This document shows, piece by piece, positions 1 through 64,000 of a DNA stretch of 64,000 nt. Within the stretch, counting starts at the first letter, position 1, and each line of letters begins with the position of its first letter. The notes under the pieces are model-generated. The model was given only the letters and a program-made list of their open reading frames with translations. It did not search any database and was not told where the DNA came from. The translations under genes and the position numbers were made by a program. The stretch is from a virus: IMG/VR virus record IMGVR_UViG_3300045999_007505. The stretch is one strand, 5' to 3'.

Positions 1-20
1 GACCTAGTAATTCAACTTTA

Positions 21-209
21 TTATTTGCCATATTTTTTTCTCAAGTATTCTGCCCATGCCCGTTGCTTGCGTCCATTCACAAAGAACCAACCACAATTCA
101 TTTCAAACCATTTGTTAATTTCATATGACCAATGACGTAAAGCGTGCCAACCTAACCATACCATGGTTATGATCCAAATGCTAATTAGTATTATCAGTAA
201 CGTGTTCAT
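21..209 (-). CDS. small hypothetical membrane protein
   Basis: 62-aa ORF with N-terminal hydrophobic helix (LLIILISIWIITMVWLGW); same strand as neighbours. Confidence 0.6.
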   Translation of the reverse strand: MNTLLIILISIWIITMVWLGWHALRHWSYEINKWFEMNCGWFFVNGRKQRAWAEYLRKKYGK

Positions 210-414
210 CTTCTATAATTTCTGCTTCTTGTATGGTTTCACAAAACATGAAATGAGTTTCAGATCTTAATACGTGATCGGCTTGTACCCATTCCATATA
301 TATTTTAACATAATCCATATTAGGTAGTTCTCCGAGCTTGCGAGCAAAGTGAGATATGGGCTTTTGCTTTAATATGATGTATGCAGCATCGCCATGTTTA
401 TATATCGATCTCAT
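181..414 (-). CDS. hypothetical protein
   Basis: ORF track 181..423; ATG at 414 overlaps the upstream TGA (ATGA) and is the likelier start. Confidence 0.6.
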   Translation of the reverse strand: MRSIYKHGDAAYIILKQKPISHFARKLGELPNMDYVKIYMEWVQADHVLRSETHFMFCETIQEAEIIEDEHVTDNTN

Positions 415-644
415 TGTCCCCATTCCTCATAACCCATTTGTATTGCATCTGAAATACTCAATTTAGGATTTTCTTTCATACGCTTCAATGCCCAAGTCAC
501 AACTTCCGTTTCCACTTTCAAATCACGTGCATCGCGCAATACATGTTCTACAATGTCCAAAGACCGGTGAATATCTTCCACCGGCCTTGGTTTAGGCGTC
601 ATTAACACCTTAATTACTTTTTGATATATTTTGCTTTGCTTCAT
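411..644 (-). CDS. hypothetical protein
   Basis: 77-aa ORF starting immediately after the groEL stop. Confidence 0.65.
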   Translation of the reverse strand: MKQSKIYQKVIKVLMTPKPRPVEDIHRSLDIVEHVLRDARDLKVETEVVTWALKRMKENPKLSISDAIQMGYEEWGQ

Positions 645-645
645 G

Positions 646-2286
<1,641 letters not shown>

Positions 2287-2290
2287 TTAA

Positions 2291-2298
2291 TATAAATA
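2291..2298 (-). promoter_or_regulatory. putative late promoter TATTTATA upstream of groEL
   Basis: One copy of a motif that recurs in intergenic positions across the window. Confidence 0.5.
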
Positions 2299-2299
2299 T

Positions 2300-4366
2300 T
2301 TACTTAGCAATTTCCAAGAACTTAGAATTCAATGTTCTTGCAACTTCTTGCATATTCTTCGGATCGATAAATTTAGCATCTTGTCCATACATGGTACGGA
2401 ATGGAGTCTTATTCGCAATACCACCATTTTCGTAAATAAAATAACTAATAACATTGATACCTAATTCTCGGAATCCATTAATTACTCTGCGCGTAAATTG
2501 GATACCATCATATCCTGGAGCTGCTCCTGATGGGTCCGTTGGATATCCATCTGAGTAATTAATAAAGATACACTCATCACCTTTTGCATCTCGTTTAATG
2601 TCTTGCTCAATACTCTTAAATGCAACGCCCTCAGGAGTACAACCAAATACATCTAGATATTTGAAATAGTTACGAATCTTGCTAATCTTATCATGTGCCG
2701 AATCATATGCATACAATGTAGCCGGCTTTTCTCGGTTACCTGATGAAGATTCAGTACCTCGAAGTGAAATTTGTACTCGGATACCCGTTGTCATTGATGC
2801 GGCTTGTGCAATTGCAACAGCTGACATAACAGCATTTCGAAATTTATTACCTGACATTGATCCAGATGCATCAATTGAAATATGAATAAAATAATTTTTG
2901 TATCGGTCCGTTACGATGCGATGAAATACATTAGCATTGTCATATCCTAATTGCGAAATCAATCTGCGATCAATCTTACCAGCTTGCAAACGAGTGGTCT
3001 TCAAAGTTCGGTCTGCATTTCGTAATTGCAACTTGCGACCCAATGTCTTACCTAAAATGATACCTTGCGTTACTGATTCATCATTTCTTTGAATATGTTT
3101 AACGCGATTTTGCTCAGAAGCTACATCCGCAGCATAATTCAATTTACCTGCAATATAATCATTTGATCTGCTTGCAAATAAATGTGGCATTGCTGCAATG
3201 ATACCGGCAGTAAATTTCTTGATAACAACTGCATCAACAAAATTTGCAGTGCCACTTTCATTTGTTGCCACCTGACGAACCTCCGTACCCGATTCGCGAA
3301 TTGCATTAACTATGCTTGCTTGCGTTTTATTCAAACGACCCGTTTTCTTGTTGTCGCCTTTAAGGAAGTCTCGTTGCTTTTCAATTGCCTTTGACAATTT
3401 CTTAAGGTCATTTGCTGACAATGAAGATCCGCCGTCGATACCACCTTCGGTTGCTTCGGCCGATGAATCGCCATCTTGGTCATCGCCATCTTGGTCATCG
3501 CCTTCGCCATCACCTTGTCCCATACCGCCATCACCTTGCTGAGGTTCGTCACCATCTTGCGGCTTTGCATTTTCTTGTTTTTCTGCCTCAGCTTCTGCAA
3601 CAGCATCCTTAATAAGCTTGTATACTTTGCATGCAACTAACAATGCATCTTCGGTCGACTGCAATCTTTGAATATTTCTAAGATCAATCACATTCCAAAT
3701 TTCTTGCAATGCTGCAAGCGATTTCAAATTGCGATTAGGATTAGTTAGATTGATGATATGAAACATATAATCTTCCCACGTCTCCTCACACATTTCATTT
3801 GCCTTAAGCGCTTTGTCAATAACTTTGTCATTGAAATATCTATCATACATTGCTTCATAATACATACGATAGCCTGGCGCATTTGTATAGATATATAAAT
3901 CAATGCGTCGATCCTCAATCCAATTCAATAAATCTTTGATGGTGCTAAAGTCTTTGTGAGACATTGTCATGTCCGGGTCATATCCATTTAGCCGAACAAT
4001 TTGTGCCATTTGCGTGCTTGATAATATACCACCTTTAAACATGTTAAAGTCAGTCAATGCAATATGTGACCCTTCATGCAATGCCAATCCAACAGCTGGA
4101 TCAAAATTCTTATCATCAAGCTTGGTACCAATTACAACGGATTCGCCATCTGTGTAACTTGCATCTGCGGACTGAAATACTACGGGAATTGATTTGCCCG
4201 TAACAATGTTAACGAAATTAGCAATGGCTCGTTGCGTTGCAGCCAACTTGGTATAGTCAATACCATCACCTCGTTTAAAGTCTGTATCAAAATCATCACT
4301 CAACCAAAAGCTAGATGCTGACTTTGAATAATATTGTTTGCCATCAAATTTGCCTAAAATACTCAT
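2300..4366 (-). CDS. VWA-domain protein (CobT/MoxR-partner type) with N-terminal HExxH region and acidic linker
   Basis: MIDAS DASGS...T...SDG in C-terminal domain; LALHEGSH and IEDRRID near N-terminus; G/D-rich linker; adjacent to a MoxR ATPase. Confidence 0.85.
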   Translation of the reverse strand: MSILGKFDGKQYYSKSASSFWLSDDFDTDFKRGDGIDYTKLAATQRAIANFVNIVTGKSIPVVFQSADASYTDGESVVIGTKLDDKNFDPAVGLALHEGSHIALTDFNMFKGGILSSTQMAQIVRLNGYDPDMTMSHKDFSTIKDLLNWIEDRRIDLYIYTNAPGYRMYYEAMYDRYFNDKVIDKALKANEMCEETWEDYMFHIINLTNPNRNLKSLAALQEIWNVIDLRNIQRLQSTEDALLVACKVYKLIKDAVAEAEAEKQENAKPQDGDEPQQGDGGMGQGDGEGDDQDGDDQDGDSSAEATEGGIDGGSSLSANDLKKLSKAIEKQRDFLKGDNKKTGRLNKTQASIVNAIRESGTEVRQVATNESGTANFVDAVVIKKFTAGIIAAMPHLFASRSNDYIAGKLNYAADVASEQNRVKHIQRNDESVTQGIILGKTLGRKLQLRNADRTLKTTRLQAGKIDRRLISQLGYDNANVFHRIVTDRYKNYFIHISIDASGSMSGNKFRNAVMSAVAIAQAASMTTGIRVQISLRGTESSSGNREKPATLYAYDSAHDKISKIRNYFKYLDVFGCTPEGVAFKSIEQDIKRDAKGDECIFINYSDGYPTDPSGAAPGYDGIQFTRRVINGFRELGINVISYFIYENGGIANKTPFRTMYGQDAKFIDPKNMQEVARTLNSKFLEIAK
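3467..3502. repeat. 15-bp tandem repeat (ATCGCCATCTTGGTC x2 plus partial) encoding a GDDQD linker repeat
   Basis: Directly visible; lies inside the VWA gene. Confidence 0.8.
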
Positions 4367-4384
4367 ATGCTCTTTATTTTAAAT

Positions 4385-4413
4385 ATAATATGAAATTACT
4401 ATTCAGTTTCCAA
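4385..4413 (-). promoter_or_regulatory. sigma70-like promoter TTGGAA-N17-TATTAT for the VWA gene
   Basis: Near-duplicate of the element upstream of the MoxR gene; 17-bp spacer. Confidence 0.7.
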
Positions 4414-4421
4414 CCAAAAAC

Positions 4422-4449
4422 AAAAAAAAAGGCGACATTTCTGCCGCCT
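4422..4449 (-). terminator. intrinsic terminator after the MoxR gene
   Basis: AGGCGGCA-GAAA-TGTCGCCT hairpin running into a T9 tract on the minus strand. Confidence 0.85.
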
Positions 4450-4467
4450 CTTTTGAGCTATGAAAAA

Positions 4468-5628
4468 TTAGAATGGTATTTCTTGTCCCTCAGCATCAAC
4501 ACCGGTATTGAAGATGTCTTTCATTTCGGTTGCCATATGCTTTTGGATAATTTGCTTGACAAAGGTTCTTTCAGAATCTGTACCACCCGATGCATCAAAG
4601 AAAGGAAGGATCGATACCTCAGCGGCTTCAGACAAAGAAAAGCCATCTGCCAACAATTCACATACACGCACTGTCATACGAGTGGATACCATTGTGGTAA
4701 GTTTACCATCTTCTGATCTCCATTCCTTACGAGTTGCATCTGCAATGTCTGCCACTGCATGAATCAATCCGCGGGATACTGTCGGGAATCGTTTTGTCAA
4801 TAAATCTTCTTCTTGGGATAGTGACAAGATATCAACTTCAATAATCTCAAATCGATCCATCAATGCTCGGTCCAATACCCGAGTGGATGTATATTCGGTA
4901 CCAATGTTTGCTGTTGCAATAAACGATACACCTGAGGCAACTCGAATGGTAGGCGAATTGATATCTTCATCCAATCGCAGATACCTTTGACCCTCATCCA
5001 ATACTGTCATCAAGATGTTCCAAGCCTCCGGATGCGCACGAGACAACTCATCTAATAGAATAACCGCATTCTCGGTTTGAATTGCCTTGACAAATGCCGA
5101 TTCATCAAACGATGTTTGACCATCAACGAAATGTGTATTACCAATTAAGGTTGCTCTTGGATCTTGCGTTGCACCCAAGTTAAAATAATAGAAAGGACGA
5201 TTGGTTGCCACAGGAAGTTCTTTTGCTGCTTGAGTCTTACCACAACCTGCAGGGCCAACCATCATGATGTTTTTGCCACGCACTGCAGATCGAACCAAAT
5301 ATTTCCATTTGATGTCAGACATTTCCAATGTTGCAGGCTTAATTTTATAAGCATTCTGAATTAGACTAAGTACTGCATCTTGTTCTTGTGGCATAGGTTG
5401 TGGTGTTGGTTGTGATTGTTTAATGTCTTCTAATTCAATACCGGACTTGTTCATACGCTTTGCCCGGCCGGTTTCTTCATCAAACAACAATATCTCATCA
5501 TTGTCGAATGCATGTTTAATCATGATAGGACGAAACAAATTGGTAATGTCTTTGTCTGTACCAAACTCGATAATTTGCGGATTGCCATTTACTAAGGTTG
5601 GCACACCAATAACTTTTTTGTTTTTCAT
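4468..5628 (-). CDS. MoxR/CbbQ/CobS-like AAA+ ATPase
   Basis: Walker A GPAGCGKT, Walker B ILLDE, ATAN sensor, LDRALMDRF arginine finger, STR motif. Confidence 0.92.
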   Translation of the reverse strand: MKNKKVIGVPTLVNGNPQIIEFGTDKDITNLFRPIMIKHAFDNDEILLFDEETGRAKRMNKSGIELEDIKQSQPTPQPMPQEQDAVLSLIQNAYKIKPATLEMSDIKWKYLVRSAVRGKNIMMVGPAGCGKTQAAKELPVATNRPFYYFNLGATQDPRATLIGNTHFVDGQTSFDESAFVKAIQTENAVILLDELSRAHPEAWNILMTVLDEGQRYLRLDEDINSPTIRVASGVSFIATANIGTEYTSTRVLDRALMDRFEIIEVDILSLSQEEDLLTKRFPTVSRGLIHAVADIADATRKEWRSEDGKLTTMVSTRMTVRVCELLADGFSLSEAAEVSILPFFDASGGTDSERTFVKQIIQKHMATEMKDIFNTGVDAEGQEIPF

Positions 5629-5647
5629 AACTCTTTTTATTTTCTAT

Positions 5648-5676
5648 ATAATATGAAATAAAGAGTTACATTCCAA
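5648..5676 (-). promoter_or_regulatory. sigma70-like promoter TTGGAA-N17-TATTAT for the MoxR gene
   Basis: Same boxes and spacer as at 4385-4413. Confidence 0.7.
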
Positions 5677-5692
5677 CCAAAATGTTATTTTT

Positions 5693-6055
5693 TTACCATT
5701 TTCTACAAGACCAATATCTTGCTGAGGTTCTGTCTTTAGCAGTATGACAACGGTGTCTTGCTCTAAATGAACGCCTACGTGCGGGATTGCTTTTACGTAT
5801 TCTCATATTAGGGTCGCCGAAGTTGACCTTTACAACGTTGCCTTTGGCATTTTTAACGTAGACTTTGAATTTCTTAACATCGCCTTGCATTGGTTTGCCC
5901 AATTGCACTTTGCGACCGTGATATTCGGCTTCATTGATTCCTTTTGCCTTGATGATTACATATTCCGGATTTTCATCTGCAGATTTAATTGATTTAATTA
6001 AACACGCAGAACAATAACCTTCTGCTACTGGTATTTGTGATTCATGTAATGTCAT
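5693..6055 (-). CDS. basic phage protein (putative virion/internal head protein)
   Basis: K/R-rich C-terminus KKFKVYVKN...VNFGDPNMRI...RRSFRARHRC...YWSCRKW; late motif at 6070-6077. Confidence 0.7.
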   Translation of the reverse strand: MTLHESQIPVAEGYCSACLIKSIKSADENPEYVIIKAKGINEAEYHGRKVQLGKPMQGDVKKFKVYVKNAKGNVVKVNFGDPNMRIRKSNPARRRSFRARHRCHTAKDRTSARYWSCRKW

Positions 6056-6079
6056 TGCGTTTCTTTATATATAAATATG

Positions 6080-7930
6080 TTACATATTTTTCGTGGCTTC
6101 ATATTTTTTTATATCATATTCTAAAGATGCTATATTATTTGCAAACAATGTGTTTATTGATGGAAGTTGTGTTAAAACGTCTAAAAGTACCTGGTTGTAT
6201 AAATAATTGCCGACTTTAATATCGTCGCCATCCCAACTTGGATCTTTTTCTTTCATTAAACGCTGTATGTCTTTAGCTAATGCATGGCCGTTTCTTGCAC
6301 TTCGCATCAGTTCATACGCAGTTTCATAACCACCTAAATATAACTCGCCTAGGTTTACAGGTTTCAATGCATCAATAAATTCAGATACTGTCATTTCTAA
6401 TTTTGTAGCAGAATTTGTAGCTAACTCGTATAGGGTTGTTGGCAATCCTGTTAAGGATTTGATGGTACTATCAGAAATAACTAGTTGTGTTGGTCCTGCT
6501 TTAAGACCTTTAAAACTACCAATACCGCATCGTGTAAGATCAATACGATTAGTAACAATTGTATCAAGCGTTTCGCATGAATCAAAATCCATGTTTCTAA
6601 CTATTAATTTTTGACATTGCTGTGGAAAGTTATCAAATGTTGTTGCATCTCGTTGAATAGTAATACTAAAACTAAATATTGTTTGAAATGCAATTGGAGA
6701 ATATGGTACGTCAACCTTGTATGAAACGGGTAAATTTGGTGCATTAACATACAATTTATCTGATTCATTGAATTGCAGACCGCTCATATATTGAGGTTCA
6801 TTGTTAAATGAATATTTGGCTAAAATGTATTCAACTTCATCTACCGTTTGTGCTAATCGACCTTGTTTCAATAAATTAGCAACTTTTTGTTCAATCTGCG
6901 GATCACTAAATTTAGTTACAGTTCTATCACCAGTATCACAATACAATGTATCTATCAACCTAAACATGCCCGATTTGCCAGGTTGAACTTCGTTAACGAG
7001 TCGATTAACTTCGTCTAAAAATCCAGCCGGCGGTGTTCCATACGCCCGTTGTTCTGCTTGATAAAATACTGAATCTGGATTGGTTATATTGACAAATGGT
7101 TTAATTGCAACTCGAGCTACAGGATTCTTAATATTCAAATCATCATTTCGAACTAAATATGCAACCATCGTGCCGGCTTCAACATCGTATTGAACATACC
7201 TTGAATTAATTCCATCATATACGTTCATGCAGCTTGTCCATCCGCGACCTGTACTCATTCCTGCTACATCATATCGGTGTTTTGAAAATACAATGTAAAA
7301 TGATTTAACTTTGTTTTCTCGATACAATTTAACTTCTGGAATTGCATTGTATTTGGCTATAAGATCTTCGATTTGTTCGCGTGCCTCATCTTTTAGTTGT
7401 TTGCGAACATCTTCCATTGGACGCTCGCCCATTAATGTTTCGCGACCCTTTTCATCTTTCTGGATGTATTTTTCAAGTTCTTTTAATCGGTGCTGAATTT
7501 TGGTTTTAGTAACAAGCCCGGTAATCCATTTAGATATCTTTGTTTTGCGACCATATTCATCTGCTACCGTACCTTGAAATATATCGTCATATTGAGGCAT
7601 TAACGTGGTTTCTCTGCCAACATCATCTACTTTGCCGTCTATACGGTCTGCCTTTTGCAGTATTTCTCGCATCTCATACCAAAATTCAGAATACTGTTCA
7701 CTCAAATCGCTAATATCAATTGCTACTTCTTTGGTTTCATATGGTATGCCAACTCGATCCATTCTGCGAGATGATTTAGTATCTGGCAATGCTGCCAATG
7801 CAGATAACATTGCATCCATACGTTGTTCGATTTCAGGATTGCGATCTATCGAAACATACTTGCGAGCCGTTTTTAAGGGTAGTGCTTCTTTGATTAGTTG
7901 AATTTCTAGTATTGGTTTCAATTTAATCAC
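6080..7930 (-). CDS. large hypothetical protein with C-terminal LRR-like region and MIKLKPILE leader
   Basis: 616-aa ORF; GMSTGRGWTSCM central motif; IGSFKGL / IKSLTGLP repeats. Confidence 0.7.
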   Translation of the reverse strand: MIKLKPILEIQLIKEALPLKTARKYVSIDRNPEIEQRMDAMLSALAALPDTKSSRRMDRVGIPYETKEVAIDISDLSEQYSEFWYEMREILQKADRIDGKVDDVGRETTLMPQYDDIFQGTVADEYGRKTKISKWITGLVTKTKIQHRLKELEKYIQKDEKGRETLMGERPMEDVRKQLKDEAREQIEDLIAKYNAIPEVKLYRENKVKSFYIVFSKHRYDVAGMSTGRGWTSCMNVYDGINSRYVQYDVEAGTMVAYLVRNDDLNIKNPVARVAIKPFVNITNPDSVFYQAEQRAYGTPPAGFLDEVNRLVNEVQPGKSGMFRLIDTLYCDTGDRTVTKFSDPQIEQKVANLLKQGRLAQTVDEVEYILAKYSFNNEPQYMSGLQFNESDKLYVNAPNLPVSYKVDVPYSPIAFQTIFSFSITIQRDATTFDNFPQQCQKLIVRNMDFDSCETLDTIVTNRIDLTRCGIGSFKGLKAGPTQLVISDSTIKSLTGLPTTLYELATNSATKLEMTVSEFIDALKPVNLGELYLGGYETAYELMRSARNGHALAKDIQRLMKEKDPSWDGDDIKVGNYLYNQVLLDVLTQLPSINTLFANNIASLEYDIKKYEATKNM

Positions 7931-8679
7931 TATAACTCCTGCCGAATTGCTAATTTAGGAAGATATGTTCTCCAAGTAGTTAATATGTTTTCTTTTTCTT
8001 GTGGCGTGATTGTTTTATTATCTACCCACATAGATAAATATTCATCAACTACCGTTTTGAATGGTTGTTTGCTTTTCTTTGCCTTAAAATATAAACCTTG
8101 AAGCATTGCTGGTATTTCTTTTGGTAATGTAAAATAACGTGCCTGCGGTAATTTACCTGAATCGATTTTATTTCTAAGTGCCGCATCCGATGAAATGTAT
8201 TTACCATTAATTGTATTCCAACCTGATTGCGTAACATGTTCAATTTCATGACGCAATGTATCACGCAGATTCATTGCAATGCTACTTAATACGCGAGGAT
8301 ACTCTGCTGGGTCAATTTGAAATCGTATTTCAATCAATGGTTGTTCATCTGAATTGCGTTTGGAATCATTGAATGCATCTCCGCCGTATCGCAAATCATC
8401 CAATCCTTCAATCCATTGCACCTTGAGTTGCAAATAAAATTCTACCGGAATGGTTGCATTTTCTACCTCTTCAAAGTATATGTAAGGTTGAGTCTCATCA
8501 TCTTCAATTTCAGGAACTGTTTCGTCTTGCTTGTAAAAAATCTTTACCGATCCAAATTTGCCAGCTGGATTAGATGCTGCCGAATAACTGTCTTTGATTA
8601 TGCCAAGCAATTTATTTGATAATGCAGTGACTAATGAATCATACCGACCTTCTAAAAATAAATGCTTTAATGATATCAT
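7930..8679 (-). CDS. putative zincin-like metallopeptidase with MISLKHLFLE leader
   Basis: LRHEIEH (HExxH) plus downstream YFTLPKEIPA; ATG at 8679 follows the late motif. Confidence 0.65.
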   Translation of the reverse strand: MISLKHLFLEGRYDSLVTALSNKLLGIIKDSYSAASNPAGKFGSVKIFYKQDETVPEIEDDETQPYIYFEEVENATIPVEFYLQLKVQWIEGLDDLRYGGDAFNDSKRNSDEQPLIEIRFQIDPAEYPRVLSSIAMNLRDTLRHEIEHVTQSGWNTINGKYISSDAALRNKIDSGKLPQARYFTLPKEIPAMLQGLYFKAKKSKQPFKTVVDEYLSMWVDNKTITPQEKENILTTWRTYLPKLAIRQEL

Positions 8680-8690
8680 ATTAATAAATA

Positions 8691-9245
8691 TCACTCAAGT
8701 AGATTGTAATTCCAATAACGTTCTTTATCTTCATTAAATGGATTACCTGTTTGTTGATAGTAACAATTCATACACAGCATTTGTAGATTTTCTATGCAAT
8801 GATTTGTTTCATCTCCATCAATGTGGTCTAAAAGTAAAGGAACTGTATCATCGGTTATTCTGCGTTCTGCATAACCACAGGAATTGCATTGTTCTGGAAG
8901 TATTGCCAATGCCAATAATCTGTTACGTAGCTTCCAGGTAGGATAGTTAGGATGCTTGCCTGTCAGGATATTATCAATTGAATATATACCTTTGTTGGCT
9001 TTGCAAACATCTTTTGGTATGCCTACCCCAAATTGATTTTTATGTAGCTCATACAAAGTCTTTTCGGTATCTCGATCCGTATACAATCGAGCATACTTTT
9101 TATAAGTAGTGAATGATACTTTGAGAAAGCGAGCAGCTTCGGCATTAGATTTAGTATTTTCCATTGCATAGCGTATTTCGCTTTCTGGAATATCTAATGC
9201 CGTTTTACCAATACCGTAAACGTATTTGTATTGCTTTTCTTCCAT
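8691..9245 (-). CDS. HNH endonuclease-family protein with N-terminal HTH-like region
   Basis: CNSC...LDHIDGDETNHCIENLQMLCMNC; SNAEAARFLKVSFTTYKKY resembles an HTH. Confidence 0.85.
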   Translation of the reverse strand: MEEKQYKYVYGIGKTALDIPESEIRYAMENTKSNAEAARFLKVSFTTYKKYARLYTDRDTEKTLYELHKNQFGVGIPKDVCKANKGIYSIDNILTGKHPNYPTWKLRNRLLALAILPEQCNSCGYAERRITDDTVPLLLDHIDGDETNHCIENLQMLCMNCYYQQTGNPFNEDKERYWNYNLLE

Positions 9246-9631
9246 TAATACAATCCGTGCTTTTTTAAGATGCTAACTGCTTCTTTTGGAAACGTTTTCG
9301 TTTCATACATTTCTTTTACCATATCATTTAATTTAGATATCTTTGCTGCAAAGAATGTAGGATGTACTTTAGATAATCGTTTTACATCATCAATCCAAAA
9401 TGAGTATACTGGATACTTATCTACAAATCGATCTGCATCCGTACGGTTCTCCCAATATTCAATTTGATCTTGCAAAGGCCACATATGAATTGGAATGTTT
9501 GGATCTTTACGTATACCTGATTTAAACGGCATACCCTGTTCACGCTTTATGTTTTTGGAAATAAATTTGTCCATGATCATTGCAGAACGATCTTTTGGGG
9601 ACATCCCTGTGTGTGCTGATTTTCTACCCAT
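9245..9631 (-). CDS. hypothetical protein
   Basis: 128-aa ORF coupled (TAATG) to the HNH gene. Confidence 0.7.
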   Translation of the reverse strand: MGRKSAHTGMSPKDRSAMIMDKFISKNIKREQGMPFKSGIRKDPNIPIHMWPLQDQIEYWENRTDADRFVDKYPVYSFWIDDVKRLSKVHPTFFAAKISKLNDMVKEMYETKTFPKEAVSILKKHGLY

Positions 9632-9636
9632 TTGTT

Positions 9637-9825
9637 TTATTTTAGTTTTTCAGTTAATACAACTATCTTACGCCATGCATCTTCTGCACGGTATGCATAT
9701 GTTTTAAATTTTACAATGTCATGTTTATCCCGAGCCGCTTCCATACGTCGCATATTGCGATGGTATGCTGCATGAAGTATCGCAATGCGGAAACGAAGAA
9801 ATGCTTTATGAATTTTTCGTATCAT
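9637..9825 (-). CDS. hypothetical protein
   Basis: 62-aa ORF in operon context. Confidence 0.6.
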   Translation of the reverse strand: MIRKIHKAFLRFRIAILHAAYHRNMRRMEAARDKHDIVKFKTYAYRAEDAWRKIVVLTEKLK

Positions 9826-10081
9826 ATTTTTCTAATGTTGTTTTTAATTTACATTTAATAAAGTATTCGTATACCGATTCGCATGCATCATGAGAATCAA
9901 TAAATACTGCGCATCGGCCAGCATTGTGTACAACTAACGCGCATTGGTGTGCTTGAAATTCATTGTGGCCACAAGCATCAATCAAACAATTGATAACATG
10001 GTCAAACGTATTGTGATTATCATTATGCAATACAACTTGGTATTTGCCTCGTTTAGATTTCTTCAACACTTTCTTTGACAT
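9806..10081 (-). CDS. clpS: ATP-dependent Clp protease adaptor ClpS
   Basis: YQVVLHNDNHNTFDHVINCL...QAHQCALVVHNAGRCAV matches the ClpS core; likely start is ATG 10081 (ORF track extends to 10141). Confidence 0.88.
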   Translation of the reverse strand: MSKKVLKKSKRGKYQVVLHNDNHNTFDHVINCLIDACGHNEFQAHQCALVVHNAGRCAVFIDSHDACESVYEYFIKCKLKTTLEKYDTKNS

Positions 10082-10253
10082 CTCGTATAATTGCACATTG
10101 TTCGTATAATTCTCGCTCCGTAGCATATCGTAACGATTCATTTAAGAAGCGAAGTCTTCGTTCTTTATCCCATTGATCTGGCCATTCCCATTCGCCGGTG
10201 GCCATTACGTTGATTGAATCGATAAATAATTCTTCTATGAAATTCTTATTCAT
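10053..10253 (-). CDS. small protein with UVR (UvrB/C) motif-like C-terminus
   Basis: LRYATERELYEQCAIIRD resembles the UVR consensus LxxAxxxExYExAAxxRD. Confidence 0.6.
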   Translation of the reverse strand: MNKNFIEELFIDSINVMATGEWEWPDQWDKERRLRFLNESLRYATERELYEQCAIIRDVKESVEEI

Positions 10254-10258
10254 AACTT

Positions 10259-10287
10259 ATTATATATAAATTTGTATGTTAATCCAA
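10259..10287 (-). promoter_or_regulatory. sigma70-like promoter TTGGAT-N17-TATAAT
   Basis: Perfect TATAAT, 17-bp spacer, upstream of the UVR-clpS genes. Confidence 0.7.
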
Positions 10288-10288
10288 A

Positions 10289-10987
10289 TTATTTAATAAC
10301 TAGCTGTTGACCCGGTTTAATTAAATCTGATTTCAATCCGTTTGATTTTTTGATTTTTTCAACCGTTGTTTTATATTTTACTGCAATAGCACCTAAACTA
10401 TCTCCAGATTTAACTGTATATGTTTTGGGCGCTTTCGTTGTTTGAGTATCGGTAACCGTATTAGTTTCTTTACTCATACTTAAGAATTGTTTTTGATTCC
10501 AATCCATTCGGGGTCTTACACTAGGTTTATTTTTATATTCAGCATGATTAAGATATTCTTTTGCCGCAGCAGACCAATTCCCATCATTCATGAATTTTAC
10601 AGTTTTATGAGTTGATTTTAGTTCGCCCCGATATATTGCATTAATAAGTCCTTGCCTTACATTAACAGGTAACTTTTTATAATTGTTAACAAGTCTAGCT
10701 GCGGTCAATGATGCCGTAAATAAGTTATTCTTTAATAATTCTAAAGCATCTGAATCAGATATGCCATTTTTAAATCTACCACGGCTAACATCACTCGGAG
10801 TTAATTTATGTCCATATGCAATTGTAGGTAGACCGCCTTCTGGACTTTTATGGGGAAACCAACGTTGTTTGTCTGCATTCCATCCACCTGGTTTATAATC
10901 CTTGTTGTTCTCCCATTGCATTACTTTTTTCATAAAGTCATTAGTAATAGCAGCACCTTCTGTCAATAAACCTTTTAATGATATCAT
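10289..10987 (-). CDS. lysozyme-fold (GH24-like) muramidase with C-terminal LysM
   Basis: WE...TIAYGHKL lysozyme-like motif; GNWSAAAKEYL; YTVKSGDSLGAIAVKY...IKPGQQLVI LysM. Confidence 0.85.
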   Translation of the reverse strand: MISLKGLLTEGAAITNDFMKKVMQWENNKDYKPGGWNADKQRWFPHKSPEGGLPTIAYGHKLTPSDVSRGRFKNGISDSDALELLKNNLFTASLTAARLVNNYKKLPVNVRQGLINAIYRGELKSTHKTVKFMNDGNWSAAAKEYLNHAEYKNKPSVRPRMDWNQKQFLSMSKETNTVTDTQTTKAPKTYTVKSGDSLGAIAVKYKTTVEKIKKSNGLKSDLIKPGQQLVIK

Positions 10988-11388
10988 GATTTTTTACCCC
11001 AATTCTTTGCACCTTTCTTTCTGCACGCAGCGAGTGCTAATGATCCATATGCCGATGGCCACGTACCGCCATCTTTAGTATAACGTGCTTTTACTTTGTA
11101 ATAGCAAGCATCTCGTTTTGCTTTCTTTTCTTCTTCAAGTGCACCTTCAGCCTTAGGAGTACGTTTACCCATACCCACTTTGCGTTTCTGTGCAACTAAA
11201 GATTTTTTTTCTTTCTTATCAAATGAGCTCCAAGTTTTGGGAGTATCTTTAGAAACTTTGCGAGAAGGGCGACACTTCTTAACACCTTTGGTTTTATCAT
11301 TGCCACAAGGTCGTCCATGTTGATCTGTCCATTTTTCCTTTACCCATCGGCGAAGGTCTTCTGATAACAAATCAACTAAGCGTATCAT
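10984..11388 (-). CDS. basic Cys-containing phage protein with MIRLVDLLSE leader
   Basis: LRRWVKEKW...PCG...KCRP and DACYYKVKARY...WPSAYGS...CRKKG modules. Confidence 0.7.
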   Translation of the reverse strand: MIRLVDLLSEDLRRWVKEKWTDQHGRPCGNDKTKGVKKCRPSRKVSKDTPKTWSSFDKKEKKSLVAQKRKVGMGKRTPKAEGALEEEKKAKRDACYYKVKARYTKDGGTWPSAYGSLALAACRKKGAKNWGKKS

Positions 11389-11717
11389 CGTCCTCGTTCC
11401 TCGCGGATAATCAATTCGCCTAATACTTCTAAACGCCCTACTTCTCTTTGAAATTCAATTTGAGTCATTGAAGTAGATATGCGTTTATACGTTTCATCAA
11501 ATTCTTTTTTAGCTTTATCTAAATCAAATCGGCCCGCAGCAGCTCGTTTGTAATACGGCAATTTAACTTTGAAATGATGCCAAGTAAGTAGAGCTAATCC
11601 GCCTTTTGTTTTTGCATTGTTAACAATCTTTGCAGCTCCTGCTTCTCGCGTATCTGCAAATGTTTCAAAAGTATCTGGTTTGTCTTTTGATTCAAATAAT
11701 CTATTTATTAGTTTCAT
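11385..11717 (-). CDS. hypothetical protein (MKLINRLFE leader)
   Basis: ATG at 11717 directly after the late motif; ORF track starts at 11732. Confidence 0.65.
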   Translation of the reverse strand: MKLINRLFESKDKPDTFETFADTREAGAAKIVNNAKTKGGLALLTWHHFKVKLPYYKRAAAGRFDLDKAKKEFDETYKRISTSMTQIEFQREVGRLEVLGELIIREERGR

Positions 11718-11728
11718 ATTAATAAATA

Positions 11729-12367
11729 TCAATTAATTGTATTATCATAGAACATTCTATCAGAATCTTCTGTATGCCATTTTTCTTTGTCTTCTGAATT
11801 ATAAAATTCATTGCAAACAAGATAATCCGGTTTAGTTGGAAATGGTTTTGTTATAAATGATGGTTCAGACCATTTTATGCGATTATTAGGTTGCAACGCA
11901 ATTTGTCCATTATCCATTAATATAACATGATGTGATTTATGTTCTATAGGATCTTCAGCTAATGAGATATCAGTATTAATATCATTACTTCCCCAATTAA
12001 TTGTAGCAAAATATTTTCCAGAATACCATTTGCGATTCTTCATATATATTTCAACGGGAGCATCTTTAATAAAATTAAGTTGCAATAACGTAAAATTATA
12101 TGAAAAACAATTCCAAATTTGTAAGTAATGAAATGGTAAATCTGGAGTTGGAGTATTAGGTGTCATTAAAAGTGCATGACTTGGTAATTTGTCTCGCATG
12201 ACTCCATTATTTAACAATACCTGAAATAAAGCTACTTGGCCCGGCATACATCTTACTGAAATTATAATTCCTTCTGTAAAATTACCTTGTCCTTTTTTGT
12301 GTTGGTACATGTATTCATCCCGAACATAAACTTTTAACGGAAAGAAATTATGTTCTATGTATGCCAT
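11729..12367 (-). CDS. hypothetical phage protein
   Basis: 212-aa ORF; QIWNCFSY, EHKSHHVI, GQIALQPNNR motifs; function not assignable. Confidence 0.75.
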   Translation of the reverse strand: MAYIEHNFFPLKVYVRDEYMYQHKKGQGNFTEGIIISVRCMPGQVALFQVLLNNGVMRDKLPSHALLMTPNTPTPDLPFHYLQIWNCFSYNFTLLQLNFIKDAPVEIYMKNRKWYSGKYFATINWGSNDINTDISLAEDPIEHKSHHVILMDNGQIALQPNNRIKWSEPSFITKPFPTKPDYLVCNEFYNSEDKEKWHTEDSDRMFYDNTIN

Positions 12368-12372
12368 ATAAC

Positions 12373-12852
12373 TTATTTTTTGTGTTTTGAAATTTCGATT
12401 TCTGCCAATTGTTTAAGTGCAGCTTTACGTGTTTTATGCGTTCCCAATCGTTTTCCGCCTTTAGATGGATATACTGCAAATCCTCCGTCAACTTTGCGAA
12501 TTGTTTCGTGCATTGCTTGTTTGAGTTGATCTTTAAACCCAACCGGAACGAATTGTGGTTGTGCGGTATTTCCTGCAAAGCCTGGCATTTCATGCTTTTC
12601 ATGATGCATTGCATTCATCAAGAAATCACCCACTTCTTGAATATCATCTTTTGAAGTAGCAACATGATCTGCAGCCCAATCATGTCCGTCACTTAATATG
12701 CTTTGAACTTGACGCGGATCCATTTGCAACATGGCATCTACATATTTTTTAATTGTTTTTAAATTACCAAAAAACATGTAGTTTGCATCATTGTCATTGC
12801 ATCCGCCCTTTGCTGATCCACAACCACAGCTGCATTCGTTCAATCGTTTCAT
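12373..12852 (-). CDS. hypothetical protein (putative virion protein)
   Basis: 159 aa; Cys-rich N-terminus, GHDWAADH, basic C-terminal module GKRLGTHKTRKAALKQL. Confidence 0.7.
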   Translation of the reverse strand: MKRLNECSCGCGSAKGGCNDNDANYMFFGNLKTIKKYVDAMLQMDPRQVQSILSDGHDWAADHVATSKDDIQEVGDFLMNAMHHEKHEMPGFAGNTAQPQFVPVGFKDQLKQAMHETIRKVDGGFAVYPSKGGKRLGTHKTRKAALKQLAEIEISKHKK

Positions 12853-12853
12853 A

Positions 12854-13024
12854 TTAAGCCTTTGCTAATACTGACCAAATAGTTCCAGTTAAAGTAATGA
12901 TACCACCAATAATTTCTGTAGCAGTAGCTTCATCAATAAGTCCTTTAGTAATCAAGATACCACCTACAAATGTTAAGGTGTGACGAAGAATACCAAGTAA
13001 TTGTTCTTTTGTTAACTTTTTCAT
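12854..13024 (-). CDS. 56-aa two-helix membrane protein (holin-like), absent from the ORF track
   Basis: Translated by hand: MKKLTKEQLLGILRHTLTFVGGILITKGLIDEATATEIIGGIITLTGTIWSVLAKA*; AAGGA RBS and late motif (13037-13044) upstream. Confidence 0.8.
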   Translation of the reverse strand: MKKLTKEQLLGILRHTLTFVGGILITKGLIDEATATEIIGGIITLTGTIWSVLAKA

Positions 13025-13051
13025 ATGTTCCTTTTATATAAATATATTTGT

Positions 13052-13879
13052 TTATGGATTCAATGCAACACTATACCATGCAGCATTTGTTGCACTATAA
13101 ATGTATAATCTAGCGCCAGAATCGTCCCAATATATACTACCAGCTAACGGCGTTCCACCTGTTTGTTGTATCGGAATTGCCATTTGACCAGCTGCAGAAG
13201 CTTCACCGAGGATGCGTAAATCTACGGTACTAAATTTACTTGCATTCACTGATCCGGTTATACTAAATGATCCAGAAACTGTTGCACCCGCAATCACATT
13301 GGTACCTGGATTAATTGTTATGTTTGTTGTAGACTTTAATCGTTCAGGCGTAGCAGTAGCATTCGCTGAATCTGAAATTACTGGATAAAACGTAGCTTCA
13401 GTTACAACGCGTTGTACTAATAATTGATCTGCGGTATCTGCAAATGATGCAGTGACTGCTCTGGATGCCGATACTGCAAATGAAGCTGTTCCTTGCAATG
13501 AAGCCGTAACACCAGCTGTTACTTGCAATGACCCGGTAATTTCTAAATTATTCGTTGTTGCATATTTAGATCCAGTTAATGCAAATATACCGCCGCCGCC
13601 ACTAGCACCAGCATTCAAAGCAAATGATGCTGTTACTGCGTATGATGAACTCAATGCCGCTAAGGCATAACTTGCCGTTACAGGTACATTTGCTGCATAA
13701 GAAGCACTTAATGCTGTTGTAGCATATGATGACGTGCCGGTTAATGTGCCAACAAACGACCCGGTTGCAACGACTGTAGTGGTTGGACTAGTTCCATCCA
13801 ACGCATCTATAATATTTGTTATATGAGCAGGTTGTATAGTCCCACCTTGAGATATTCCTGTTCTACTTATTGTTGCCAT
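13052..13879 (-). CDS. putative virion structural/fibre protein with TASYA/TASFA repeats
   Basis: A/S/T/G-rich; repeated TSSYA, SASYA, TASYA, TASFA; C-terminal GSIYWD...LYIY. Confidence 0.7.
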   Translation of the reverse strand: MATISRTGISQGGTIQPAHITNIIDALDGTSPTTTVVATGSFVGTLTGTSSYATTALSASYAANVPVTASYALAALSSSYAVTASFALNAGASGGGGIFALTGSKYATTNNLEITGSLQVTAGVTASLQGTASFAVSASRAVTASFADTADQLLVQRVVTEATFYPVISDSANATATPERLKSTTNITINPGTNVIAGATVSGSFSITGSVNASKFSTVDLRILGEASAAGQMAIPIQQTGGTPLAGSIYWDDSGARLYIYSATNAAWYSVALNP

Positions 13880-14072
13880 TTACATCCTTGTTTTGTTTTT
13901 TATATCGAGGCCAATTCTTTGTTTTTTCATTAAGCCATGTTTGTCGATCATCACATCCGCAATCTTCATCTAAAAGTTGTGCAATGCGTTTTGCTAAGTC
14001 ATCTAAACGAGTTGCACTTGTTATGCGTTTAATGTCATCACCCAATCCTCTACTTTGCATATTTGCTCCCAT
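13863..14072 (-). CDS. small phage protein (GLGD...CGC motif)
   Basis: SRGLGDDIKRIT...DCGCDDRQTWLN. Confidence 0.7.
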   Translation of the reverse strand: MGANMQSRGLGDDIKRITSATRLDDLAKRIAQLLDEDCGCDDRQTWLNEKTKNWPRYKKQNKDVNGNNK

Positions 14073-15084
14073 TTCGTATTTTATTTAAAAGTTGTATCAT
14101 AACTGTTTGCCATTGTGGAGTATGTGGAATTTCAAATACACGCGTGCCTGGATACATATATTCTCGTTCTGGACGCATTAATTTCATATGTCCCGTATCA
14201 TCAATGCCTAATACTTTGAATGGAACATTGCGCATCGTAATTCGATTGCTAGGTATCATAGTGCATCGACCTGGATGTTTCCATTGTCCCATGCGATCTT
14301 CTATGCCTCCGGTGAATTGCATTATATCATTCCAATCCGTTTCTGTAAGTGTTCGTTGTTTAGTAATGTGTTGTGCTAGTGGATCAACAACTCGTTCGGT
14401 AAATACCATTTGTCCTAATTCTGTTTGTCGCAACATTTCTTTTAATTTATCTATTAAACCTTTATTCCGTAAATGTTTATATGCTAAATTTTCAATTGAA
14501 TATTCTCCTGCAGTATCCAATCCAGTTTGTCGAAGTTTTCTTAAACGTTTCAACAACGTTTTGATTTTAAAATCCAATTTAGCATCATCTGGTTTCAAAT
14601 TGTTTATTTCATATTCATATGGATCGGCCTTTTGTTGGATAACAGTATCATCAATTTGAATGATGTCAGCTGCAGGTTTTGTAATCCATTTATTATTTAA
14701 TATGGAATATACTCCCACTGAATTATGTAGTTGTTGATTTGAATCTTGAGCATACAATTCAATGTTCATGCCCTGATATGTTAACGGGTAATTTGCAGAC
14801 CAAACTGATTTTTTAGCACGCATATAATCATCCACCACGTGCAAGTTAGTTCCTATTTGCAAATAGTTTGTAATTACATGTAAATCGATATCACTGTATT
14901 TCGTCCAATTGTAATTAGCATTGCTACCAATTAATACAACATCAATAACTGGAATATCTTTTCCTAAAAACTCAGTAAATTTTGAAGCAATACGCATCAA
15001 GCCATCTCGAACCTTGGGTTTTAGTTGATGTCCCATCCAAAGCTTTGGATTCAATTCATTGTGTGTTTGATATTCGTTTATCAT
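14050..15084 (-). CDS. Pol-beta superfamily nucleotidyltransferase with extra C-terminal domain
   Basis: hGS-x-DxD signature LIGSNANYNWTKYSDIDLHV and downstream IELY. Confidence 0.8.
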   Translation of the reverse strand: MINEYQTHNELNPKLWMGHQLKPKVRDGLMRIASKFTEFLGKDIPVIDVVLIGSNANYNWTKYSDIDLHVITNYLQIGTNLHVVDDYMRAKKSVWSANYPLTYQGMNIELYAQDSNQQLHNSVGVYSILNNKWITKPAADIIQIDDTVIQQKADPYEYEINNLKPDDAKLDFKIKTLLKRLRKLRQTGLDTAGEYSIENLAYKHLRNKGLIDKLKEMLRQTELGQMVFTERVVDPLAQHITKQRTLTETDWNDIMQFTGGIEDRMGQWKHPGRCTMIPSNRITMRNVPFKVLGIDDTGHMKLMRPEREYMYPGTRVFEIPHTPQWQTVMIQLLNKIRNGSKYAK

Positions 15085-17654
15085 TATTTTTCTAACGTTG
15101 TTGTAAATTTTTGTTTTTTTACCATCGGAATTTCAGATACTGCTTTAAATTGTCCTAAATCTGCAGGATTAATTACTTCACTACCAAAGCCAATTGCCTC
15201 TTCAATCATTTTAAATGGCCATGTTCCAAAAACATATGCTAATAAGGTTGCAATTACGCCTTGTTTCTCATCGATATTGTCCGAATCGACACCTATTTTT
15301 TCAAAAAAGTCTCGAAACTCATTATAAAATACATCCAATCGTTTTAGATTCAGCATGCCATCTAATATCTTTAAAAATCCTCGAACCAGACCTCCAAGAT
15401 ATCTGTTTATAATTGGAGATTTTTGAAAAGCTTCACTAACCCATTTGCCTACAGTTCCTTCTAAATCAAATATTTTTCTGCCACCAAATTCATATTTGAT
15501 AAATCCTTCTCCAGCTGCTTCGTAAAATCTATAAATTCGATTTGGCATCGCTGCCCGCATGTAATTCCAAAAACTCATAGCCCATATTTTATATACAGCA
15601 TTGCCTTTTTGTATGCAATCTATAATAACATCATCTAAAAATTTATTAAGAGCGTCTGCATTTCTAGCCAATGGCATTAAAACTAAATCATTAAATGTTC
15701 TTCTAAATCCTAGACCTGTACCGAGCGATTCTCGTAATACTCTAGCAAATGCAGCTAGAATATCTCGCATACCACTTTCACCAATTTGTTCTACGGTTTG
15801 ACCCCCGAATCTTTGAAATAACGTTGGGAAATATCTTTGGAATATTGCCGGACGTTCTAATAACCATTCTGTTAACAATCTAGGATTTTCTCGGAAATAT
15901 GCATATGCAGCATCAAATATTATTTGTCCGCCGTTTTGTGTTCCCACCAATGTTGTAAAAAATTTTTGTGTAGCTTGTATTGGACCGCCTTGTTTTACAT
16001 ATTGAATAAAACTGTCAATCATAGAACGTTGAAATGCATCAAACCATTTTTTTCCAACGATTCTATAAAACATCCTTGTTACCATACCCGCATTGCTAGC
16101 TAATTCTGTAGTTAAACCTTTAAGTACTTTTCGTATACTCCGGTTTCCTACATATCCTGCAACTTCAGCTGTTCCTTTAGAACCAGCGACTACCAAATCA
16201 CTAGCAGTATCCATTCCTTTTGCAATTTCATCCATAGATCTGGCAAATTGTCGTGCGTATTCTTCAAGCGGTCGACCATATTGAGTAACTATATCATCTA
16301 AAACACGACCAACCCAACCTACAACTGCGCGGCCGCGCAAGTTTCTAGCAATATCCATTAATCTACGAATTCCGCCAGTAACAGCACTTAAAGCTCGAGA
16401 TGCAAATGATGTTAATGCTTGCCTTGCTGCTCTATTTCGAGCTAAATATTCCATGAATGTTTGACGCGCGCCTCGAGCCCATGCCCTAGGTCCTTGCCGA
16501 ATTAAATATTCTAGAGCTTCAATTCCAGTTTTGCTGCCAATTTTTAATCCTTTAAATGCTAGTTTAAAGCCGTTTTTAAACACGCTACCTAGCACCGGTG
16601 CTATTGCAATCATTGATAACAATGCTTCTAATTTCTTGCCACGTATCCAATATACTATTCCATTAAGTACATCGATCGCATCACCATAACCTGGAATTAA
16701 TCCCGCCCAATCTGCTACACTTTGAATCTTATCAACCCACGCTGTTGCAGAAAAATCATATTCTTTTTGATTTTTCCATTTCTTTTCATAAGCTCTTTTA
16801 ACGCCGGTAATATCTAACCATAAAGCTCGTAAAAATCCTGCACCTTTATATGGATCATAATTTTTTTCTAAAAATTTATTGTTAAAAGTAAACATTAATG
16901 TATAATCATTTTGAACGCCGGTTAATATCGGAGCTTCTTTTTCTAAATCCGAATATATTGAAATTTTATTGCCCGTTACTTTATAGGTAAATGTCGATTC
17001 TTTTGCCATTGATAGCGTTTCTGGCATAATTGTTACAGTTTCATTAGGGTGAAATCGCATCCATGCAATAGATTTACCTTTATTATCTGTACATAAAATT
17101 TCATAATCATACCATTGATTGCCTGCATTTGATCTATCAAATACATATCCCGAACTCATACGTTCGCCTTTATCGGCTTTCTCATATTGTGGATCTTGCT
17201 CTACAATTTGTTTAAAGAAATTATCAGCTGTAGTATTTTTCCATTTGTTAAATGGTGTTAACTTATCATATTTACCAGTTTTAATATATTTTAATATTGC
17301 AGCTTGATTATTATTTACTATGAAATTATAAGGTGATGATAAAAAGTCTTTTTTTACTTTTTCAGATGATTTTAAAATATTTAAAATACGTTTCTTATTT
17401 GATGCACCAAATGCCTGTGCATCAGTTCTTGCAAGATCTGATCCGGTTTTTGGATTCCACGGTATCAATTGTTCATTTAATGATTTGATTTCTGTATCGT
17501 TTAGCTGACCAAATCTCGATTCATGATATTCTCGTAAAAATTTTAATATTTGAACATGTTTTTCTATGTCAATATTGGCTGATACATTATTTGCGGATAT
17601 CGATTTCAATTGTGGTTTTAATGATGATTCGATAATCAAATCTAATGATTTCAT
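15084..17654 (-). CDS. large protein with pre-toxin TG-like region
   Basis: DWAGLIPGYGDAIDVLNGIVYWIRGKKLEALLSMIAIAPVLG resembles PT-TG; helical C-terminal half; late motif at 17674-17681. Confidence 0.7.
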   Translation of the reverse strand: MKSLDLIIESSLKPQLKSISANNVSANIDIEKHVQILKFLREYHESRFGQLNDTEIKSLNEQLIPWNPKTGSDLARTDAQAFGASNKKRILNILKSSEKVKKDFLSSPYNFIVNNNQAAILKYIKTGKYDKLTPFNKWKNTTADNFFKQIVEQDPQYEKADKGERMSSGYVFDRSNAGNQWYDYEILCTDNKGKSIAWMRFHPNETVTIMPETLSMAKESTFTYKVTGNKISIYSDLEKEAPILTGVQNDYTLMFTFNNKFLEKNYDPYKGAGFLRALWLDITGVKRAYEKKWKNQKEYDFSATAWVDKIQSVADWAGLIPGYGDAIDVLNGIVYWIRGKKLEALLSMIAIAPVLGSVFKNGFKLAFKGLKIGSKTGIEALEYLIRQGPRAWARGARQTFMEYLARNRAARQALTSFASRALSAVTGGIRRLMDIARNLRGRAVVGWVGRVLDDIVTQYGRPLEEYARQFARSMDEIAKGMDTASDLVVAGSKGTAEVAGYVGNRSIRKVLKGLTTELASNAGMVTRMFYRIVGKKWFDAFQRSMIDSFIQYVKQGGPIQATQKFFTTLVGTQNGGQIIFDAAYAYFRENPRLLTEWLLERPAIFQRYFPTLFQRFGGQTVEQIGESGMRDILAAFARVLRESLGTGLGFRRTFNDLVLMPLARNADALNKFLDDVIIDCIQKGNAVYKIWAMSFWNYMRAAMPNRIYRFYEAAGEGFIKYEFGGRKIFDLEGTVGKWVSEAFQKSPIINRYLGGLVRGFLKILDGMLNLKRLDVFYNEFRDFFEKIGVDSDNIDEKQGVIATLLAYVFGTWPFKMIEEAIGFGSEVINPADLGQFKAVSEIPMVKKQKFTTTLEK

Positions 17655-17684
17655 ACTATTATATACCTTTTTTAATAAATATGT

Positions 17685-18032
17685 TTACTTCCAAAAGAGT
17701 TGGACTAAAATAAGTGATAGCGCTAGCAATAACGATACTGCCGTTTTTAAATTAACAGCTTCTGCTTTAAATACATATGTCATGATAGTAAATACGAAAA
17801 TACCAGCAACAAATGATGTAAATCGGCCGGGCCAGAATTGTCCTCCGAACCCCGATACTGCATATCGAGTTGCTTCCATGAATGCCCAAGTTATAGGGAC
17901 ACCTAATAACATTAATGCAAATTTATATGTTCTTGCCCATTGCCATAACAAAGGACCATTTACTTGCACCCAAACAACAATTTGTCCTAATAGGAATATT
18001 AGTATGGATGTTGCAATATGTTTATAATTCAT
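17685..18032 (-). CDS. four-helix membrane protein
   Basis: 115 aa with four hydrophobic segments; last gene of the lysis/TCS run. Confidence 0.75.
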   Translation of the reverse strand: MNYKHIATSILIFLLGQIVVWVQVNGPLLWQWARTYKFALMLLGVPITWAFMEATRYAVSGFGGQFWPGRFTSFVAGIFVFTIMTYVFKAEAVNLKTAVSLLLALSLILVQLFWK

Positions 18033-18033
18033 T

Positions 18034-18711
18034 TTATTCGTTTTGGTTTGTAGCGTATTTTATTCCCATGATGGTACCAATTATACTAAATGCATTGGTA
18101 AGCAGTATGCCAAATATATTAGACCATGCTGCACTTATAACTTGAGTGTCCCGATCCATTACTAACGTAAATACATATACGCCCGTAGTGATAATTCCAA
18201 CACCTACTATTACATACAATGCAACGCGCACTATGGTTGAAATAAGTTCTGTTTGATTGCGTTTCTGTAATAGATCCAAATCATTCTCAGCATTAGTCTT
18301 AGCAGCCTCAGCATCAATACGAGAACGTTCAGCATTGGCCATTTCAACGCGCAACTCTTCTGTTAATCTGATATTGGTTGATTTCCATTCATTCAACTCA
18401 ATGTTTTGTTGTTCAAAGGCCGTCTTCGATTCTTCAACATTTGCCAACGTATCTTGTAACTCAGTTAATATGCGTTGATTCTCATCATTCAACCCAGTTA
18501 ATTCTTCATTTTGTTTTTGAATCTTTTTAGTCATTTCGAGACGCTTCTTGCGTTTCTCTGCATCTTTGGATTCACATTCTAATAAGTATTGTTTGAATTC
18601 TTCATCATCTTCTCGATCTACAAGTTTAGTGATGTTTCCTTCTAAGCCAATACCTTTCTTACGATAGAGTTCAACTAACTGTTTTTTGGTATTTGCATCA
18701 AGTTTAATCAT
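18034..18711 (-). CDS. coiled-coil protein with two C-terminal TM helices
   Basis: E/K/N-rich heptads followed by VALYVIVGVGIITTGVYVFTLV and IFGILLTNAFSIIGTIMGI; ATGA-coupled to the receiver gene. Confidence 0.8.
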   Translation of the reverse strand: MIKLDANTKKQLVELYRKKGIGLEGNITKLVDREDDEEFKQYLLECESKDAEKRKKRLEMTKKIQKQNEELTGLNDENQRILTELQDTLANVEESKTAFEQQNIELNEWKSTNIRLTEELRVEMANAERSRIDAEAAKTNAENDLDLLQKRNQTELISTIVRVALYVIVGVGIITTGVYVFTLVMDRDTQVISAAWSNIFGILLTNAFSIIGTIMGIKYATNQNE

Positions 18712-19145
18712 TTATAAATTTTAAATGGTGCTGTTCTATTTTTATAACCGTCATAATCTTTTCTAAAGTCTTCTAATCTAGGTTCAATGTCATCTGACTT
18801 GATAATCCAAAACTGAGCACCTACTTGGATAGCACGTGCCTGCTCTTCTGATTCATTAGATGATGATATGATTCCAATAACAACTTGGTTACCGTATTCG
18901 AAATTAATTTTTCGAATCAATTCAATTCCGTCAAATGAACTACCAATGATATTTAAATCAACAAATACACATTCTGGTTTTTCATCAGACCCACCATCGT
19001 TAAACCATCTTTTAAATTTCTTTTCTGCCTCATCTGCACTACTTAATGATTGCAATGATAAACTTATATCAAGCAACGAACATGCATCTTCAAACACTAA
19101 ATGGAATAAATCCTCATCATCTACTAATAAAATTGAATCAATCAT
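18708..19145 (-). CDS. stand-alone response regulator receiver
   Basis: LLVDDE acidic pocket, FVDLN phospho-Asp, DGIELIRKI, IISSS, IIKS; no output domain. Confidence 0.92.
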   Translation of the reverse strand: MIDSILLVDDEDLFHLVFEDACSLLDISLSLQSLSSADEAEKKFKRWFNDGGSDEKPECVFVDLNIIGSSFDGIELIRKINFEYGNQVVIGIISSSNESEEQARAIQVGAQFWIIKSDDIEPRLEDFRKDYDGYKNRTAPFKIYK

Positions 19146-19155
19146 CTCTTTCTTT

Positions 19156-20568
19156 TTATTTTACTTTTATTTTTATTTTAGTTCCAATATCATTTTTCTC
19201 ACATTCCATATCAAATCCATGCTCTTTTAATATAGCAAAAGATATGTTTAATCCAAGTCCAATTTCATCATTATCTGCATTTGAAACCGTTTTTAAATGT
19301 TTTTTGAATTGTTTGTCAGTCATACCAATTCCATTGTCTTGTACTATGATATGATTGTCTTCTATAAATATAGATACTGATTTGTTTTCGCTGTTATTAT
19401 ATTTCAATCCGTTCTTAACTAAATTTTCAATTGCATTGCAAAACAATATGGAATTAACTGACAATATTCCTAGCTCTGAAACTGAAACTTGTTTGGCATA
19501 GGATGCCTTTTCAAAATATCCATTTAGCAATTGTGTAACATCTTGTTCATCTGTATCAAAATCTACAGTACGTTTAACAAGATTAGTAAATTCATATACG
19601 CTTTTGTAAACACGTTGGGTATGATTCAATCCTTCTCGTATCATTTTAAGTGGGCCTTCAATCTTAAGATCTTTGATAGTATCACCCGTTAATCTTTTTT
19701 CTAATGACGATATCCCGCGTGGTATATATGTGTTGATACCAGAGTGCATATCGTGCCTAATAATTCGCGCAGCATGTTCTAAGTAGGTGTTTTTAGTATT
19801 TATATCTGCTAACTGTCTATCTATTTCTTTGTCTTGAACTTTAATTGTTTTTCGTTGGAATAAAACCATAATACCCAAAGCTAGAAGTAAAATAGCAATG
19901 CCGGCGCCTATCAAGTAATTATTTAATTTCCTAGCATCGTCTTTTAATTTTACTGCCTCAACTTTCATTTCCTCTTCTTTAACAGTCAAATCAATAATTT
20001 GCTTTTCTTTGCCCAAACTTTGTATCGATTCGGTCTTTGCTTTGATTACCTCAGGACTAGCATGACTTTTGATAAGTGCTTCTTTTTCTTTGATTAATTT
20101 TTCTAATTGTCCTTCTATCTCTTGTGCTAATTTTTTCATGTCCGTTGGACTTACATTTTCAAAAGATTTGGGTATGCTTTGTAAAAATTCTTTATCACTT
20201 TGTAAACTAGCAGCTATATCAGCTGGCACCTCTTCTTGGAATACAATCTCTGGTTCTAGTTTTACAATTTCAACATGTGCTTTTACTCGTTCCAAATACC
20301 AATCGGCTCCTTCATACATATCTCGTTGTTTGAAAGCTCTACCCAATCGACGACATATATCGGCTTCATTCTTAGTAATGCCTCGTTTTGATTTCTGTAA
20401 GTTATCAATGCCTACTTTATTAATCAGAGCCGTTATCTCTGCATCATCGGGACAAGTAGGTATTCCATTGACCCAAACGATATTGTTTTCTGGGTCAATT
20501 ATTTTAGTTTGCGAAATAACGTTGTTGATTCCGCATAACAATAGTACTATAAATATTATTTGTTTCAT
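19156..20568 (-). CDS. membrane sensor histidine kinase (signal peptide, extracytoplasmic helical domain, TM, HisKA-HATPase)
   Basis: H-box RHDMHSGIN, N-box ENLVKNGLKYN, G1 QDNGIG, G2 GLGLNI; ATG at 20568 ATGA-coupled (track start 20613). Confidence 0.92.
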   Translation of the reverse strand: MKQIIFIVLLLCGINNVISQTKIIDPENNIVWVNGIPTCPDDAEITALINKVGIDNLQKSKRGITKNEADICRRLGRAFKQRDMYEGADWYLERVKAHVEIVKLEPEIVFQEEVPADIAASLQSDKEFLQSIPKSFENVSPTDMKKLAQEIEGQLEKLIKEKEALIKSHASPEVIKAKTESIQSLGKEKQIIDLTVKEEEMKVEAVKLKDDARKLNNYLIGAGIAILLLALGIMVLFQRKTIKVQDKEIDRQLADINTKNTYLEHAARIIRHDMHSGINTYIPRGISSLEKRLTGDTIKDLKIEGPLKMIREGLNHTQRVYKSVYEFTNLVKRTVDFDTDEQDVTQLLNGYFEKASYAKQVSVSELGILSVNSILFCNAIENLVKNGLKYNNSENKSVSIFIEDNHIIVQDNGIGMTDKQFKKHLKTVSNADNDEIGLGLNISFAILKEHGFDMECEKNDIGTKIKIKVK

Positions 20569-21197
20569 GGCTGTGGTATTTGATAAGGGAATTGAAATGT
20601 AACTGGTCTCCATCTTTCTTTATAATATGTTAGCCAATCTGCATTGGGTTCGTCTTTTTGTTCTCGATTATAATTTTTCCAATATGGATCATCAGAAACA
20701 GGACCGCGCCTTGCTATTGAAAAATTACCAGTACGTCTATGTCCGACTATTATATATGAAGCTAAATCTATTGCTACAACTGTAGATTTTTCGTATGAAT
20801 AATATATGATTGCATTACTTGATGCCGTATTATACAACCATGTACTAACACTATCATATCGTTGTTGTAGGCTATCAAAGTTACTAAATTTATTTTTAAG
20901 TGTAAAACGTAAACCATCTGCAACAGCTTGTATACTATCAATCACTGTTTGTTGTTTAGCTTGTTGTTTTATCATTTCTAAGCTTAGGCTATCAATAACA
21001 GCTTGTTGTTTAACAATATTATTTTTATAGAATGCAACTCTGCTGCGTTGATTTGCAAGAAGAATTTCTATATCTTCATTTTGTTCAACGGTATATATAA
21101 CTACAGAATCACCCTTTAAGATGGTCTGTACAGGATAATTTTGTGCTAATGATAAAAAGGATAATGTAATGACCAATAATGTTAATAACTGTTTCAT
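20565..21197 (-). CDS. secreted/periplasmic coiled-coil protein
   Basis: Sec-type signal MKQLLTLLVITLSFLSLA-Q; repeated QQxVIDS; coupled to both flanking kinases. Confidence 0.75.
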   Translation of the reverse strand: MKQLLTLLVITLSFLSLAQNYPVQTILKGDSVVIYTVEQNEDIEILLANQRSRVAFYKNNIVKQQAVIDSLSLEMIKQQAKQQTVIDSIQAVADGLRFTLKNKFSNFDSLQQRYDSVSTWLYNTASSNAIIYYSYEKSTVVAIDLASYIIVGHRRTGNFSIARRGPVSDDPYWKNYNREQKDEPNADWLTYYKERWRPVTFQFPYQIPQP

Positions 21198-22099
21198 ATT
21201 ACCTTTATTTTTATTTTAGTGCCAATCATGTTTTTTTCACACGAAATACTAAATCCATGTTCTTGCAATATAGCAATACAAATATTTAATCCTAAACCAC
21301 TGCCTGATTCTTTTTGTCCTTCTTTTCTAGTATACGGTTGAGATAAGTTATCGAACTCTTCCTGTGTTATTCCGCGGCCATTATCTTGTAAAATTAACAA
21401 ATCATCTTCCATGTATATCCTAACCATTTTAAAATCACTGTCATTGTATTTTAATCCGTTACGAATTAAATTATCTAATGCTGTGCAAAACAATGATTCA
21501 TTAACTGATACTACGGGTAATTCGTCAATGATAACTTGACTTTTATATGATGTGGATGCTAGATAATTTTCTAGAATAGTTTTTAAATTGTGATCATCGC
21601 GATTTAGTACTGCATCTTTCTTTACTAAATTGGTAAACTCATAAACTCCTTTATAAACTTTTTGAGAATGCGCTAAGCCCTCTTTAATCATTTTTAATGG
21701 AGCTTCAATCTTTAAGTCATCAATAACCGTTTGTGGTACTCTGCGTTCTAAGGATGAAACGCCTCTAGGAATATAAGTATTGATACCTGAATGCATATCG
21801 TGTCTAAGTATCTTTGCTGCATGCTCGAGATATGTATTTTGTTTGCGTACTTCGCCAACCTGATTGTCAATTTCATCAATCATTCGTCGCTTCTGAAGTA
21901 GAAACTCAGAAACAAATACAAAGAATGGGGGCATGAATCCGATTACACAACCATAACCAAACCTAGCTAATTCGTAATTAGGCGGACATAAACCAAATAC
22001 GACACATGTTTGTACAGCAAAGAAAATAAACATAATGGCACCAGCAATTCCCAGTGCCATCTTCGATCGTAATGATATGCCCAATAATGCGTCGCGCAT
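21194..22099 (-). CDS. two-TM sensor histidine kinase
   Basis: H-box RHDMHSGIN, N-box DNLIRNGLKYN, G1 QDNGRG, F-box SQPY, G2 GSGLGLNI; ATG at 22099 overlaps the amidase TAA (track start 22135). Confidence 0.92.
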   Translation of the reverse strand: MRDALLGISLRSKMALGIAGAIMFIFFAVQTCVVFGLCPPNYELARFGYGCVIGFMPPFFVFVSEFLLQKRRMIDEIDNQVGEVRKQNTYLEHAAKILRHDMHSGINTYIPRGVSSLERRVPQTVIDDLKIEAPLKMIKEGLAHSQKVYKGVYEFTNLVKKDAVLNRDDHNLKTILENYLASTSYKSQVIIDELPVVSVNESLFCTALDNLIRNGLKYNDSDFKMVRIYMEDDLLILQDNGRGITQEEFDNLSQPYTRKEGQKESGSGLGLNICIAILQEHGFSISCEKNMIGTKIKIKVI

Positions 22100-22776
22100 T
22101 ATAATGTTTTCAGCATTGCAATCATACGAGGACATGGATGAATATCCGATTTATCCTTGCGATATGAATTGTGCGTATATACACCCGCTTCTCCTTTCAA
22201 AGCCCGTGTCGATATAGACCACATATCTTCTTCTCGGTATGTTAAGTCAATGCCGTAAGTGTCTCGCCAATGTAACAATAAATTTTTAACTGATTCAATC
22301 TGTGCATCTGTATATGCATGATAATATTTGTGACCTTTATATGGAGTCTCTAATTCAGTTACCTGATCTGCAGGAATTTCTCGATCCACATAATTGTAAA
22401 ATTTATCACCAACTTTATCTAATGGCCCCCAACTGCAAATTTCGATTCCAATTGAAGTTTTATCTAATGCCTTATAAGGCACGCCTTTCGATTTAAATAC
22501 ATCCTGCTTAAGGCCTAAATGATAACCCCAATGCTTAGATGAAAATGCTTGACAAATTTCTCCATCATATGTGTCTTTTGATACACCTTTACCAGAAATA
22601 ACAACACAGGTAGCAATGCGACCTCTATCATCTTTATCCCACATCTTAATTGTGCCCGGGCCTGATGAATTTCCTGCTGTGTGATGTATTACGATTTGTT
22701 TCTTTTCCGTTGCTTCTTTATAATATTGCGTTTCGCTTAACGGAACTTGTTTAATTTTTGATGTGTCTAAACTCAT
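22099..22776 (-). CDS. N-acetylmuramoyl-L-alanine amidase (Amidase_2-type endolysin)
   Basis: IVIHHTAG, SIGIEI, YTDAQIES, YTHNS...KSD zinc-amidase motifs. Confidence 0.9.
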   Translation of the reverse strand: MSLDTSKIKQVPLSETQYYKEATEKKQIVIHHTAGNSSGPGTIKMWDKDDRGRIATCVVISGKGVSKDTYDGEICQAFSSKHWGYHLGLKQDVFKSKGVPYKALDKTSIGIEICSWGPLDKVGDKFYNYVDREIPADQVTELETPYKGHKYYHAYTDAQIESVKNLLLHWRDTYGIDLTYREEDMWSISTRALKGEAGVYTHNSYRKDKSDIHPCPRMIAMLKTL

Positions 22777-23195
22777 TTTCGTGAACCTTTATGTAAATCA
22801 ATTTTATCTAAAATTTCTACTAACAGTTTCCCATCAATCAACCCCGCCATGGATGCATTCTTAAGTGCGCTTACTATTTGAAAAATAATAAATGGCAATA
22901 AAATTGTCTCACTCAACCAACCCGTACCCGGGAAACCTTTTTCAATAACTAACAATATTGTTAAGAATATAATCCAAACTACCATTGTTTGTAAAACCTT
23001 AAGAGCTTTAAATGTTTTGAACCCTTCTCGTTTAGTTCCTGCAATTACTCCGAAGAAGCCATCTGTCATTACTACTCCAACCAATGCCAAATACTGTTCT
23101 GAATTTGCCATAGCCATGTTGAAAAAATATGTGCAGATAAATGCTAACACAGTGCTTGCCGAATATAATATAGTTGTTATTGTTGTTGTTTTCAT
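22773..23195 (-). CDS. phage holin family protein
   Basis: 3-4 TM segments, DGFFGV and SALKNA...G motifs; lies between two wall hydrolases. Confidence 0.8.
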   Translation of the reverse strand: MKTTTITTILYSASTVLAFICTYFFNMAMANSEQYLALVGVVMTDGFFGVIAGTKREGFKTFKALKVLQTMVVWIIFLTILLVIEKGFPGTGWLSETILLPFIIFQIVSALKNASMAGLIDGKLLVEILDKIDLHKGSRK

Positions 23196-24007
23196 TATTT
23201 AATGTCCGCAGATTCAATCAATGTATATGTAAAAGAATTACCGTGGATGTCCCGTGCTTTACGACAAATGGTCATAAATTCTTCAAAATCCTTAACTCGT
23301 TTAAATACTTGACAACCTTCGGACCAATTTTCAACATATGTTGAATCTGCACCTGCTTTATGTATATTAATTCCAAACAATCCTTCTTGTATTGATTTTT
23401 CATCATATACCATATCTTTATTTGGATCACGGAATACTTTAACTGGTTTATTTTGTCCTAGTGCTTCATACTTACCAGCATGTAAACGCATAATGTGTGA
23501 ATTAATATACTGACCTTCTACTAATCTAGCAACACCTGCTTTGTTTCCATATTGCATTACACCTTTAGTTCCGGGATCTGTAGTAGCTGGCCAGCAATGG
23601 AATTTTTCTTCTCCATTTACCGTGTAAGTTAATGTAATGTGATCATCAAATAAGTTTGTTACTTTTTGTCCTGTGTCTGAATTGCGCGCGCCTACTATGT
23701 TTAATAGGTAATCTTTCCCTTCAAACCATTTGTGCCCTTTAGATGTAACGGCAGTTTTGATTTGAGCTGCTGTATATTTAGGGCTTTTAGTTGATGGTGG
23801 AGTTGCTGCAGCTTTTGCTTCTACAACAATACCCATCTTAGCCAATGTTGCTGGGCCTACTACGCCATCAGCAGTCAATCCATTTGCTGTTTGCCAGGCT
23901 TTTACAGCTTCTTCTGTTTTAGGACCAAAACTTCCTACTGGGTCTACGCCTAATACTACTTGAATTTTTTTGACCGTTTCGTTGTTGTCACCTCTTTTTA
24001 GTACCAT
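23195..24007 (-). CDS. peptidoglycan-binding protein with putative catalytic domain (endolysin candidate)
   Basis: PG_binding_1 (GSFGPKTEEAVKAWQ...LTADGVVGPAT); C-terminal GINIH...WSEGCQV His/Cys motif resembling the L,D-transpeptidase fold. Confidence 0.8.
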   Translation of the reverse strand: MVLKRGDNNETVKKIQVVLGVDPVGSFGPKTEEAVKAWQTANGLTADGVVGPATLAKMGIVVEAKAAATPPSTKSPKYTAAQIKTAVTSKGHKWFEGKDYLLNIVGARNSDTGQKVTNLFDDHITLTYTVNGEEKFHCWPATTDPGTKGVMQYGNKAGVARLVEGQYINSHIMRLHAGKYEALGQNKPVKVFRDPNKDMVYDEKSIQEGLFGINIHKAGADSTYVENWSEGCQVFKRVKDFEEFMTICRKARDIHGNSFTYTLIESADIK

Positions 24008-24008
24008 G

Positions 24009-24266
24009 TTAACCTATCTCCTCATTGTTTTCTTGATTTGATTTTTTTCCAGCAAATTTTTCTAAACCTGCTATCCCTAAACTTCCCAATGTTACAATAA
24101 CAAATGAATTGTAAATGTATTCATTTAATTTTAATTCATTACCAAAATACCCAGTTATTAAATCTACAAGCATTGCAAGTGTCATAACTGCAAATGACAT
24201 AAACCCAATAATGGTTTTTTCGTTGTAATCATTTGAATCTTTAAAGATTTGATTAAATCCCGCCAT
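24009..24266 (-). CDS. small two-TM membrane protein (holin/antiholin candidate)
   Basis: GGGAG RBS before ATG 24266; two hydrophobic helices; first gene after the late motif. Confidence 0.7.
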   Translation of the reverse strand: MAGFNQIFKDSNDYNEKTIIGFMSFAVMTLAMLVDLITGYFGNELKLNEYIYNSFVIVTLGSLGIAGLEKFAGKKSNQENNEEIG

Positions 24267-24294
24267 ATTATCTCCCGTTAAATTATTACTTTCA

Positions 24295-24302
24295 TATAAA
24301 TA
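24295..24302 (-). promoter_or_regulatory. putative late promoter TATTTATA heading the lysis/TCS run
   Basis: Recurrent intergenic motif. Confidence 0.55.
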
Positions 24303-24329
24303 TAACAAACAGAAACAAATCCAGAAGAT

Positions 24330-25484
24330 TTACTTTTTACAAACAATTAAATTGTTTTCATAGGTTTGAATGTGTTGAATTGTAATTTTAAGATTTCCTA
24401 ATTCAAATTGTTCGCCTGGCTGATTGAATTCAGCTAATAAGTCGGTTGCATCTAATATTTCTGCTAGTTGTTGAATATATGTAAAATCCTGATTTGTAAA
24501 CTGTTGCCCGTCAATTTCAACTACAATATCATCATAATCATAACGGTCTAATTCAGTTAATGAATGGCAACGCTTTGTTAAATCATATGAAGTTTTGGGT
24601 TGCTCTAAGGTAACATATTTCATCCATGTTGCATCGGAGTATATTCTGTCGCACCATGGCTCCAATGTTTCTAACAATTGCATTGTACAATTTTCTACAC
24701 GCAAGGCAATGTTATACTTTGATGCACCAGATCTTGTACCCCATTTCCTAACAAAATTTTTATTAGATTGCAATTCTATTTGTTGAGTTCGATTTTGATA
24801 TTCTTCTGAGAATCTTGATGTTTTGCTAACAAAGTGATAACATATCGCATCCAATGCCGTAAAACAATTCATACCCAAAAGATGCCATCTGCGTATTAAA
24901 TCATCATCTTCACAAAACATTGGATTAAACAAATTGTCTAAACCGCCTAATTCTAATAACTTTATTCTAGGCATACACATAAAAAATGTAATACCAGATT
25001 CCGTTTTGTCTAGATATTTAATTTGTTCAGTTTTTACAAATTCATATAAAGCATCTTTACTAAACGTTTCCAATGATGTGCCTAAATCATGAATAAGTTT
25101 ACCAGGACGCTCATGTCCTGCGAATATAGGTGGTTCTATTGTGGTATATGACACCACGTTATTGTCTGATACGTGTTTTTCTAAATTTTCTAAAAATCCA
25201 GGTGCCAATACGATGTCATTATGCAAATATGCTACATAATCTTTAGTTGACAATTCTGCAGCCTTATTAAATGTATCGGAAAATGTTTTTATTTCGTCCG
25301 AGTAAAAATATTTCAAATTGTTATCTGCTAATGAATCTAACCATTCATTGGTTCCATCAGTCGACCCATAACTTACAAAACATATTTCTGTATCTGGATA
25401 CAATGCTCTTGTAGTTTGATAAAAATGCTTATTGTAGTCTAGATTATTTTTTAAACCTACTAAAAGTGAAATGTTATTTGTCAT
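24330..25484 (-). CDS. glycosyltransferase family 2
   Basis: GSTDGT, YLHNDIV, LGGLD...FCEDDDL, YHF motifs. Confidence 0.88.
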   Translation of the reverse strand: MTNNISLLVGLKNNLDYNKHFYQTTRALYPDTEICFVSYGSTDGTNEWLDSLADNNLKYFYSDEIKTFSDTFNKAAELSTKDYVAYLHNDIVLAPGFLENLEKHVSDNNVVSYTTIEPPIFAGHERPGKLIHDLGTSLETFSKDALYEFVKTEQIKYLDKTESGITFFMCMPRIKLLELGGLDNLFNPMFCEDDDLIRRWHLLGMNCFTALDAICYHFVSKTSRFSEEYQNRTQQIELQSNKNFVRKWGTRSGASKYNIALRVENCTMQLLETLEPWCDRIYSDATWMKYVTLEQPKTSYDLTKRCHSLTELDRYDYDDIVVEIDGQQFTNQDFTYIQQLAEILDATDLLAEFNQPGEQFELGNLKITIQHIQTYENNLIVCKK

Positions 25485-26341
25485 AGATAAGCTTTATAAG
25501 TTTGTACATGTTGAGTAGCAACGTATTTGCTATTACATAATTCTTTAATATAATCAGGTGCAGCAGTTTCAATTGATTGTATATTTCCGTTTACATCAAT
25601 AATATACATATATCCCGGAACATCGCAACACCAACCTTCTAATGTAGTCCTACCTAATAAAATACCCACAGTAAAATGCATCATTTGTACTATGTTTTCT
25701 GTATCCCATCGCTTATCTACATATTTTATATTAGGATGATTAAAATCATAACGACTTTCACTCATTATGTATAAATCCCAATCATTTTCAATGCATTCTT
25801 GAACTATATGTTGCACAGCTTTAAATCGTATTGGATCTAATACTTCTCCAACAAATATTCCAGAATAACGTTCTAATTTAGATGCATCCTCAGTATTAAA
25901 TCTGTTTTGATCAATTGGATTATAAATCAATGAAACTTTGTTTGAAGGAATTTTATAATCATTAATTAACATGTCCGCAATAGGTTTTCGTATTGCAATG
26001 TAATGTGATATTCTGCTATCTAATATGGGATCTTCAGATCTAATTTCTGAATGTATAATACTAATGATAGGAATTTCTTTAAAATGTTCTAACATAAACA
26101 AGTTAACTTGTGGCTGACTTGCTACTATTATATCATATTTTTCTGTAATATCCAAATTTGTTACATCTAATTGCCGTACATGTTGCAATTTTAATCTAAC
26201 TTGATCCATCCAATCGATTTCTCGCAATGTGAATAATGTAACATCATGCCCCATTAAATCTAATTCTCGTGCTAGTTCGTAATGATATAATTCACTGCCG
26301 CCTAATCCATTAGCATTTAAGCATCCTAAAAGTATTTTCAT
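25481..26341 (-). CDS. GT-B glycosyltransferase (GT4-like)
   Basis: GGSE...LARELDLMGHDVTLF, IYNPID, GRTTLEG. Confidence 0.8.
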   Translation of the reverse strand: MKILLGCLNANGLGGSELYHYELARELDLMGHDVTLFTLREIDWMDQVRLKLQHVRQLDVTNLDITEKYDIIVASQPQVNLFMLEHFKEIPIISIIHSEIRSEDPILDSRISHYIAIRKPIADMLINDYKIPSNKVSLIYNPIDQNRFNTEDASKLERYSGIFVGEVLDPIRFKAVQHIVQECIENDWDLYIMSESRYDFNHPNIKYVDKRWDTENIVQMMHFTVGILLGRTTLEGWCCDVPGYMYIIDVNGNIQSIETAAPDYIKELCNSKYVATQHVQTYKAYL

Positions 26342-26919
26342 GATTTGTATTTTAAATAATTGTTAAACATAGCTTGATTATAATCTCGATATCCATCTTG
26401 CAAATCAGAATGTGATGGAAGTTGATAAGCAATCATTGGATCGCACATGTATATGTTATGATCGGGCATTAAATTGTGATAATGTACATCCATTTCACAT
26501 ACGTGTGGTAAATTTATTATAGTATCATAAAAACGTTCATGAACCATATATGCATGTGCTGCATATGCACCATTTAATTTTAATAACGAATCAGAAACTC
26601 TATTTGCTAGAGTTTGTAAATTTGCACCTAAGAAAAACATATCCCATTGCATTGTTTGTATTTCGGCAAATGCATGTTCTAATATACTAAATGAATCATC
26701 TGTAAATATAGCATCATCTTCTAAAACTAAAATATATGGCAATTGATTTTCTTTTGCCAATTGGATACATTTTTTTTGTGATTGAAAACATGTTTTAGTT
26801 TCATCAACAATTCCTTCAATGATTGTATAATTGTTTGAAATCTTCAGAACCTCTTGTTCAATATGTTCTCGCCGGTCCGTTCGATGTTTTAAATTGATAA
26901 TGTATGTAGGTATATTCAT
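26338..26919 (-). CDS. glycosyltransferase family 25
   Basis: YIINLKHRTDRR, LVLEDDA, AHAYMV. Confidence 0.85.
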   Translation of the reverse strand: MNIPTYIINLKHRTDRREHIEQEVLKISNNYTIIEGIVDETKTCFQSQKKCIQLAKENQLPYILVLEDDAIFTDDSFSILEHAFAEIQTMQWDMFFLGANLQTLANRVSDSLLKLNGAYAAHAYMVHERFYDTIINLPHVCEMDVHYHNLMPDHNIYMCDPMIAYQLPSHSDLQDGYRDYNQAMFNNYLKYKS

Positions 26920-27599
26920 ATTCTAGCTTTTAATAAATAAAGTATAGTACCATCTTTACATTGTATATATGCATTTGGATATGGGTCTTGCAATGATCTA
27001 ATTTTATCATATAATTGTATAGCAGTATAATTACTAAAATCGTCTATATGTATTTCACTCATTGATTTAGTTCTTCGCTTACATAATGTTGCTAATTCGT
27101 GATTTTGTGGTGTTCTTGGTACATTTGAACTAATAGCAAAGTCGAATATTATTTTTGCAATTACCGGATATGATAATTGTATTATTTTAAAAAAAATATC
27201 CGATAATTCACCACGTAATTCAATTGGTACTTGATAGATAATATCTCCAGTATCTAATCCCCTGTCCATGACAAAAAACGTTATTGCACTATCATAATCA
27301 CCATTAATGATTTGATTTTGAATAGGACTGCCGCCTCGATATTTTGGCAACGGTGAAGGATGTAAACATATACATAATTTTTCATTAATGATATGGTCTG
27401 GAACTATATCGCTCCATCCGATAAAAAATAACAAATCATATGTTGTTAGATCTAACGCCAATAATTGTTCCGTGGACTGAATATGTGTTATGTCTACATT
27501 TAATTCCGAATACATTTCATCAATGAAAAATTCAGTATACATTAATATTTCTTTTGCCCATTCTCGATATGAACAATATAATATTTTTATTCTATCCAT
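26916..27599 (-). CDS. formyltransferase (Fmt-like; probably sugar N-formyltransferase)
   Basis: LHPSPLPKYRGGSPI, MDRGLDTGDI, IRSLQDPYPNAY. Confidence 0.85.
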   Translation of the reverse strand: MDRIKILYCSYREWAKEILMYTEFFIDEMYSELNVDITHIQSTEQLLALDLTTYDLLFFIGWSDIVPDHIINEKLCICLHPSPLPKYRGGSPIQNQIINGDYDSAITFFVMDRGLDTGDIIYQVPIELRGELSDIFFKIIQLSYPVIAKIIFDFAISSNVPRTPQNHELATLCKRRTKSMSEIHIDDFSNYTAIQLYDKIRSLQDPYPNAYIQCKDGTILYLLKARI

Positions 27600-28213
27600 C
27601 TTAATACCTCAAAACCTTCTGCAAAATCAACGTTTGCTTGAATACCGCGAATTGCAGCTAAATTTTTAATCATTTCAGCATTGCGAAACGATCTAACTTG
27701 CGATTTCATTAAATGATATGAATTAATTTTTTCTTCTATATTCAATAGCCTAAAATACGTAGGATTAAATGTATGATAATTATGATTCCATAAATCTTGA
27801 ATTTGTTCATATACAAATACCTTTTTTACGAAAAAATTTAAATCATGTGGCCTCAATGCAGTCAATGCAGCTTCATATACTACTCGATGATCTTGATTGT
27901 ATGACGGCACCGGTATATATAATTCATCTGGTTGAATTTGATTTATAATTCGCTCAAACTCTGGAATCAGACTCTGAATTGTATACGTATTAACTTCATT
28001 ATCTAAAATCTCATATGAGAATTGCAATTTAGTTTGAACTACATTTAATTCATTTAATCGTTCTTGAAGTTTAGGACGTTGTTTTACCCAATCAAAATTA
28101 ATTTTACTTTCATCGCATCCGCAATATAAAATAAAACAGTTTTTATCAATTGAACTAAAACAACCTAATAGTTCATCGTCAATGTGTGGTGCAATAATTA
28201 AACGTTTATACAT
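27587..28213 (-). CDS. PIG-L/LmbE family de-N-acetylase
   Basis: IAPHIDDE and NQDH zinc motifs; SQVR...AEGF C-terminus. Confidence 0.88.
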   Translation of the reverse strand: MYKRLIIAPHIDDELLGCFSSIDKNCFILYCGCDESKINFDWVKQRPKLQERLNELNVVQTKLQFSYEILDNEVNTYTIQSLIPEFERIINQIQPDELYIPVPSYNQDHRVVYEAALTALRPHDLNFFVKKVFVYEQIQDLWNHNYHTFNPTYFRLLNIEEKINSYHLMKSQVRSFRNAEMIKNLAAIRGIQANVDFAEGFEVLRWIE

Positions 28214-29112
28214 TAGTTATGATTATTTAATATTTGTAAAAATTCTTGCATTCTTGCTTTCCAAGTATGATTTTTAATTGCAATTTCATATGATTTAGCT
28301 GCCAAGCTTGATCGTTCGTCATCATTATTCAAATAATAATCAAATAATTCTGGCCATTCTTGCCACGTGGCAGTTACAATACTCCCTTCGAATAAATTTA
28401 AAACTAAGGGGTGATCGCATAATTGAAATGCTCCTGCCAATGCAATATTATATACACTTTGATTTAAATCAACTCTATCTTTAGGATGCCCCTCATTATC
28501 TCTTTGATAATCATAATGAAAATTAATATTAATTTTACTTTGATTTCGAATTGTATTCGATTGGTCATATGGTAAAAATGGAATTCCATAATTTTTATAC
28601 GTCATACCAGCTAAATAAAAGTTACCTTTTTCTACATATGGATACAAATATTTATCTTCTTCTCTATATCCATGGGCTAACGTTCCAATAAAGCATGCAT
28701 CATATTGCAATGCACACTCAATTGGCTGAAATAAATGATTATTTCCTGCTAATGGAACATGATACATTTGAAATCCGATTTCATTAAATTGTTTAATTAA
28801 ATCAGGACATTGGTGTTGAGTTGTAATAAAAAAATCAATTAATCCTATAAATTGACTATGAAATGGTTGAAGACAATCAGTTGAACAAACAATTTTAACA
28901 TTTGGATTATGATTTTTTACAAATTCAAAATCTTGTAAATTCATTCCTCCTACATAAACGATTAAATCATACATATGAGTTGCAGCAGAACGTATGGAAT
29001 GCTGTTCCGTCGGATAAAAATCAACTTCATGACCTAAATCTATAAATCCATAGCCCCATTCTTTAAAAATAGGAGTTGGGTGATTATTTGTATCAAAAAC
29101 TGCGATTTTCAT
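28213..29112 (-). CDS. CgeB/YkvP-like GT-B glycosyltransferase
   Basis: DACFIG, SKININF, GAFQL, YYL...ER..A...HTWKAR. Confidence 0.8.
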   Translation of the reverse strand: MKIAVFDTNNHPTPIFKEWGYGFIDLGHEVDFYPTEQHSIRSAATHMYDLIVYVGGMNLQDFEFVKNHNPNVKIVCSTDCLQPFHSQFIGLIDFFITTQHQCPDLIKQFNEIGFQMYHVPLAGNNHLFQPIECALQYDACFIGTLAHGYREEDKYLYPYVEKGNFYLAGMTYKNYGIPFLPYDQSNTIRNQSKININFHYDYQRDNEGHPKDRVDLNQSVYNIALAGAFQLCDHPLVLNLFEGSIVTATWQEWPELFDYYLNNDDERSSLAAKSYEIAIKNHTWKARMQEFLQILNNHN

Positions 29113-29690
29113 TGAAACGTTTCCATTATTTGTTGCCAGCTTAATGGTCTAGTAAGTTCTTCACGGTTTGCATCTAAAAATTCATAAGTAGGCTGTACAT
29201 CTAACTTGTGACCTATTTGATTTCCGCGGCGGACGTATCCAGCATATGATGGCAATATTGCGTGCATCTCTAAATTCGTACGTTTCCCTAATTCTGCAAA
29301 CGCTTCCCAAGCATTATGGCAATATGTAGCACTAAGTAAAAATGGTTGATCTGGATTAATATCGTCCATTATAATAGTTCCATTTTCATTTAGTCGTTGC
29401 AATGCGTTTTCAAAATCTCTTAATACTTGATCCTTTTCATGTGATGCATCAATAAAGATAATATCCCACGTTTTATCATTCCCAACAGTCTCAAAAAATT
29501 CATCCGTTGTCATGCAATGTGTTGGAGAACATGCTGCATTGATGTCTACTCCTTCTTTAATAGCACAATTGATATGATTAAATGTATTACTAGAATCTCG
29601 CACCCCGAGCTCTAAATAACTTTGATAATTAAACCGTTTTACGAAAAATTCAATAATTTCTCGATATGGAACTTGATATGGATTACTCAT
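29109..29690 (-). CDS. class I SAM-dependent methyltransferase (Methyltransf_24-like)
   Basis: YLELGV, GVD, DIIFIDASH, GTIIMDD. Confidence 0.88.
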   Translation of the reverse strand: MSNPYQVPYREIIEFFVKRFNYQSYLELGVRDSSNTFNHINCAIKEGVDINAACSPTHCMTTDEFFETVGNDKTWDIIFIDASHEKDQVLRDFENALQRLNENGTIIMDDINPDQPFLLSATYCHNAWEAFAELGKRTNLEMHAILPSYAGYVRRGNQIGHKLDVQPTYEFLDANREELTRPLSWQQIMETFQ

Positions 29691-30336
29691 TTATTAAACC
29701 TTCTTTTGTAAATACTTCTTGCCAACCTTCGGAAACTCGTCCGCCGACCCTAGCATAATTAAAATATATTGATTTTTCGCGTGCTTTCAAAATAATTGTC
29801 GGAGTTAATGTTTGTGTAAACATATTACCATCCAATTCGAATTGCCATGGACTATAGTCTGCTTTCAAAACTTGTTTTAAATAATCAGTGCGCCAAACTG
29901 CTGGTTGAACTGAATTCAAATATTGACTATGATTTTCAAATTGATATAAATCGGATTCGAGATGTTTTAATTCGTATACTCCCGAAGGATACAGTTTATC
30001 GAACATGATTTTATCTGCATTTAAATGTTCTAATATATCGATGTGTTCTTGTATAAAAGTATCAGTTATTGGTTCCGTTAAATAATAATCTTCGAGAATA
30101 AAACAAACATATGGAGTAGAAACTTGATCTAATGCACATAACATTCGATATCCCCATGGTAAATTTAATCCAGGTAATACATTTTCATATCCATCATATG
30201 GTAATGAAATCGTTTCCCCAACGAATATATTTTTTGTATCTAAATTCCAATATCGTTTGTATAATATATCAAAATTCTTCCAAAGCGATTGATATGAATC
30301 ACATGAACCAATTACGACAGTTAATTTATCTTTCAT
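29683..30336 (-). CDS. putative GT-A fold glycosyltransferase
   Basis: SCDSY...W, FILEDY, QPAVWR, SPWQFE; glycan cluster context. Confidence 0.65.
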   Translation of the reverse strand: MKDKLTVVIGSCDSYQSLWKNFDILYKRYWNLDTKNIFVGETISLPYDGYENVLPGLNLPWGYRMLCALDQVSTPYVCFILEDYYLTEPITDTFIQEHIDILEHLNADKIMFDKLYPSGVYELKHLESDLYQFENHSQYLNSVQPAVWRTDYLKQVLKADYSPWQFELDGNMFTQTLTPTIILKAREKSIYFNYARVGGRVSEGWQEVFTKEGLINE

Positions 30337-31036
30337 AAAATTCTTTTAGTTCTATTAGTTGTTGTTTAATGTTTATTGTCTTAACATGGCCAGTTAAACA
30401 TTTATCCGATCCAATGCCATCAATTGGATGAATTTCAATATCATGATTAAAAACTTCTTTCATACTAGTTAATAATTCAAATTTAGAAATACAATCCGAA
30501 TTGAATACTGTATATGTAGATTGTGCATTTTGAGTTTCGATTAAACATTTACATTGTTTAGCCCATTCTAATGTCGTAATTCCATTCCATTTAGCTTGTA
30601 AATAGCCATTTACTTGTGGTTGATTTAAAAACCAACATAATAAACTATCTGCTGAATTTAATTCAATTCCTATGATTGATGTTTTAAAAATATATGTATT
30701 TTTACCGTTAACTCGTAACCAATCTGTTGCAATTCGTTTTGATATTCCATATAGCGAATTATCCGATTCGCAATCAGTTGCAGGATGTATAATTTTACAC
30801 GTACTATTTAATTCTAAAAAAATTGGTAATATCGAATTAATTCCAAAGTCCGATGTTTTTTGTGGTATTGCTCCGATACAATTAATAATATAATCACCTT
30901 CATATGATTTTATATAATCAATAAATTCATTAGACGGCCATCTAAAATCAATCGTATCAATTGTATAATATTTCTGTAGATAACGCTGAACTGCGTTACC
31001 TAACATCCCCGTATGTCCTAAAATTAATATTTGCAT
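30326..31036 (-). CDS. rmlD: NDP-4-keto-6-deoxysugar reductase (RmlD-like)
   Basis: GHTGMLG, INCIG, TDC, YGISK (YxxxK), TSIIG, WNGITT. Confidence 0.8.
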   Translation of the reverse strand: MQILILGHTGMLGNAVQRYLQKYYTIDTIDFRWPSNEFIDYIKSYEGDYIINCIGAIPQKTSDFGINSILPIFLELNSTCKIIHPATDCESDNSLYGISKRIATDWLRVNGKNTYIFKTSIIGIELNSADSLLCWFLNQPQVNGYLQAKWNGITTLEWAKQCKCLIETQNAQSTYTVFNSDCISKFELLTSMKEVFNHDIEIHPIDGIGSDKCLTGHVKTINIKQQLIELKEFYER

Positions 31037-31809
31037 TACTTTTTAATAACTAATAGCCAATTGTTATTACTATGTGTCTTAGGATATTCCGGGTATTCTT
31101 CAATTGTATTAAAATATGGTTTTAACTTTTCTAATAGAAATTCTTTTCTAGAATCCCATATATTCATTAAAAAATAACCATTATTACAATATCGTATTAC
31201 AGATTCTATATAATTTAAAATACCAGTTTCATCAAACTCACTTAAACACCAATTTGAAATAACCAAATCATATGTATTAGTTGGAATTACATTGCTATCA
31301 TAAAAATTAACATTTTCATATTCAAATGCTGATAGATATTTTTTACATAAATTTAAAGTAGGTAACACATCTATCATTGAATATGATTTTACACTATGAT
31401 CTAGAATTATTTTTGCTTGTCCGCCGTATCCCGATCCAATTTCAACTATATCAAAATTTGATATATCACCAAAATGATTCTTTAAACTTTGTAGTATATT
31501 AAGAAAATACAAAGTACCTGGAGATATATTTCCTGTTAATGGATAATCATATAGATTTGGACTACCATAAATATCGTTAGTTTTATATGTTGATATCTTA
31601 TCTAATATATCTAAGTCTGTTTCTAAATTTTTGTATAAAATATTTGAAATTTCCCGAGATAACACATCATTGCCAATTACTTGTCGGAATATATGATTTT
31701 GTTTAAATTTATTAAATAATTCTGGTGAGTCTACTATCTTAATACATTCATATAAAAATGTATTTCCAATTGATTCTAATGGTAACCAAGTTCCTGTAAA
31801 TTGTTTCAT
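31036..31809 (-). CDS. putative sugar O-methyltransferase
   Basis: IVEIGSGYGG, DLVISNWCLSE. Confidence 0.8.
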   Translation of the reverse strand: MKQFTGTWLPLESIGNTFLYECIKIVDSPELFNKFKQNHIFRQVIGNDVLSREISNILYKNLETDLDILDKISTYKTNDIYGSPNLYDYPLTGNISPGTLYFLNILQSLKNHFGDISNFDIVEIGSGYGGQAKIILDHSVKSYSMIDVLPTLNLCKKYLSAFEYENVNFYDSNVIPTNTYDLVISNWCLSEFDETGILNYIESVIRYCNNGYFLMNIWDSRKEFLLEKLKPYFNTIEEYPEYPKTHSNNNWLLVIKK

Positions 31810-31816
31810 ATATATC

Positions 31817-32677
31817 CTATATTATCGTAATAATTTCGTCAATTGTAAAATATTCTACTTCGTTTGAATATGGACCTTCTTCTAACACCTTTTCGTGCAT
31901 ATTTTCTCCAGGTTGCAATCCGATAATTTTAACAGAAATATGTTGCCCGTTGCTATATTTTTGAATCATTGCTTGTAATAAATCATCTATACGCATTGAT
32001 TTCATCGATGGGCAATATGGAGATGAATCAGTTGAATTATTCATGCAATCAATAATAAGTTGAATTGCATCATCAACGGACCAAAAGAATCTTGTTGCAT
32101 CTGGTGCAGTAACGATAACTTCTTTACCTGCAGTAATCAAATCTTTCCATTTGCAAAGTACTGATCCCGTTGAATATAAAACATTTCCATAGCGTACGGT
32201 ACGATACATTACATTAGGATTAAGTTCTTCATATTGTTTAATTGCACGTTCCATTAAAAATTTTGTAGCACCATATACGCCAGCTACTTGTGCAGCTTTA
32301 TCAGTCGATACCGATAATACAAATTTTAATGTGTCATGATTTAATGAATGTTCTAAAATATTCAATGAACCTATTACATTGGTTTTAATGTTTTCTCTAA
32401 CAAATTTTTCTGCTAAGCCTACATGTTTAGATGCTGCTAAATGAAATACACCAGTAACATTTTGCATTGCTTGTCGTACCTCAAATGAATCAGAAATGTC
32501 ACCTGTATATATTTCAACAGCTGGATATTTTTCTTTTAGTTCTATTAATTTTCCTTCGTCTCTACTAATTACTCGGACTAATCCGCCTTGTTGTAAAATA
32601 TATTTTACTAATGGTTGTCCTAAAAATCCAGAGCCACCCGTTACTAAATATAATTTTTTATTTTCAATTGTTATCAT
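31817..32677 (-). CDS. UDP-GlcNAc 4,6-dehydratase family protein (PseB/FnlA/CapD-like)
   Basis: TGGSGFLG, SRDEGK, FHLAASKHV, STDKA, YGATK, RYGNV, TRFF, GLQPGE. Confidence 0.9.
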   Translation of the reverse strand: MITIENKKLYLVTGGSGFLGQPLVKYILQQGGLVRVISRDEGKLIELKEKYPAVEIYTGDISDSFEVRQAMQNVTGVFHLAASKHVGLAEKFVRENIKTNVIGSLNILEHSLNHDTLKFVLSVSTDKAAQVAGVYGATKFLMERAIKQYEELNPNVMYRTVRYGNVLYSTGSVLCKWKDLITAGKEVIVTAPDATRFFWSVDDAIQLIIDCMNNSTDSSPYCPSMKSMRIDDLLQAMIQKYSNGQHISVKIIGLQPGENMHEKVLEEGPYSNEVEYFTIDEIITII

Positions 32678-32679
32678 GT

Positions 32680-33306
32680 TTATCCTAGTTTTGAATATAA
32701 GTTATTTTGTTTTATTTGTTTTTCAATTGTTTTTGGATGATATAATGAATAATCTTCTTCTATTGGTAACGTTGCATATTTCGTAAAACCTTGTAATACT
32801 TCATGCACTTTATTTTTCCAAGTAATGGTATCGTCATTGCGATAAATCCTCCATTGATAATCTGGCCAATTGATCCACCCATGATCATTGACATTCCAAC
32901 CCCATTGTTGCATGTGATCTTGATCTATACCTTCCACAGTATTTACTCTAGGTACTAGCATAACATCTACTGTAGAATTAGTTTCTAATATATTTGGTAG
33001 TTGTTCTATTAAAGTTTTATTTGGTATTTCGTCTGCATCAATTTGAAAAATGTAATCTCCAAAACAATATGATGATAATTTGTTTTTCCAATCTGCAAAA
33101 TGTCCTTCAAACTCACCTTTATGCCAAGAAAATTCTCCGTTAATAGAATTAGCCCGCAAAAATGATTCTATTTCAAAGTCTCCATTCTTTGCATCATATA
33201 AAACAACAATATTATCCTGTATTCTTTTATTTTCTAATAAGAATCTTATTAATCGTTGAATTTCTATAAATTCATTACAAACAGTAATGGCATAAGTTAT
33301 TTTCAT
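32680..33306 (-). CDS. glycosyltransferase family 2
   Basis: ITVCNE, FQIDADE, PDYQWRIY...VHE. Confidence 0.85.
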   Translation of the reverse strand: MKITYAITVCNEFIEIQRLIRFLLENKRIQDNIVVLYDAKNGDFEIESFLRANSINGEFSWHKGEFEGHFADWKNKLSSYCFGDYIFQIDADEIPNKTLIEQLPNILETNSTVDVMLVPRVNTVEGIDQDHMQQWGWNVNDHGWINWPDYQWRIYRNDDTITWKNKVHEVLQGFTKYATLPIEEDYSLYHPKTIEKQIKQNNLYSKLG

Positions 33307-34541
33307 GAGTTAATTTTTTCTAATTTTGGTAACTTTAATTCTACAGCTTTTGGTATTTTATTAATATCAATATCGGCAATATTTAATACTTTTTCATATG
33401 CTGAAAAAACAGCTGTTTTAGTAAATGTTGTATTAGCAAAGTAACGTTGTCGTTTAGCTAATTCTAACCATTTTTTATAATTTTTTTCAACCTCTTTAAA
33501 CATTTTGCCAGCATATGTATAATCCGGTGTAAACCATTTTGCATCTGCAATTAAAAATTCATTTTGGGCAGATGGATGAATTTCGGTTAATCCGCCCGGC
33601 AATGCACAAATAAATTCTTTTTTAAGAAAATCTGATTGTCCTGAGTAATGTGGTGCGATAATTGGTTTACCAGTAGTTGCAAATTCTAATAATGGTCGAC
33701 CATATCCTTCTGCTTTAGTAAATGATACCATAGCTTTTACTTTAGAATGGTTGTAAAGCAAATTCATTTCTTCATCTGCTAAATCGCCGTGCAGCAAATA
33801 TACATTAGGTAATTTTGCATTATCAAATAAGTCTCGAATTTGATTGATTTTTGATTCAATTTCAATTCGATCCATCACTGAATACGTTGCGCCGCTTGTT
33901 TTTAAAACAAGTGCAGGTGCATCTTTTTGATTCTTATATGTATTAAAAAAACAATGCAACAATCCGCTAATATTTTTTCTGTCTTCGCCCATTTGTCCTT
34001 GCAACCAATGTCCTACTGATAAAAATGCAAATGATTCTGTAATTTGATCTAAGATCGATAATTGACCTTCTATATTATTGTTAAAAATAGTTTCATCAAA
34101 ATATTCTGGTATTACTTCAATTTGAGTTGTTATAATTTTATTATGTTTTTTTGCAGAATTTTCAAATACCTGTTTTGTAAAGTTGCTAGGAACAATTATC
34201 AAATGCATCGTATTTAATTTGTCAATCCAATCTGCGGGACAAATATCACCTTCAGTTCCCGCAGTCACTCCGATATTATATTTACCGACAGCTTGAAATT
34301 CATTTGGCACCGTAATCTGAACCCAAATATCTGGCTGATATGTTATTGGCATCGGAATAATTCGCTGATTCCAATCTTGCGGTATTGGATATGTAAATGG
34401 AGTATGTCCCCATGGCAATGAAAGCAATTTAATATCCCATTCGTTGCCTCGTTGTTCTATAAAATTTGTAATTATCTCTCGAGCATGATGACCATACCCC
34501 GATTGTGTTGCTACTGGTGACGCTATAACTACTGTTCGCAT
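33303..34541 (-). CDS. glycosyltransferase family 4
   Basis: SGYG, DRKNI, EGYGRPLLE...GKPIIA. Confidence 0.88.
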   Translation of the reverse strand: MRTVVIASPVATQSGYGHHAREIITNFIEQRGNEWDIKLLSLPWGHTPFTYPIPQDWNQRIIPMPITYQPDIWVQITVPNEFQAVGKYNIGVTAGTEGDICPADWIDKLNTMHLIIVPSNFTKQVFENSAKKHNKIITTQIEVIPEYFDETIFNNNIEGQLSILDQITESFAFLSVGHWLQGQMGEDRKNISGLLHCFFNTYKNQKDAPALVLKTSGATYSVMDRIEIESKINQIRDLFDNAKLPNVYLLHGDLADEEMNLLYNHSKVKAMVSFTKAEGYGRPLLEFATTGKPIIAPHYSGQSDFLKKEFICALPGGLTEIHPSAQNEFLIADAKWFTPDYTYAGKMFKEVEKNYKKWLELAKRQRYFANTTFTKTAVFSAYEKVLNIADIDINKIPKAVELKLPKLEKINS

Positions 34542-36025
34542 ACTATTCCTGTTTTTTCGTATTGTTTTGGTGTAACTTTATTTAATGTATATCGAGGACG
34601 AGACATTTGTTTTGCAACAAACATATAATCAATCATTTCAATCATTTTTTCGCCCATTTGGTGTGCCGTTAGACCATTCTCCATTGCCCATTGTCTACCC
34701 GCTAGACCCCGCGTACCTCTTTCTAATTTAGACATATTATACCAATAACGAATTGCAGCTGCCACATCTTCATATTTACATCTATCGTCAAAAATATATG
34801 GTGTAGCTGGCGAGCCTTGCAAGCTTCTGTTACTTGGAAATACTGGTTTTACCCAAGATCCATGTATTTTGTATTTTCCTGTGTGATTAGTTGCAAAATC
34901 GCCATTGAATCTAATCCATTCGCCATTTTCATCCGTAAACCCACATTGGTCTTGCAATCCGCCCGTAACATTATTAATAATTGGAGTACCTGATAATATA
35001 GCTTCGGTTGAACTAAGTCCCCAACCTTCATTAGATCCAATATTAACTACAACATCAGCTACATTATATAATGCATTTAAATCTTGCGGCGTAAGTTTTT
35101 GTTCAGAAAATATTATTTTACAGTCTGGAGCTAAGGTTTTATATACAGCTCGTAAATCTGTACCATTTTCATCAACAACTTGAGTATGCATTAGCAATGC
35201 AACACGTTGTTTTTGTTCTTCTGGTAACCCATCAACAAATGTTTTGAATGCTAATATAACATCGCCTGGTTGTTTTCGTCTAATATTTCGATTATTCCAA
35301 AATACTACAAAATCTACATCATTTTTAGTTTTGATGTTGTCATACATTTGTTTGTATGCCGGATTGGTAGATTCTAATGGTTTAAATGTATTATGATTCA
35401 AGCCGTGAGGAACAAACCCGGTAATAACTTGATTCCAATTTATATCTTGGGGCAATGAATCGCCATCATCATAATTTACAATATCAAATCCATTTTGCGT
35501 AAGAACTTCGCGATGAATATTATCAGATTGTTTGCTAATACCCATAATTAAATCGCAACTTGCATAATACGGAGCATTCCACATTGGATAAGGTAAATCA
35601 TCCCAAATTGAATAATAAACTATGGGAATATTGTATGTTGTTTTAATTTCATGTTCAATAGCATACAACCATGTCCAATATCTAGGATCGGTAAAATGAA
35701 ATATTGCATCGGGCCGTTCTTGATTAATTAATGCAAACAATATGTTGCGATCGCCATATCCTGACCATGGAATTATTTTTACCGATGCATCTTCAATGCC
35801 CGTTTCTTGTGCAACATGTTGTGATAAATCAACTCCGCGACCATGTTCAGGATGTTGTAATGCTGCACCTAATTGTATCCAATCATAATGATGTACGGTG
35901 TTAAAAATAATTTCTCGGCTAATTGTTCCGATGCCAGATGGCAATCGAAAATCGTCTGCTAACAATAAAATTTTCTTTTTCTTGGGCTTGTTAGGGTCGA
36001 TCTTTTTTAATTTTGGTAACTGCAT
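34529..36025 (-). CDS. glycosyltransferase family 4
   Basis: SGIG, NRNIRRK, EGWGLSSTEA...GTPII...TGGL. Confidence 0.9.
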   Translation of the reverse strand: MQLPKLKKIDPNKPKKKKILLLADDFRLPSGIGTISREIIFNTVHHYDWIQLGAALQHPEHGRGVDLSQHVAQETGIEDASVKIIPWSGYGDRNILFALINQERPDAIFHFTDPRYWTWLYAIEHEIKTTYNIPIVYYSIWDDLPYPMWNAPYYASCDLIMGISKQSDNIHREVLTQNGFDIVNYDDGDSLPQDINWNQVITGFVPHGLNHNTFKPLESTNPAYKQMYDNIKTKNDVDFVVFWNNRNIRRKQPGDVILAFKTFVDGLPEEQKQRVALLMHTQVVDENGTDLRAVYKTLAPDCKIIFSEQKLTPQDLNALYNVADVVVNIGSNEGWGLSSTEAILSGTPIINNVTGGLQDQCGFTDENGEWIRFNGDFATNHTGKYKIHGSWVKPVFPSNRSLQGSPATPYIFDDRCKYEDVAAAIRYWYNMSKLERGTRGLAGRQWAMENGLTAHQMGEKMIEMIDYMFVAKQMSRPRYTLNKVTPKQYEKTGIVCEQ

Positions 36026-36045
36026 TTATTTCCTTGTAACTTTAT

Positions 36046-36053
36046 TATAAATA
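36046..36053 (-). promoter_or_regulatory. putative late promoter TATTTATA heading the glycan island
   Basis: Recurrent motif followed by an AAGGA RBS. Confidence 0.55.
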
Positions 36054-36057
36054 TGGT

Positions 36058-36462
36058 TTAACCTAGTATAACCACCGGTTTTTGTAATTTTTTAGTTCTA
36101 GTCCATGCTGTTTGCAATACTGGATCTAATTGTGTTTGATTGCTTAAAATCATCATGTAATCACATCGTTCTGCAATAAGTTGCATGCGGTGATGTAATT
36201 GTGAAAAGTGATATGGTTTTCCGTAATATGATTCTGGCATTGCTGAGTACATGTTATGTCCTGAAAATGACGGATTGTATTCTTCATATTGCAAACCAAA
36301 TTCCAATGTATACTTTCTAACCATACTATTAGCTCCTTCGTTGCCACCTGCACCAACAACAATCAAGTCATCTCCAAACTTCTTTTTTACAAGTTGCAAA
36401 GTTTCTTGTATTTTTCTTTTATTCTGCCAATCTGTATTTCCGATTATTGCAATTCTTTTCAT
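36058..36462 (-). CDS. SLOG superfamily (YspA/DUF2493-like) protein
   Basis: IAIIG, VGAGGNEGA, IAERCDYMMI, KPVVI Rossmann-like pattern. Confidence 0.65.
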   Translation of the reverse strand: MKRIAIIGNTDWQNKRKIQETLQLVKKKFGDDLIVVGAGGNEGANSMVRKYTLEFGLQYEEYNPSFSGHNMYSAMPESYYGKPYHFSQLHHRMQLIAERCDYMMILSNQTQLDPVLQTAWTRTKKLQKPVVILG

Positions 36463-36677
36463 TGTCGTTCTCGTACAAATTTAACACCCTTTGGATAATG
36501 TCCGTATACAAAACGAAGCATATGTTCCAATGTTTTTCTATTTTCTTTATGATCAGGTCCATCTACATTGGTGCATAATGCATATTCCATTGTGCATGTA
36601 CGTTTACCGCCCCAAGATGCATGATTTTGCATTTCGAATTCGTAAACATATACGTGTTTATGTCGCCAATTAATCAT
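36459..36677 (-). CDS. hypothetical protein
   Basis: 72-aa ORF with promoter TAGGAT-N17-TATAAT at 36683-36711. Confidence 0.6.
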   Translation of the reverse strand: MINWRHKHVYVYEFEMQNHASWGGKRTCTMEYALCTNVDGPDHKENRKTLEHMLRFVYGHYPKGVKFVRERQ

Positions 36678-36695
36678 ATCTTATTATAATGAATT

Positions 36696-37649
36696 TTATT
36701 CACGAATCCTATTTTCTTTAGGACAACGTTCATAATCAGTTTTGAATGGACAATATTTGCAATTAACTGCACCCTTACCGGCAACAGCTACATAGTTTCT
36801 ATCAGCATTCTTAGTACCTTCGGAATCAAAACATGCATCAACAAATGATTCAATTTGACGCTGAACTTTCTTTTGTGTTACAGACCCAGCTGCTGGTTTA
36901 TGATTTTGAATACGCTTTTGTGGAAACATTGATTCTTCAACGATTTTGCGTTTAACAATAAAGAATTCAACTTCAATCTTTTCGCGCGGCACACCAAACT
37001 GTTCTGCAAAGTAATTTTTATATGCAATTAATTGTGCCGATTTCATTGCATCTGATTTGGCATTTTGCTTCCAACCATTGCGAGATGTTTTAATGTCAAA
37101 CAATTTGAAAGTATTGGTAGGTACATGTCGCATAACAACATCAATGAATCCATACCAATATACTGATGGGTTGTGAGGAGATGCTTGATGACATAATTCA
37201 ATTTCAATGCCTACCAATTCCCAATCTTTGCTTGAAAAATATTGTCCTCTTCGTTTGCTAAACCATTGTAAAATAGCAGCACCGTCTTCTAGGTATTCTG
37301 CCAACTGTAAAGGATTGGAAAAATGTTCTCCACCAAACTCTTGTACACATCGTGCATATTCTTCTCGAAGTTTGTTTTGCAATATTCCACGTAAATCTAA
37401 GCTTTCTGCTTTCTTAACGGATTCTGTATACATTACGGTTAAGAAATACTGAAATGTCTCATGGAATGCCGTTCCAAACACTGTTTCAATTGAAGCCTGG
37501 AACGGCGCTAAACCATCGATATATGATAATTTCCAAGAAAGTGGGCAACGTTCATACATTGACCATTGCGAATAAGAAATCTTTCTTGGTACGGATGCCG
37601 CATCTCGTACTGCTAATCTATATACTGGATTAATATAAGTGCCTTTCAT
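36696..37649 (-). CDS. PD-(D/E)xK nuclease (Cas4/RecB-like)
   Basis: ISYSQ...CP, GTAFH, GFIDV...DIKTS, QL..Y, C-terminal CKYCPF...C. Confidence 0.88.
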   Translation of the reverse strand: MKGTYINPVYRLAVRDAASVPRKISYSQWSMYERCPLSWKLSYIDGLAPFQASIETVFGTAFHETFQYFLTVMYTESVKKAESLDLRGILQNKLREEYARCVQEFGGEHFSNPLQLAEYLEDGAAILQWFSKRRGQYFSSKDWELVGIEIELCHQASPHNPSVYWYGFIDVVMRHVPTNTFKLFDIKTSRNGWKQNAKSDAMKSAQLIAYKNYFAEQFGVPREKIEVEFFIVKRKIVEESMFPQKRIQNHKPAAGSVTQKKVQRQIESFVDACFDSEGTKNADRNYVAVAGKGAVNCKYCPFKTDYERCPKENRIRE

Positions 37650-37654
37650 AATCT

Positions 37655-37683
37655 ATTATATGAAATTATTTATAAGAATCCAA
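37655..37683 (-). promoter_or_regulatory. sigma70-like promoter TTGGAT-N17-TATAAT
   Basis: Matches the recurrent boxes and spacer. Confidence 0.65.
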
Positions 37684-37869
37684 TTGTTCTTTTACATAAA
37701 TGTCGATTAAGTCTTTGGTTTTTGATAGATCTTGTGCAAATGAACCTTTGTGACGGCATCTTACAATGCGTTTAATGATATCGAATTCATAAGCATTCAA
37801 GCCCCACTCTTCTGCAAATTTATAAAGGCTATCCTTGCCTTTGTAATGTGTTTGTGTATTTACGCTCAC
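37666..37869 (-). CDS. DUF3310-like small protein
   Basis: THY...IIKRIVRCRHKG...QDLSK pattern. Confidence 0.65.
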   Translation of the reverse strand: MSVNTQTHYKGKDSLYKFAEEWGLNAYEFDIIKRIVRCRHKGSFAQDLSKTKDLIDIYVKEQLDSYK

Positions 37870-38315
37870 TTGATTCCTTTCAACATTTTCTTTTTTTCTG
37901 CATCACTATATCCATACATTGTTATGATACGTTCTAATGCAACTTTATCTAATAAGTCTGCATAATCTCCAGCTTCTGATTTGCTAACTTGATAATGTTC
38001 TGCAAGTTGTGCAATTAAATCTTTATCAAATTTATCTTCAGACTTTCCTTTGATATATTTTGCAAAGCTTTTATTGGTTGGCAGTAATTCATAGTACAAA
38101 CGATATGTTTCTTGTGGTCTAAGTAATCCAATTGTATATGTTTGTAACTCATTGACCAATTCCGTTAATTCCATTCGCATTGACAACCAACGATTAACAA
38201 TAAATGGAGAAAATTTCTTTTGATCTGTTTCAGACCATTTTTTCCATTCACGTTTTTTATCCGTTACCCCACCAATAAAATCAAAAATTGTTGCACCTTT
38301 CTTTTCTTCTGCCAT
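37866..38315 (-). CDS. clamp loader small subunit (T4 gp62-like)
   Basis: FSPFIVNRWLSM, KYIK, EHYQVSKSEA; near the large subunit. Confidence 0.8.
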   Translation of the reverse strand: MAEEKKGATIFDFIGGVTDKKREWKKWSETDQKKFSPFIVNRWLSMRMELTELVNELQTYTIGLLRPQETYRLYYELLPTNKSFAKYIKGKSEDKFDKDLIAQLAEHYQVSKSEAGDYADLLDKVALERIITMYGYSDAEKKKMLKGIK

Positions 38316-38318
38316 TTA

Positions 38319-38534
38319 TTATAATTTATATTTTTTACGATATTGTTCTTCCAATTGTTTGCCTATGCCTAATTCTAAAATCACAGCAGCATCAGGAACA
38401 CCTATAATACGCTTTGCATCTAAAATATCATCTATAGATTTATTGCGAAACGTTTTCATTTTTGTACGTGCATTGCTACGATCCGATGTTTTAAACACAA
38501 TCGTTACTGTGCTTTTGTGATAAGATATGGACAT
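38319..38534 (-). CDS. hypothetical protein
   Basis: 71-aa ORF in the replication operon. Confidence 0.6.
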   Translation of the reverse strand: MSISYHKSTVTIVFKTSDRSNARTKMKTFRNKSIDDILDAKRIIGVPDAAVILELGIGKQLEEQYRKKYKL

Positions 38535-38752
38535 TATTTTTTAACTTTAATTGGTTGAAATTCTTCCGGAATGCATCCGCAATCATCGCATCTAAATACC
38601 GGAACGGGTACCATAGTGTCTTTATCGGCACCTGTTAAGAATTTAGATACTTTGTTAATTGCCATTACTTGACGAAAATACATTCCGTCACATTCTTTAC
38701 ATGTAATTGGTTGCATATCATTTGGACCAATATTAACATTCAATTTACTCAT
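38534..38752 (-). CDS. small zinc-ribbon protein
   Basis: CKEC...CDDC. Confidence 0.7.
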   Translation of the reverse strand: MSKLNVNIGPNDMQPITCKECDGMYFRQVMAINKVSKFLTGADKDTMVPVPVFRCDDCGCIPEEFQPIKVKK

Positions 38753-39675
38753 AATTCTCCTAATAAATTTACAAACATTGCCATTATGTTAATTTCTTTA
38801 TCTACCACACTTGCATCTTTGAATTGAGATTCTGCAATAATCAAAATGCATGGAGCAATATGACCATGGGCAAAATCATCCAAATTGTCATAAAGAAATG
38901 TATATAATGGAGTAAAATCTTTTACTTTGCTATCTGCAATCGTTTGACGTATTTTGTTAAATGCCGCTTTTTTATCTTTGGCATTTTTCAAAACTTCTAA
39001 TACTTCCGTCATATAATTTGCTTGAATTGCACTTGCTTTATCCAATTGCAAATTACCATTAACAACAGATGCTTGTGCTGCATTAATTGCTCGACGAATA
39101 TCCGGGTATGATGCATTGATAATTGCAGCAACATCTTTGATGTCATAACTAACACCTTTCTCATCTAATACTGAAACCAATCGCTTTGCTACATCTGATT
39201 TACTTGGAGGTGTAATAGCAAATGTTTGACAACGTGATTGAATTGGATCAATAATCTTTTCAACATAGTTACACGTTAAAATAAAACGAGTTGTTTTGCT
39301 ATACGTTTCCATCAAATTGCGAAGTGCAGCTTGAGCATTTGGCGTTAAATAATCTGCCTCATCTAAAATAATGATTTTCCAACGACGAAATCCAACTGTA
39401 GATGCATAACGCTTAATCTTATCTCGTACAGCATCTACCGAGTTTTCATCGGATGCATTAATATACATTAAATCTGCATCTACGCTGTTTGCAATTATTT
39501 TTGCCAACGTTGTTTTACCTGTTCCAGCTGATCCATAAAATAATAGATGCGGAACATCACCATTTGCGATAAAAATCTTAACTTTTTCGATAATGTGTTC
39601 ATTGCCAATATATCCTTCTAAGGTGTCTGGGCGAAATGACTCTACCCAAAGTGTATTTTCTTGTTGTCCAATCAT
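38749..39675 (-). CDS. clamp loader large subunit (T4 gp44/RFC-like)
   Basis: WVESFRP, GSAGTGKT, INASDE, ILDEAD, SRC motifs. Confidence 0.95.
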   Translation of the reverse strand: MIGQQENTLWVESFRPDTLEGYIGNEHIIEKVKIFIANGDVPHLLFYGSAGTGKTTLAKIIANSVDADLMYINASDENSVDAVRDKIKRYASTVGFRRWKIIILDEADYLTPNAQAALRNLMETYSKTTRFILTCNYVEKIIDPIQSRCQTFAITPPSKSDVAKRLVSVLDEKGVSYDIKDVAAIINASYPDIRRAINAAQASVVNGNLQLDKASAIQANYMTEVLEVLKNAKDKKAAFNKIRQTIADSKVKDFTPLYTFLYDNLDDFAHGHIAPCILIIAESQFKDASVVDKEINIMAMFVNLLGEL

Positions 39676-39676
39676 A

Positions 39677-40105
39677 TTATTTGCCTGTTGATCCGAATCC
39701 GTGTTGTCCTCGTTTTGTTCCCGATAATGACTCAGTTAATTGCCATTCAATTCGCTCTACTCGTGCCATTACCAATTGTGCTATGCGCTCACCTTTAGCA
39801 AATTCAACAACTGTGCTGCTATGATTCATTAAAATAACACCAATTTCTCCTCGATAATCAGCATCAATGGTTCCTGGAGTATTTAAAACGGTTACTCCTT
39901 GTTTCAATGCCAATCCGCTACGAGGCCTAACTTGAATTTCAAAGCCCGCAGGTATTTCTACATATAAACCAGTTTTTGCTAAAACTCGTTCTCCCGGATT
40001 CATAACAATATGTTCTGTACATCTTACATCCATACCGGCACTCTGAGGAGTTTCATATGCCGGTAACATGTTTAATGATTCGTTTATTACTTGTACTATC
40101 ATCAT
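39677..40105 (-). CDS. dut: trimeric dUTPase
   Basis: SAGMD, RPRSGLA, GTIDADYRGE, ERIAQ, RGQHGFGSTG. Confidence 0.97.
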   Translation of the reverse strand: MMIVQVINESLNMLPAYETPQSAGMDVRCTEHIVMNPGERVLAKTGLYVEIPAGFEIQVRPRSGLALKQGVTVLNTPGTIDADYRGEIGVILMNHSSTVVEFAKGERIAQLVMARVERIEWQLTESLSGTKRGQHGFGSTGK

Positions 40106-40106
40106 A

Positions 40107-40817
40107 TTAATTCTGTAACATTACTAACCAATAGGTTGATTCAAAATCTGCACCTGTAAATGCAATTCGAGCTAAACCATCTGGAGATACTTTCAATTCT
40201 CCGCTATCTCCGCGATTTGCTACTAATACTTCTTTTAATTTGTCTGCTGAGAAACAAACCGGATCCATTGAATCTAATGCGGTTGGACCTACTTCAAATG
40301 AAATATTATCTGCATTAACTGTGGTATAATTGATAATGAATTTAACTTGTCCATTAACAACTTGCACTGCAAAGTTTTTAGCATCTGGTAAGGCATTTTT
40401 TGCTTTGATAAATTTGCTAACAAATTCGTCATTAACCGGAATAGTAACTTCATAATTTGGTTCTGCATTGATTGATGGTACCGCAGGAATAACTGTCGTG
40501 TCAGCTAACATAAAAGTTGCCTGTGTGCTACCTTCTGAAATTTTCATTGCATAATTCTTACCAGCTGCATCTTTAACATCGATTGTGATATTTTCACCTA
40601 ATGCTCCTAGCATTTTTATTAATGCACCGGTATGATTAATGCCTAACATGCCCGTCATAAATGGTGATGTATTCCATTTGATTTTACCTACGACGGTTTG
40701 ATCCATATCGATCAATTCGCACCCAATTGAATCTGTTTGTTCTTTTAAAATAACCGCTTCGCAATTTCCTGCTAAATAATAACGATTAATGAACGATTGT
40801 AACTTGCTTTTTTCCAT
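40107..40817 (-). CDS. DNA sliding clamp (gp45/PCNA-like)
   Basis: 236 aa two-domain beta-rich pattern, C-terminal STYWLV; close to the clamp loader. Confidence 0.75.
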   Translation of the reverse strand: MEKSKLQSFINRYYLAGNCEAVILKEQTDSIGCELIDMDQTVVGKIKWNTSPFMTGMLGINHTGALIKMLGALGENITIDVKDAAGKNYAMKISEGSTQATFMLADTTVIPAVPSINAEPNYEVTIPVNDEFVSKFIKAKNALPDAKNFAVQVVNGQVKFIINYTTVNADNISFEVGPTALDSMDPVCFSADKLKEVLVANRGDSGELKVSPDGLARIAFTGADFESTYWLVMLQN

Positions 40818-40830
40818 TATTTATTCCAAT

Positions 40831-42090
40831 TTAAAATGTAAAGAATTTATTAAAATTTTCCGCATCAGTGGTTGATATACTACTACCACCGAATTTTTTA
40901 TATGTTTTGATGTATTTTTCATATACTTGAGGAGCTGAGTCTGGATCAGCAAACATTTCATGTAAAGATAAAATTACATCATATAAGTCTCTTGGTATCA
41001 CCGTTTCTAACAATTCAACGTGACTATCAACCATTTGATTGATTTCATTTGCTGCTTGTACATACAAATGCGTATTGTGAACTACCATTCTTGGCATTGC
41101 TTCTTGCGAATAACGATCCAATCCGGCATCTGTCTTACCACCTAAATATTCATATGTAAAATCCGTACAAGCTGGACATCCCATAGAACAAGGAACGTGT
41201 TGAGTTAAATCGATTGCAACCTCTCCGGTTTTTCCTTGCTTGATATGCGACTTTCTTCGATATTCGGCATTCTTTGGAAAATACAATTCAGAAAATGTTT
41301 GTGACTTGTAATTCGTTGAATGAAGATATGTTCCAAATACTGGATATTGTCCTGGAGATGAAGAATCCGTTGTAATATAAATTCTATTATCTGTTAATTC
41401 ATTCATCAACTTTTGCAATGTAGCCAAAATAAAGAAATCTGAAATTTTACTAATGCCAAGTAAGTGAACATACTCTAATCGTTTATTTTCAAATTCTCGC
41501 TCTTTAAGCATCAAAGAAACCGCAAACATGAAATCAACTAATTTCTGCGGACCTCCAATCGCCCAACCTTGAAAATCAAAATGCTTAAATTTGTGATACC
41601 ACCAAGTATACTCATCTGCATTTGAACCTTGCAACATGTTTAAGAATTTTGTCTTGCCGCTTTGATGTTTTTCAAACCAAGCAAAATTGTCAAAACTAAT
41701 GTCAGCACATAGTGCAAATTGATTTTTATATTTTGTTTTAGGCGGAATATCTAAGTTAGCTGCAACATCGCTGTTTGCTTCTAACCAATGAAAAATCTTT
41801 TCTCGTAATTCATTGCTATACGGTAATGCACCAGTTGCAATCTGATAACCACCTGAGTCACCAAATACTAGCACATCTTTTTCTAATCCTAGCTGATCGC
41901 GGAAATCCATTTTCTTGTAATGATGCCCTGCCGTAACCAGAAAGTATGGATGTCTCCAATCTGCAGGATATCTAGAATCAAAGAATTTTACCGGATCGCC
42001 GCTTGTAAATTTCATATCTTTCTTGAATGCAGATACCATGCTGCCTGCAGACAAAGATGGAAAGTATATGAATCTTTTATTTTCGCTCAT
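40831..42090 (-). CDS. dpdA: DpdA/TGT-family 7-deazaguanine transglycosylase
   Basis: DSGGYQ, LDIPP, GWAIGG, HLLG, TDSSS and zinc site CSMGCPAC...HN; folE/queD/queE nearby. DNA rather than tRNA substrate is inferred from context. Confidence 0.82.
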   Translation of the reverse strand: MSENKRFIYFPSLSAGSMVSAFKKDMKFTSGDPVKFFDSRYPADWRHPYFLVTAGHHYKKMDFRDQLGLEKDVLVFGDSGGYQIATGALPYSNELREKIFHWLEANSDVAANLDIPPKTKYKNQFALCADISFDNFAWFEKHQSGKTKFLNMLQGSNADEYTWWYHKFKHFDFQGWAIGGPQKLVDFMFAVSLMLKEREFENKRLEYVHLLGISKISDFFILATLQKLMNELTDNRIYITTDSSSPGQYPVFGTYLHSTNYKSQTFSELYFPKNAEYRRKSHIKQGKTGEVAIDLTQHVPCSMGCPACTDFTYEYLGGKTDAGLDRYSQEAMPRMVVHNTHLYVQAANEINQMVDSHVELLETVIPRDLYDVILSLHEMFADPDSAPQVYEKYIKTYKKFGGSSISTTDAENFNKFFTF

Positions 42091-43105
42091 TGTAGTCCTT
42101 TAAAGTATTAATTAATTTAGTTGCTGAAAAAAAGTTATTATGTAGTTTTATTGCTAATTGTGCAACATGTTCTGATAAATCTTGTTGTTCGTATTCCAAA
42201 ATTGCCTTAACCGCAGAATCAACGCTGTCTGCTCGTTTAAACATCGGATCATACATTTCCGTATATGATAATCTATTTGGAACTATAGGGCATGCTCCAG
42301 CACAAGCTGATTCATACATCGAAATACCCAATGTTTCTTGATCTGCAAATGAAACTGCAAATCGCGCACGTTGAAGCAATTCATGATATTCTTGTTTATT
42401 TAAATTCATTTCCATTGCAACACAAAATTGATAATGTTTCAATTCGGGACGAGCTGCCAATTCTTGAAATAAATCTAAACGCTTTTCTGGTGCAATGCGA
42501 TGCGGAAATACAATGATGTTTTCTTTTTGTGACCAAAGACGCGGTGCAATCATATCATAGGTATATTCCATTGGCCAACCCGTTTTATCAAATGATCGGT
42601 TACGTGAAACATAATATGTTTTACTTATTAATTTATAATGTGCTACAGTTGCAATCCAATTATGATCATATGCTGCAATCATTGCTTGCTCAGCGTGTCT
42701 AATCCATGGTTTATCTCCTACGAGACGACCTAAAAAGTCATTTGGGTCATATGAACCCGCGTGCCAAAGTCCGTGCGTTACAACAGGAATATTTAAAAGC
42801 TCACTCATGTATTTTACATTGATAATACCCGGATGCCAAGCATCTGTAAAAATAATGTGATCGCCTGGTTGTATATGTCCGTGAGTGAATAATTCAGCTA
42901 ACTTATGAACTTGAGTTGATTTATACATATTGGTGCCGCCAAAATTCAAAAAGGCACCGGGAGTTGCAGCTTCTGGAATTGTTAAATCTCCTTCTACTAC
43001 AACTACTTCAAATCCTGCATCTTCCAATAGTTTTGGTACATGAGTCTTCCATTCGCAAGTATAACGAGTTGGTACCGATTCTATGTCTACTAAAAATATT
43101 TTCAC
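42077..43105 (-). CDS. GT-B glycosyltransferase in the deazaguanine operon
   Basis: FPHRIAPEK, QETLGISMYE...GACPIVP..LSY; GTG at 43105 overlaps the upstream TGA (track start 43141). Confidence 0.82.
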   Translation of the reverse strand: MKIFLVDIESVPTRYTCEWKTHVPKLLEDAGFEVVVVEGDLTIPEAATPGAFLNFGGTNMYKSTQVHKLAELFTHGHIQPGDHIIFTDAWHPGIINVKYMSELLNIPVVTHGLWHAGSYDPNDFLGRLVGDKPWIRHAEQAMIAAYDHNWIATVAHYKLISKTYYVSRNRSFDKTGWPMEYTYDMIAPRLWSQKENIIVFPHRIAPEKRLDLFQELAARPELKHYQFCVAMEMNLNKQEYHELLQRARFAVSFADQETLGISMYESACAGACPIVPNRLSYTEMYDPMFKRADSVDSAVKAILEYEQQDLSEHVAQLAIKLHNNFFSATKLINTLKDYNERK

Positions 43106-43461
43106 GATTTTGATCTTTTTATGATTGCACCATTTTCCCAATCTTCCCAGACTTCTACTTTATAAAGAGATGGGAATTGTTCTAATAACCATTCTCCAAT
43201 TGCTTCGCATGACATCGAACCAAACTCTAATACATTAACCGTTTCATCCGTAAAGCCAATTCGAAGTTCTTTTTGAATTGCACGATTCAATAAAATAAAT
43301 TCTTCATCTCGATCGGTATGCGTTACTCGTGCATAACAACGGAATCCAAACATATGTCGATGGCGTTCTGATAAAAATGCTACTTCTGGAAAAATGTCTT
43401 TTGCGTCGGGCCAACAATGGAACCCTTCAATACTAAATGTTACTACTACGCTGTACTTCAT
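43102..43461 (-). CDS. QueD-like T-fold protein (DpdL-like)
   Basis: EGFH.W, LSERHRHMF (LxxxHRHxF), SCE...VEVWED.ENGA; second QueD paralogue in the window. Confidence 0.75.
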   Translation of the reverse strand: MKYSVVVTFSIEGFHCWPDAKDIFPEVAFLSERHRHMFGFRCYARVTHTDRDEEFILLNRAIQKELRIGFTDETVNVLEFGSMSCEAIGEWLLEQFPSLYKVEVWEDWENGAIIKRSKS

Positions 43462-43864
43462 CTGCTATTAATTTTTTATATTTAGTTGTTGACCAACCAT
43501 GGTCTCTGCTTAAGTATTGAATTGGAAGATCTAAATCATCGCCGGTAAATGACTTACCAATATAATCATCGCCCAAATAACGAACATATTCAGCGGATTT
43601 GTTTTCAGCAAACCGCTTTAATTTATAATGCAATTCCGATTCCAATGTATATGGAATAACATGATTAACGTGTCGCAATGCAATCAACATTGATGTTCGA
43701 TCTTTAACTGAAAGAATGGGTTTCATTTTTTCGGGGCGTTCAATGGTTGGATCGGTTTGAAGCAATACCCATACCTGATCGCATTCGTCCTCCATTTGTT
43801 CAAACATTTCAATGTAGCCTGGATGCAATACATCAAAACTACCAGCAATAAGTCCTATCTTCAT
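43433..43864 (-). CDS. cytidylyltransferase (TagD/HIGH family)
   Basis: AGSFDVLHPGY, KPIL..DR, GDDY, RDHGWSTT. Confidence 0.85.
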   Translation of the reverse strand: MKIGLIAGSFDVLHPGYIEMFEQMEDECDQVWVLLQTDPTIERPEKMKPILSVKDRTSMLIALRHVNHVIPYTLESELHYKLKRFAENKSAEYVRYLGDDYIGKSFTGDDLDLPIQYLSRDHGWSTTKYKKLIADEVQRSSNI

Positions 43865-44283
43865 TGTCTATCAAATTTATAGTCATCTGGAGTAACATGT
43901 TGCATATTGTGCACGGTTGTACAATACAACGAATAATCTGCATATACAACTTTGATGCTGTCTGTTTTCTTTAACAATGCTGCATCTTCACAATCCAACA
44001 TCAATAAAACGTGTGCTCGAATTCTAATCATCGGCGGAATATGTTTTAGCATACCTGGAGTAACTTCTATGGTAACAAATGTAGTATCCGTTATCATATC
44101 AAATATTGAACTCCACGCTTTACGATCAACTAATTGCTGTGTTGCAGGCGAACAAATATAAATGTGCGCGCAAGGAGTTAATTTTTCATATGTTGCTTTC
44201 ATATCCGCAATGAATAGCGTTTCAATATCGGTAAATCGTCCTTCAACTTCTTTACCATACCAATGTGTCTTATAACCAATCAT
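43861..44283 (-). CDS. hypothetical protein, first gene of the deazaguanine operon
   Basis: 140 aa; GKEVEG...TLFI N-terminal motif; ATGA-coupled to the cytidylyltransferase. Confidence 0.75.
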   Translation of the reverse strand: MIGYKTHWYGKEVEGRFTDIETLFIADMKATYEKLTPCAHIYICSPATQQLVDRKAWSSIFDMITDTTFVTIEVTPGMLKHIPPMIRIRAHVLLMLDCEDAALLKKTDSIKVVYADYSLYCTTVHNMQHVTPDDYKFDRQ

Positions 44284-44288
44284 ACCTT

Positions 44289-44317
44289 ATTATAATAAAT
44301 TTATTCTTATTTTCCAA
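44289..44317 (-). promoter_or_regulatory. sigma70-like promoter TTGGAA-N17-TATAAT
   Basis: Matches the recurrent boxes; heads the deazaguanine/clamp operon. Confidence 0.7.
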
Positions 44318-44330
44318 AGGTTTATACAGT

Positions 44331-44361
44331 AAAAAAGTGCTAATATTTCTACTAGCACTTT
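44331..44361 (-). terminator. intrinsic terminator
   Basis: AAAGTGCTAGTA-GAAA-TATTAGCACTTT hairpin running into a T tract. Confidence 0.8.
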
Positions 44362-44366
44362 AAAAT

Positions 44367-44807
44367 TTAATATTCATTATTTGGCTGAACGTCAAAATGA
44401 TGATTTTTTAAACTTCGTGATACTAATTCTGGATCAATATCTTTTAATTTATTACGAATAATTCGTTTTAATTCCATATTACCAATATCAGTCGTATTGA
44501 TAGTTATAACATTTGATGATGTATCTATATTAATAGCCTTAGGTTGATTTTCATCTACATGAATAGTATATATCGTTTTACCAGTAAATATACCAGGATG
44601 ATCTACTATTATATCAACAGCATTATTTTGTTCTAAATTTCTTTGTATACTATGATTTATATAATTCAATCCGAAATATCCACCAATGCTGGCCAATGTT
44701 AAACTCAATCCCATTGCTAATTCTTTAGCTGAAATTTCATTTAATTCATTTGATAAATTTTTAGTACCAAATCGACGCATATTTTCTGCTAGTATATGTT
44801 TCTTCAC
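44367..44807 (-). CDS. single-TM hypothetical protein (ILAENMRRFGTKNL leader)
   Basis: GTG start with AGGA RBS; own late motif (44824-44831) and terminator. Confidence 0.7.
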   Translation of the reverse strand: MKKHILAENMRRFGTKNLSNELNEISAKELAMGLSLTLASIGGYFGLNYINHSIQRNLEQNNAVDIIVDHPGIFTGKTIYTIHVDENQPKAINIDTSSNVITINTTDIGNMELKRIIRNKLKDIDPELVSRSLKNHHFDVQPNNEY

Positions 44808-44846
44808 AGTTTATCCTATTTTATATAAATATACTAAGAAAAAAAA

Positions 44847-47366
44847 TCATTTTCCGAAACTAAAAAACTTTGCTACTGAATTATTTTCTGGAAATGCTCC
44901 CCAATTCATTGCTGCATAGAAATCATCCAATTTGTTTTTCAATTCCTTTTCAAAGATTTTATTGCGATCTATGTATTGGGTAACAAATTCTTCAATTTCT
45001 TTTGGATCTTGATATCCTCGCAATGCCATTGTATCAAATCCATATGGATTATCTGATAAGTATGCCCATTTTACCTTTTCGCCGTTTTGAATAGGTTGAA
45101 TATCTCGAATTTTGTGCATTGTCAATAAATCATTGAAATTGATTGCTGACTTAACATGTGCCGGTGTACCTGACATATATCCTGTAAATGGTTTGCGACC
45201 TTTTATGAATTTTGATATTTCCTTGACACCTGAATTCTTCATTACATTGAGTACTGGCGATTTCTTAAGGTTGTTTTTAAATTCATGAATCATATCCGTT
45301 GTGGCAGTCTTATCTCGTTCTTTAAGAATGTGCCACAATGTTTCTTTCATGATTTTTTTGAAATCTTCTGGAAATGATGATCTAACAACATCCAATCCTT
45401 TGATATCTAATTTATCCGTAGGTTTGCCTTCTTTGAAAATTACCCATTGTGCATAACGTTTCTTTGCAATCCATAAACCAGATTTAGCAACATATTCTTG
45501 TTTGATTTGCCAACGATGTGATGCGGTATTGTGAAACACTTCAGCATACCGATCATACATTTTATTTACCAATGCTTGTACTTCTGATGCAATTGCATTG
45601 GTTTGGTCAATCATAAATTGTTCGTCTGATTCATCATATCCAGGAAAACGTTTTGCAATAAGTGGCAAGCTAGATACAAATGTTGAATCTGTATCTGTAT
45701 AAAAAGCAAATTCTGCTTTGCCATTGGTTGCATTAACAAAATGATCTTGTCCTGTTTCTTTTGCATAATGATTGTTAATTACCTTTGCTGAAAATTTGAT
45801 TACTGCTTGTCCTGTTGCTGTAATTGCACCTGCATTATCTAAATCGTGAAAGCGAAACGTTTTAAGTCCTAATACTCCATAAAATGAATTGAGCAATACT
45901 TTTTGTGTTAACTGCATTGCATCATAAAATTTATATTCTTCTGACCCTACTTCGTATTCATCTCGTTTGTCTTTAAATTCAACACGTTCATTAAACCATT
46001 TTTCTAGAATGGTTGGTAAGAAGCCTCTTCGGTCATTTGTGTAAACTGTACCATTACTTGCAACTGTATAATTATTATCGGATAACCATGCTTTAACGTG
46101 TGGAACATGAGTACCATTTTGTAATGTTATTTGTTGTGGGTCTGATTTCAATAAGCATTCTTGGTCCCAATTTTGAATTACTCCCAATTTGGTTTCTGGA
46201 GAAATATTCAGACTCATAATGATGCTTGGATAAAGCGACGTTAAATCTAAGTCATAGATCCATTTGTATAATCCTGGTATTGGGTCTTTTACATATGCTC
46301 CAGCAAGTGCATCTGCTTCTGTTTCTTCTTCAACAAATCTAAATTGTTTGTTAGGAGCAACTAATCCATTGCGTTTCAAATCTACAATTGCAGCGCCATC
46401 CAAATATTTAGATGCATAATATACATCTTCATATGGAACGTGACCTTTATGGCATATGGTTCTTGCAAGTGCAATCAATTGCAGTTTATCATCCATTTCA
46501 TAAATAAGATCAACGTCGGTTACGTTATATTCTACAAATTTGTAAATGTCGTCTGTAAACAATTGATCCAAATCTCCTTCGTATTCAACCTTACCCCTAC
46601 CCAATTCCTTTTTAGCAACCGTGTCTAATCGATAATTTGGTAATTCAGTATATGTAAACTTTTTATACAATGTCAAATAATCTAAACTAGATACGCCAAA
46701 TATTTTATATCGACCTCTATTTTTATTCCATTCAACGATTCCTGCAGGAGATAATTTTTTAATTGCTTGTGCACCTAATACTTTTTTGATGCGATTGATA
46801 AGATACGGAATATCGAAATTATCTGTATTCCATCCTGTAATTACTGTGGGTTGTATTTCTGCAAATGCATTGATAAAACGCATTAACATGTTTGCTTCTG
46901 AATCAAATATTTCTACCTGATATTTATTAGTAGCAAATGAATCGTGTTTCACTCTTCTTTCTTCATCTAACAGCAAAACTTGCATGGTACGCCCAGCTTT
47001 ATCATAATATGCAATGGACGTTATTCGCGAACGAGCTTCTTCAGGAGTCGAATACCCATCTTCGTCCCGCTCTACTTCGATATCAAAGAAAAAGTCTCTA
47101 TGCCCTTTCGAAACTAAATCGCTTTCGTAATAAAGGTCGATGAGCGTACGCATTTCTTCATTTAAATCAGATTCATATGCAGTTGAATTATCTTTCCAAT
47201 TGCCATCAACCCGAGACAATTTAACGCCGTCTAATGATTGAAATTGCCCTGCCTCATCTGGCAAATATGCATATGGTTTGAATGGGAACTTTTGATGCCC
47301 TAATTCATCATCCCATACGTGCATGATGCCAGTTTTTTTGTCGTAACCTATTGCTTGGTATGCCAT
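44847..47366 (-). CDS. family B DNA polymerase (T4 gp43-like)
   Basis: Exonuclease DIE, GWN..FD, YN..D; polymerase DLTSLYPS, KVLLNSFYG, YTDTDS, KKRY. Confidence 0.97.
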   Translation of the reverse strand: MAYQAIGYDKKTGIMHVWDDELGHQKFPFKPYAYLPDEAGQFQSLDGVKLSRVDGNWKDNSTAYESDLNEEMRTLIDLYYESDLVSKGHRDFFFDIEVERDEDGYSTPEEARSRITSIAYYDKAGRTMQVLLLDEERRVKHDSFATNKYQVEIFDSEANMLMRFINAFAEIQPTVITGWNTDNFDIPYLINRIKKVLGAQAIKKLSPAGIVEWNKNRGRYKIFGVSSLDYLTLYKKFTYTELPNYRLDTVAKKELGRGKVEYEGDLDQLFTDDIYKFVEYNVTDVDLIYEMDDKLQLIALARTICHKGHVPYEDVYYASKYLDGAAIVDLKRNGLVAPNKQFRFVEEETEADALAGAYVKDPIPGLYKWIYDLDLTSLYPSIIMSLNISPETKLGVIQNWDQECLLKSDPQQITLQNGTHVPHVKAWLSDNNYTVASNGTVYTNDRRGFLPTILEKWFNERVEFKDKRDEYEVGSEEYKFYDAMQLTQKVLLNSFYGVLGLKTFRFHDLDNAGAITATGQAVIKFSAKVINNHYAKETGQDHFVNATNGKAEFAFYTDTDSTFVSSLPLIAKRFPGYDESDEQFMIDQTNAIASEVQALVNKMYDRYAEVFHNTASHRWQIKQEYVAKSGLWIAKKRYAQWVIFKEGKPTDKLDIKGLDVVRSSFPEDFKKIMKETLWHILKERDKTATTDMIHEFKNNLKKSPVLNVMKNSGVKEISKFIKGRKPFTGYMSGTPAHVKSAINFNDLLTMHKIRDIQPIQNGEKVKWAYLSDNPYGFDTMALRGYQDPKEIEEFVTQYIDRNKIFEKELKNKLDDFYAAMNWGAFPENNSVAKFFSFGK

Positions 47367-47875
47367 TAATTAACCTTGTATATATCTTGTAATTCTCTAT
47401 TTAAACCTAAATCATCATCTAATCCGTATCCAACTACCCATTCATCTCCTAATTCAAATCCACAATAGTTAGTTAAATCAACTCCACCTTTTCTTTTCAA
47501 TAGAGTAACAACCTTAGCTGTTTCTGGAATATGACTGTTTACCATGAACAACATTTCCATGATGCTTGTTCCAGAATCGCAAATGTCATCTACAATGTAA
47601 ACGCGCTTGCCTTTTAAATCTAATTCCAATGTTTTAGTAATCAATACGCCGCCCGAATTGTCTCGTTTGTCATATGATTTTAATCTTACAAAATCAACTT
47701 CATGATTGATAGTCATTGCACGACTTAAATCTGAAAAGAAATGTATTGCTCCGTTAAGAACACAAATTAATACTGGAGGTAACGTTGCTTCTGATTCTTT
47801 GTGATCTTGTGAAATTGCATCTGCTAATTCTTTGATGCGTTGTTGTATTTGTTGTTGTGTTATGATTTTTTCCAT
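47366..47875 (-). CDS. hpt: hypoxanthine-guanine phosphoribosyltransferase
   Basis: CVLNGA.HF.SDL, IVDDICDSGTS PRPP loop, VVGYGLD. Confidence 0.92.
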   Translation of the reverse strand: MEKIITQQQIQQRIKELADAISQDHKESEATLPPVLICVLNGAIHFFSDLSRAMTINHEVDFVRLKSYDKRDNSGGVLITKTLELDLKGKRVYIVDDICDSGTSIMEMLFMVNSHIPETAKVVTLLKRKGGVDLTNYCGFELGDEWVVGYGLDDDLGLNRELQDIYKVN

Positions 47876-48081
47876 AATCTATAAATTCCGTAAACATTGA
47901 TTGCGATTATAACTAAACTTAAAACTAGATGACTGTAATTGTTAATGAAAAAATCATAAGTAATCCAACCAGTATCTCCAACGATCCATGTAATCATTGC
48001 GGCTTTTGTCCAGCCTCTTGCATTTGAAACGTATCCAGCTAATACCAAAGCTGTACTAATCCATCCTAAAATTTCTATCAT
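47860..48081 (-). CDS. small three-TM membrane protein
   Basis: 73-aa hydrophobic ORF (ILGWISTALVL...NVYGIYRLW). Confidence 0.7.
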   Translation of the reverse strand: MIEILGWISTALVLAGYVSNARGWTKAAMITWIVGDTGWITYDFFINNYSHLVLSLVIIAINVYGIYRLWKKS

Positions 48082-48374
48082 TATTGTTTGATTAAAGCAA
48101 TTTCAGATTCTCTAACCAAATGATATTTTTCTCCAGCAATTGAAACTTCTTTATGATCTCCAATTTGGTTGGAATGAATCATAACTTCATTGCCTTCTTT
48201 AACCGACATTGGAATTCTATCTCCAGTTTGCGTAAAAAGACCTGGACCTGTTTTAACAACATCTGCATAACGATAATCGTCTGTTCCTGTCATAATGATA
48301 ATACCGCTTTGCGTTTTATCTGTTTTTTCTTGTAGCTTTAATAAAACCTGATCTCCTGTTGGTAACCAATTCAT
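48081..48374 (-). CDS. groES: co-chaperonin GroES
   Basis: PTGDQVL, KTQSGIII mobile loop, VVKTGPG, MSVKEG, LVRESEI. Confidence 0.92.
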   Translation of the reverse strand: MNWLPTGDQVLLKLQEKTDKTQSGIIIMTGTDDYRYADVVKTGPGLFTQTGDRIPMSVKEGNEVMIHSNQIGDHKEVSIAGEKYHLVRESEIALIKQ

Positions 48375-48388
48375 AACTTATTCCTTTT

Positions 48389-48634
48389 TTAATTAAACAT
48401 TTTTCTAATTGCATCTTCCGTAATGTTACTGCCTACAATGCGACCAATTCCATAGTCATCCATCGTAACAATTACACACGGAACACTTTTAACTCCATAC
48501 TTATCACAGGTTGATTTATTTGCATCAACATCAATAATTTGTATAGGAAGCTCTGCAGATAATTTTTCTATTCGCGGTCTTAATGCTTTACATGGTCCGC
48601 ACCATGCTGCCGTAAAATAAAGTATCTTTTTCAT
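48389..48634 (-). CDS. trxA: thioredoxin
   Basis: WCGPC active site; IDVD, GVKSVP. Confidence 0.93.
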   Translation of the reverse strand: MKKILYFTAAWCGPCKALRPRIEKLSAELPIQIIDVDANKSTCDKYGVKSVPCVIVTMDDYGIGRIVGSNITEDAIRKMFN

Positions 48635-48690
48635 TTTATCTCGTATATAATTTTAACGTCGCCAAACGTTGTTGTTGTTGTCCAATTCAT
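48631..48690 (-). CDS. 19-aa mini-ORF bridging queE and thioredoxin
   Basis: MNWTTTTTFGDVKIIYEIK*; ATG overlaps the queE TAA and TGA overlaps the thioredoxin ATG. Confidence 0.5.
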   Translation of the reverse strand: MNWTTTTTFGDVKIIYEIK

Positions 48691-49475
48691 TATACTCCTC
48701 GTTTAGTGTCAAATGCAATAATATGGTCTCTGCCTGTCATATTATATCCTTTTTCTGCACACATATCAAATACCACAGGATACATTTTTATTAATTCTTC
48801 TCGGGTATCTCCTGCAGGCATAATAAAAGTCTTGTTTTTTGGAATATTAAGTAATACTCTAAATTCTTCAATTTCTTCTAAATTATATGCAGTGCCATCC
48901 CATACTGGTTTGTAATGATAATCAGAATGAAATGCAATCATTTGTTTGATTGCTTCGTGATTGAGACGAAATTTATTATGTTGCGCCACCATTTTCTCAT
49001 CCGTAATTGTCCCTTGCGGCGTAGCAACACCCACAACGGGAACACTGTTACTAAACTTAGGACTAAGACTAACCAACCCAATAGGGTAATCAGTGGCAAC
49101 AAAATGGGAGCCTTCGGTTTCAATCGTGATAAGAATGTTTCTTTCATGGGCAAAATGCGTTAATTCATTTACCAAAGCCGGATGCATTGTCGGTGCACCT
49201 CCAGTTAACATCATTTCTTTAATGTGTGGATTTTCATCGTATATCTTTATGATATCATTAAATGTAAATGTGCCTTTTTCTGGATGTATACTCGTGTACC
49301 AAGAATCGCACCAACCGCCTTCACCGAAAAAGCATCTATGCGTACAACCCGTAGTTCGTACTGCTATTGTAGGTCTGCCAAATCGAGAGCCTTCACTTTG
49401 CACACATCGGTACAATTCTACTATAGGCAATGTTTTTGTGTAATCTGTTATTCTTTTAGAAGGGGAGGTCGTCAT
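48690..49475 (-). CDS. queE: 7-carboxy-7-deazaguanine synthase (radical SAM)
   Basis: VQSEG...GRP, RTTGCTHRC...WCDS, LTGG, IETEG, SLSPK; ATG 49475 or 49487 likely (track start 49502). Confidence 0.92.
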   Translation of the reverse strand: MTTSPSKRITDYTKTLPIVELYRCVQSEGSRFGRPTIAVRTTGCTHRCFFGEGGWCDSWYTSIHPEKGTFTFNDIIKIYDENPHIKEMMLTGGAPTMHPALVNELTHFAHERNILITIETEGSHFVATDYPIGLVSLSPKFSNSVPVVGVATPQGTITDEKMVAQHNKFRLNHEAIKQMIAFHSDYHYKPVWDGTAYNLEEIEEFRVLLNIPKNKTFIMPAGDTREELIKMYPVVFDMCAEKGYNMTGRDHIIAFDTKRGV

Positions 49476-49854
49476 CGTGGTACTCATTACTATTGGTAAC
49501 ATTTGTTTCTAATTTATTTAATAAAATTTCAAATTTAGATTCTAAATCTTCAAGTCGACGATATATTTCTATTAACGCAGATCGTCTTACAATTGGTGTT
49601 AAATCCATTTCTGGTTTAGTTGCAAAGAAGTCATCCAAAAATGATACAGGATATAATTGCACTTGACTGTATTCTGGTTTTTGAGCTTCTTTTGGTAACA
49701 CTCGCCATTTAATCTCAATGCCTTGTTTAATGGCTTCAGCTGTTACTTCTCGGCCGATGTTGCTACCTCCAGAACCTTTGCCTAAATATTCAAAAAGCGA
49801 TATATAAGTTTCGTCATTATTCTTCATAGCTTGCTGAGTTTCGTTCGTGTTCAT
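49456..49854 (-). CDS. hypothetical protein between queD and queE
   Basis: 132-aa ORF; SLFEYLG...LYPVSFLD; C-terminal DDDLPF. Confidence 0.7.
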   Translation of the reverse strand: MNTNETQQAMKNNDETYISLFEYLGKGSGGSNIGREVTAEAIKQGIEIKWRVLPKEAQKPEYSQVQLYPVSFLDDFFATKPEMDLTPIVRRSALIEIYRRLEDLESKFEILLNKLETNVTNSNEYHDDDLPF

Positions 49855-50281
49855 ATACTTCTACTTTTATTGCTTTTACTCTACCGGTTGTTTCTACTGC
49901 TAAAAAATCATTTATTGTATGGTATAAGAATTCTGCAAATCGTTCGCATCCTGTGGCCGGTAAGATTCGCAATCGTATAATACCTTCTACATTCATTTGT
50001 TTAAACAAAGTTAAATGCGGATCATCTTCAGCTATGATTGTAGTGTGGTCTAAAAGGTATGTAAAATAGTCTTTTGGAGACATACCTTCAATTTGGGTTT
50101 TAGCACGTTTCATACCACCAAAATCCCAAACCCAATTACGATGATCTAGATCACCTTCAAACCATACTCGGAATGATACAGCATATCCATGTAAAAATCT
50201 ACAATGTGTACCTGCTGCTCGCCATTGCCGGAAACAAGTTGAATATCCATCAAATAATTTAGTTGACTTAAATGTTGCCAT
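49817..50281 (-). CDS. queD: 6-carboxy-5,6,7,8-tetrahydropterin synthase
   Basis: HCRFLHGY, VWDFG, LDH, GCERFA, VEVYE...NSA. Confidence 0.92.
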   Translation of the reverse strand: MATFKSTKLFDGYSTCFRQWRAAGTHCRFLHGYAVSFRVWFEGDLDHRNWVWDFGGMKRAKTQIEGMSPKDYFTYLLDHTTIIAEDDPHLTLFKQMNVEGIIRLRILPATGCERFAEFLYHTINDFLAVETTGRVKAIKVEVYEHERNSASYEE

Positions 50282-50282
50282 A

Positions 50283-50984
50283 TTAATTATAACCTTTTAC
50301 GAATTGATAAAATTCTGATCTTGCATTGCCATCATCCAAAAATGCTCCAGATAATTTTGCAGTCTTCATTGAAGCACCGCCATGTTTAACTCCACGACAT
50401 TGTACACAATTATGTGTTGCTTCAATCATAACCGCTACACCTTTATTGTCTGTAATGAGTTCATTTATTGCATGATGTATTGCTACTGTTAATTGTTCTT
50501 GTATTGCACCTCGTCTACCAAAATGCTCTACTACTCGATTCAATTTACTTAAACCGATAACATTGCTATTCTCACCTGGAATATATGCAACATGTACATT
50601 GCCCATTATAGTCTGATGATGATGTGAGCACATTGAAGTTAATGGAATACCTCCTTCGAATACAATGCCATCATATCCATCACTAGGAAATGCTGTGATT
50701 CCTGACATTGGATTGTATCGACCAGCCCATAAGTCATTAACATATGCCTTTGCAACTCGCCTAGGAGTATCAGATGAATTTGGATCTTGTTCCCAAGCTA
50801 CTCCCAATGCACGAAGGAATTCTCCATAATAAAATGCAGCATCATCGATGATTGCTTGTTTTTCTTCTCGAGTTAATTCAGCATCAGGTCCTTCGATTGC
50901 CTGTTTAGTTGCTAATTGCGTGGAAATGCCGTTAGCAAAACCAGATTTAACCAATTCTAAATTGTTTCTTTGTTCTTTTGTCAT
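50283..50984 (-). CDS. folE: GTP cyclohydrolase I
   Basis: DTPRRVAK, SMCSHH, GLSKLNR, QEQLT, HNCVQCRGV. Confidence 0.96.
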   Translation of the reverse strand: MTKEQRNNLELVKSGFANGISTQLATKQAIEGPDAELTREEKQAIIDDAAFYYGEFLRALGVAWEQDPNSSDTPRRVAKAYVNDLWAGRYNPMSGITAFPSDGYDGIVFEGGIPLTSMCSHHHQTIMGNVHVAYIPGENSNVIGLSKLNRVVEHFGRRGAIQEQLTVAIHHAINELITDNKGVAVMIEATHNCVQCRGVKHGGASMKTAKLSGAFLDDGNARSEFYQFVKGYN

Positions 50985-51002
50985 AACTTAATTCTTATTA
51001 CT

Positions 51003-51031
51003 AATATAATAAACTTTATTGCATTTTCAAA
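51003..51031 (-). promoter_or_regulatory. sigma70-like promoter TTTGAA-N17-TATATT upstream of folE
   Basis: Boxes identical to those upstream of the SSB gene. Confidence 0.6.
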
Positions 51032-51234
51032 GTTTTTGCACCTTTTTCATGACAAGGTTCATAAGGACAATGTCTACAACCATTTCCGCAACATGACCCG
51101 CGGCGCTTATGATATGATTCGGACATTACTCGTCGTCCTTCGGAATCATAATAAAAGTCCGTTGGAAGGAGCTTGCTTCCAAACTCCTTCGCGAACTGTT
51201 GTTGAACCCAATCTTTTGATGCTGGCTGTAACAT
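51016..51234 (-). CDS. small Cys-rich protein (DUF5522-like)
   Basis: YHKRRGSCCGNGCRHCPY. Confidence 0.75.
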   Translation of the reverse strand: MLQPASKDWVQQQFAKEFGSKLLPTDFYYDSEGRRVMSESYHKRRGSCCGNGCRHCPYEPCHEKGAKTLKMQ

Positions 51235-53090
51235 TATTTTATCTCACAAGCTCCGCCTGCACAAGCTAATTCGCCTGATAGGTCTGTGTTATCATCCAAT
51301 TCAATTACTTGTGTCAAGTCAATATTTGTTAATGATTGTAACATGACTTCATATTGGTCTTTGCTAATATCTTCAAATGGTGCTTGCGTATATGTTCCGC
51401 CGTCATATGGCAATACCGATAATCCATTATAATGGTCTCTGTTTTCCCACATCCATTCTCCTGCCATTTCCCATTCATCAGCTTTTAACGAAACCGTTGC
51501 AGATACATTGTGTGTATTGTTTCCTGATCTATGTCCTGGCTTCACCCATTCCAAATGCACTTTCTTGATACGATCCAATAATGCAAATGGAGATTCGGTA
51601 CGAAGAATTGCTCCCTCTGGTGCTTGTTGTGGAATTGAAATAACTGCGGTATCATGTGGACGGAAATATTCATCTTCTACTAATTCTGGATGATATTCTG
51701 CTAAATATGTATAAATGGCTTCATTCTTACCAACTCGAATTCTTCTCATATAATAATCATTGTGCCAAGCATGAATACCTGATGATGTTCCTAATGTCAA
51801 TGATGTTGTTCCTGCAGGTTTAACTGTTGTGGTACGCGCTGAACGATTAATACCAATCAATTCTGCTACTCGTGCATTTTCTTCTTTAACTGCTTTAGCT
51901 GCTGATTTCATATCATATCCTAATACTGTGCCTGAGCCGATACCTGTCATTGATACTCCAATAAGTGCATCTTTCTCAGTTGTGCGTTTCCATACTGGAC
52001 GAAGATAATGAAAATCTGTATATCCTGCTTGAAGTGTTCCAATAAATGCTGCAGCACGTACTCGTGCCATTAAATCTTCTTGCGATTCAATATCCGATGC
52101 ATTTACTTCACATAGGTTACAAAATTGAAATGGTCGAAGTGCAATTTCACAACATGGGTTAGTTCCCCAATCTTTGTCATTGCTCAAATAAATTCCAGGC
52201 TCTCCTGCATTTGATAATTCAACTCGTTTCCACAAATCCATGAAAAACTCTTTGGTAACTTTGTGACGAATCAATACTGCAGAATTATTTGCTCGGCCTC
52301 GTTGTGGATTAATTTCCCACCAGTTACCCGATTTACATGCAATCATTTCTTCATCATCTGCACTAAACAAACTAATTAAAGCTGCTCTACGAATTCCTCC
52401 TGCTAACACTGCATCTGCAACGTGGCATACCATATCATGTACTTCAATTGGAGAAAGTTTGTCGCCATCTTCTTTAGCATCTAAAATACCTTGCAATTTA
52501 ATCAAACATTCTTTTAAAGGTTGTGGTCCCGGAGCTTTTCCTCCTGATGTAACCAATCTTGCACCTTTAGCTCTAATATCTGAAAAATCAAATGAATACG
52601 ATGACCCGCCTTCGAAATAAGATTTAACTAAAACCTTTACTGCATCTGCCCATCCTTCAATTGAATCTGCAATTAGATAACGACGCGTACGTTTTGTATT
52701 TGGTTTGCGAATTTCTGGTAATGCATCAACATGATGTTTTTGTACAGAATATCCAACACCTGTACCGCCTAGCAATAAAAACATTGCCTCAGCAAATGCA
52801 CGATAATCATCTATAGGAAGATATGCACAATTATAAATTCGGTTAGGAGAGATTTCAATTGGCTTACCACCAAATTGCAAACTACGCATTGATGGTAATA
52901 CTTTTTTGTCATAGACGAATTGATATGCTGATTCAATTTGATCCTTTAATTTTGGATACTTTTTGATGTGCATTTCTTTGTTTCTTGTAACTAGTTCTTC
53001 CCATGTTTCTCTGCGGTTAAGCTCGGGAAGATATTTGGCATATTTCATGTATACCGTAATTTCACTTAAGATTTGATTTGAAATCTTCAT
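51234..53090 (-). CDS. nrdJ: class II (adenosylcobalamin-dependent) ribonucleotide reductase
   Basis: PSMRSLQ, YNC, GTGVG, GGIRRAA, NPCCEI, TTVKPAGT, C-terminal CAGGAC; AAGGAG RBS before ATG 53090. Confidence 0.93.
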   Translation of the reverse strand: MKISNQILSEITVYMKYAKYLPELNRRETWEELVTRNKEMHIKKYPKLKDQIESAYQFVYDKKVLPSMRSLQFGGKPIEISPNRIYNCAYLPIDDYRAFAEAMFLLLGGTGVGYSVQKHHVDALPEIRKPNTKRTRRYLIADSIEGWADAVKVLVKSYFEGGSSYSFDFSDIRAKGARLVTSGGKAPGPQPLKECLIKLQGILDAKEDGDKLSPIEVHDMVCHVADAVLAGGIRRAALISLFSADDEEMIACKSGNWWEINPQRGRANNSAVLIRHKVTKEFFMDLWKRVELSNAGEPGIYLSNDKDWGTNPCCEIALRPFQFCNLCEVNASDIESQEDLMARVRAAAFIGTLQAGYTDFHYLRPVWKRTTEKDALIGVSMTGIGSGTVLGYDMKSAAKAVKEENARVAELIGINRSARTTTVKPAGTTSLTLGTSSGIHAWHNDYYMRRIRVGKNEAIYTYLAEYHPELVEDEYFRPHDTAVISIPQQAPEGAILRTESPFALLDRIKKVHLEWVKPGHRSGNNTHNVSATVSLKADEWEMAGEWMWENRDHYNGLSVLPYDGGTYTQAPFEDISKDQYEVMLQSLTNIDLTQVIELDDNTDLSGELACAGGACEIK

Positions 53091-53137
53091 TGTTGTAATC
53101 TCCTTAGATGTTTTTATTAACTTAAATTTTTTAGATG

Positions 53138-53162
53138 AAAAAAGGAAGGACGAATCCTTCCC
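53138..53162 (-). terminator. hairpin + U-tract in the helicase-nrdJ gap (terminator/attenuator)
   Basis: GGGAAGGA-TTCG-TCCTTCCT running into a T6 tract. Confidence 0.7.
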
Positions 53163-53186
53163 GCTTTCTTTCATATAAATATCATT

Positions 53187-54542
53187 TTATCCCAAAGTTC
53201 CTCCAAGATCTTTAAACTTTTGTGCTAAATTTTGTTTCATCATGTTTTCGCCGGTTTTCATGATCTGAGTAGTTTGTTTGCCTTGTGCCGTTTGTGGTTC
53301 AAAGAATTGGAATTGGCCATTGTTTGTATTGATTTTACTTGGCAATGTAATACCATCCGGGCCAAATCGATTCTTAATAACATGTCCTCTACCAGTTCCT
53401 GACATTTTATCTTCTACCTTTCTAGATAGTGACATTAAAAAGTCAGCAACCATTACTTTACCATATGATGATGCAATTTTATCTGCTTCAATAATATCTT
53501 CTTCTAATGCACTACGTCCTGCTTGCGATGCTGTCCATACTGGAATTTTATATTCTCCTGCCATACCCCGCAATTCTTCATATAAATCTTCCAATGCTTC
53601 GTGCTTATCTTTTTTGGTATTCACTTTGAGCAAGTCACCATAATCCACAATAATTAAATCGGGTGTTTTGCCTTGCATTATTGTTTTTTCTATATGTGCC
53701 TTAAGTGCCATTACTCCTACTGACTTTGTAGGGTAGTATTTAACAATCAAACCTCCCGTTAAAGAACGCATCTTCTCTTCCACAGTGTCTTGATGGTGTT
53801 TCAATGTTTGTGCGTTTATACCAGTTAAAACCGAATCATATCGCTGTCCTACATAATTTTCATTGAGCTCCAATGTATAATGTATAACCGTTTTGCCTGC
53901 TCTTACTGCATTAGCACCAATATTAATAAGCATCCAAGATTTACCAATACCTGCAGGAGCCATTACTACTCCTAATTCGCCTGGAGCTAATCCGCCATCC
54001 ATTAAATCATCGATAACATCCCAACCCGTAGTAATTGTATGACGAGCAGCCTCATTGTAACGAGCAGCTACATTATTAACATAATCCAAACCAATATCAG
54101 TATCAGCACCAGCTTTCATGGCATTATCCATTTTGCTTTTAATTGCATCATAATTACCCATTTTGAGTAACGATACTGAATCCATAATAGCTCGTTTGAT
54201 TTCTTGATTCTTGCAAAACTTAAGGATTTCATCTTTTACAAAAGAAAGGTCATCGGATTCCATATATCGGAATACTTCTTTCAATTGTTCTAACACTGCA
54301 GTTTTTAAGATGTCATTTTCAATTTCTGTTATTTTTACTTTAAGTACATCTTTAGAAGGTGGAGCTTTGTATTGTCTAAAATGTTCCAATACAATTTCTA
54401 ACAACCAACTATTTGCATCTGATTCAAAATATTCAGCTTGAATGATGTCTGCAATTTGTTGTAAAAATATTCGGTCTGTAAATAGTGCGGCTATAACTTT
54501 GACTTGAAAGCCAAAACCATACTCGGAAAGTTTGTCGGTCAT
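53187..54542 (-). CDS. replicative DNA helicase (DnaB/T4 gp41-like)
   Basis: APAGIGKS Walker A, YTLEL, IIVDY, WTASQ, KNRFG. Confidence 0.95.
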   Translation of the reverse strand: MTDKLSEYGFGFQVKVIAALFTDRIFLQQIADIIQAEYFESDANSWLLEIVLEHFRQYKAPPSKDVLKVKITEIENDILKTAVLEQLKEVFRYMESDDLSFVKDEILKFCKNQEIKRAIMDSVSLLKMGNYDAIKSKMDNAMKAGADTDIGLDYVNNVAARYNEAARHTITTGWDVIDDLMDGGLAPGELGVVMAPAGIGKSWMLINIGANAVRAGKTVIHYTLELNENYVGQRYDSVLTGINAQTLKHHQDTVEEKMRSLTGGLIVKYYPTKSVGVMALKAHIEKTIMQGKTPDLIIVDYGDLLKVNTKKDKHEALEDLYEELRGMAGEYKIPVWTASQAGRSALEEDIIEADKIASSYGKVMVADFLMSLSRKVEDKMSGTGRGHVIKNRFGPDGITLPSKINTNNGQFQFFEPQTAQGKQTTQIMKTGENMMKQNLAQKFKDLGGTLG

Positions 54543-54548
54543 ATAACC

Positions 54549-54577
54549 ATTATATAAAAAACGTTGATAAAATCAAA
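54549..54577 (-). promoter_or_regulatory. sigma70-like promoter TTTGAT-N17-TATAAT
   Basis: Recurrent boxes and spacer upstream of the helicase. Confidence 0.6.
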
Positions 54578-55636
54578 TTATTTGTGTGTTTGTTTTGCAA
54601 ATGCATTTAAAGACAACCAAGTATTGTTCAACCATTCTGGTAAATTCTTCATGATAGCCCACATCTTATCTTCATAGAATAATCGTTGAAACTCAGCACG
54701 ATTTAATTCTGGTATAGGTTGTTCCATGATACCACGAATCTTGGTTGCAGTCTGTGCTGGTATGTCAAGCAATTTGATATTCATTAATTGATAATTTTGT
54801 TCGATAATGCGACTACTATCAAGAATCTTTTGATAAGATTTAGATTCTTTAATTGATGCTGCGCTTTTGTCAAACAATTGTTGTGTTGTATATGGTGCTT
54901 CATTGGCTAATTCTGGAATCAATTTCAATATAGTTTTTGGTCCTATTCCGTTAACACCAGGAATGTTGTCTGATGCATCGCCTGTAAATGATCTGTAAAT
55001 AACCATGTTAGCAGGATGCACTCCAAATTCTTCTTGCACGGTGTCTACATTATACATTTTCTTTTTGATAGGCGACCATACTTGAATACGATTATCTACC
55101 AATTGGTAAAAGTCTCTGTCCGTAGATACGATAGTAATCTTTTTGCATTCCGTTTCATACATTTGTGCAATATATGCAATAGTATCATCTGCCTCAATTC
55201 CATCCATTGAAATAAACGTAACTGGCAAATTATCTAGATATGAAATCAAACGACTAAATTGATGTCGCATTGATTCTTGTTCTTGCTCCAAAGTAGATTC
55301 ATGATGATCATGACGTCGCAATTTGGTTTTATTTGCCCTATTTGCTTTGTAGTCACCATAAATACGTTTTCTTCGTGCAGAACCCCCGCGGCCATCGAAA
55401 ACAATAATGCATCGAGTTGGTTTAAAATCTCGTATGGTTTTACCCACTGAATATAAAAATCCAGTAATGCCACCAATATGATCGCCATCTTCATTGTATG
55501 CGGGAGTTGCGCCGAAGCTTCTAATAAAAGTGTTCAGCCCGTCAAACACCATGAGATGATCATTGACACTTGACGGAGCAGAACTCTTTTCTTTTTGTAA
55601 CTCTTTGAATAGCTGTTGATACTTATTCTTCATCAT
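54578..55636 (-). CDS. 5'-3' exonuclease / T4 RNase H-like flap nuclease
   Basis: DGLN, VFDG, YKANR, EADD, STDRDF.QL, GDASDNIPGV.GIGPKT (track start 55645). Confidence 0.93.
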   Translation of the reverse strand: MMKNKYQQLFKELQKEKSSAPSSVNDHLMVFDGLNTFIRSFGATPAYNEDGDHIGGITGFLYSVGKTIRDFKPTRCIIVFDGRGGSARRKRIYGDYKANRANKTKLRRHDHHESTLEQEQESMRHQFSRLISYLDNLPVTFISMDGIEADDTIAYIAQMYETECKKITIVSTDRDFYQLVDNRIQVWSPIKKKMYNVDTVQEEFGVHPANMVIYRSFTGDASDNIPGVNGIGPKTILKLIPELANEAPYTTQQLFDKSAASIKESKSYQKILDSSRIIEQNYQLMNIKLLDIPAQTATKIRGIMEQPIPELNRAEFQRLFYEDKMWAIMKNLPEWLNNTWLSLNAFAKQTHK

Positions 55637-56783
55637 AAACTTCATCTACGACAATTACGTCATCAATACCACCATCAACACCGGCTTGATATTTGAAGAT
55701 ATAAGCATCGCATATTCTTTGATATAACCTTTCTTTTGCTTCTGGGTTATTAATAACCTTTTCTGCAAAGTCTTTGCTTTGAAATTTGAATTCGCCAAAT
55801 GATTCTCCGGTTTCGATATCTACGTCATCCATAGTATACCAAGCACCCGATTGTTTAACGATATCAAAATTCTTCATGATGTTTAACCAACCACCAAAAT
55901 TGTCAATGCCAGAATCATAATAAATTTCATAATTGACTTTGCGGTGTGGAGGCCCCATCCTGTTTTTAACTACTTGTACTTCTGTTTTGCTACCCACAAC
56001 TTGTTCAACACCACTTACTTTGGCTTTGATCATTCCGGTATTTTTTAAACGCAATCTAACCGAAGCATGAAATGGAATTGCTTTACCACCTGCAGTTGTC
56101 CATTGATCACCAAATGATACGCCCATTTTAGTACGTAATTGATTGGTAAATATGAGACAAATACGTTCACGTGCAATCCAATTGGTAACTTTTCGCATTG
56201 CTTTGGACAAGATAATGGATTTGCTAGTTGCATAACCATCCTTATCATATTCGGCAGACATTTCAATTTTTGTAGATGCACCCATGATTGAATCCACTAC
56301 AATTGTAACTAAACGATTTTTGTCTGATTTACGTACTCCTTCAACAATAGTTTCAATTGTTTCAAAAATTTCTTCAATTGTCTCTAAAGGAACATAAAGC
56401 ATTGTTTTCAAATCAACGCCGATTGCCGTTAAAAACTCAGAACTTACTGCGGATTCTGTATCAATATATACTGCCAATCCGCCTTTCTTTTGTGTTTCTG
56501 CTAATGTGTGTGCAGCTAACAACGATTTACCAGATGCTTCCAATCCGGTAATTTCAGTGATGCGCCCAACGGGAAAACCTCCATGGGCGCGATTTGAAAT
56601 TGCTAAATCGAGCATCGAGCAACCAGATGATACCCACTCTGTTACATTGCTTGGAGCATCTTCATCGCCATCTAAAAAGAATGCAGTTTTGAGTGCTTGA
56701 CCTTTAAATTGCTTGTTGATACTGTCTGCCAATGTTGATGCTAGAGCATCTTCTATTTCCAGTTTACTTTTACTCTTTGCCAT
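55623..56783 (-). CDS. recA: RecA/UvsX recombinase
   Basis: GRITEI.GLEASGKS, YIDTE, VVDS, FTNQLR, GGKAI.F.ASVR, VVKNR, SGAWY. Confidence 0.95.
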   Translation of the reverse strand: MAKSKSKLEIEDALASTLADSINKQFKGQALKTAFFLDGDEDAPSNVTEWVSSGCSMLDLAISNRAHGGFPVGRITEITGLEASGKSLLAAHTLAETQKKGGLAVYIDTESAVSSEFLTAIGVDLKTMLYVPLETIEEIFETIETIVEGVRKSDKNRLVTIVVDSIMGASTKIEMSAEYDKDGYATSKSIILSKAMRKVTNWIARERICLIFTNQLRTKMGVSFGDQWTTAGGKAIPFHASVRLRLKNTGMIKAKVSGVEQVVGSKTEVQVVKNRMGPPHRKVNYEIYYDSGIDNFGGWLNIMKNFDIVKQSGAWYTMDDVDIETGESFGEFKFQSKDFAEKVINNPEAKERLYQRICDAYIFKYQAGVDGGIDDVIVVDEVYDEE

Positions 56784-56798
56784 TTTATAACCTCACTA

Positions 56799-57572
56799 TT
56801 AGTTGTTGAATAAATCATCAAATGCAGAAGCAACATCATCAACTTTTTTAGTTGCAGCTGGTTTAGCAGCCTTTGCTGGTGCTGGAGCTTCTTCTTCATC
56901 GTCTGAATCAACATCTGAATCTGCATTTTCTGGATTCATCCATTCTGCTAATGCTTTTTCTAGTTCGTCATAAGATGGTTCTGGAAACAAATCAGTAATC
57001 GTAGGTTGATTCATGATTTTTTGTGCAATCTCTTTGTCTTCGGTTGCAGGTTGTGTATTTGGCTTAACACGAATTGCAGTCTTTGGATAAGCTCCACCTT
57101 CTGCTGGTGTAAATTCTACATCAATATCACGACCATTCATTAAATCCGTAATGTCGCCATAATCTGGATCTGAAATGATTGAAAGCAATTCTGTGTAGAT
57201 TGTTTTACCAAATCCCCAAAATTTAACACCTTCAGATTCCTTACCACGAATGATTACGGGAACATAGGTACGCATTTTAGGTTCAATTTTACGACCCATC
57301 AACCAATCTTCTTTATCTCCGGTCTTTTTAAGTTTGTCTGCAAATTCTACGATTGGATCTGCATTGCCAAATGTAATTGGAGATAACATGGATTTCTTTC
57401 CGATGTCATAATGAAAATACAATTCTAAAAACGGATTTTCTTTGCGATGAACGTAAGGTACAATTCTTACTCGCGTTTTACCTGATTCAGGTTTCCACAA
57501 ATTTTGTTTTTTGTCATCAGATTTGTTTAACTGATTGAGTTTTGCTTTGATAGCGTCTAAATTCAAGGCCAT
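56799..57572 (-). CDS. single-stranded DNA-binding protein (T4 gp32-like)
   Basis: LWKP, VRIVP, FWGFGKTIY, DITD..GRD, acidic tail AFDDLFNN. Confidence 0.88.
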   Translation of the reverse strand: MALNLDAIKAKLNQLNKSDDKKQNLWKPESGKTRVRIVPYVHRKENPFLELYFHYDIGKKSMLSPITFGNADPIVEFADKLKKTGDKEDWLMGRKIEPKMRTYVPVIIRGKESEGVKFWGFGKTIYTELLSIISDPDYGDITDLMNGRDIDVEFTPAEGGAYPKTAIRVKPNTQPATEDKEIAQKIMNQPTITDLFPEPSYDELEKALAEWMNPENADSDVDSDDEEEAPAPAKAAKPAATKKVDDVASAFDDLFNN

Positions 57573-57623
57573 TGTTTAATTCCTTTTCTTTAAGTGGTTA
57601 ATAAAATATAAAAATATAATTAC

Positions 57624-57686
57624 AATATAAGTAATTAATTCGTTAATTCAAAGTTAATTGGTAAATTTGTTTTACATTTATAAATA
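57624..57686 (-). promoter_or_regulatory. tandem promoters upstream of SSB: late motif (57679-57686) and TTTGAA-N17-TATATT (57624-57652)
   Basis: Both recurrent motifs lie in one AT-rich gap. Confidence 0.6.
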
Positions 57687-57691
57687 TCAGT

Positions 57692-58948
57692 TTAAATATA
57701 AATCTTACCTCCTATACTGCCGCCTTTATCTTCGATCATTTTACGTATATCATTTGGCGAGTATATATCATAGTTATCAGCAATTGCAGAACCTATAAAT
57801 TCCATATCACCCTGAACTTTTAAATTTTTAGGAAATTCATCAAAATTTAAATTACTCATGTACAAATCTTTACCAATCGTTAAATTATCAGGTAATGATT
57901 TTATTGATCCGCCGCTGATCCATAGTCTACCCGGTATTGTTAAATTATCAGGCAATGATCGAATTGGAGTATTGGATATTGCTAAACTACCACGAATTGT
58001 TATATCATCAGGCAATGTTTCTACTAAAGTTTTTGAAAGATCTAAACTGCCTACTGTTAAATTTTTTGGTAATGTTTTTATTTCATTACGAGATATGTGT
58101 AATTCGCCGGTTACTGTTAATCCATCGGGTAATGATGTTAATCCAGATGCATATAAATTTAAATCGCCGCGGATTGTTAGATCTTTTTCCGTTAAATTAT
58201 GCACGTTAAATAAAATTTTAGCTTCTACTGGTATTTTGAATCTAGGTCTTTTAAATTCTATAAATTTAAATAAATTATATAATTTAGTTTGATCGGCTGG
58301 TGATGAATATGTGATTGCAGATAAAACTTCATGATCATTTTTATTCATGAAATTTTTTGTTTGGTATGAAAATTGATATTTTTCATCAGAACCAGGTTTA
58401 GAAAAAATAAATAGGGGGCCTTTTGAAATGTATTTATCAAAATGTTCTCTTGTTTTTCCAGTAGCAGTACACCATTGTGTTCCACTTCCCATTTCACAAG
58501 AAACGCCATATAAATCTTTGCGACCCTTTGGCAATTCATATACATCAAACCCTTCAACCGAACCCATATAAAATTCTTGGTATTTATCTGACCGAGCAAC
58601 GCCTTTTTGTTGCGATGGATCTGATTTTTCTTTGTCAAAAATTTCAACTGACTTTATAATAAATTGTTGAATATCTTGTGAGGTTTTATATTGATTTATA
58701 TCTTGAAATGAATATTCTCGTTTTCGACGATCAAATATTTTAAAATATGAATTGTATTTGTATAAATCTTCAGGTTGAATTATTTTACTAGCAACCATTT
58801 TAGTTAACCAAGTAGCATATGCAGATTTACCACCGGTTGCATCAATAATTTCAACGAATTCAGAATCGGTTATTTTGCCAGTATCAACAAATTGTGTTTT
58901 GAGTTGATCGAGTGAAACTTCAAACAATAAAGATTTTAACCGTATCAT
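57692..58948 (-). CDS. leucine-rich-repeat protein with MIRLKSLLFE leader
   Basis: About six 20-21-aa repeats (SLPDGLTVTGEL, TLPKNLTVGSL, SLPDNLTIPGRL); GTQWCTAT central motif; late motif at 58953-58960. Confidence 0.8.
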   Translation of the reverse strand: MIRLKSLLFEVSLDQLKTQFVDTGKITDSEFVEIIDATGGKSAYATWLTKMVASKIIQPEDLYKYNSYFKIFDRRKREYSFQDINQYKTSQDIQQFIIKSVEIFDKEKSDPSQQKGVARSDKYQEFYMGSVEGFDVYELPKGRKDLYGVSCEMGSGTQWCTATGKTREHFDKYISKGPLFIFSKPGSDEKYQFSYQTKNFMNKNDHEVLSAITYSSPADQTKLYNLFKFIEFKRPRFKIPVEAKILFNVHNLTEKDLTIRGDLNLYASGLTSLPDGLTVTGELHISRNEIKTLPKNLTVGSLDLSKTLVETLPDDITIRGSLAISNTPIRSLPDNLTIPGRLWISGGSIKSLPDNLTIGKDLYMSNLNFDEFPKNLKVQGDMEFIGSAIADNYDIYSPNDIRKMIEDKGGSIGGKIYI

Positions 58949-58960
58949 ATATTATAAATA

Positions 58961-59347
58961 TTAATTCCAAACGATTTTCTTGAAAAATACGAGGTCAATT
59001 ACTCGGTATCCCGCATCATCTGTTAGGATAAAAGAATTTTGATATTTGGTCCAATCCAATCGATATGTTTTGTCTAATACTCCGTTGTTAACAACACGAA
59101 TAACTTCATTAAGTGCATTAACGGTATATAAGGTATTGGTTTCTTTTTTGCGGTGAATGCTAATTGTATTCTGTCCCCGTTGTGTTCCTGCATCTGCATT
59201 GTATGTGCAATATAAATTGTCTGTAGCTTCTGCATTGGCAAATACGAAGATTCTGCGTTCTGGTATGGTATAGCTTTGTTGTATGTAATCTGATACTATG
59301 TTTAAATCTGATTTATGTGCAAATGTGCAAAGTAGTTGTGTTTTCAT
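58961..59347 (-). CDS. hypothetical phage protein
   Basis: QLLCTF, CTYN, NTISIHRKKETNTLYTVNALN. Confidence 0.75.
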   Translation of the reverse strand: MKTQLLCTFAHKSDLNIVSDYIQQSYTIPERRIFVFANAEATDNLYCTYNADAGTQRGQNTISIHRKKETNTLYTVNALNEVIRVVNNGVLDKTYRLDWTKYQNSFILTDDAGYRVIDLVFFKKIVWN

Positions 59348-59353
59348 TCTTCA

Positions 59354-60697
59354 TCAATCCTGCGGTTTTTTTGTTACTTTAGTATTTAGTTGACTACCTA
59401 ATACAAATAATTTATTTTGGTGAAAATTTGCAATTGCTGGTGATAATCGATCATTGCGACATTTTAAAATGGGTGCTAATTCATCAGCAGCTTCTAAAAA
59501 CAATGTTTCGTTTGATTTGATTATCATGCCCCACCAATTTACCGATGTAATTTTTTCAACAACCATTTTATCTACAATATTGCAAAATGCATGAATCATG
59601 GTATCTAAATTATCATCCAATTGATAAAATGATTGTAGTTTTTTGCTTATATTTTGTAACATTGGAATATCTGATTCGTCGCCTAATTTAATAATTCGTC
59701 GAATATCTGTTTCAGTTTTTTCTGTATCTAAAAAATCTAAAACCGAATTAATTTGTTCTCGACCTTTTGATTTGCTAATATCCTGGCCAGTTAATAGTTT
59801 TGCCATTTCTAAAAAACTATTCAACAATTGTACGCCTTCTGAAGATAACGATCCAAAATCAAAAGTAATCTTTTCATAGTTTTTCAATGAAACTGTTTGA
59901 TTGCCAACTTCGATATCTGCTTCAATGCCAGATTCGCCAGCAACTGCTCCTTTAACTAAGCCACCATATGAAATTGCAAACCATAATTCTGATTCATCGC
60001 CATTTGGAATTTTAATCGTATTTTTGATTATATTATATAATGTACTATAAACTCCTCGAATGGGTACAACTCCTGTTGCTAATCGCATTTTTACTGGGCC
60101 GGTAATTAAATCAATTAATTGATCAGTTTCATCACTACTCATAACAGCATCATACATAGCAGGCAATCCGATTATTTGCTGGCCTTCTACGCTAAACTTT
60201 GTTTTAATATATTGTTCAAATGACGCAGCATCATTAAATAAATCCGATGTATTTAGTGTTTTACTAATATTGATTCCATTAATTACATACGTTTTTTCTA
60301 ATTGAAAAGACAAATTAAATTTATATACATTGTATTTAGATTTTAAATTTAATTGTTGCAAAAATTGATTAGTTGTTATTGAAACAGATTGAATTTCATT
60401 TTGTGCAGCATCGTTAATATCAAAATCATGATCATCAAATGGTTGTTCTGAATAAATTGTAATTGAATTAGAGGTTTCAATTCGAAACACTCTATTACTA
60501 TACATTGATTTAATATCAATCAATTCAGTTGCTTCCGTAATACCTTGTGCTCGATTGACAACGTGTTGCGCTTCAAGCGGCGAAAGATCCGTCATTTCTA
60601 AAATGATATCGTATAACATCTTGTAATCTCGAGATTGAGTTGGATATCCTTTTGGTAATCTGTAACTCCATTCTGTTAATATTGAATCTATAGTCAT
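59354..60697 (-). CDS. hypothetical protein (MTIDSILTEW leader)
   Basis: 447-aa ORF, ATGA-coupled to the family A polymerase. Confidence 0.75.
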   Translation of the reverse strand: MTIDSILTEWSYRLPKGYPTQSRDYKMLYDIILEMTDLSPLEAQHVVNRAQGITEATELIDIKSMYSNRVFRIETSNSITIYSEQPFDDHDFDINDAAQNEIQSVSITTNQFLQQLNLKSKYNVYKFNLSFQLEKTYVINGINISKTLNTSDLFNDAASFEQYIKTKFSVEGQQIIGLPAMYDAVMSSDETDQLIDLITGPVKMRLATGVVPIRGVYSTLYNIIKNTIKIPNGDESELWFAISYGGLVKGAVAGESGIEADIEVGNQTVSLKNYEKITFDFGSLSSEGVQLLNSFLEMAKLLTGQDISKSKGREQINSVLDFLDTEKTETDIRRIIKLGDESDIPMLQNISKKLQSFYQLDDNLDTMIHAFCNIVDKMVVEKITSVNWWGMIIKSNETLFLEAADELAPILKCRNDRLSPAIANFHQNKLFVLGSQLNTKVTKKPQD

Positions 60698-62016
60698 AAT
60701 GAGATAGTTTTCATTTTATCATAAATATCGCCGACTTTACATTTTACCGGCAAATTTCCTTGTTCTAACACGTTCTTGATAGCAGGAAGCAAGTCTCGTG
60801 CTTCTTTATAATTCATATCAAATAGCACAGAGTCATATGTATACAACACTATGCAACTTTCGTAATCTCGTAGCAAGTCTTGTACTTGTTGCAATTTGCG
60901 TACGGATACTTCGGTTTCAATGGCCTGTAAATAGTAGTTAAACAATTTAAATGCTGTCATGTTTTGCACTGCATCTTTGCATATACTACGTTTTGTGATC
61001 GGCGTATAAATACATCCTGCACGTTTCCATTTATCCCATAATGTGTACACAAAATCATTTACTTTGCGAAAAAATGGTATTGACAAAAACTCAGAATCAA
61101 TTCCTCCGTAAAGTAACCGAAACGTTATGGCTTTGCTTTCTGCACGTTGTTCTTCTGTTAATGCATCTGTATCAAAATAGAATCTACCCAAATAATCATG
61201 TATAGAAGATGCCGGCAATTCATATCCAATAGCCGTTGCAATCAATCTAACATGATATGAATCAAAATCCATTTCAACCAACGCTCCTTGTTCAAAGCGA
61301 CTACAAAATGCTGCTCTGGTACCATCTTCTTTGTTCATTGCTGCAAAATTGAAACCACCAAATGCATTACTAGGTCGACCCGTTACTGTATGATAATTAT
61401 ATTGTGAATATACTCGTTCGCGGTGAATCAATTCTGGCATACGAAACTCATCAGTAACTGCCAAGCCCGCTGATTCAATTTCTGCAAATACTTGCGGATA
61501 GGTTGCATTGAACTGCAAATACGATTCCGTTAATTCTGCATTAACACACATTGGCCAAGCATAGTGTCGAATTTTTTGGCACATTGCTAAATGTTGTTGC
61601 AATGGCACGATGCTATTAACTGCAGGTAAGTTTGTGTGTCGACGCCAATAGAAACGATGTGCTGCAGTTGGATAATGCGATTCATCATATGCTTCTGAAT
61701 ATGTATACCACCACAATGTCTTAACATCCCATACGGCAGCATTTCCTCCCGTTTGTAGCCATTGCTTCTTGTCATGAACAAAGATATTCTCTAATGCCAA
61801 AAACTCCGGGACAAGCTCAGTAAAGCCCCTTAGTTGTTCAGAATGACGAAATGGAATTATGCGTTCTACATCATCTTCCGTATAAATGTATATAGCACAT
61901 AGCGTATTTACTGCAACATGTTGTGTGGGACTACAGAATATGGGAACTAATAAAGTTTTGCGACCCCGAACATAGTTCAAAGTACCACGAGCATCTTCTA
62001 TAGTATCCACAATCAT
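60694..62016 (-). CDS. compact family A DNA polymerase-like protein
   Basis: TVTGRPSN, motif A EMDFDSYHVRL, motif B RAESKAITFRLLYG, NYYLQ, motif C LYTYDS. Confidence 0.85.
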   Translation of the reverse strand: MIVDTIEDARGTLNYVRGRKTLLVPIFCSPTQHVAVNTLCAIYIYTEDDVERIIPFRHSEQLRGFTELVPEFLALENIFVHDKKQWLQTGGNAAVWDVKTLWWYTYSEAYDESHYPTAAHRFYWRRHTNLPAVNSIVPLQQHLAMCQKIRHYAWPMCVNAELTESYLQFNATYPQVFAEIESAGLAVTDEFRMPELIHRERVYSQYNYHTVTGRPSNAFGGFNFAAMNKEDGTRAAFCSRFEQGALVEMDFDSYHVRLIATAIGYELPASSIHDYLGRFYFDTDALTEEQRAESKAITFRLLYGGIDSEFLSIPFFRKVNDFVYTLWDKWKRAGCIYTPITKRSICKDAVQNMTAFKLFNYYLQAIETEVSVRKLQQVQDLLRDYESCIVLYTYDSVLFDMNYKEARDLLPAIKNVLEQGNLPVKCKVGDIYDKMKTISL

Positions 62017-62022
62017 ATATGA

Positions 62023-62051
62023 ATAATAAGAAAAAAATGTTAAGAATCCAA
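62023..62051 (-). promoter_or_regulatory. sigma70-like promoter TTGGAT-N17-TATTAT
   Basis: Recurrent boxes and spacer upstream of the family A polymerase. Confidence 0.65.
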
Positions 62052-62666
62052 GCCGTTGATGTCTACTGGTACAACATATTCAGTATCTACATATAATTCT
62101 GCAGGATTTGACAATTTTAATGATATATTAGGTATAACATTACTAGCATTTTGTATTTGCTGTAAATTTTTTGTTATAACCCCTAACGTTTTAACATTGC
62201 CATTATCGATATCGTTTAATGTTCCAGAAACAAACCATTTAACGGCGACAAACCGATACAAAATTGCTTCAAATCCATCTGTTACTAATTGATTATATAA
62301 TGTTTGATTGATTTCTATTATCCAAGATTCATTGATTTTTTGCACAAAATATCGATTGATATAACCTATTTTTAAATCGGCAGGCGTTACAATTGGAATA
62401 TGAGATGCAATTCGTATATTGGATAATATTTTTATATCAGGACGAAGTTGTGAATATGCAAATGCATCTTCTTCGATTGGCTGAAATGGTATTAATGCTT
62501 TTGATAACACAGAATTATATGTCGATTGCGTATATACTTCTCCAGTTAAATATTTATGATATGCTCCTTTATATTCTTGTTTAGAATCAGTTAGCATCCA
62601 TTCGTTACCAAAGGTATACAAATATTCTTCAACTTCATCTGGCTGATAATATACTTTAAGTCGCAT
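62040..62666 (-). CDS. hypothetical protein (possibly baseplate-associated)
   Basis: 208 aa; EYKGAYH...GEVYT, GYINRYFVQK; coupled to the upstream structural gene. Confidence 0.65.
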   Translation of the reverse strand: MRLKVYYQPDEVEEYLYTFGNEWMLTDSKQEYKGAYHKYLTGEVYTQSTYNSVLSKALIPFQPIEEDAFAYSQLRPDIKILSNIRIASHIPIVTPADLKIGYINRYFVQKINESWIIEINQTLYNQLVTDGFEAILYRFVAVKWFVSGTLNDIDNGNVKTLGVITKNLQQIQNASNVIPNISLKLSNPAELYVDTEYVVPVDINGLDS

Positions 62667-64000
62667 TACTTATCCAATTTAGGTCGCATGATGCATTTAA
62701 TTTCCGTTTTCCATTGTCCGTCTTGAGCTACATTATGCGTAATATTTATAATACTAAATACCGTATTAGCAGTATATTTTTTTGGCAATACATCAAATGT
62801 TAATACATCGCCATATCGAAATCCATTAATGCCCTCAATGGTAAAAGAGACATCCCATGGGAATATAGGTGCAATTGCTGATTGTGCTCGATCAAACTTT
62901 TTATACGGATATTGAAGATATTTTACCATAGCTTCTTTTAATTTAGCTTGCAACGTTCTATCAGTAATGCTTTTTCCGTATTCCTCTTTTTGTTTTTCAA
63001 ATTCTTGTAAACGTTTTGTATGAGTTTGTGCATATAATGCTTCTGCTGCAGATAATTTTGCTGGATCATTAAATTGATACATTGCGTTCATATATGGTGC
63101 AATATCATCTTCTGATACTTTATCAGGAGCTTGATTTAAAACATATGATAATGTTGCTGCACTATCTGGTAATTTTGCTGACATTTTAAAATCTTGTACA
63201 ATACTACCATATGATTCTTCTTCATTTACTTTTATTTTAGCATGCATCGGAACATGATACGGTTTAACTACTGATAATGATTCTGGTTGTCCTAGGTATT
63301 TTTCATCATAGAACAATAATACCGAATCGAGCCGTGGATGCGATATTAATTTCATTTTTATAGCGCCAGCAGTGGCATCTTCAATACTTGTACTAATTTC
63401 TTTTAGTAAATCAGATATTGGATAACTTTTACTTGAGTTTTTTTCCAAGTTTTCAATAATTGTTTTAATCATTGACAAATTTAAAAATATGCGAGGTGGA
63501 AATGCTCTATCACTGCTTAAAAATCCAGGCCAATCACCAAAATTAGTAGATTCAAAAAATACTTTTGTTCCATATGCTTCAGTAGACCGTTTACGTCCGT
63601 TTGATGGTAACAATAAAACATCCCATGGATTAACGGATACTATATTTGCATAATATGAGCTATTGCAAATTTCACTATCACAAACAATTTCTGGTACTGC
63701 AACTGTGTTTTTTAATTTAGATACAACGTAACGATTAATAAATTTAATTAAACGATTCAATGTTATATATCTTTGATAAGTTTTTTGGTCATTTTTTGAT
63801 TCGACTCCGGTAGTTGCAAACGCATTACCAAATAAAATCCAATCATCCTTTTCTCCAGTAAGTACCGTAACATCGGAAGTTAATCTAGATTTGCTTTTAG
63901 CTAATGTTTCTGCTTCACTAAACAATAAATCATAAAATGATTTGATTCCCGAACCTGTTGGAATTAAAACGGAGTTTGCATAGTCATCTGGATTAGTAAT
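62666..64000 (-). CDS. putative baseplate hub/tail protein, 5'-truncated by the window edge
   Basis: Frame stays open from 63925 to 64000 (checked by hand); C-terminal SFTIEGINGFRYGD...ITHNV...WKTEI resembles hub beta-barrel ends. Confidence 0.6.
   Translation of the reverse strand: MTNPDDYANSVLIPTGSGIKSFYDLLFSEAETLAKSKSRLTSDVTVLTGEKDDWILFGNAFATTGVESKNDQKTYQRYITLNRLIKFINRYVVSKLKNTVAVPEIVCDSEICNSSYYANIVSVNPWDVLLLPSNGRKRSTEAYGTKVFFESTNFGDWPGFLSSDRAFPPRIFLNLSMIKTIIENLEKNSSKSYPISDLLKEISTSIEDATAGAIKMKLISHPRLDSVLLFYDEKYLGQPESLSVVKPYHVPMHAKIKVNEEESYGSIVQDFKMSAKLPDSAATLSYVLNQAPDKVSEDDIAPYMNAMYQFNDPAKLSAAEALYAQTHTKRLQEFEKQKEEYGKSITDRTLQAKLKEAMVKYLQYPYKKFDRAQSAIAPIFPWDVSFTIEGINGFRYGDVLTFDVLPKKYTANTVFSIINITHNVAQDGQWKTEIKCIMRPKLDK

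Follow-up and report, generated by a model that had tools for sequence, protein, structure and literature searches.

A phage histidine kinase–receiver module with a putative membrane output beside lysis genes: a possible control of lysis timing

A histidine kinase, a stand-alone receiver and a coiled-coil membrane protein (g9) form a conserved unit in hundreds of phage contigs, among them the 64,000-nt stretch of DNA analysed here (the window). The phage is large and of freshwater origin, with a host probably among the Bacteroidota. Judging from sequence, we lean towards a reading in which a sensor signals through the phosphorylated receiver to g9, providing post-translational control of lysis timing in this probable Bacteroidota phage. 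The relay probably helps to set burst time, since related phages keep the membrane module beside lysis genes, sometimes fused to a sensor. In all cases, it is gene order that connects the module with lysis.

The unit lies within a string of ten minus-strand genes, g1 to g10, spanning 24266 to 17685 of the window, with the genes present as originally predicted. The string and two associated elements comprise the following features:

24295..24302, minus strand: TATTTATA, recurrent upstream motif and putative phage promoter, 29 nt 5' of g1
24009..24266, minus strand: g1, 85-aa two-helix membrane protein (family F136/F8, HHalign 99.8%)
23195..24007, minus strand: g2, PG-binding domain plus a catalytic domain of YkuD/L,D-transpeptidase fold (domain, motif and fold matches)
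22773..23195, minus strand: g3, holin-like membrane protein (Phage_holin_4_1-like, weak matches)
22099..22776, minus strand: g4, Amidase_2 endolysin (Pfam, PHROG)
22034..22061, minus strand: 11-bp hairpin with a U-rich tail, a terminator-like fold within the opening codons of kinase 1
21194..22099, minus strand: kinase 1, 301 aa, start at 22099, two membrane helices joined by a short loop, His100
20565..21197, minus strand: g6, 210-aa secreted accessory protein with Gln after its signal peptide, occurring exclusively ahead of kinase 2
19156..20568, minus strand: kinase 2, 470 aa, with a signal peptide, a helical domain in the periplasm, a single membrane helix and His272
18708..19145, minus strand: stand-alone receiver, 145 aa, D63, Response_reg with no output domain
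18034..18711, minus strand: g9, 225 aa, N-module (about 1–100), long coiled coil and C-terminal two-helix membrane module
17685..18032, minus strand: g10, 115-aa multi-pass membrane protein, a lineage-specific neighbour (10/81 loci) outside the core

The g2 product had been described as a PG-binding hydrolase. The binding domain is present, and the catalytic part has the fold of a YkuD/L,D-peptidase, not that of a classical lysozyme or amidase. Its catalytic motif comprises an invariant His and Ser-x-Gly-Cys, and the top 19 VIA matches are all L,D-transpeptidase/carboxypeptidase folds (Z 5.3–8.0, rmsd about 3–4 Å); Foldseek matches are weak (E only 0.01–0.1). As far as these matches indicate, g2 probably acts as a wall peptidase. 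The g3 assignment comes from weak matches to Pfam (E 1e-3, below the cut-off) and to a PHROG holin (1e-4). For g1, the nearest named ESM Atlas cluster is DUF2644, a lead only, and its other matches are unnamed viral clusters; we consider it a candidate holin-like protein and possible partner of g9.

Comparison of 81 loci separates the core from its surroundings. The receiver is found in 74 of them and g9 in 70, and near-complete genomes of 290–322 kb carry one copy of the module each. In all, the receiver is represented by about 3,900 clusters and g9 by about 4,400. The kinase core found no true homologue in the cultured/GenBank phage collection, where it had a single 30% match. The g3 holin family occurs in 12/81 loci, within two genes of the module in 2/34 lineages, and the g4 amidase in 7/81. 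The holin and amidase are lineage-specific neighbours here, and the mechanistic coupling to this particular pair proposed earlier is not borne out. Lysins in a wider sense do accompany the module: some wall-lysin gene directly adjoins it in 18 of 34 dereplicated lineages and lies within two genes in 22. A within-locus shuffle of 20,000 rounds, which leaves shared ancestry of the lineages unmodelled, gave a mean adjacency of 2.8 and a maximum of 10. With Pfam-confirmed lysins only, adjacency remains at 17/34, and the control families (DnaK, metallophosphoesterase, F4) reach 0–1. The adjoining lysins are of different types, lie on both sides of the module and occur on both strands; in three genomes (G002, G003, G006), the gene beside the module is the best or sole PG-binding one. 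The expectation that homologues would be mainly phage-borne and linked to lysis is supported at the level of gene neighbourhoods.

The two modules of g9 also occur apart. HisKA-HATPase kinases carry the N-module as a fusion (E 1e-17 to 1e-20), and the C-module is joined directly to PAS-PAS, PAS or GAF domains, the latter arrangement in at least 80 full-length phage loci, none with a kinase or receiver; the receiver is absent from two complete 120-kb genomes carrying such a C-module fusion. These one-component fusions reside in different, smaller phages, where small membrane genes and lysins flank them. A lysin lies within two genes in 17/25 lineages, and a g1-like gene stands immediately beside PAS-g9 genes in 12/25 (shuffle mean 1.9). 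In locus L345, the fusion occupies the place in the gene order that the three-gene module holds in L055. In an unrooted tree with a weak backbone, PAS fusions and GAF fusions fall into two distinct groups with good support, a pattern consistent with fusion having arisen twice. P0318, which joins a part of g9 to FecCD, looks chimeric and was set aside.

Gene order and module sharing make g9 the likely membrane output of the receiver, in agreement with the earlier suggestion of the 225-aa protein as its target. The receiver would act on the N-module, as the invariant gene order and the position of the N-module at the head of the third gene in bacterial copies suggest. From there, the signal may travel down the coiled coil to the two-helix membrane module. 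In lysis, the role of the latter would be that of a regulated holin, an antiholin or a holin partner, perhaps exercised together with g1; the gene fusions and neighbours point to such a role. A complex prediction for the receiver with g9 1–150 scored 0.19 and was counted neither for nor against. The predicted model of g9 itself is a long helix plus hairpin (pLDDT 86, pTM 0.33), for which the Foldseek databases returned no fold match and the ESM Atlas unnamed viral clusters only.

Control of g9 by the relay might also serve another late membrane task, such as superinfection exclusion, protection of the membrane potential or envelope remodelling, with lysin proximity arising from the clustering of envelope-acting late genes. 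We regard this reading as unlikely, though it has several observations on its side. About one third of lineages are without a near lysin (none within two genes in 12/34, and none in the fetched flank in 7/34), a motif of its own precedes the module in most lineages, and the module points away from the lysin in 12 of 22 adjacencies. Moreover, g9 gave no significant match to a known holin: its match to Phage_holin_9 (E 0.023) is below the Pfam cut-off, and HHalign detected no homology of its membrane part with F30, g1, g3 or Phage_holin_10-like families. Against these points stand the lack of lysin adjacency in control late and other families and the recurrence of the one-component fusions, in smaller phages, between the same kinds of genes. 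The protein carries membrane helices and sits in lysis cassettes, and we continue to favour lysis timing as its task.

The acidic pocket, phospho-Asp and Lys of the receiver were noted at the outset, and D9/D10/E11, D63, S94–96 and K116 are invariant or nearly so across 43 homologues. Selection on the receiver is strong (dN 0.003 at dS 0.52; dN/dS about 0.006), with dN/dS about 0.1 for both kinases and for g9. Five large relative contigs contain no other receiver. Kinase 1 keeps His100, the N box, G1, the ATP lid and a full G2, and its core is intact in 114 of 115 orthologues; the H-box region is not scored as HisKA by Pfam. In a PDB sequence search, the HisKA kinase 8f71 and the single-domain regulator 3ilh matched best. 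Intact motifs and selection suggest that kinase 1 would autophosphorylate and pass the phosphate to D63. Kinase 2 retains His272, the N box and G1 and has lost the ATP-lid motif and the first G2 glycine, as have 42 of 43 distinct kinase-2 cores. The claim that both kinases keep all four boxes therefore stands for kinase 1 and fails for the G2 box of kinase 2, which is probably a weak kinase, a phosphatase or a heterodimer partner.

The nature of the input differs between this phage and its relatives. Kinase 1 relatives bear GAF plus one or two PAS domains, so that in most of them the input would be cytoplasmic, with redox or energy state as possible cues. Here, kinase 1 has neither GAF nor PAS and possesses only a membrane hairpin (hydropathy helices at about 16–34 and 50–68 of the 301-aa form), to which kinase 2 and the secreted g6 may add a periplasmic input. 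Kinase 2, g6 and g10 are candidate accessory partners of kinase 1. The sensorless two-helix kinase, the degenerate second kinase and the complete enclosure by a lysis string are peculiarities of this lineage. A phosphorelay responding to an envelope or extracellular cue had been predicted; the complete kinase–receiver set under strong purifying selection agrees with the relay, and the mostly cytoplasmic GAF/PAS sensing of the relatives means that host physiology is no less likely to be the input than an extracellular cue. More broadly, and at somewhat under even chances, large aquatic Bacteroidota phages would share a widespread, so far undescribed kind of lysis control, gating a new holin/antiholin-type membrane module either by a relay whose receiver docks on a new binding module or by PAS/GAF fusion, with kinase 2, catalytically impaired, and its secreted partner acting here as a periplasmic veto. 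Lysis time would then track the redox, energy or envelope state of the host, with superinfection as an example of a veto cue.

Quite improbable, in our estimate, is a simpler scheme of a single ten-gene transcript with two active kinases, in which the receiver acts directly on g3 upon an extracellular cue. The string is contiguous between two upstream motifs, as a motif similar to TATTTATA also lies 3' of g10, and kinase 2 with g6 would supply a periplasmic input. Most genes are matched by contigs from RNA libraries of lake samples (85–99% identity), some of which, from close strains, span the amidase–kinase 1 and receiver–g9 junctions; this is weak evidence, as strand and single transcript are not readable from them and they may be DNA. 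On the other side, the g3 family is rare at the loci compared, though the receiver surface is 75–99% conserved throughout, and the lid and G2 of kinase 2 are degenerate. The tight overlaps and gaps that had been emphasised do hold for all nine junctions (in order, +1, -1, -4, -1, -4, -4, +10, -4 and +1 nt), but 54 of 81 junctions across the whole window are likewise 10 nt or less, making this the genome norm.

The conserved hairpin at the start of kinase 1 (22061–22034) also speaks against one transcript, and being terminator-like it leaves the earlier remark that no terminator was seen inside the string unconfirmed. Its z is -2.5 here and -4.2/-6.5 in relatives, and one compensatory change, G-C to A-U, separates two sequence types. 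It may act as an attenuator that separates lysis genes from relay. The motif reported at 24295 is indeed present, but the total of TATTTATA in the window, 16 against 13.9 expected, is not above chance, and two further copies fall within kinase 2. The motif is strand-biased and start-proximal (on the minus strand, 11 of 26 TATTTAT lie within 50 nt of a start), and a motif of its class stands ahead of the kinase in 27 of the 38 related loci whose gap exceeds 25 nt. Computed sigma-70 promoter and terminator counts were at chance level.

The module has relatives outside phages, so that a phage-only origin lacks support. A cassette of kinase, receiver and N-module kinase lies on Bacteroidota-type chromosomal contigs (L257/L258, L261, L265), its kinase 55% identical over the full length and its receiver 71% identical; the L257 kinase is likewise sensorless. 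Kinase family, receiver, gene order, overlaps and the N-module in the third gene are shared, whereas in place of the g9 membrane module the third gene has a second kinase at its end, as output. The neighbours there are YceI, AraC, T9SS cargo and SusC-like genes, with no lysins, and the literature searched yielded no description of this cassette. A DNA-pattern search of 185,579 GTDB genomes matched only L081, a phage-like contig in a MAG, and 300 other Verrucomicrobiota genomes contained no chromosomal form; weak g9 matches in Verrucomicrobiota were rejected as generic coiled coils. On bacterial chromosomes, the cassette may be more frequent than these searches indicate. Phage receivers occupy one side of a 99/99 branch; the phage–bacteria trees are unrooted, and donor direction is readable from them neither way.

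The bacterial copies bear on two further explanations. In the first, the relay would work mainly by cross-talk with host signalling: its receiver or kinases would supply or drain a related host cascade, and g9 would anchor or sequester the receiver. This idea draws on the bacterial 71%-identical receiver with an N-module kinase after it and on the precedent of the phiCDHM1 kinase (PMC3901668). We consider it very unlikely, given the rarity of the chromosomal form in the genomes searched and a g9 membrane module that is highly conserved and functions receiver-free in fusions. That the module is a captured host cassette and a functionless passenger is barely credible: bacterial copies exist, but the strong purifying selection largely refutes this idea, and the thousands of g9 and receiver clusters and the well-supported phage receiver branch also speak against it.

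If the module tunes lysis, as we favour, burst time would be set by host state in thousands of aquatic phages, affecting burst size and lake carbon release. It would also represent a new receiver-output module common to bacteria and phages. The natural PAS/GAF one-component versions simplify testing, as they offer one gene, one lysin and one small partner.

To our knowledge, signal-dependent lysis delay has been worked out for only a handful of coliphages, T4 and, in part, N4 and CSP1, with no phosphorelay. A literature search found no phage kinase–receiver set tied to lysis and no PAS-gated holins, in keeping with the original prediction, which knew of no described system of this kind. T4 lysis inhibition employs holin T and antiholins RI and RIII (PMC8385771, PMC11413866) and no phosphorelay. 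If our reading holds, the two share a logic of post-translational, signal-dependent lysis time with periplasmic and cytoplasmic components; unlike T4, most relatives of the phage module take cytoplasmic GAF/PAS input. Profile scans of the ten genes gave no Pfam/PHROG match to the T, RI or RIII families, remote homology being possible.

LytSR is likewise a two-component system that governs membrane proteins of holin/antiholin type, LrgAB/CidAB, and so couples lysis to the state of the membrane or of metabolism (PMC5717393). In contrast to the phage module, it is chromosomal and transcriptional (LytR binds DNA) and uses another kinase family; the phage module has no LytTR-type DNA-binding regulator, as its receiver has 145 aa and no output domain and is the only one in the large relative contigs. 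The B. subtilis LytSR target turned out to be a pyruvate transporter (PMC5717393), which cautions against reading lysis from resemblance. The agr3 locus of phiCDHM1 offers another phage-borne histidine kinase, taken from a host signalling kit and proposed to use the host regulator (PMC3901668). It differs in serving peptide quorum sensing in a temperate Firmicute phage, without a receiver or membrane output gene, and no AgrB/AgrD/AgrC-type genes were matched among the ten genes or conserved neighbours.

Kinase 1 has the architecture of intramembrane-sensing kinases such as SaeS, LiaS and BceS, which have linkers below 25 aa and need accessory parts (PMC4388633): two helices, a loop of fewer than 25 residues and no extracytoplasmic sensor domain. 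It departs from them in belonging to a GAF/PAS-bearing family, in its Gram-negative context and in the lack of a DNA-binding regulator. With classical two-component systems that have CheY-like or Rcp1-like receivers, the module shares the HATPase_c histidine kinase and the stand-alone receiver with its acidic pocket, Asp and Lys; it differs in being phage-encoded and in having as output an undescribed coiled-coil/two-helix membrane protein.

On re-examination of the window, the ten genes of the minus-strand string and their junctions are as originally described. The domain assignments stand as well, but the holin match of g3 is weak, and g2 joins a PG-binding domain to a YkuD/L,D-peptidase fold. 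The motif upstream of the string is real and start-proximal in the window. Tight junctions, previously taken as special coupling, are typical of this genome (54 of 81 junctions in the window). The string had also been described as free of terminators; a terminator-like hairpin is present at the head of kinase 1.

22099 (best start), minus strand: kinase 1, 301 aa
20568 (best start), minus strand: kinase 2, 470 aa
22034-22061, minus strand: 11-bp hairpin with U-rich tail, within the first codons of kinase 1

Ten close loci retain this hairpin, and one compensatory change is seen among them (counterpart at L082/L084:7087-7106). However, the region has no more terminator-like sites than chance would give, and hence we treat the hairpin as a lead only. 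It may attenuate transcriptional read-through from the lysis genes to the relay, or act as a gate on translation.

The original description of two intact kinases fails for kinase 2: its lid motif is missing, and so is the first glycine of G2. The same holds for 42 of the 43 distinct orthologous cores; of 115 kinase-1 cores, 114 are intact. Kinase 2 is nevertheless under purifying selection (dN/dS about 0.12), and its His-helix region matches that of kinase 1 at 58 of 85 positions. A related kinase (L065:6858-8672) combines a kinase-2-type periplasmic domain with a PAS domain and a catalytic core that is fully intact, pointing to this ectodomain as a swappable sensor. In most kinase-1 relatives, two membrane helices precede a GAF domain and one or two PAS domains; in the lineage of the window these input domains are absent, leaving the architecture of intramembrane-sensing kinases (PMC4388633).

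At least 258 IMG/VR stretches carry a kinase-1 relative, while the same DNA patterns find one GTDB contig, itself phage-like. The 13.5-kb contig L081, from a GTDB Verrucomicrobia MAG, bears phage-like genes (a type II topoisomerase pair, phage-type unknowns) and is probably phage DNA that was binned with the MAG; lid and G2 are both intact in its kinase 2. Of 81 loci, 74 have the receiver and 70 have g9, the 225-aa membrane protein; the gene order is invariably kinase, receiver, g9. Secreted g6 with kinase 2 occurs in ~30, holin g3 in 12, g10 in 10 and the amidase in 7. The protein collection holds about 4,400 g9 and about 3,900 receiver clusters, with a single receiver and a single g9 in each large genome, and the receiver has hardly changed in protein sequence (dN 0.003 at dS 0.52). 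The module is a real, selected and widespread predicted phage phosphorelay whose membrane output is undescribed; a passenger cassette is highly improbable. Direct control of the holin, as first proposed, is unlikely.

For lysin adjacency, loci were dereplicated to 34 lineages with sufficient flank. A wall-enzyme gene adjoins the module in 18 and lies within two genes in 22; a within-locus shuffle, which ignores kinship among lineages, gives 2.8 on average and at most 10. With Pfam-confirmed lysins only, adjacency is found in 17 lineages, and three control families give 0-1. These lysins vary in type (GH19 with PG-binding domain, g2 type, amidase, M15 peptidase, lysozyme-like) and position (12 upstream divergent, 7 downstream, 3 upstream in line), and of the 38 loci with a gap, 27 show an upstream motif belonging to the module itself. 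Hence, the module appears tied to lysins generally rather than co-translated with this holin. The g9 output is probably tied to lysis. A near lysin is absent in a third of lineages, and searches of g9 against known holins and folds found no resemblance; a different late membrane role for g9 is a minority possibility.

A profile search divides g9 into two modules. The N-module (first 100 residues) also heads HisKA-HATPase kinases, which on chromosomal-type contigs are preceded by a kinase sharing 55% full-length identity with kinase 1 and by a receiver 71% identical to that of the phage. Two further N-module kinases, in L260 and L264, do not sit in such an order. In bacteria and phages alike, the N-module comes after this receiver; it is thus the likely docking site, and the output behind it is exchangeable. 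Cross-talk with host signalling, for which such bacterial counterparts might offer partners, is improbable. A YceI gene (L145:6770-7294, L202:5992-6522, L258:601-1134) directly precedes the kinase in bacterial-type L258 and in phage L145, the two being about 60% identical; a YceI-kinase-receiver block may thus have been exchanged. In protein P0358, a weak I-TevI-like DNA-binding domain lies behind the N-module, a candidate fusion and possibly an artefact.

The g9 coiled coil and two membrane helices are also fused directly to PAS-PAS, PAS or GAF. This one-component form is found at 80 full-length phage loci from 25 lineages, at none with a kinase or receiver; two complete 120-kb genomes carrying it yielded no receiver. 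A lysin lies within two genes in 17 lineages, and a g1-like small membrane gene adjoins in 12. In L345, the one-component gene sits where L055 has the three-gene module. These relay-free fusions in lysis neighbourhoods, and the replacement in L345, are good comparative evidence for the membrane module as a sensor-controlled output grouped with lysis genes, and the adjoining g1-like gene suggests g1, not g3, as its putative partner. A large PAS-PAS family of this form (L268-L347) lies inside lysis cassettes of 120-kb and larger phages; one source labels it methyl-accepting chemotaxis protein.

Taken as a whole, a route from sensor input through receiver and g9 to lysis time is somewhat favored. 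Input would pass from His100 of kinase 1 to D63 of the receiver, and from there to the g9 N-module, the coiled coil and the membrane module, which might set lysis time as a regulated holin, an antiholin or a g1 partner. Kinase 2 with g6 would supply periplasmic input, probably as modulator rather than driver. We infer both the relay biochemistry and the lysis phenotype from sequence features, selection, modularity and neighborhood.

All long ORFs of the window are on the minus strand. The window belongs to a large phage, as PHROG-matched genes include family B DNA polymerase, ribonucleotide reductase, DnaB-like helicase and GroEL, and relatives carry ClpS, lysozyme-LysM and Phage_holin_10 genes downstream; related near-complete contigs reach 290-322 kb. 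Besides the family B polymerase, a DNA polymerase A-like fragment protein is encoded (60694-62016 and 44847-47366). Directly upstream of the string, 24330-36025 forms a long glycosyltransferase/sugar-modification island of varying content among close relatives. The 856-aa gene at 15084-17654, behind its own upstream motif, has relatives only 25% identical and is a variable insertion, missing from some close strains (L082, L083). At 14050-15084, a 344-aa gene resembles a nucleotidyltransferase-fold protein extended at its C-terminus; it is a conserved downstream neighbor within this phage group, and an NCBIfam search gave no match. The host is probably one of the Bacteroidota: by a crude pattern, a small residue plus Gln follows the signal peptide in 43 of 44 kinase-2 and 33 of 34 g6 proteins (for the Q-rule, see PMC5837995), L090 has a T9SS-type protein near the module, and bacterial copies of the cassette lie among T9SS cargo and SusC-like genes. 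Phage-encoded T9SS type B sorting domain proteins are found near the module at L090:2498-4705 and, as family F31, in L052, L105 and L114.

Our literature search found no paper describing the kinase-receiver-g9 module, and the receivers mentioned in a jumbo-phage survey are non-kinase ones only (PMC7824862). That the module is a new class of lysis control has slightly less than an even chance. By kinase 1 and receiver, it belongs to the two-component class; phiCDHM1 has a kinase and no receiver (PMC3901668). The mode of action of the module may resemble LytSR-Lrg (PMC5717393) or T4 lysis inhibition (PMC8385771, PMC11413866), but it is a member of neither.

Follow-up and report, generated by a model that had tools for sequence, protein, structure and literature searches.

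The closest described relative of the locus reported here is the DpdL/DpdA3 system of Cellulophaga phage phiST, in which FolE, QueD, QueE, MazG, DpdL, CGPG_00066 and DpdA3 lead to 100% 2'-deoxy-7-deazaguanosine (dDG) (Cui, Hutinet et al., NAR 2023, PMC10516641). DpdL is a QueD paralogue that carries LxxxHRHxF and was proposed to be the decarboxylase of 7-carboxy-7-deazaguanine (CDG) (PMC10516641). Two cultured phages, Acidovorax phage ACP17 and Pseudomonas phage PA5oct, are recorded solely as deazaguanine systems, PA5oct being known only for a modified G (PMC12191111, PMC7824862). The DNA of PA5oct is resistant to enzymes whose sites contain G, and nucleases that recognise a modified G attack it (PMC12191111). 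When dpdL and dpdA of ACP17 were placed in E. coli without the transferase described below, no dDG was detected, and the authors suggested that further enzymes are required (PMC10516641). Our literature search returned no description of DNA with a glycosylated 7-deazaguanine, in agreement with an earlier note on the present sequence, which had called such a base undescribed; if our main reading is true, the phage would have a sugar-bearing purine in its DNA.

The window, by which we mean the whole 64,000-nt stretch analysed (IMG/VR record IMGVR_UViG_3300045999_007505), comes from a phage sampled in lake water. Five overlapping genes run along its minus strand from 44283 to 40831 (Table 1), with overlaps of 4, 29, 4 and 14 nt at the four successive junctions. 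The sliding clamp gene starts 13 nt beyond the last of them, and the dUTPase (181 bits) and clamp loader (phrog_168, E 9e-85) genes then follow after 1 nt each. The ORFs of this arrangement, which the earlier note had described as one promoter, five overlapping genes and then the replication genes, were found in place, and the promoter is a consensus match. Since promoter-like matches in the whole region do not exceed chance (28 vs 33 expected), position is all that argues for this candidate. The hairpin at 44361-44334 sits upstream of the ATG of the 140-aa gene, ahead of the promoter candidate. From its TTG start, the glycosyltransferase ORF would span 42077-43141 (354 aa); relatives align from residue 13, so that the GTG at 43105 is the likely start (342 aa).

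Table 1. Features of the deazaguanine cluster and its surroundings in the window, with the basis for each assignment
Feature	Coordinates	Strand	Basis
FolE, GTP cyclohydrolase I	50283..50984	-	PF01227 E 1e-44; 65% identity to phiST FolE
QueD (PTPS-I)	49817..50281	-	PF01242 E 4.5e-14; 58% identity to phiST QueD
QueE-like radical SAM enzyme (CDG synthase)	48690..49502	-	TIGR03365 E 2e-14; 64% identity to phiST QueE
HGPRT-like phosphoribosyltransferase	47366..47875	-	TIGR01203 E 1e-38, 132.8 bits vs cut-off 150
Family B DNA polymerase (PolB)	44847..47366	-	phrog_262 E 2e-185
Terminator-like hairpin	44334..44361	-	pattern scan; closes preceding non-conserved 146-aa unit
Sigma-70-like promoter candidate, TTGGAA-17-TATAAT	44289..44317	-	consensus match; 6 nt 5' of the operon's first ATG
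140-aa gene	43861..44283	-	no match in family and PDB searches
Nucleotidyltransferase, HIGH family (TagD / RfaE domain II-like), 143 aa	43433..43864	-	PF01467, phrog_7878
DpdL homologue, QueD-paralogous T-fold protein, 119 aa	43102..43461	-	homology to phiST CGPG_00067; motif
GT4-type retaining GT-B glycosyltransferase, 342 aa	42077..43105	-	predicted fold; motifs
Long TGT/DpdA-superfamily enzyme, 419 aa	40831..42090	-	invariant Asp and zinc-site residues
Sliding clamp	40107..40817	-	weak NF002222 match E 4e-4; sits between TGT and clamp-loader genes

Much of the phiST pathway is present. Genes for FolE, QueD, QueE and an HGPRT-like protein lie 3-7 kb upstream of the operon, the first three products being 58-65% identical to those of phiST; this set, without QueC, went unmentioned in the earlier note. 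As in phiST, the cluster adjoins the DNA polymerase gene and has no QueC, which was likewise not found in two complete relatives with terminal repeats. The 119-aa protein is 41% identical to phiST DpdL (CGPG_00067) over 98% of its length (E 4e-15) and reproduces the LxxxHRHxF motif exactly (L30-SER-H34-R35-H36-M-F38), where QueD has CxxxHGH; H15, H48, S84-C85-E86 and E106-D107 are also invariant. It is found together with FolE, QueD, QueE and a DpdA-type gene and without QueC. By analogy with phiST, it is a putative CDG decarboxylase, and the statement in the earlier note that a DpdL with this motif was proposed for that step agrees with the published account (PMC10516641). The differences from phiST are equally clear: phiST has a short, 259-aa DpdA3 that is distant from the 419-aa TGT of the window, a P-loop kinase-like protein in the slot of the glycosyltransferase, a MazG that the lineage of the window does not have, and no glycosyltransferase at all.

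The 419-aa protein gives no Pfam match itself, but PF01702 is precomputed on relatives 73-84% identical to it. Its D78-S-G-G-Y-Q and D242-S-S-S-P motifs, which hold the catalytic Asp pair, are invariant in 42 diverse homologues, as is D114, and they align with DSGSFQ and FDSVFP of solved TGTs. The zinc site, C301-x3-C305-x2-C308...H338-N339, aligns with C-x-C-x2-C...H-N of ArcTGT (1iq8), and at those motifs the profile of the family aligns with the PDB entries of ArcTGT and bacterial TGT (E 3.5e-5). Membership of the phiST-type DpdA3 family was considered and rejected, given the lack of a BLAST match and a probability of 3.6% for the profile against the phiST sequence; comparing the two family profiles with hhalign gave a probability of 78% (E 2e-5). 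The family matches PA5oct gp168 with E 5e-38, and we read the enzyme as belonging to a separate, long subfamily that includes gp168, as judged by these comparisons. Its C-terminus, ENFNKFFTF, resembles the PolB tail AKFFSFGK; an FFxF ending occurs in the window in the TGT and PolB only, and both tails change together across lineages. The polymerase-like tail probably tethers the TGT to the sliding clamp. From the tail, the genomic position and the restriction resistance of PA5oct, we infer that the target is DNA.

The AF2 model of the 342-aa glycosyltransferase (pLDDT 92.3, pTM 0.89) has the two Rossmann-like domains of a GT-B fold. Foldseek matched BshA, glycogen synthase and BGluT (E 1e-9 to 4e-11), and the best structural matches by VIA were sucrose-phosphate synthase, BshA, MshA and BGluT (Z 21-26, the best ones Z 23-26 over 300-320 residues), with Z 26.2 and rmsd 3.1 over 318 residues against 6kih and Z 25 against BshA. 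Pfam Glycos_transf_1 falls just below its gathering score (25.6 vs 26.4 bits), and PF00534 is found on some homologues. Across 47 sequences, E257-x7-E265 and H202-R203-x3-E207-K208 do not vary; we take these to be the EX7E motif and Arg/Lys pair with which GT4 enzymes bind the NDP-sugar, as also present in BshA, MshA, sucrose-phosphate synthase and BGluT. Sequence identity to these small-molecule enzymes is only 10-15%, and their context is thiol or sugar metabolism, whereas that of the window enzyme is deazaguanine and DNA replication. The N-terminal acceptor domain has invariant residues of its own (TRYT, GAFLNF, TDAW and WHAGSYD). The family is acidic (median pI 5.3), and T4 AGT and BGT are absent from the best 50 structural matches, a cyanophage "DNA alpha-GT" ranking 40th in the viral library; these features do not favour an enzyme that works directly on DNA. 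Profile, homology, model and motif evidence thus bear out the gene identities given in the earlier note (nucleotidyltransferase, DpdL, GT-B enzyme and TGT-superfamily member).

Conserved linkage ties this transferase to the deazaguanine genes. Hundreds of phage contigs carry DpdL, the transferase and the long TGT together (counts that ignore kinship among contigs), as do ACP17, PA5oct-like phages and bacterial islands, and the association of the transferase with the other two holds across 22-50% sequence identity. At loci collected by their TGT, the DpdL, transferase and TGT genes are adjacent wherever the flank suffices. At those collected by a transferase of about 50% identity, DpdL lies immediately upstream in 48 of 50, with FolE downstream and, at a distance of 3-6 kb, a TGT. 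Among 79 DpdL-seeded loci, 52 have the transferase and the long TGT, 16 have a short phiST-type DpdA3 without a transferase, and none has both; in roughly two-thirds of the DpdL-seeded loci the transferase starts between -49 and +5 nt relative to the DpdL stop. In the bacterial islands, the transferase adjoins the long TGT. The long TGT and short DpdA3 families never share a locus, and the transferase is seen only with the long type. Two cultured phages share the trio: gp123-gp125 of ACP17 and gp168-gp166 of PA5oct are a long TGT-like protein, a GT4 enzyme and DpdL, the transferases being 39-42% identical to that of the window (40% for PA5oct gp167; TM 0.90 to ACP17 gp124). QueE adjoins the trio in both, joined by QueD and FolE in ACP17. 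In contrast to the window, the gene order is inverted and the 140-aa gene missing in both, and the PA5oct TGT has 540 aa and no zinc cysteines. These observations support the placing of the glycosyltransferase in the deazaguanine gene set, as the earlier note had it. Gene linkage is evidence of a shared pathway, not of a sugar that ends in DNA. The association of DpdL, transferase and long TGT, and the absence of the transferase from loci with short DpdA3, are new.

Taken together, we read the operon as the insertion and tailoring half of a QueC-less 7-deazaguanine DNA modification pathway, with virion DNA predicted to carry a glycosylated 7-deazaguanine, and we put the probability of this reading at about 0.45. 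FolE, QueD and QueE, assigned to their families in Table 1 and encoded 4-7 kb upstream, would convert GTP to CDG. DpdL would act on the CDG and probably remove its carboxyl group to leave 7-deazaguanine, the step put forward for phiST. The 419-aa enzyme, which retains the TGT residues and carries the tail, would then replace guanines of the phage DNA by the deazaguanine base. The transferase, translationally coupled to DpdL, would glycosylate the deazaguanine with an NDP-sugar as donor. Since its family is acidic and the structures nearest to it have small molecules as acceptors, we think this more likely happens to the free base or a precursor, prior to insertion, than to the base once it is part of DNA. 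Guanine set free by the exchange is probably salvaged via GMP to GTP by the HGPRT-like enzyme; the nucleotidyltransferase may be an optional helper and the 140-aa protein a lineage-specific partner. Some points stand against this scheme. Plain 7-deazaguanine offers a GT4 enzyme no obvious hydroxyl, so that either the sugar would have to sit on N2, O6 or a ring carbon, or DpdL would have to yield a product other than 7-deazaguanine. A sugar on the free base would need to fit the TGT pocket.

The missing hydroxyl acceptor also speaks for the main competitor, a somewhat unlikely reading in which the DNA carries plain dDG (or dCDG) as in phiST, and the transferase serves the pathway but leaves no sugar on DNA; its acceptor could be a pathway intermediate that bears the glycosyl group as a passing handle, a pterin by-product or a partner protein. 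The DNA of phiST, which shares the FolE/QueD/QueE/DpdL set, contains 100% dDG (PMC10516641). Such a role also fits the acidity of the transferase family and its nearest structures, among which are tetrahydrobiopterin glucosyltransferase (BGluT) and further GT4 enzymes for small molecules. However, phiST-type systems reach dDG without a transferase, which is thus not needed for it, and the strict pairing with a longer, different TGT type is in keeping with a change of base substrate. Among close relatives, one slot holds either of two divergent transferase subfamilies, which recalls T-even sugar diversification and is what an arms-race decoration should look like. The cluster genes scanned include no sepiapterin reductase-type step. 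The modified base might instead enter through the nucleotide pool, with HGPRT making the ribonucleotide, kinases and class II RNR the dNTP, and PolB incorporating it, while the TGT is auxiliary or acts on nucleotides. The HGPRT-like gene is indeed coupled to polB within the cluster, a neighbourhood kept in relatives, a class II RNR gene lies nearby, and the DpdL of phiST-type loci forms a fusion with a P-loop kinase-like protein and has MazG as a neighbour, which hints at nucleotide-level steps there. We consider this route improbable, since guanine salvage explains the HGPRT equally well, the TGT has lost none of its base-exchange residues and bears the clamp-type tail, and three relatives, of which two are complete, lack a MazG-type dGTP-clearing enzyme.

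That the superfamily primarily modifies tRNA, and that tRNA enzymes are the best PDB matches of the profile, would suit a TGT acting on host or phage tRNA in a module for translation tuning. The tail common to the TGT and PolB, the position of the TGT gene between polymerase and clamp genes, the G-site restriction resistance of PA5oct with its same trio, and the fact that all characterised phage TGT homologues beside FolE/QueD/QueE modify DNA (PMC10516641) make this very improbable. The transferase may, finally, be an ordinary hydroxymethyl-pyrimidine DNA glucosyltransferase, or a member of the glycan island at 24330-36025, where the phage has at least eight further glycosyltransferases, that came to the operon by chance. 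T-even phages use GT-B enzymes to glucosylate 5-hmC, and the T4 alpha- and beta-glucosyltransferases resemble the window enzyme as GT-B proteins encoded among replication genes, but they act on the hydroxymethyl group of a pyrimidine already in DNA. The lineage of the window has no hydroxymethylase: the sole ThyA-family gene of complete relatives is a true thymidylate synthase (TIGR03284, 314.6 bits), so the hydroxymethyl-pyrimidine route is not present. The adjacency to DpdL is moreover kept across lineages, including phages and bacteria in which no similar glycan island was seen, and we regard this explanation as the least credible of all. Our preferred reading remains the glycosylated 7-deazaguanine.

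Two genes of the operon remain. The nucleotidyltransferase belongs to PF01467 (E 2.3e-10, 41.2 bits vs a cut-off of 21) and phrog_7878 (E 3e-29); it falls short of the TagD equivalog TIGR01518 (47.8 vs 165.4 bits), and RfaE domain II scores about equally. Its HxGH signature is degenerate (HPGY; H-A-G-H in homologues of other lineages). The gene is present in 31 of 50 close relatives and missing in 19, which keep the other four genes, and a homologue occurs in a phiST-type locus (L185) without a transferase. This patchy, degenerate and partly transferase-independent record makes the pairing of donor synthesis and transfer weak, and the proposal in the earlier note that a cytidylyltransferase makes the donor for the transferase is not supported; from these sequence features we take the enzyme to be an optional accessory, which is likewise new. 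The same note had named co-occurrence of the transferase and the 140-aa gene with dpdA as a check. The transferase co-occurs with the long TGT and not with the short DpdA3; the 140-aa gene is confined to its own lineage. Profile and structure-database searches with the 140-aa protein gave no family or PDB match. The protein is lineage-specific and always in the deazaguanine cluster: its gene is present in every relative with enough flank, in some moved beside FolE/QueD, and E12, E14, D19, H40, E73, R89, K105 and D108 are invariant.

Every gene in the operon part of the window is encoded on the minus strand, and the five overlapping ORFs that the earlier note had named were all recovered in place, as was the continuation of the operon into the genes for the sliding clamp, dUTPase, and clamp loader, with gaps of 13, 1, and 1 nt. 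The relatives of the glycosyltransferase (the transferase below) align from residue 13 of its 354-aa ORF, a GTG at 43105, so the true product is probably 342 aa; this GTG overlaps the stop of the DpdL homologue by 4 nt, and with it the operon junctions overlap by 4, 29, 4, and 14 nt. Promoter-like matches are no more frequent in the region than chance predicts, so the TTGGAA-17-TATAAT site has only its position in its favor. The 146-aa ORF (44367-44807) between this site and polB, a unit separate from the operon, was missing from all the related loci compared. It contains a hydrophobic segment and is followed by the hairpin; before it on the coding strand comes ATATTTATA at 44824-44831, a motif that recurs in the window in about nine short spacers between genes. 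By blastn, the operon matched no GenBank phage.

Features of the operon and its 5′ flank
Feature	Coordinates	Strand	Remark
Terminator-like hairpin	44361-44334	minus	5′ of the ATG of the 140-aa gene
Promoter-like TTGGAA-17-TATAAT	44317-44289	minus	consensus match, 5′ of the ATG of the 140-aa gene
140-aa ORF	43861-44283	minus	no assignment
Nucleotidyltransferase, 143 aa	43433-43864	minus	PF01467
DpdL homologue, 119 aa	43102-43461	minus	matches phiST CGPG_00067
Glycosyltransferase ORF, 354 aa from TTG	42077-43141	minus	
TGT-like enzyme, 419 aa	40831-42090	minus	

The main new result is that the transferase is part of the deazaguanine system, on which four independent samplings agree in counts that ignore kinship among contigs. 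In 80 IMG/VR loci seeded with the TGT-like enzyme (TGT; 80-99% identity), DpdL, transferase, and TGT are adjacent wherever there is enough upstream DNA, and the 140-aa gene is always within the cluster, at times relocated beside FolE/QueD. Seeding with the transferase gave 50 further loci (∼50% identity), 48 of which have DpdL directly 5′, with a TGT-like gene 3-6 kb upstream wherever the flank permits and FolE downstream. The 79 loci seeded with DpdL divide into 52 with transferase and long TGT, 16 with the short DpdA3 of phiST type but lacking the transferase, four with the transferase alone (mostly short flanks), one with a long TGT and no transferase, and six with neither transferase nor TGT type; transferase and phiST-type DpdA3 shared none of the 79, and in about two-thirds the transferase starts between −49 and +5 nt from the DpdL stop. 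In the fourth sampling, of bacterial genomes and MAG contigs, the long TGT again adjoins the transferase, with DpdL present in about half of the loci; the chromosomes carrying the pair include those of Pelagibacterium, Devosia, Ochrobactrum, Shimia, Sulfitobacter, Aurantimonas, and Magnetospirillum. The pattern holds over a range of 22-98% in transferase identity and extends to cultured phages: Acidovorax phage ACP17 encodes gp123 (TGT-like), gp124 (transferase), and gp125 (DpdL), then QueE; Pseudomonas phage PA5oct and its relatives have the same trio as gp168, gp167, and gp166; and in Phosso the transferase adjoins DpdL. A chromosomal island of Pelagibacterium mangrovi (L239:4042-10035) encodes, in order, a serine recombinase, two unassigned proteins, a long TGT-like enzyme, an ORF with a weak, below-cut-off match to the YhhQ/Vut_1 family of deazapurine-precursor transporters (E 1.7e-4), and the transferase; DpdL, FolE, QueD, and QueE are all missing within 9 kb of it.

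The precursor genes lie 5′ of polB, where an HGPRT-like gene (TIGR01203, E 1e-38), thioredoxin, GroES, QueE, a 132-aa protein with no assignment, QueD, and FolE are encoded; the earlier note had left this FolE-QueD-QueE and HGPRT-like context unused. The GroES gene is at 48081-48374, and a complete relative adds GroEL (L152:2982-4016). Genome-wide absences were judged on complete IMG/VR relatives of the window phage. QueC was found neither among the window ORFs scanned nor in two complete relatives, of 159.6 and 158.3 kb and bearing terminal repeats; the TGT of one relative is 98% identical to that of the window. The pathway would therefore end at 7-carboxy-7-deazaguanine (CDG), as in Cellulophaga phage phiST. 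The relatives' genomes also contain no MazG for dGTP clearance of the MazG type. Because the only ThyA-family gene in the complete relatives is a true thymidylate synthase, no hydroxymethyl-pyrimidine would be available for the transferase to decorate, and we ruled out such an acceptor. In the second group, a phage contig of 233 kb has near FolE a 326-aa ORF (L151, G005:C1:13617-13826) with a weak, below-cut-off QueC match (17.7 bits); it may belong to a different kind of PP-loop enzyme. PA5oct gp163 (L002:9160-9594), beside QueE, weakly matches the HGPRT-like family of the window (E 4e-5), so that a phosphoribosyltransferase may accompany the module there too.

The 119-aa protein matched no Pfam family, and phmmer against the PDB gave nothing useful. 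It is 41% identical over its full length to phiST CGPG_00067 and has the diagnostic motif intact (L30-SER-H34-R35-H36-M-F38). Cui, Hutinet and colleagues gave CGPG_00067 the name DpdL and suggested that it is the CDG decarboxylase, an activity that, by their own account, is not demonstrated (PMC10516641); the description of DpdL in the earlier note was correct. In the literature searched, that paper alone mentions DpdL. It emphasizes the loss of the catalytic Cys of QueD (PMC10516641); the family keeps another, distinct Cys in an invariant S-C-E motif (alignment A4; C85 in the window protein).

Pfam gave no match for the 419-aa TGT itself, nor did phmmer against the PDB return anything useful, and PF01702 is carried by relatives 73-84% identical to it. 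The family comprises 582 close homologues and, at E up to 0.001, 768 representative clusters. In 42 diverse members, D78-S-G-G-x-Q, D114, and D242 (in TDSSSP) are invariant or nearly so, as are the zinc-site residues C301-x3-C305-x2-C308...H338-N339, and in the family profile these motifs align to the catalytic Asp residues and the zinc site in archaeal and bacterial TGTs of known structure. Homology to PA5oct gp168 is clear (E 5e-38), kinship to ACP17 gp123 is more distant, and that to the short phiST-type DpdA3 is only remote (profile-profile, probability 78%, E 2e-5). T4-family polymerases bind the sliding clamp through a C-terminal tail. Among minus-strand ORFs of at least 60 aa in the window, only the TGT (...ENFNKFFTF) and PolB (...AKFFSFGK) have an FFxF C-terminus; in lineages whose PolB has the tail ...NSLFEF, the tails of several TGTs read ...NLFE, ...SLFEF, or ...NLFEL. 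The clamp gene begins 13 nt past the end of the TGT gene. At several sites that contain G, PA5oct DNA resists cleavage, and nucleases responding to modified G attack it (PMC12191111); Iyer and colleagues list PA5oct with a system for the synthesis and incorporation of deazaguanine (PMC7824862). Taken together, the polymerase-like tails, the clamp adjacency, the resistance of PA5oct at G sites, and this listing favor DNA, rather than tRNA, as the target of the TGT.

Modeled from a 47-sequence alignment (pLDDT 92.3), the transferase has a GT-B fold nearest to retaining GT4-type enzymes: Foldseek matched BshA at E 4e-11, and VIA-align gave Z scores of 26.2 for sucrose-phosphate synthase, ∼25 for BshA, and ∼23 for MshA and tetrahydrobiopterin glucosyltransferase (BGluT). 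The donor-binding motifs (H202-R203...E207-K208; E257-x7-E265) are invariant, and the N-terminal domain has strongly conserved residues of its own. The family is acidic (median pI 5.3) and has at least 8000 members in metagenomes. Fused forms were absent among proteins >650 aa, and no DpdL-GT fusion occurs in the loci compared. Even among close relatives, two divergent subfamilies of ∼342 and ∼390 aa, 22% identical, occupy one slot; the longer form stands between DpdL and TGT at L166:10393-11553, with similar ORFs in L159, L162-L172, L175, L183, L195, L217, and L225. A pterin-glycoside role, prompted by the BGluT match, was judged unlikely, since the transferase is always found together with QueE and with a TGT whose catalytic residues are intact.

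The nucleotidyltransferase is of the HIGH family (PF01467), about equally similar to RfaE domain II and TagD and far under the TagD cut-off, with HPGY in place of the family HxGH. Its gene occurs in only 31 of the 50 TGT-seeded loci having both the 140-aa gene and DpdL. In other lineages, homologues whose motif is the canonical HAGH are found repeatedly beside deazaguanine genes (L118, L140, L141, L202, L207, L216, and L217), and one is found in a phiST-type locus that has no transferase (L185), which ties them to the pathway and not specifically to the transferase. That this enzyme makes the donor for the transferase, as the earlier note had it, is possible but weakly supported, given its optional presence in the lineage, its degenerate motif, and L185. 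The 140-aa protein has no Pfam, PHROG, or NCBIfam match; the ESM Atlas gave leucine-rich-repeat look-alikes with scores under 0.9, its profile matched only a repeat-like stretch of SHOC-2 in the PDB, and it is unrelated to phiST CGPG_00066.

The closest described system is DpdL/DpdA3 of phiST, with which the window shares FolE, QueD, and QueE at 58-65% identity. The window differs in having the transferase and a TGT of a different, longer subfamily, whereas phiST has MazG and a kinase-like partner. That partner, CGPG_00066, resembles a P-loop kinase with Walker A GxxCSGK[DT] (L001:7320-7799; L179:9992-10930; L181:9980-10885; L188:8794-9711), is conserved in phiST-type DpdL loci, and is fused to DpdL in three contigs; according to the 2023 paper, other deazaguanine phages have no homologues of it (PMC10516641). 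The kinase likeness and MazG hint that the phiST branch is partly nucleotide-level.

From the gene families, catalytic motifs, and gene linkage, which are established directly, we infer a route in which FolE, QueD, and QueE would make CDG, DpdL would convert it, probably to 7-deazaguanine, the transferase would move a sugar from an NDP-sugar onto the deazaguanine, the clamp-held long TGT would exchange guanine in new DNA for the modified base, and HGPRT would recycle the released guanine to the GTP pool. We lean toward glycosylation of the free base or a precursor rather than of DNA, because the transferase family is acidic and its closest structures take small acceptors, and because the strict pairing is with a longer TGT of a distinct type, which would suit the insertion of a bulkier base. 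The chemical weak point is that plain 7-deazaguanine has no hydroxyl, so the sugar would have to sit at N2, O6, or a ring carbon, or else the DpdL product differs from that implied by phiST. The main rival is that the DNA contains plain 2′-deoxy-7-deazaguanosine (dDG) and that the transferase serves the pathway in some other way; against it, phiST-type systems reach dDG without any transferase. We give a probability of about 0.4 to a sugar-bearing 7-deazaguanine in the DNA of these phages, which would be the first glycosylated purine known from a genome, with DpdL and a dedicated GT4 enzyme forming the glycoside on the free base, possibly at the pyrrole ring, which is electron-rich, a long DpdA tethered to the clamp inserting it at the replication fork, and swappable transferase subfamilies varying the sugar as a counter-defense.

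To our knowledge, the natural 7-deazaguanine DNA bases number eight, every one with small substituents, and the sugar-decorated DNA bases are pyrimidines only (hmC, hmU, 5-hydroxycytosine derivatives, and base J); in the literature searched, we found no description of a glycosylated 7-deazaguanine in DNA. A transferase fixed in a very common phage deazaguanine module, and in bacterial islands as well, predicts a new class of DNA base. Such a sugar-bearing base, if real, could explain the modified G of PA5oct as well as the failure of ACP17 DpdL and DpdA to work in E. coli (PMC10516641), and would be relevant to restriction and CRISPR evasion, to sequencing artefacts, and to enzymes that write bulky groups into DNA. 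As to the host, a 3-kb Crocinitomicaceae MAG contig (L228, DORI01000186.1) encodes DpdL and a transferase 80% identical to that of the window, which, with the likeness of FolE, QueD, and QueE to those of the Cellulophaga phage, hints at Flavobacteriales. Apart from the deazaguanine operon, the window holds an 11.7-kb, low-GC island (24330-36025) of ∼14 glycan-building genes, among them GT2, GT4, GT25, a formyltransferase, a PIG-L deacetylase, a methyltransferase, and a Polysacc_synt_2 dehydratase.
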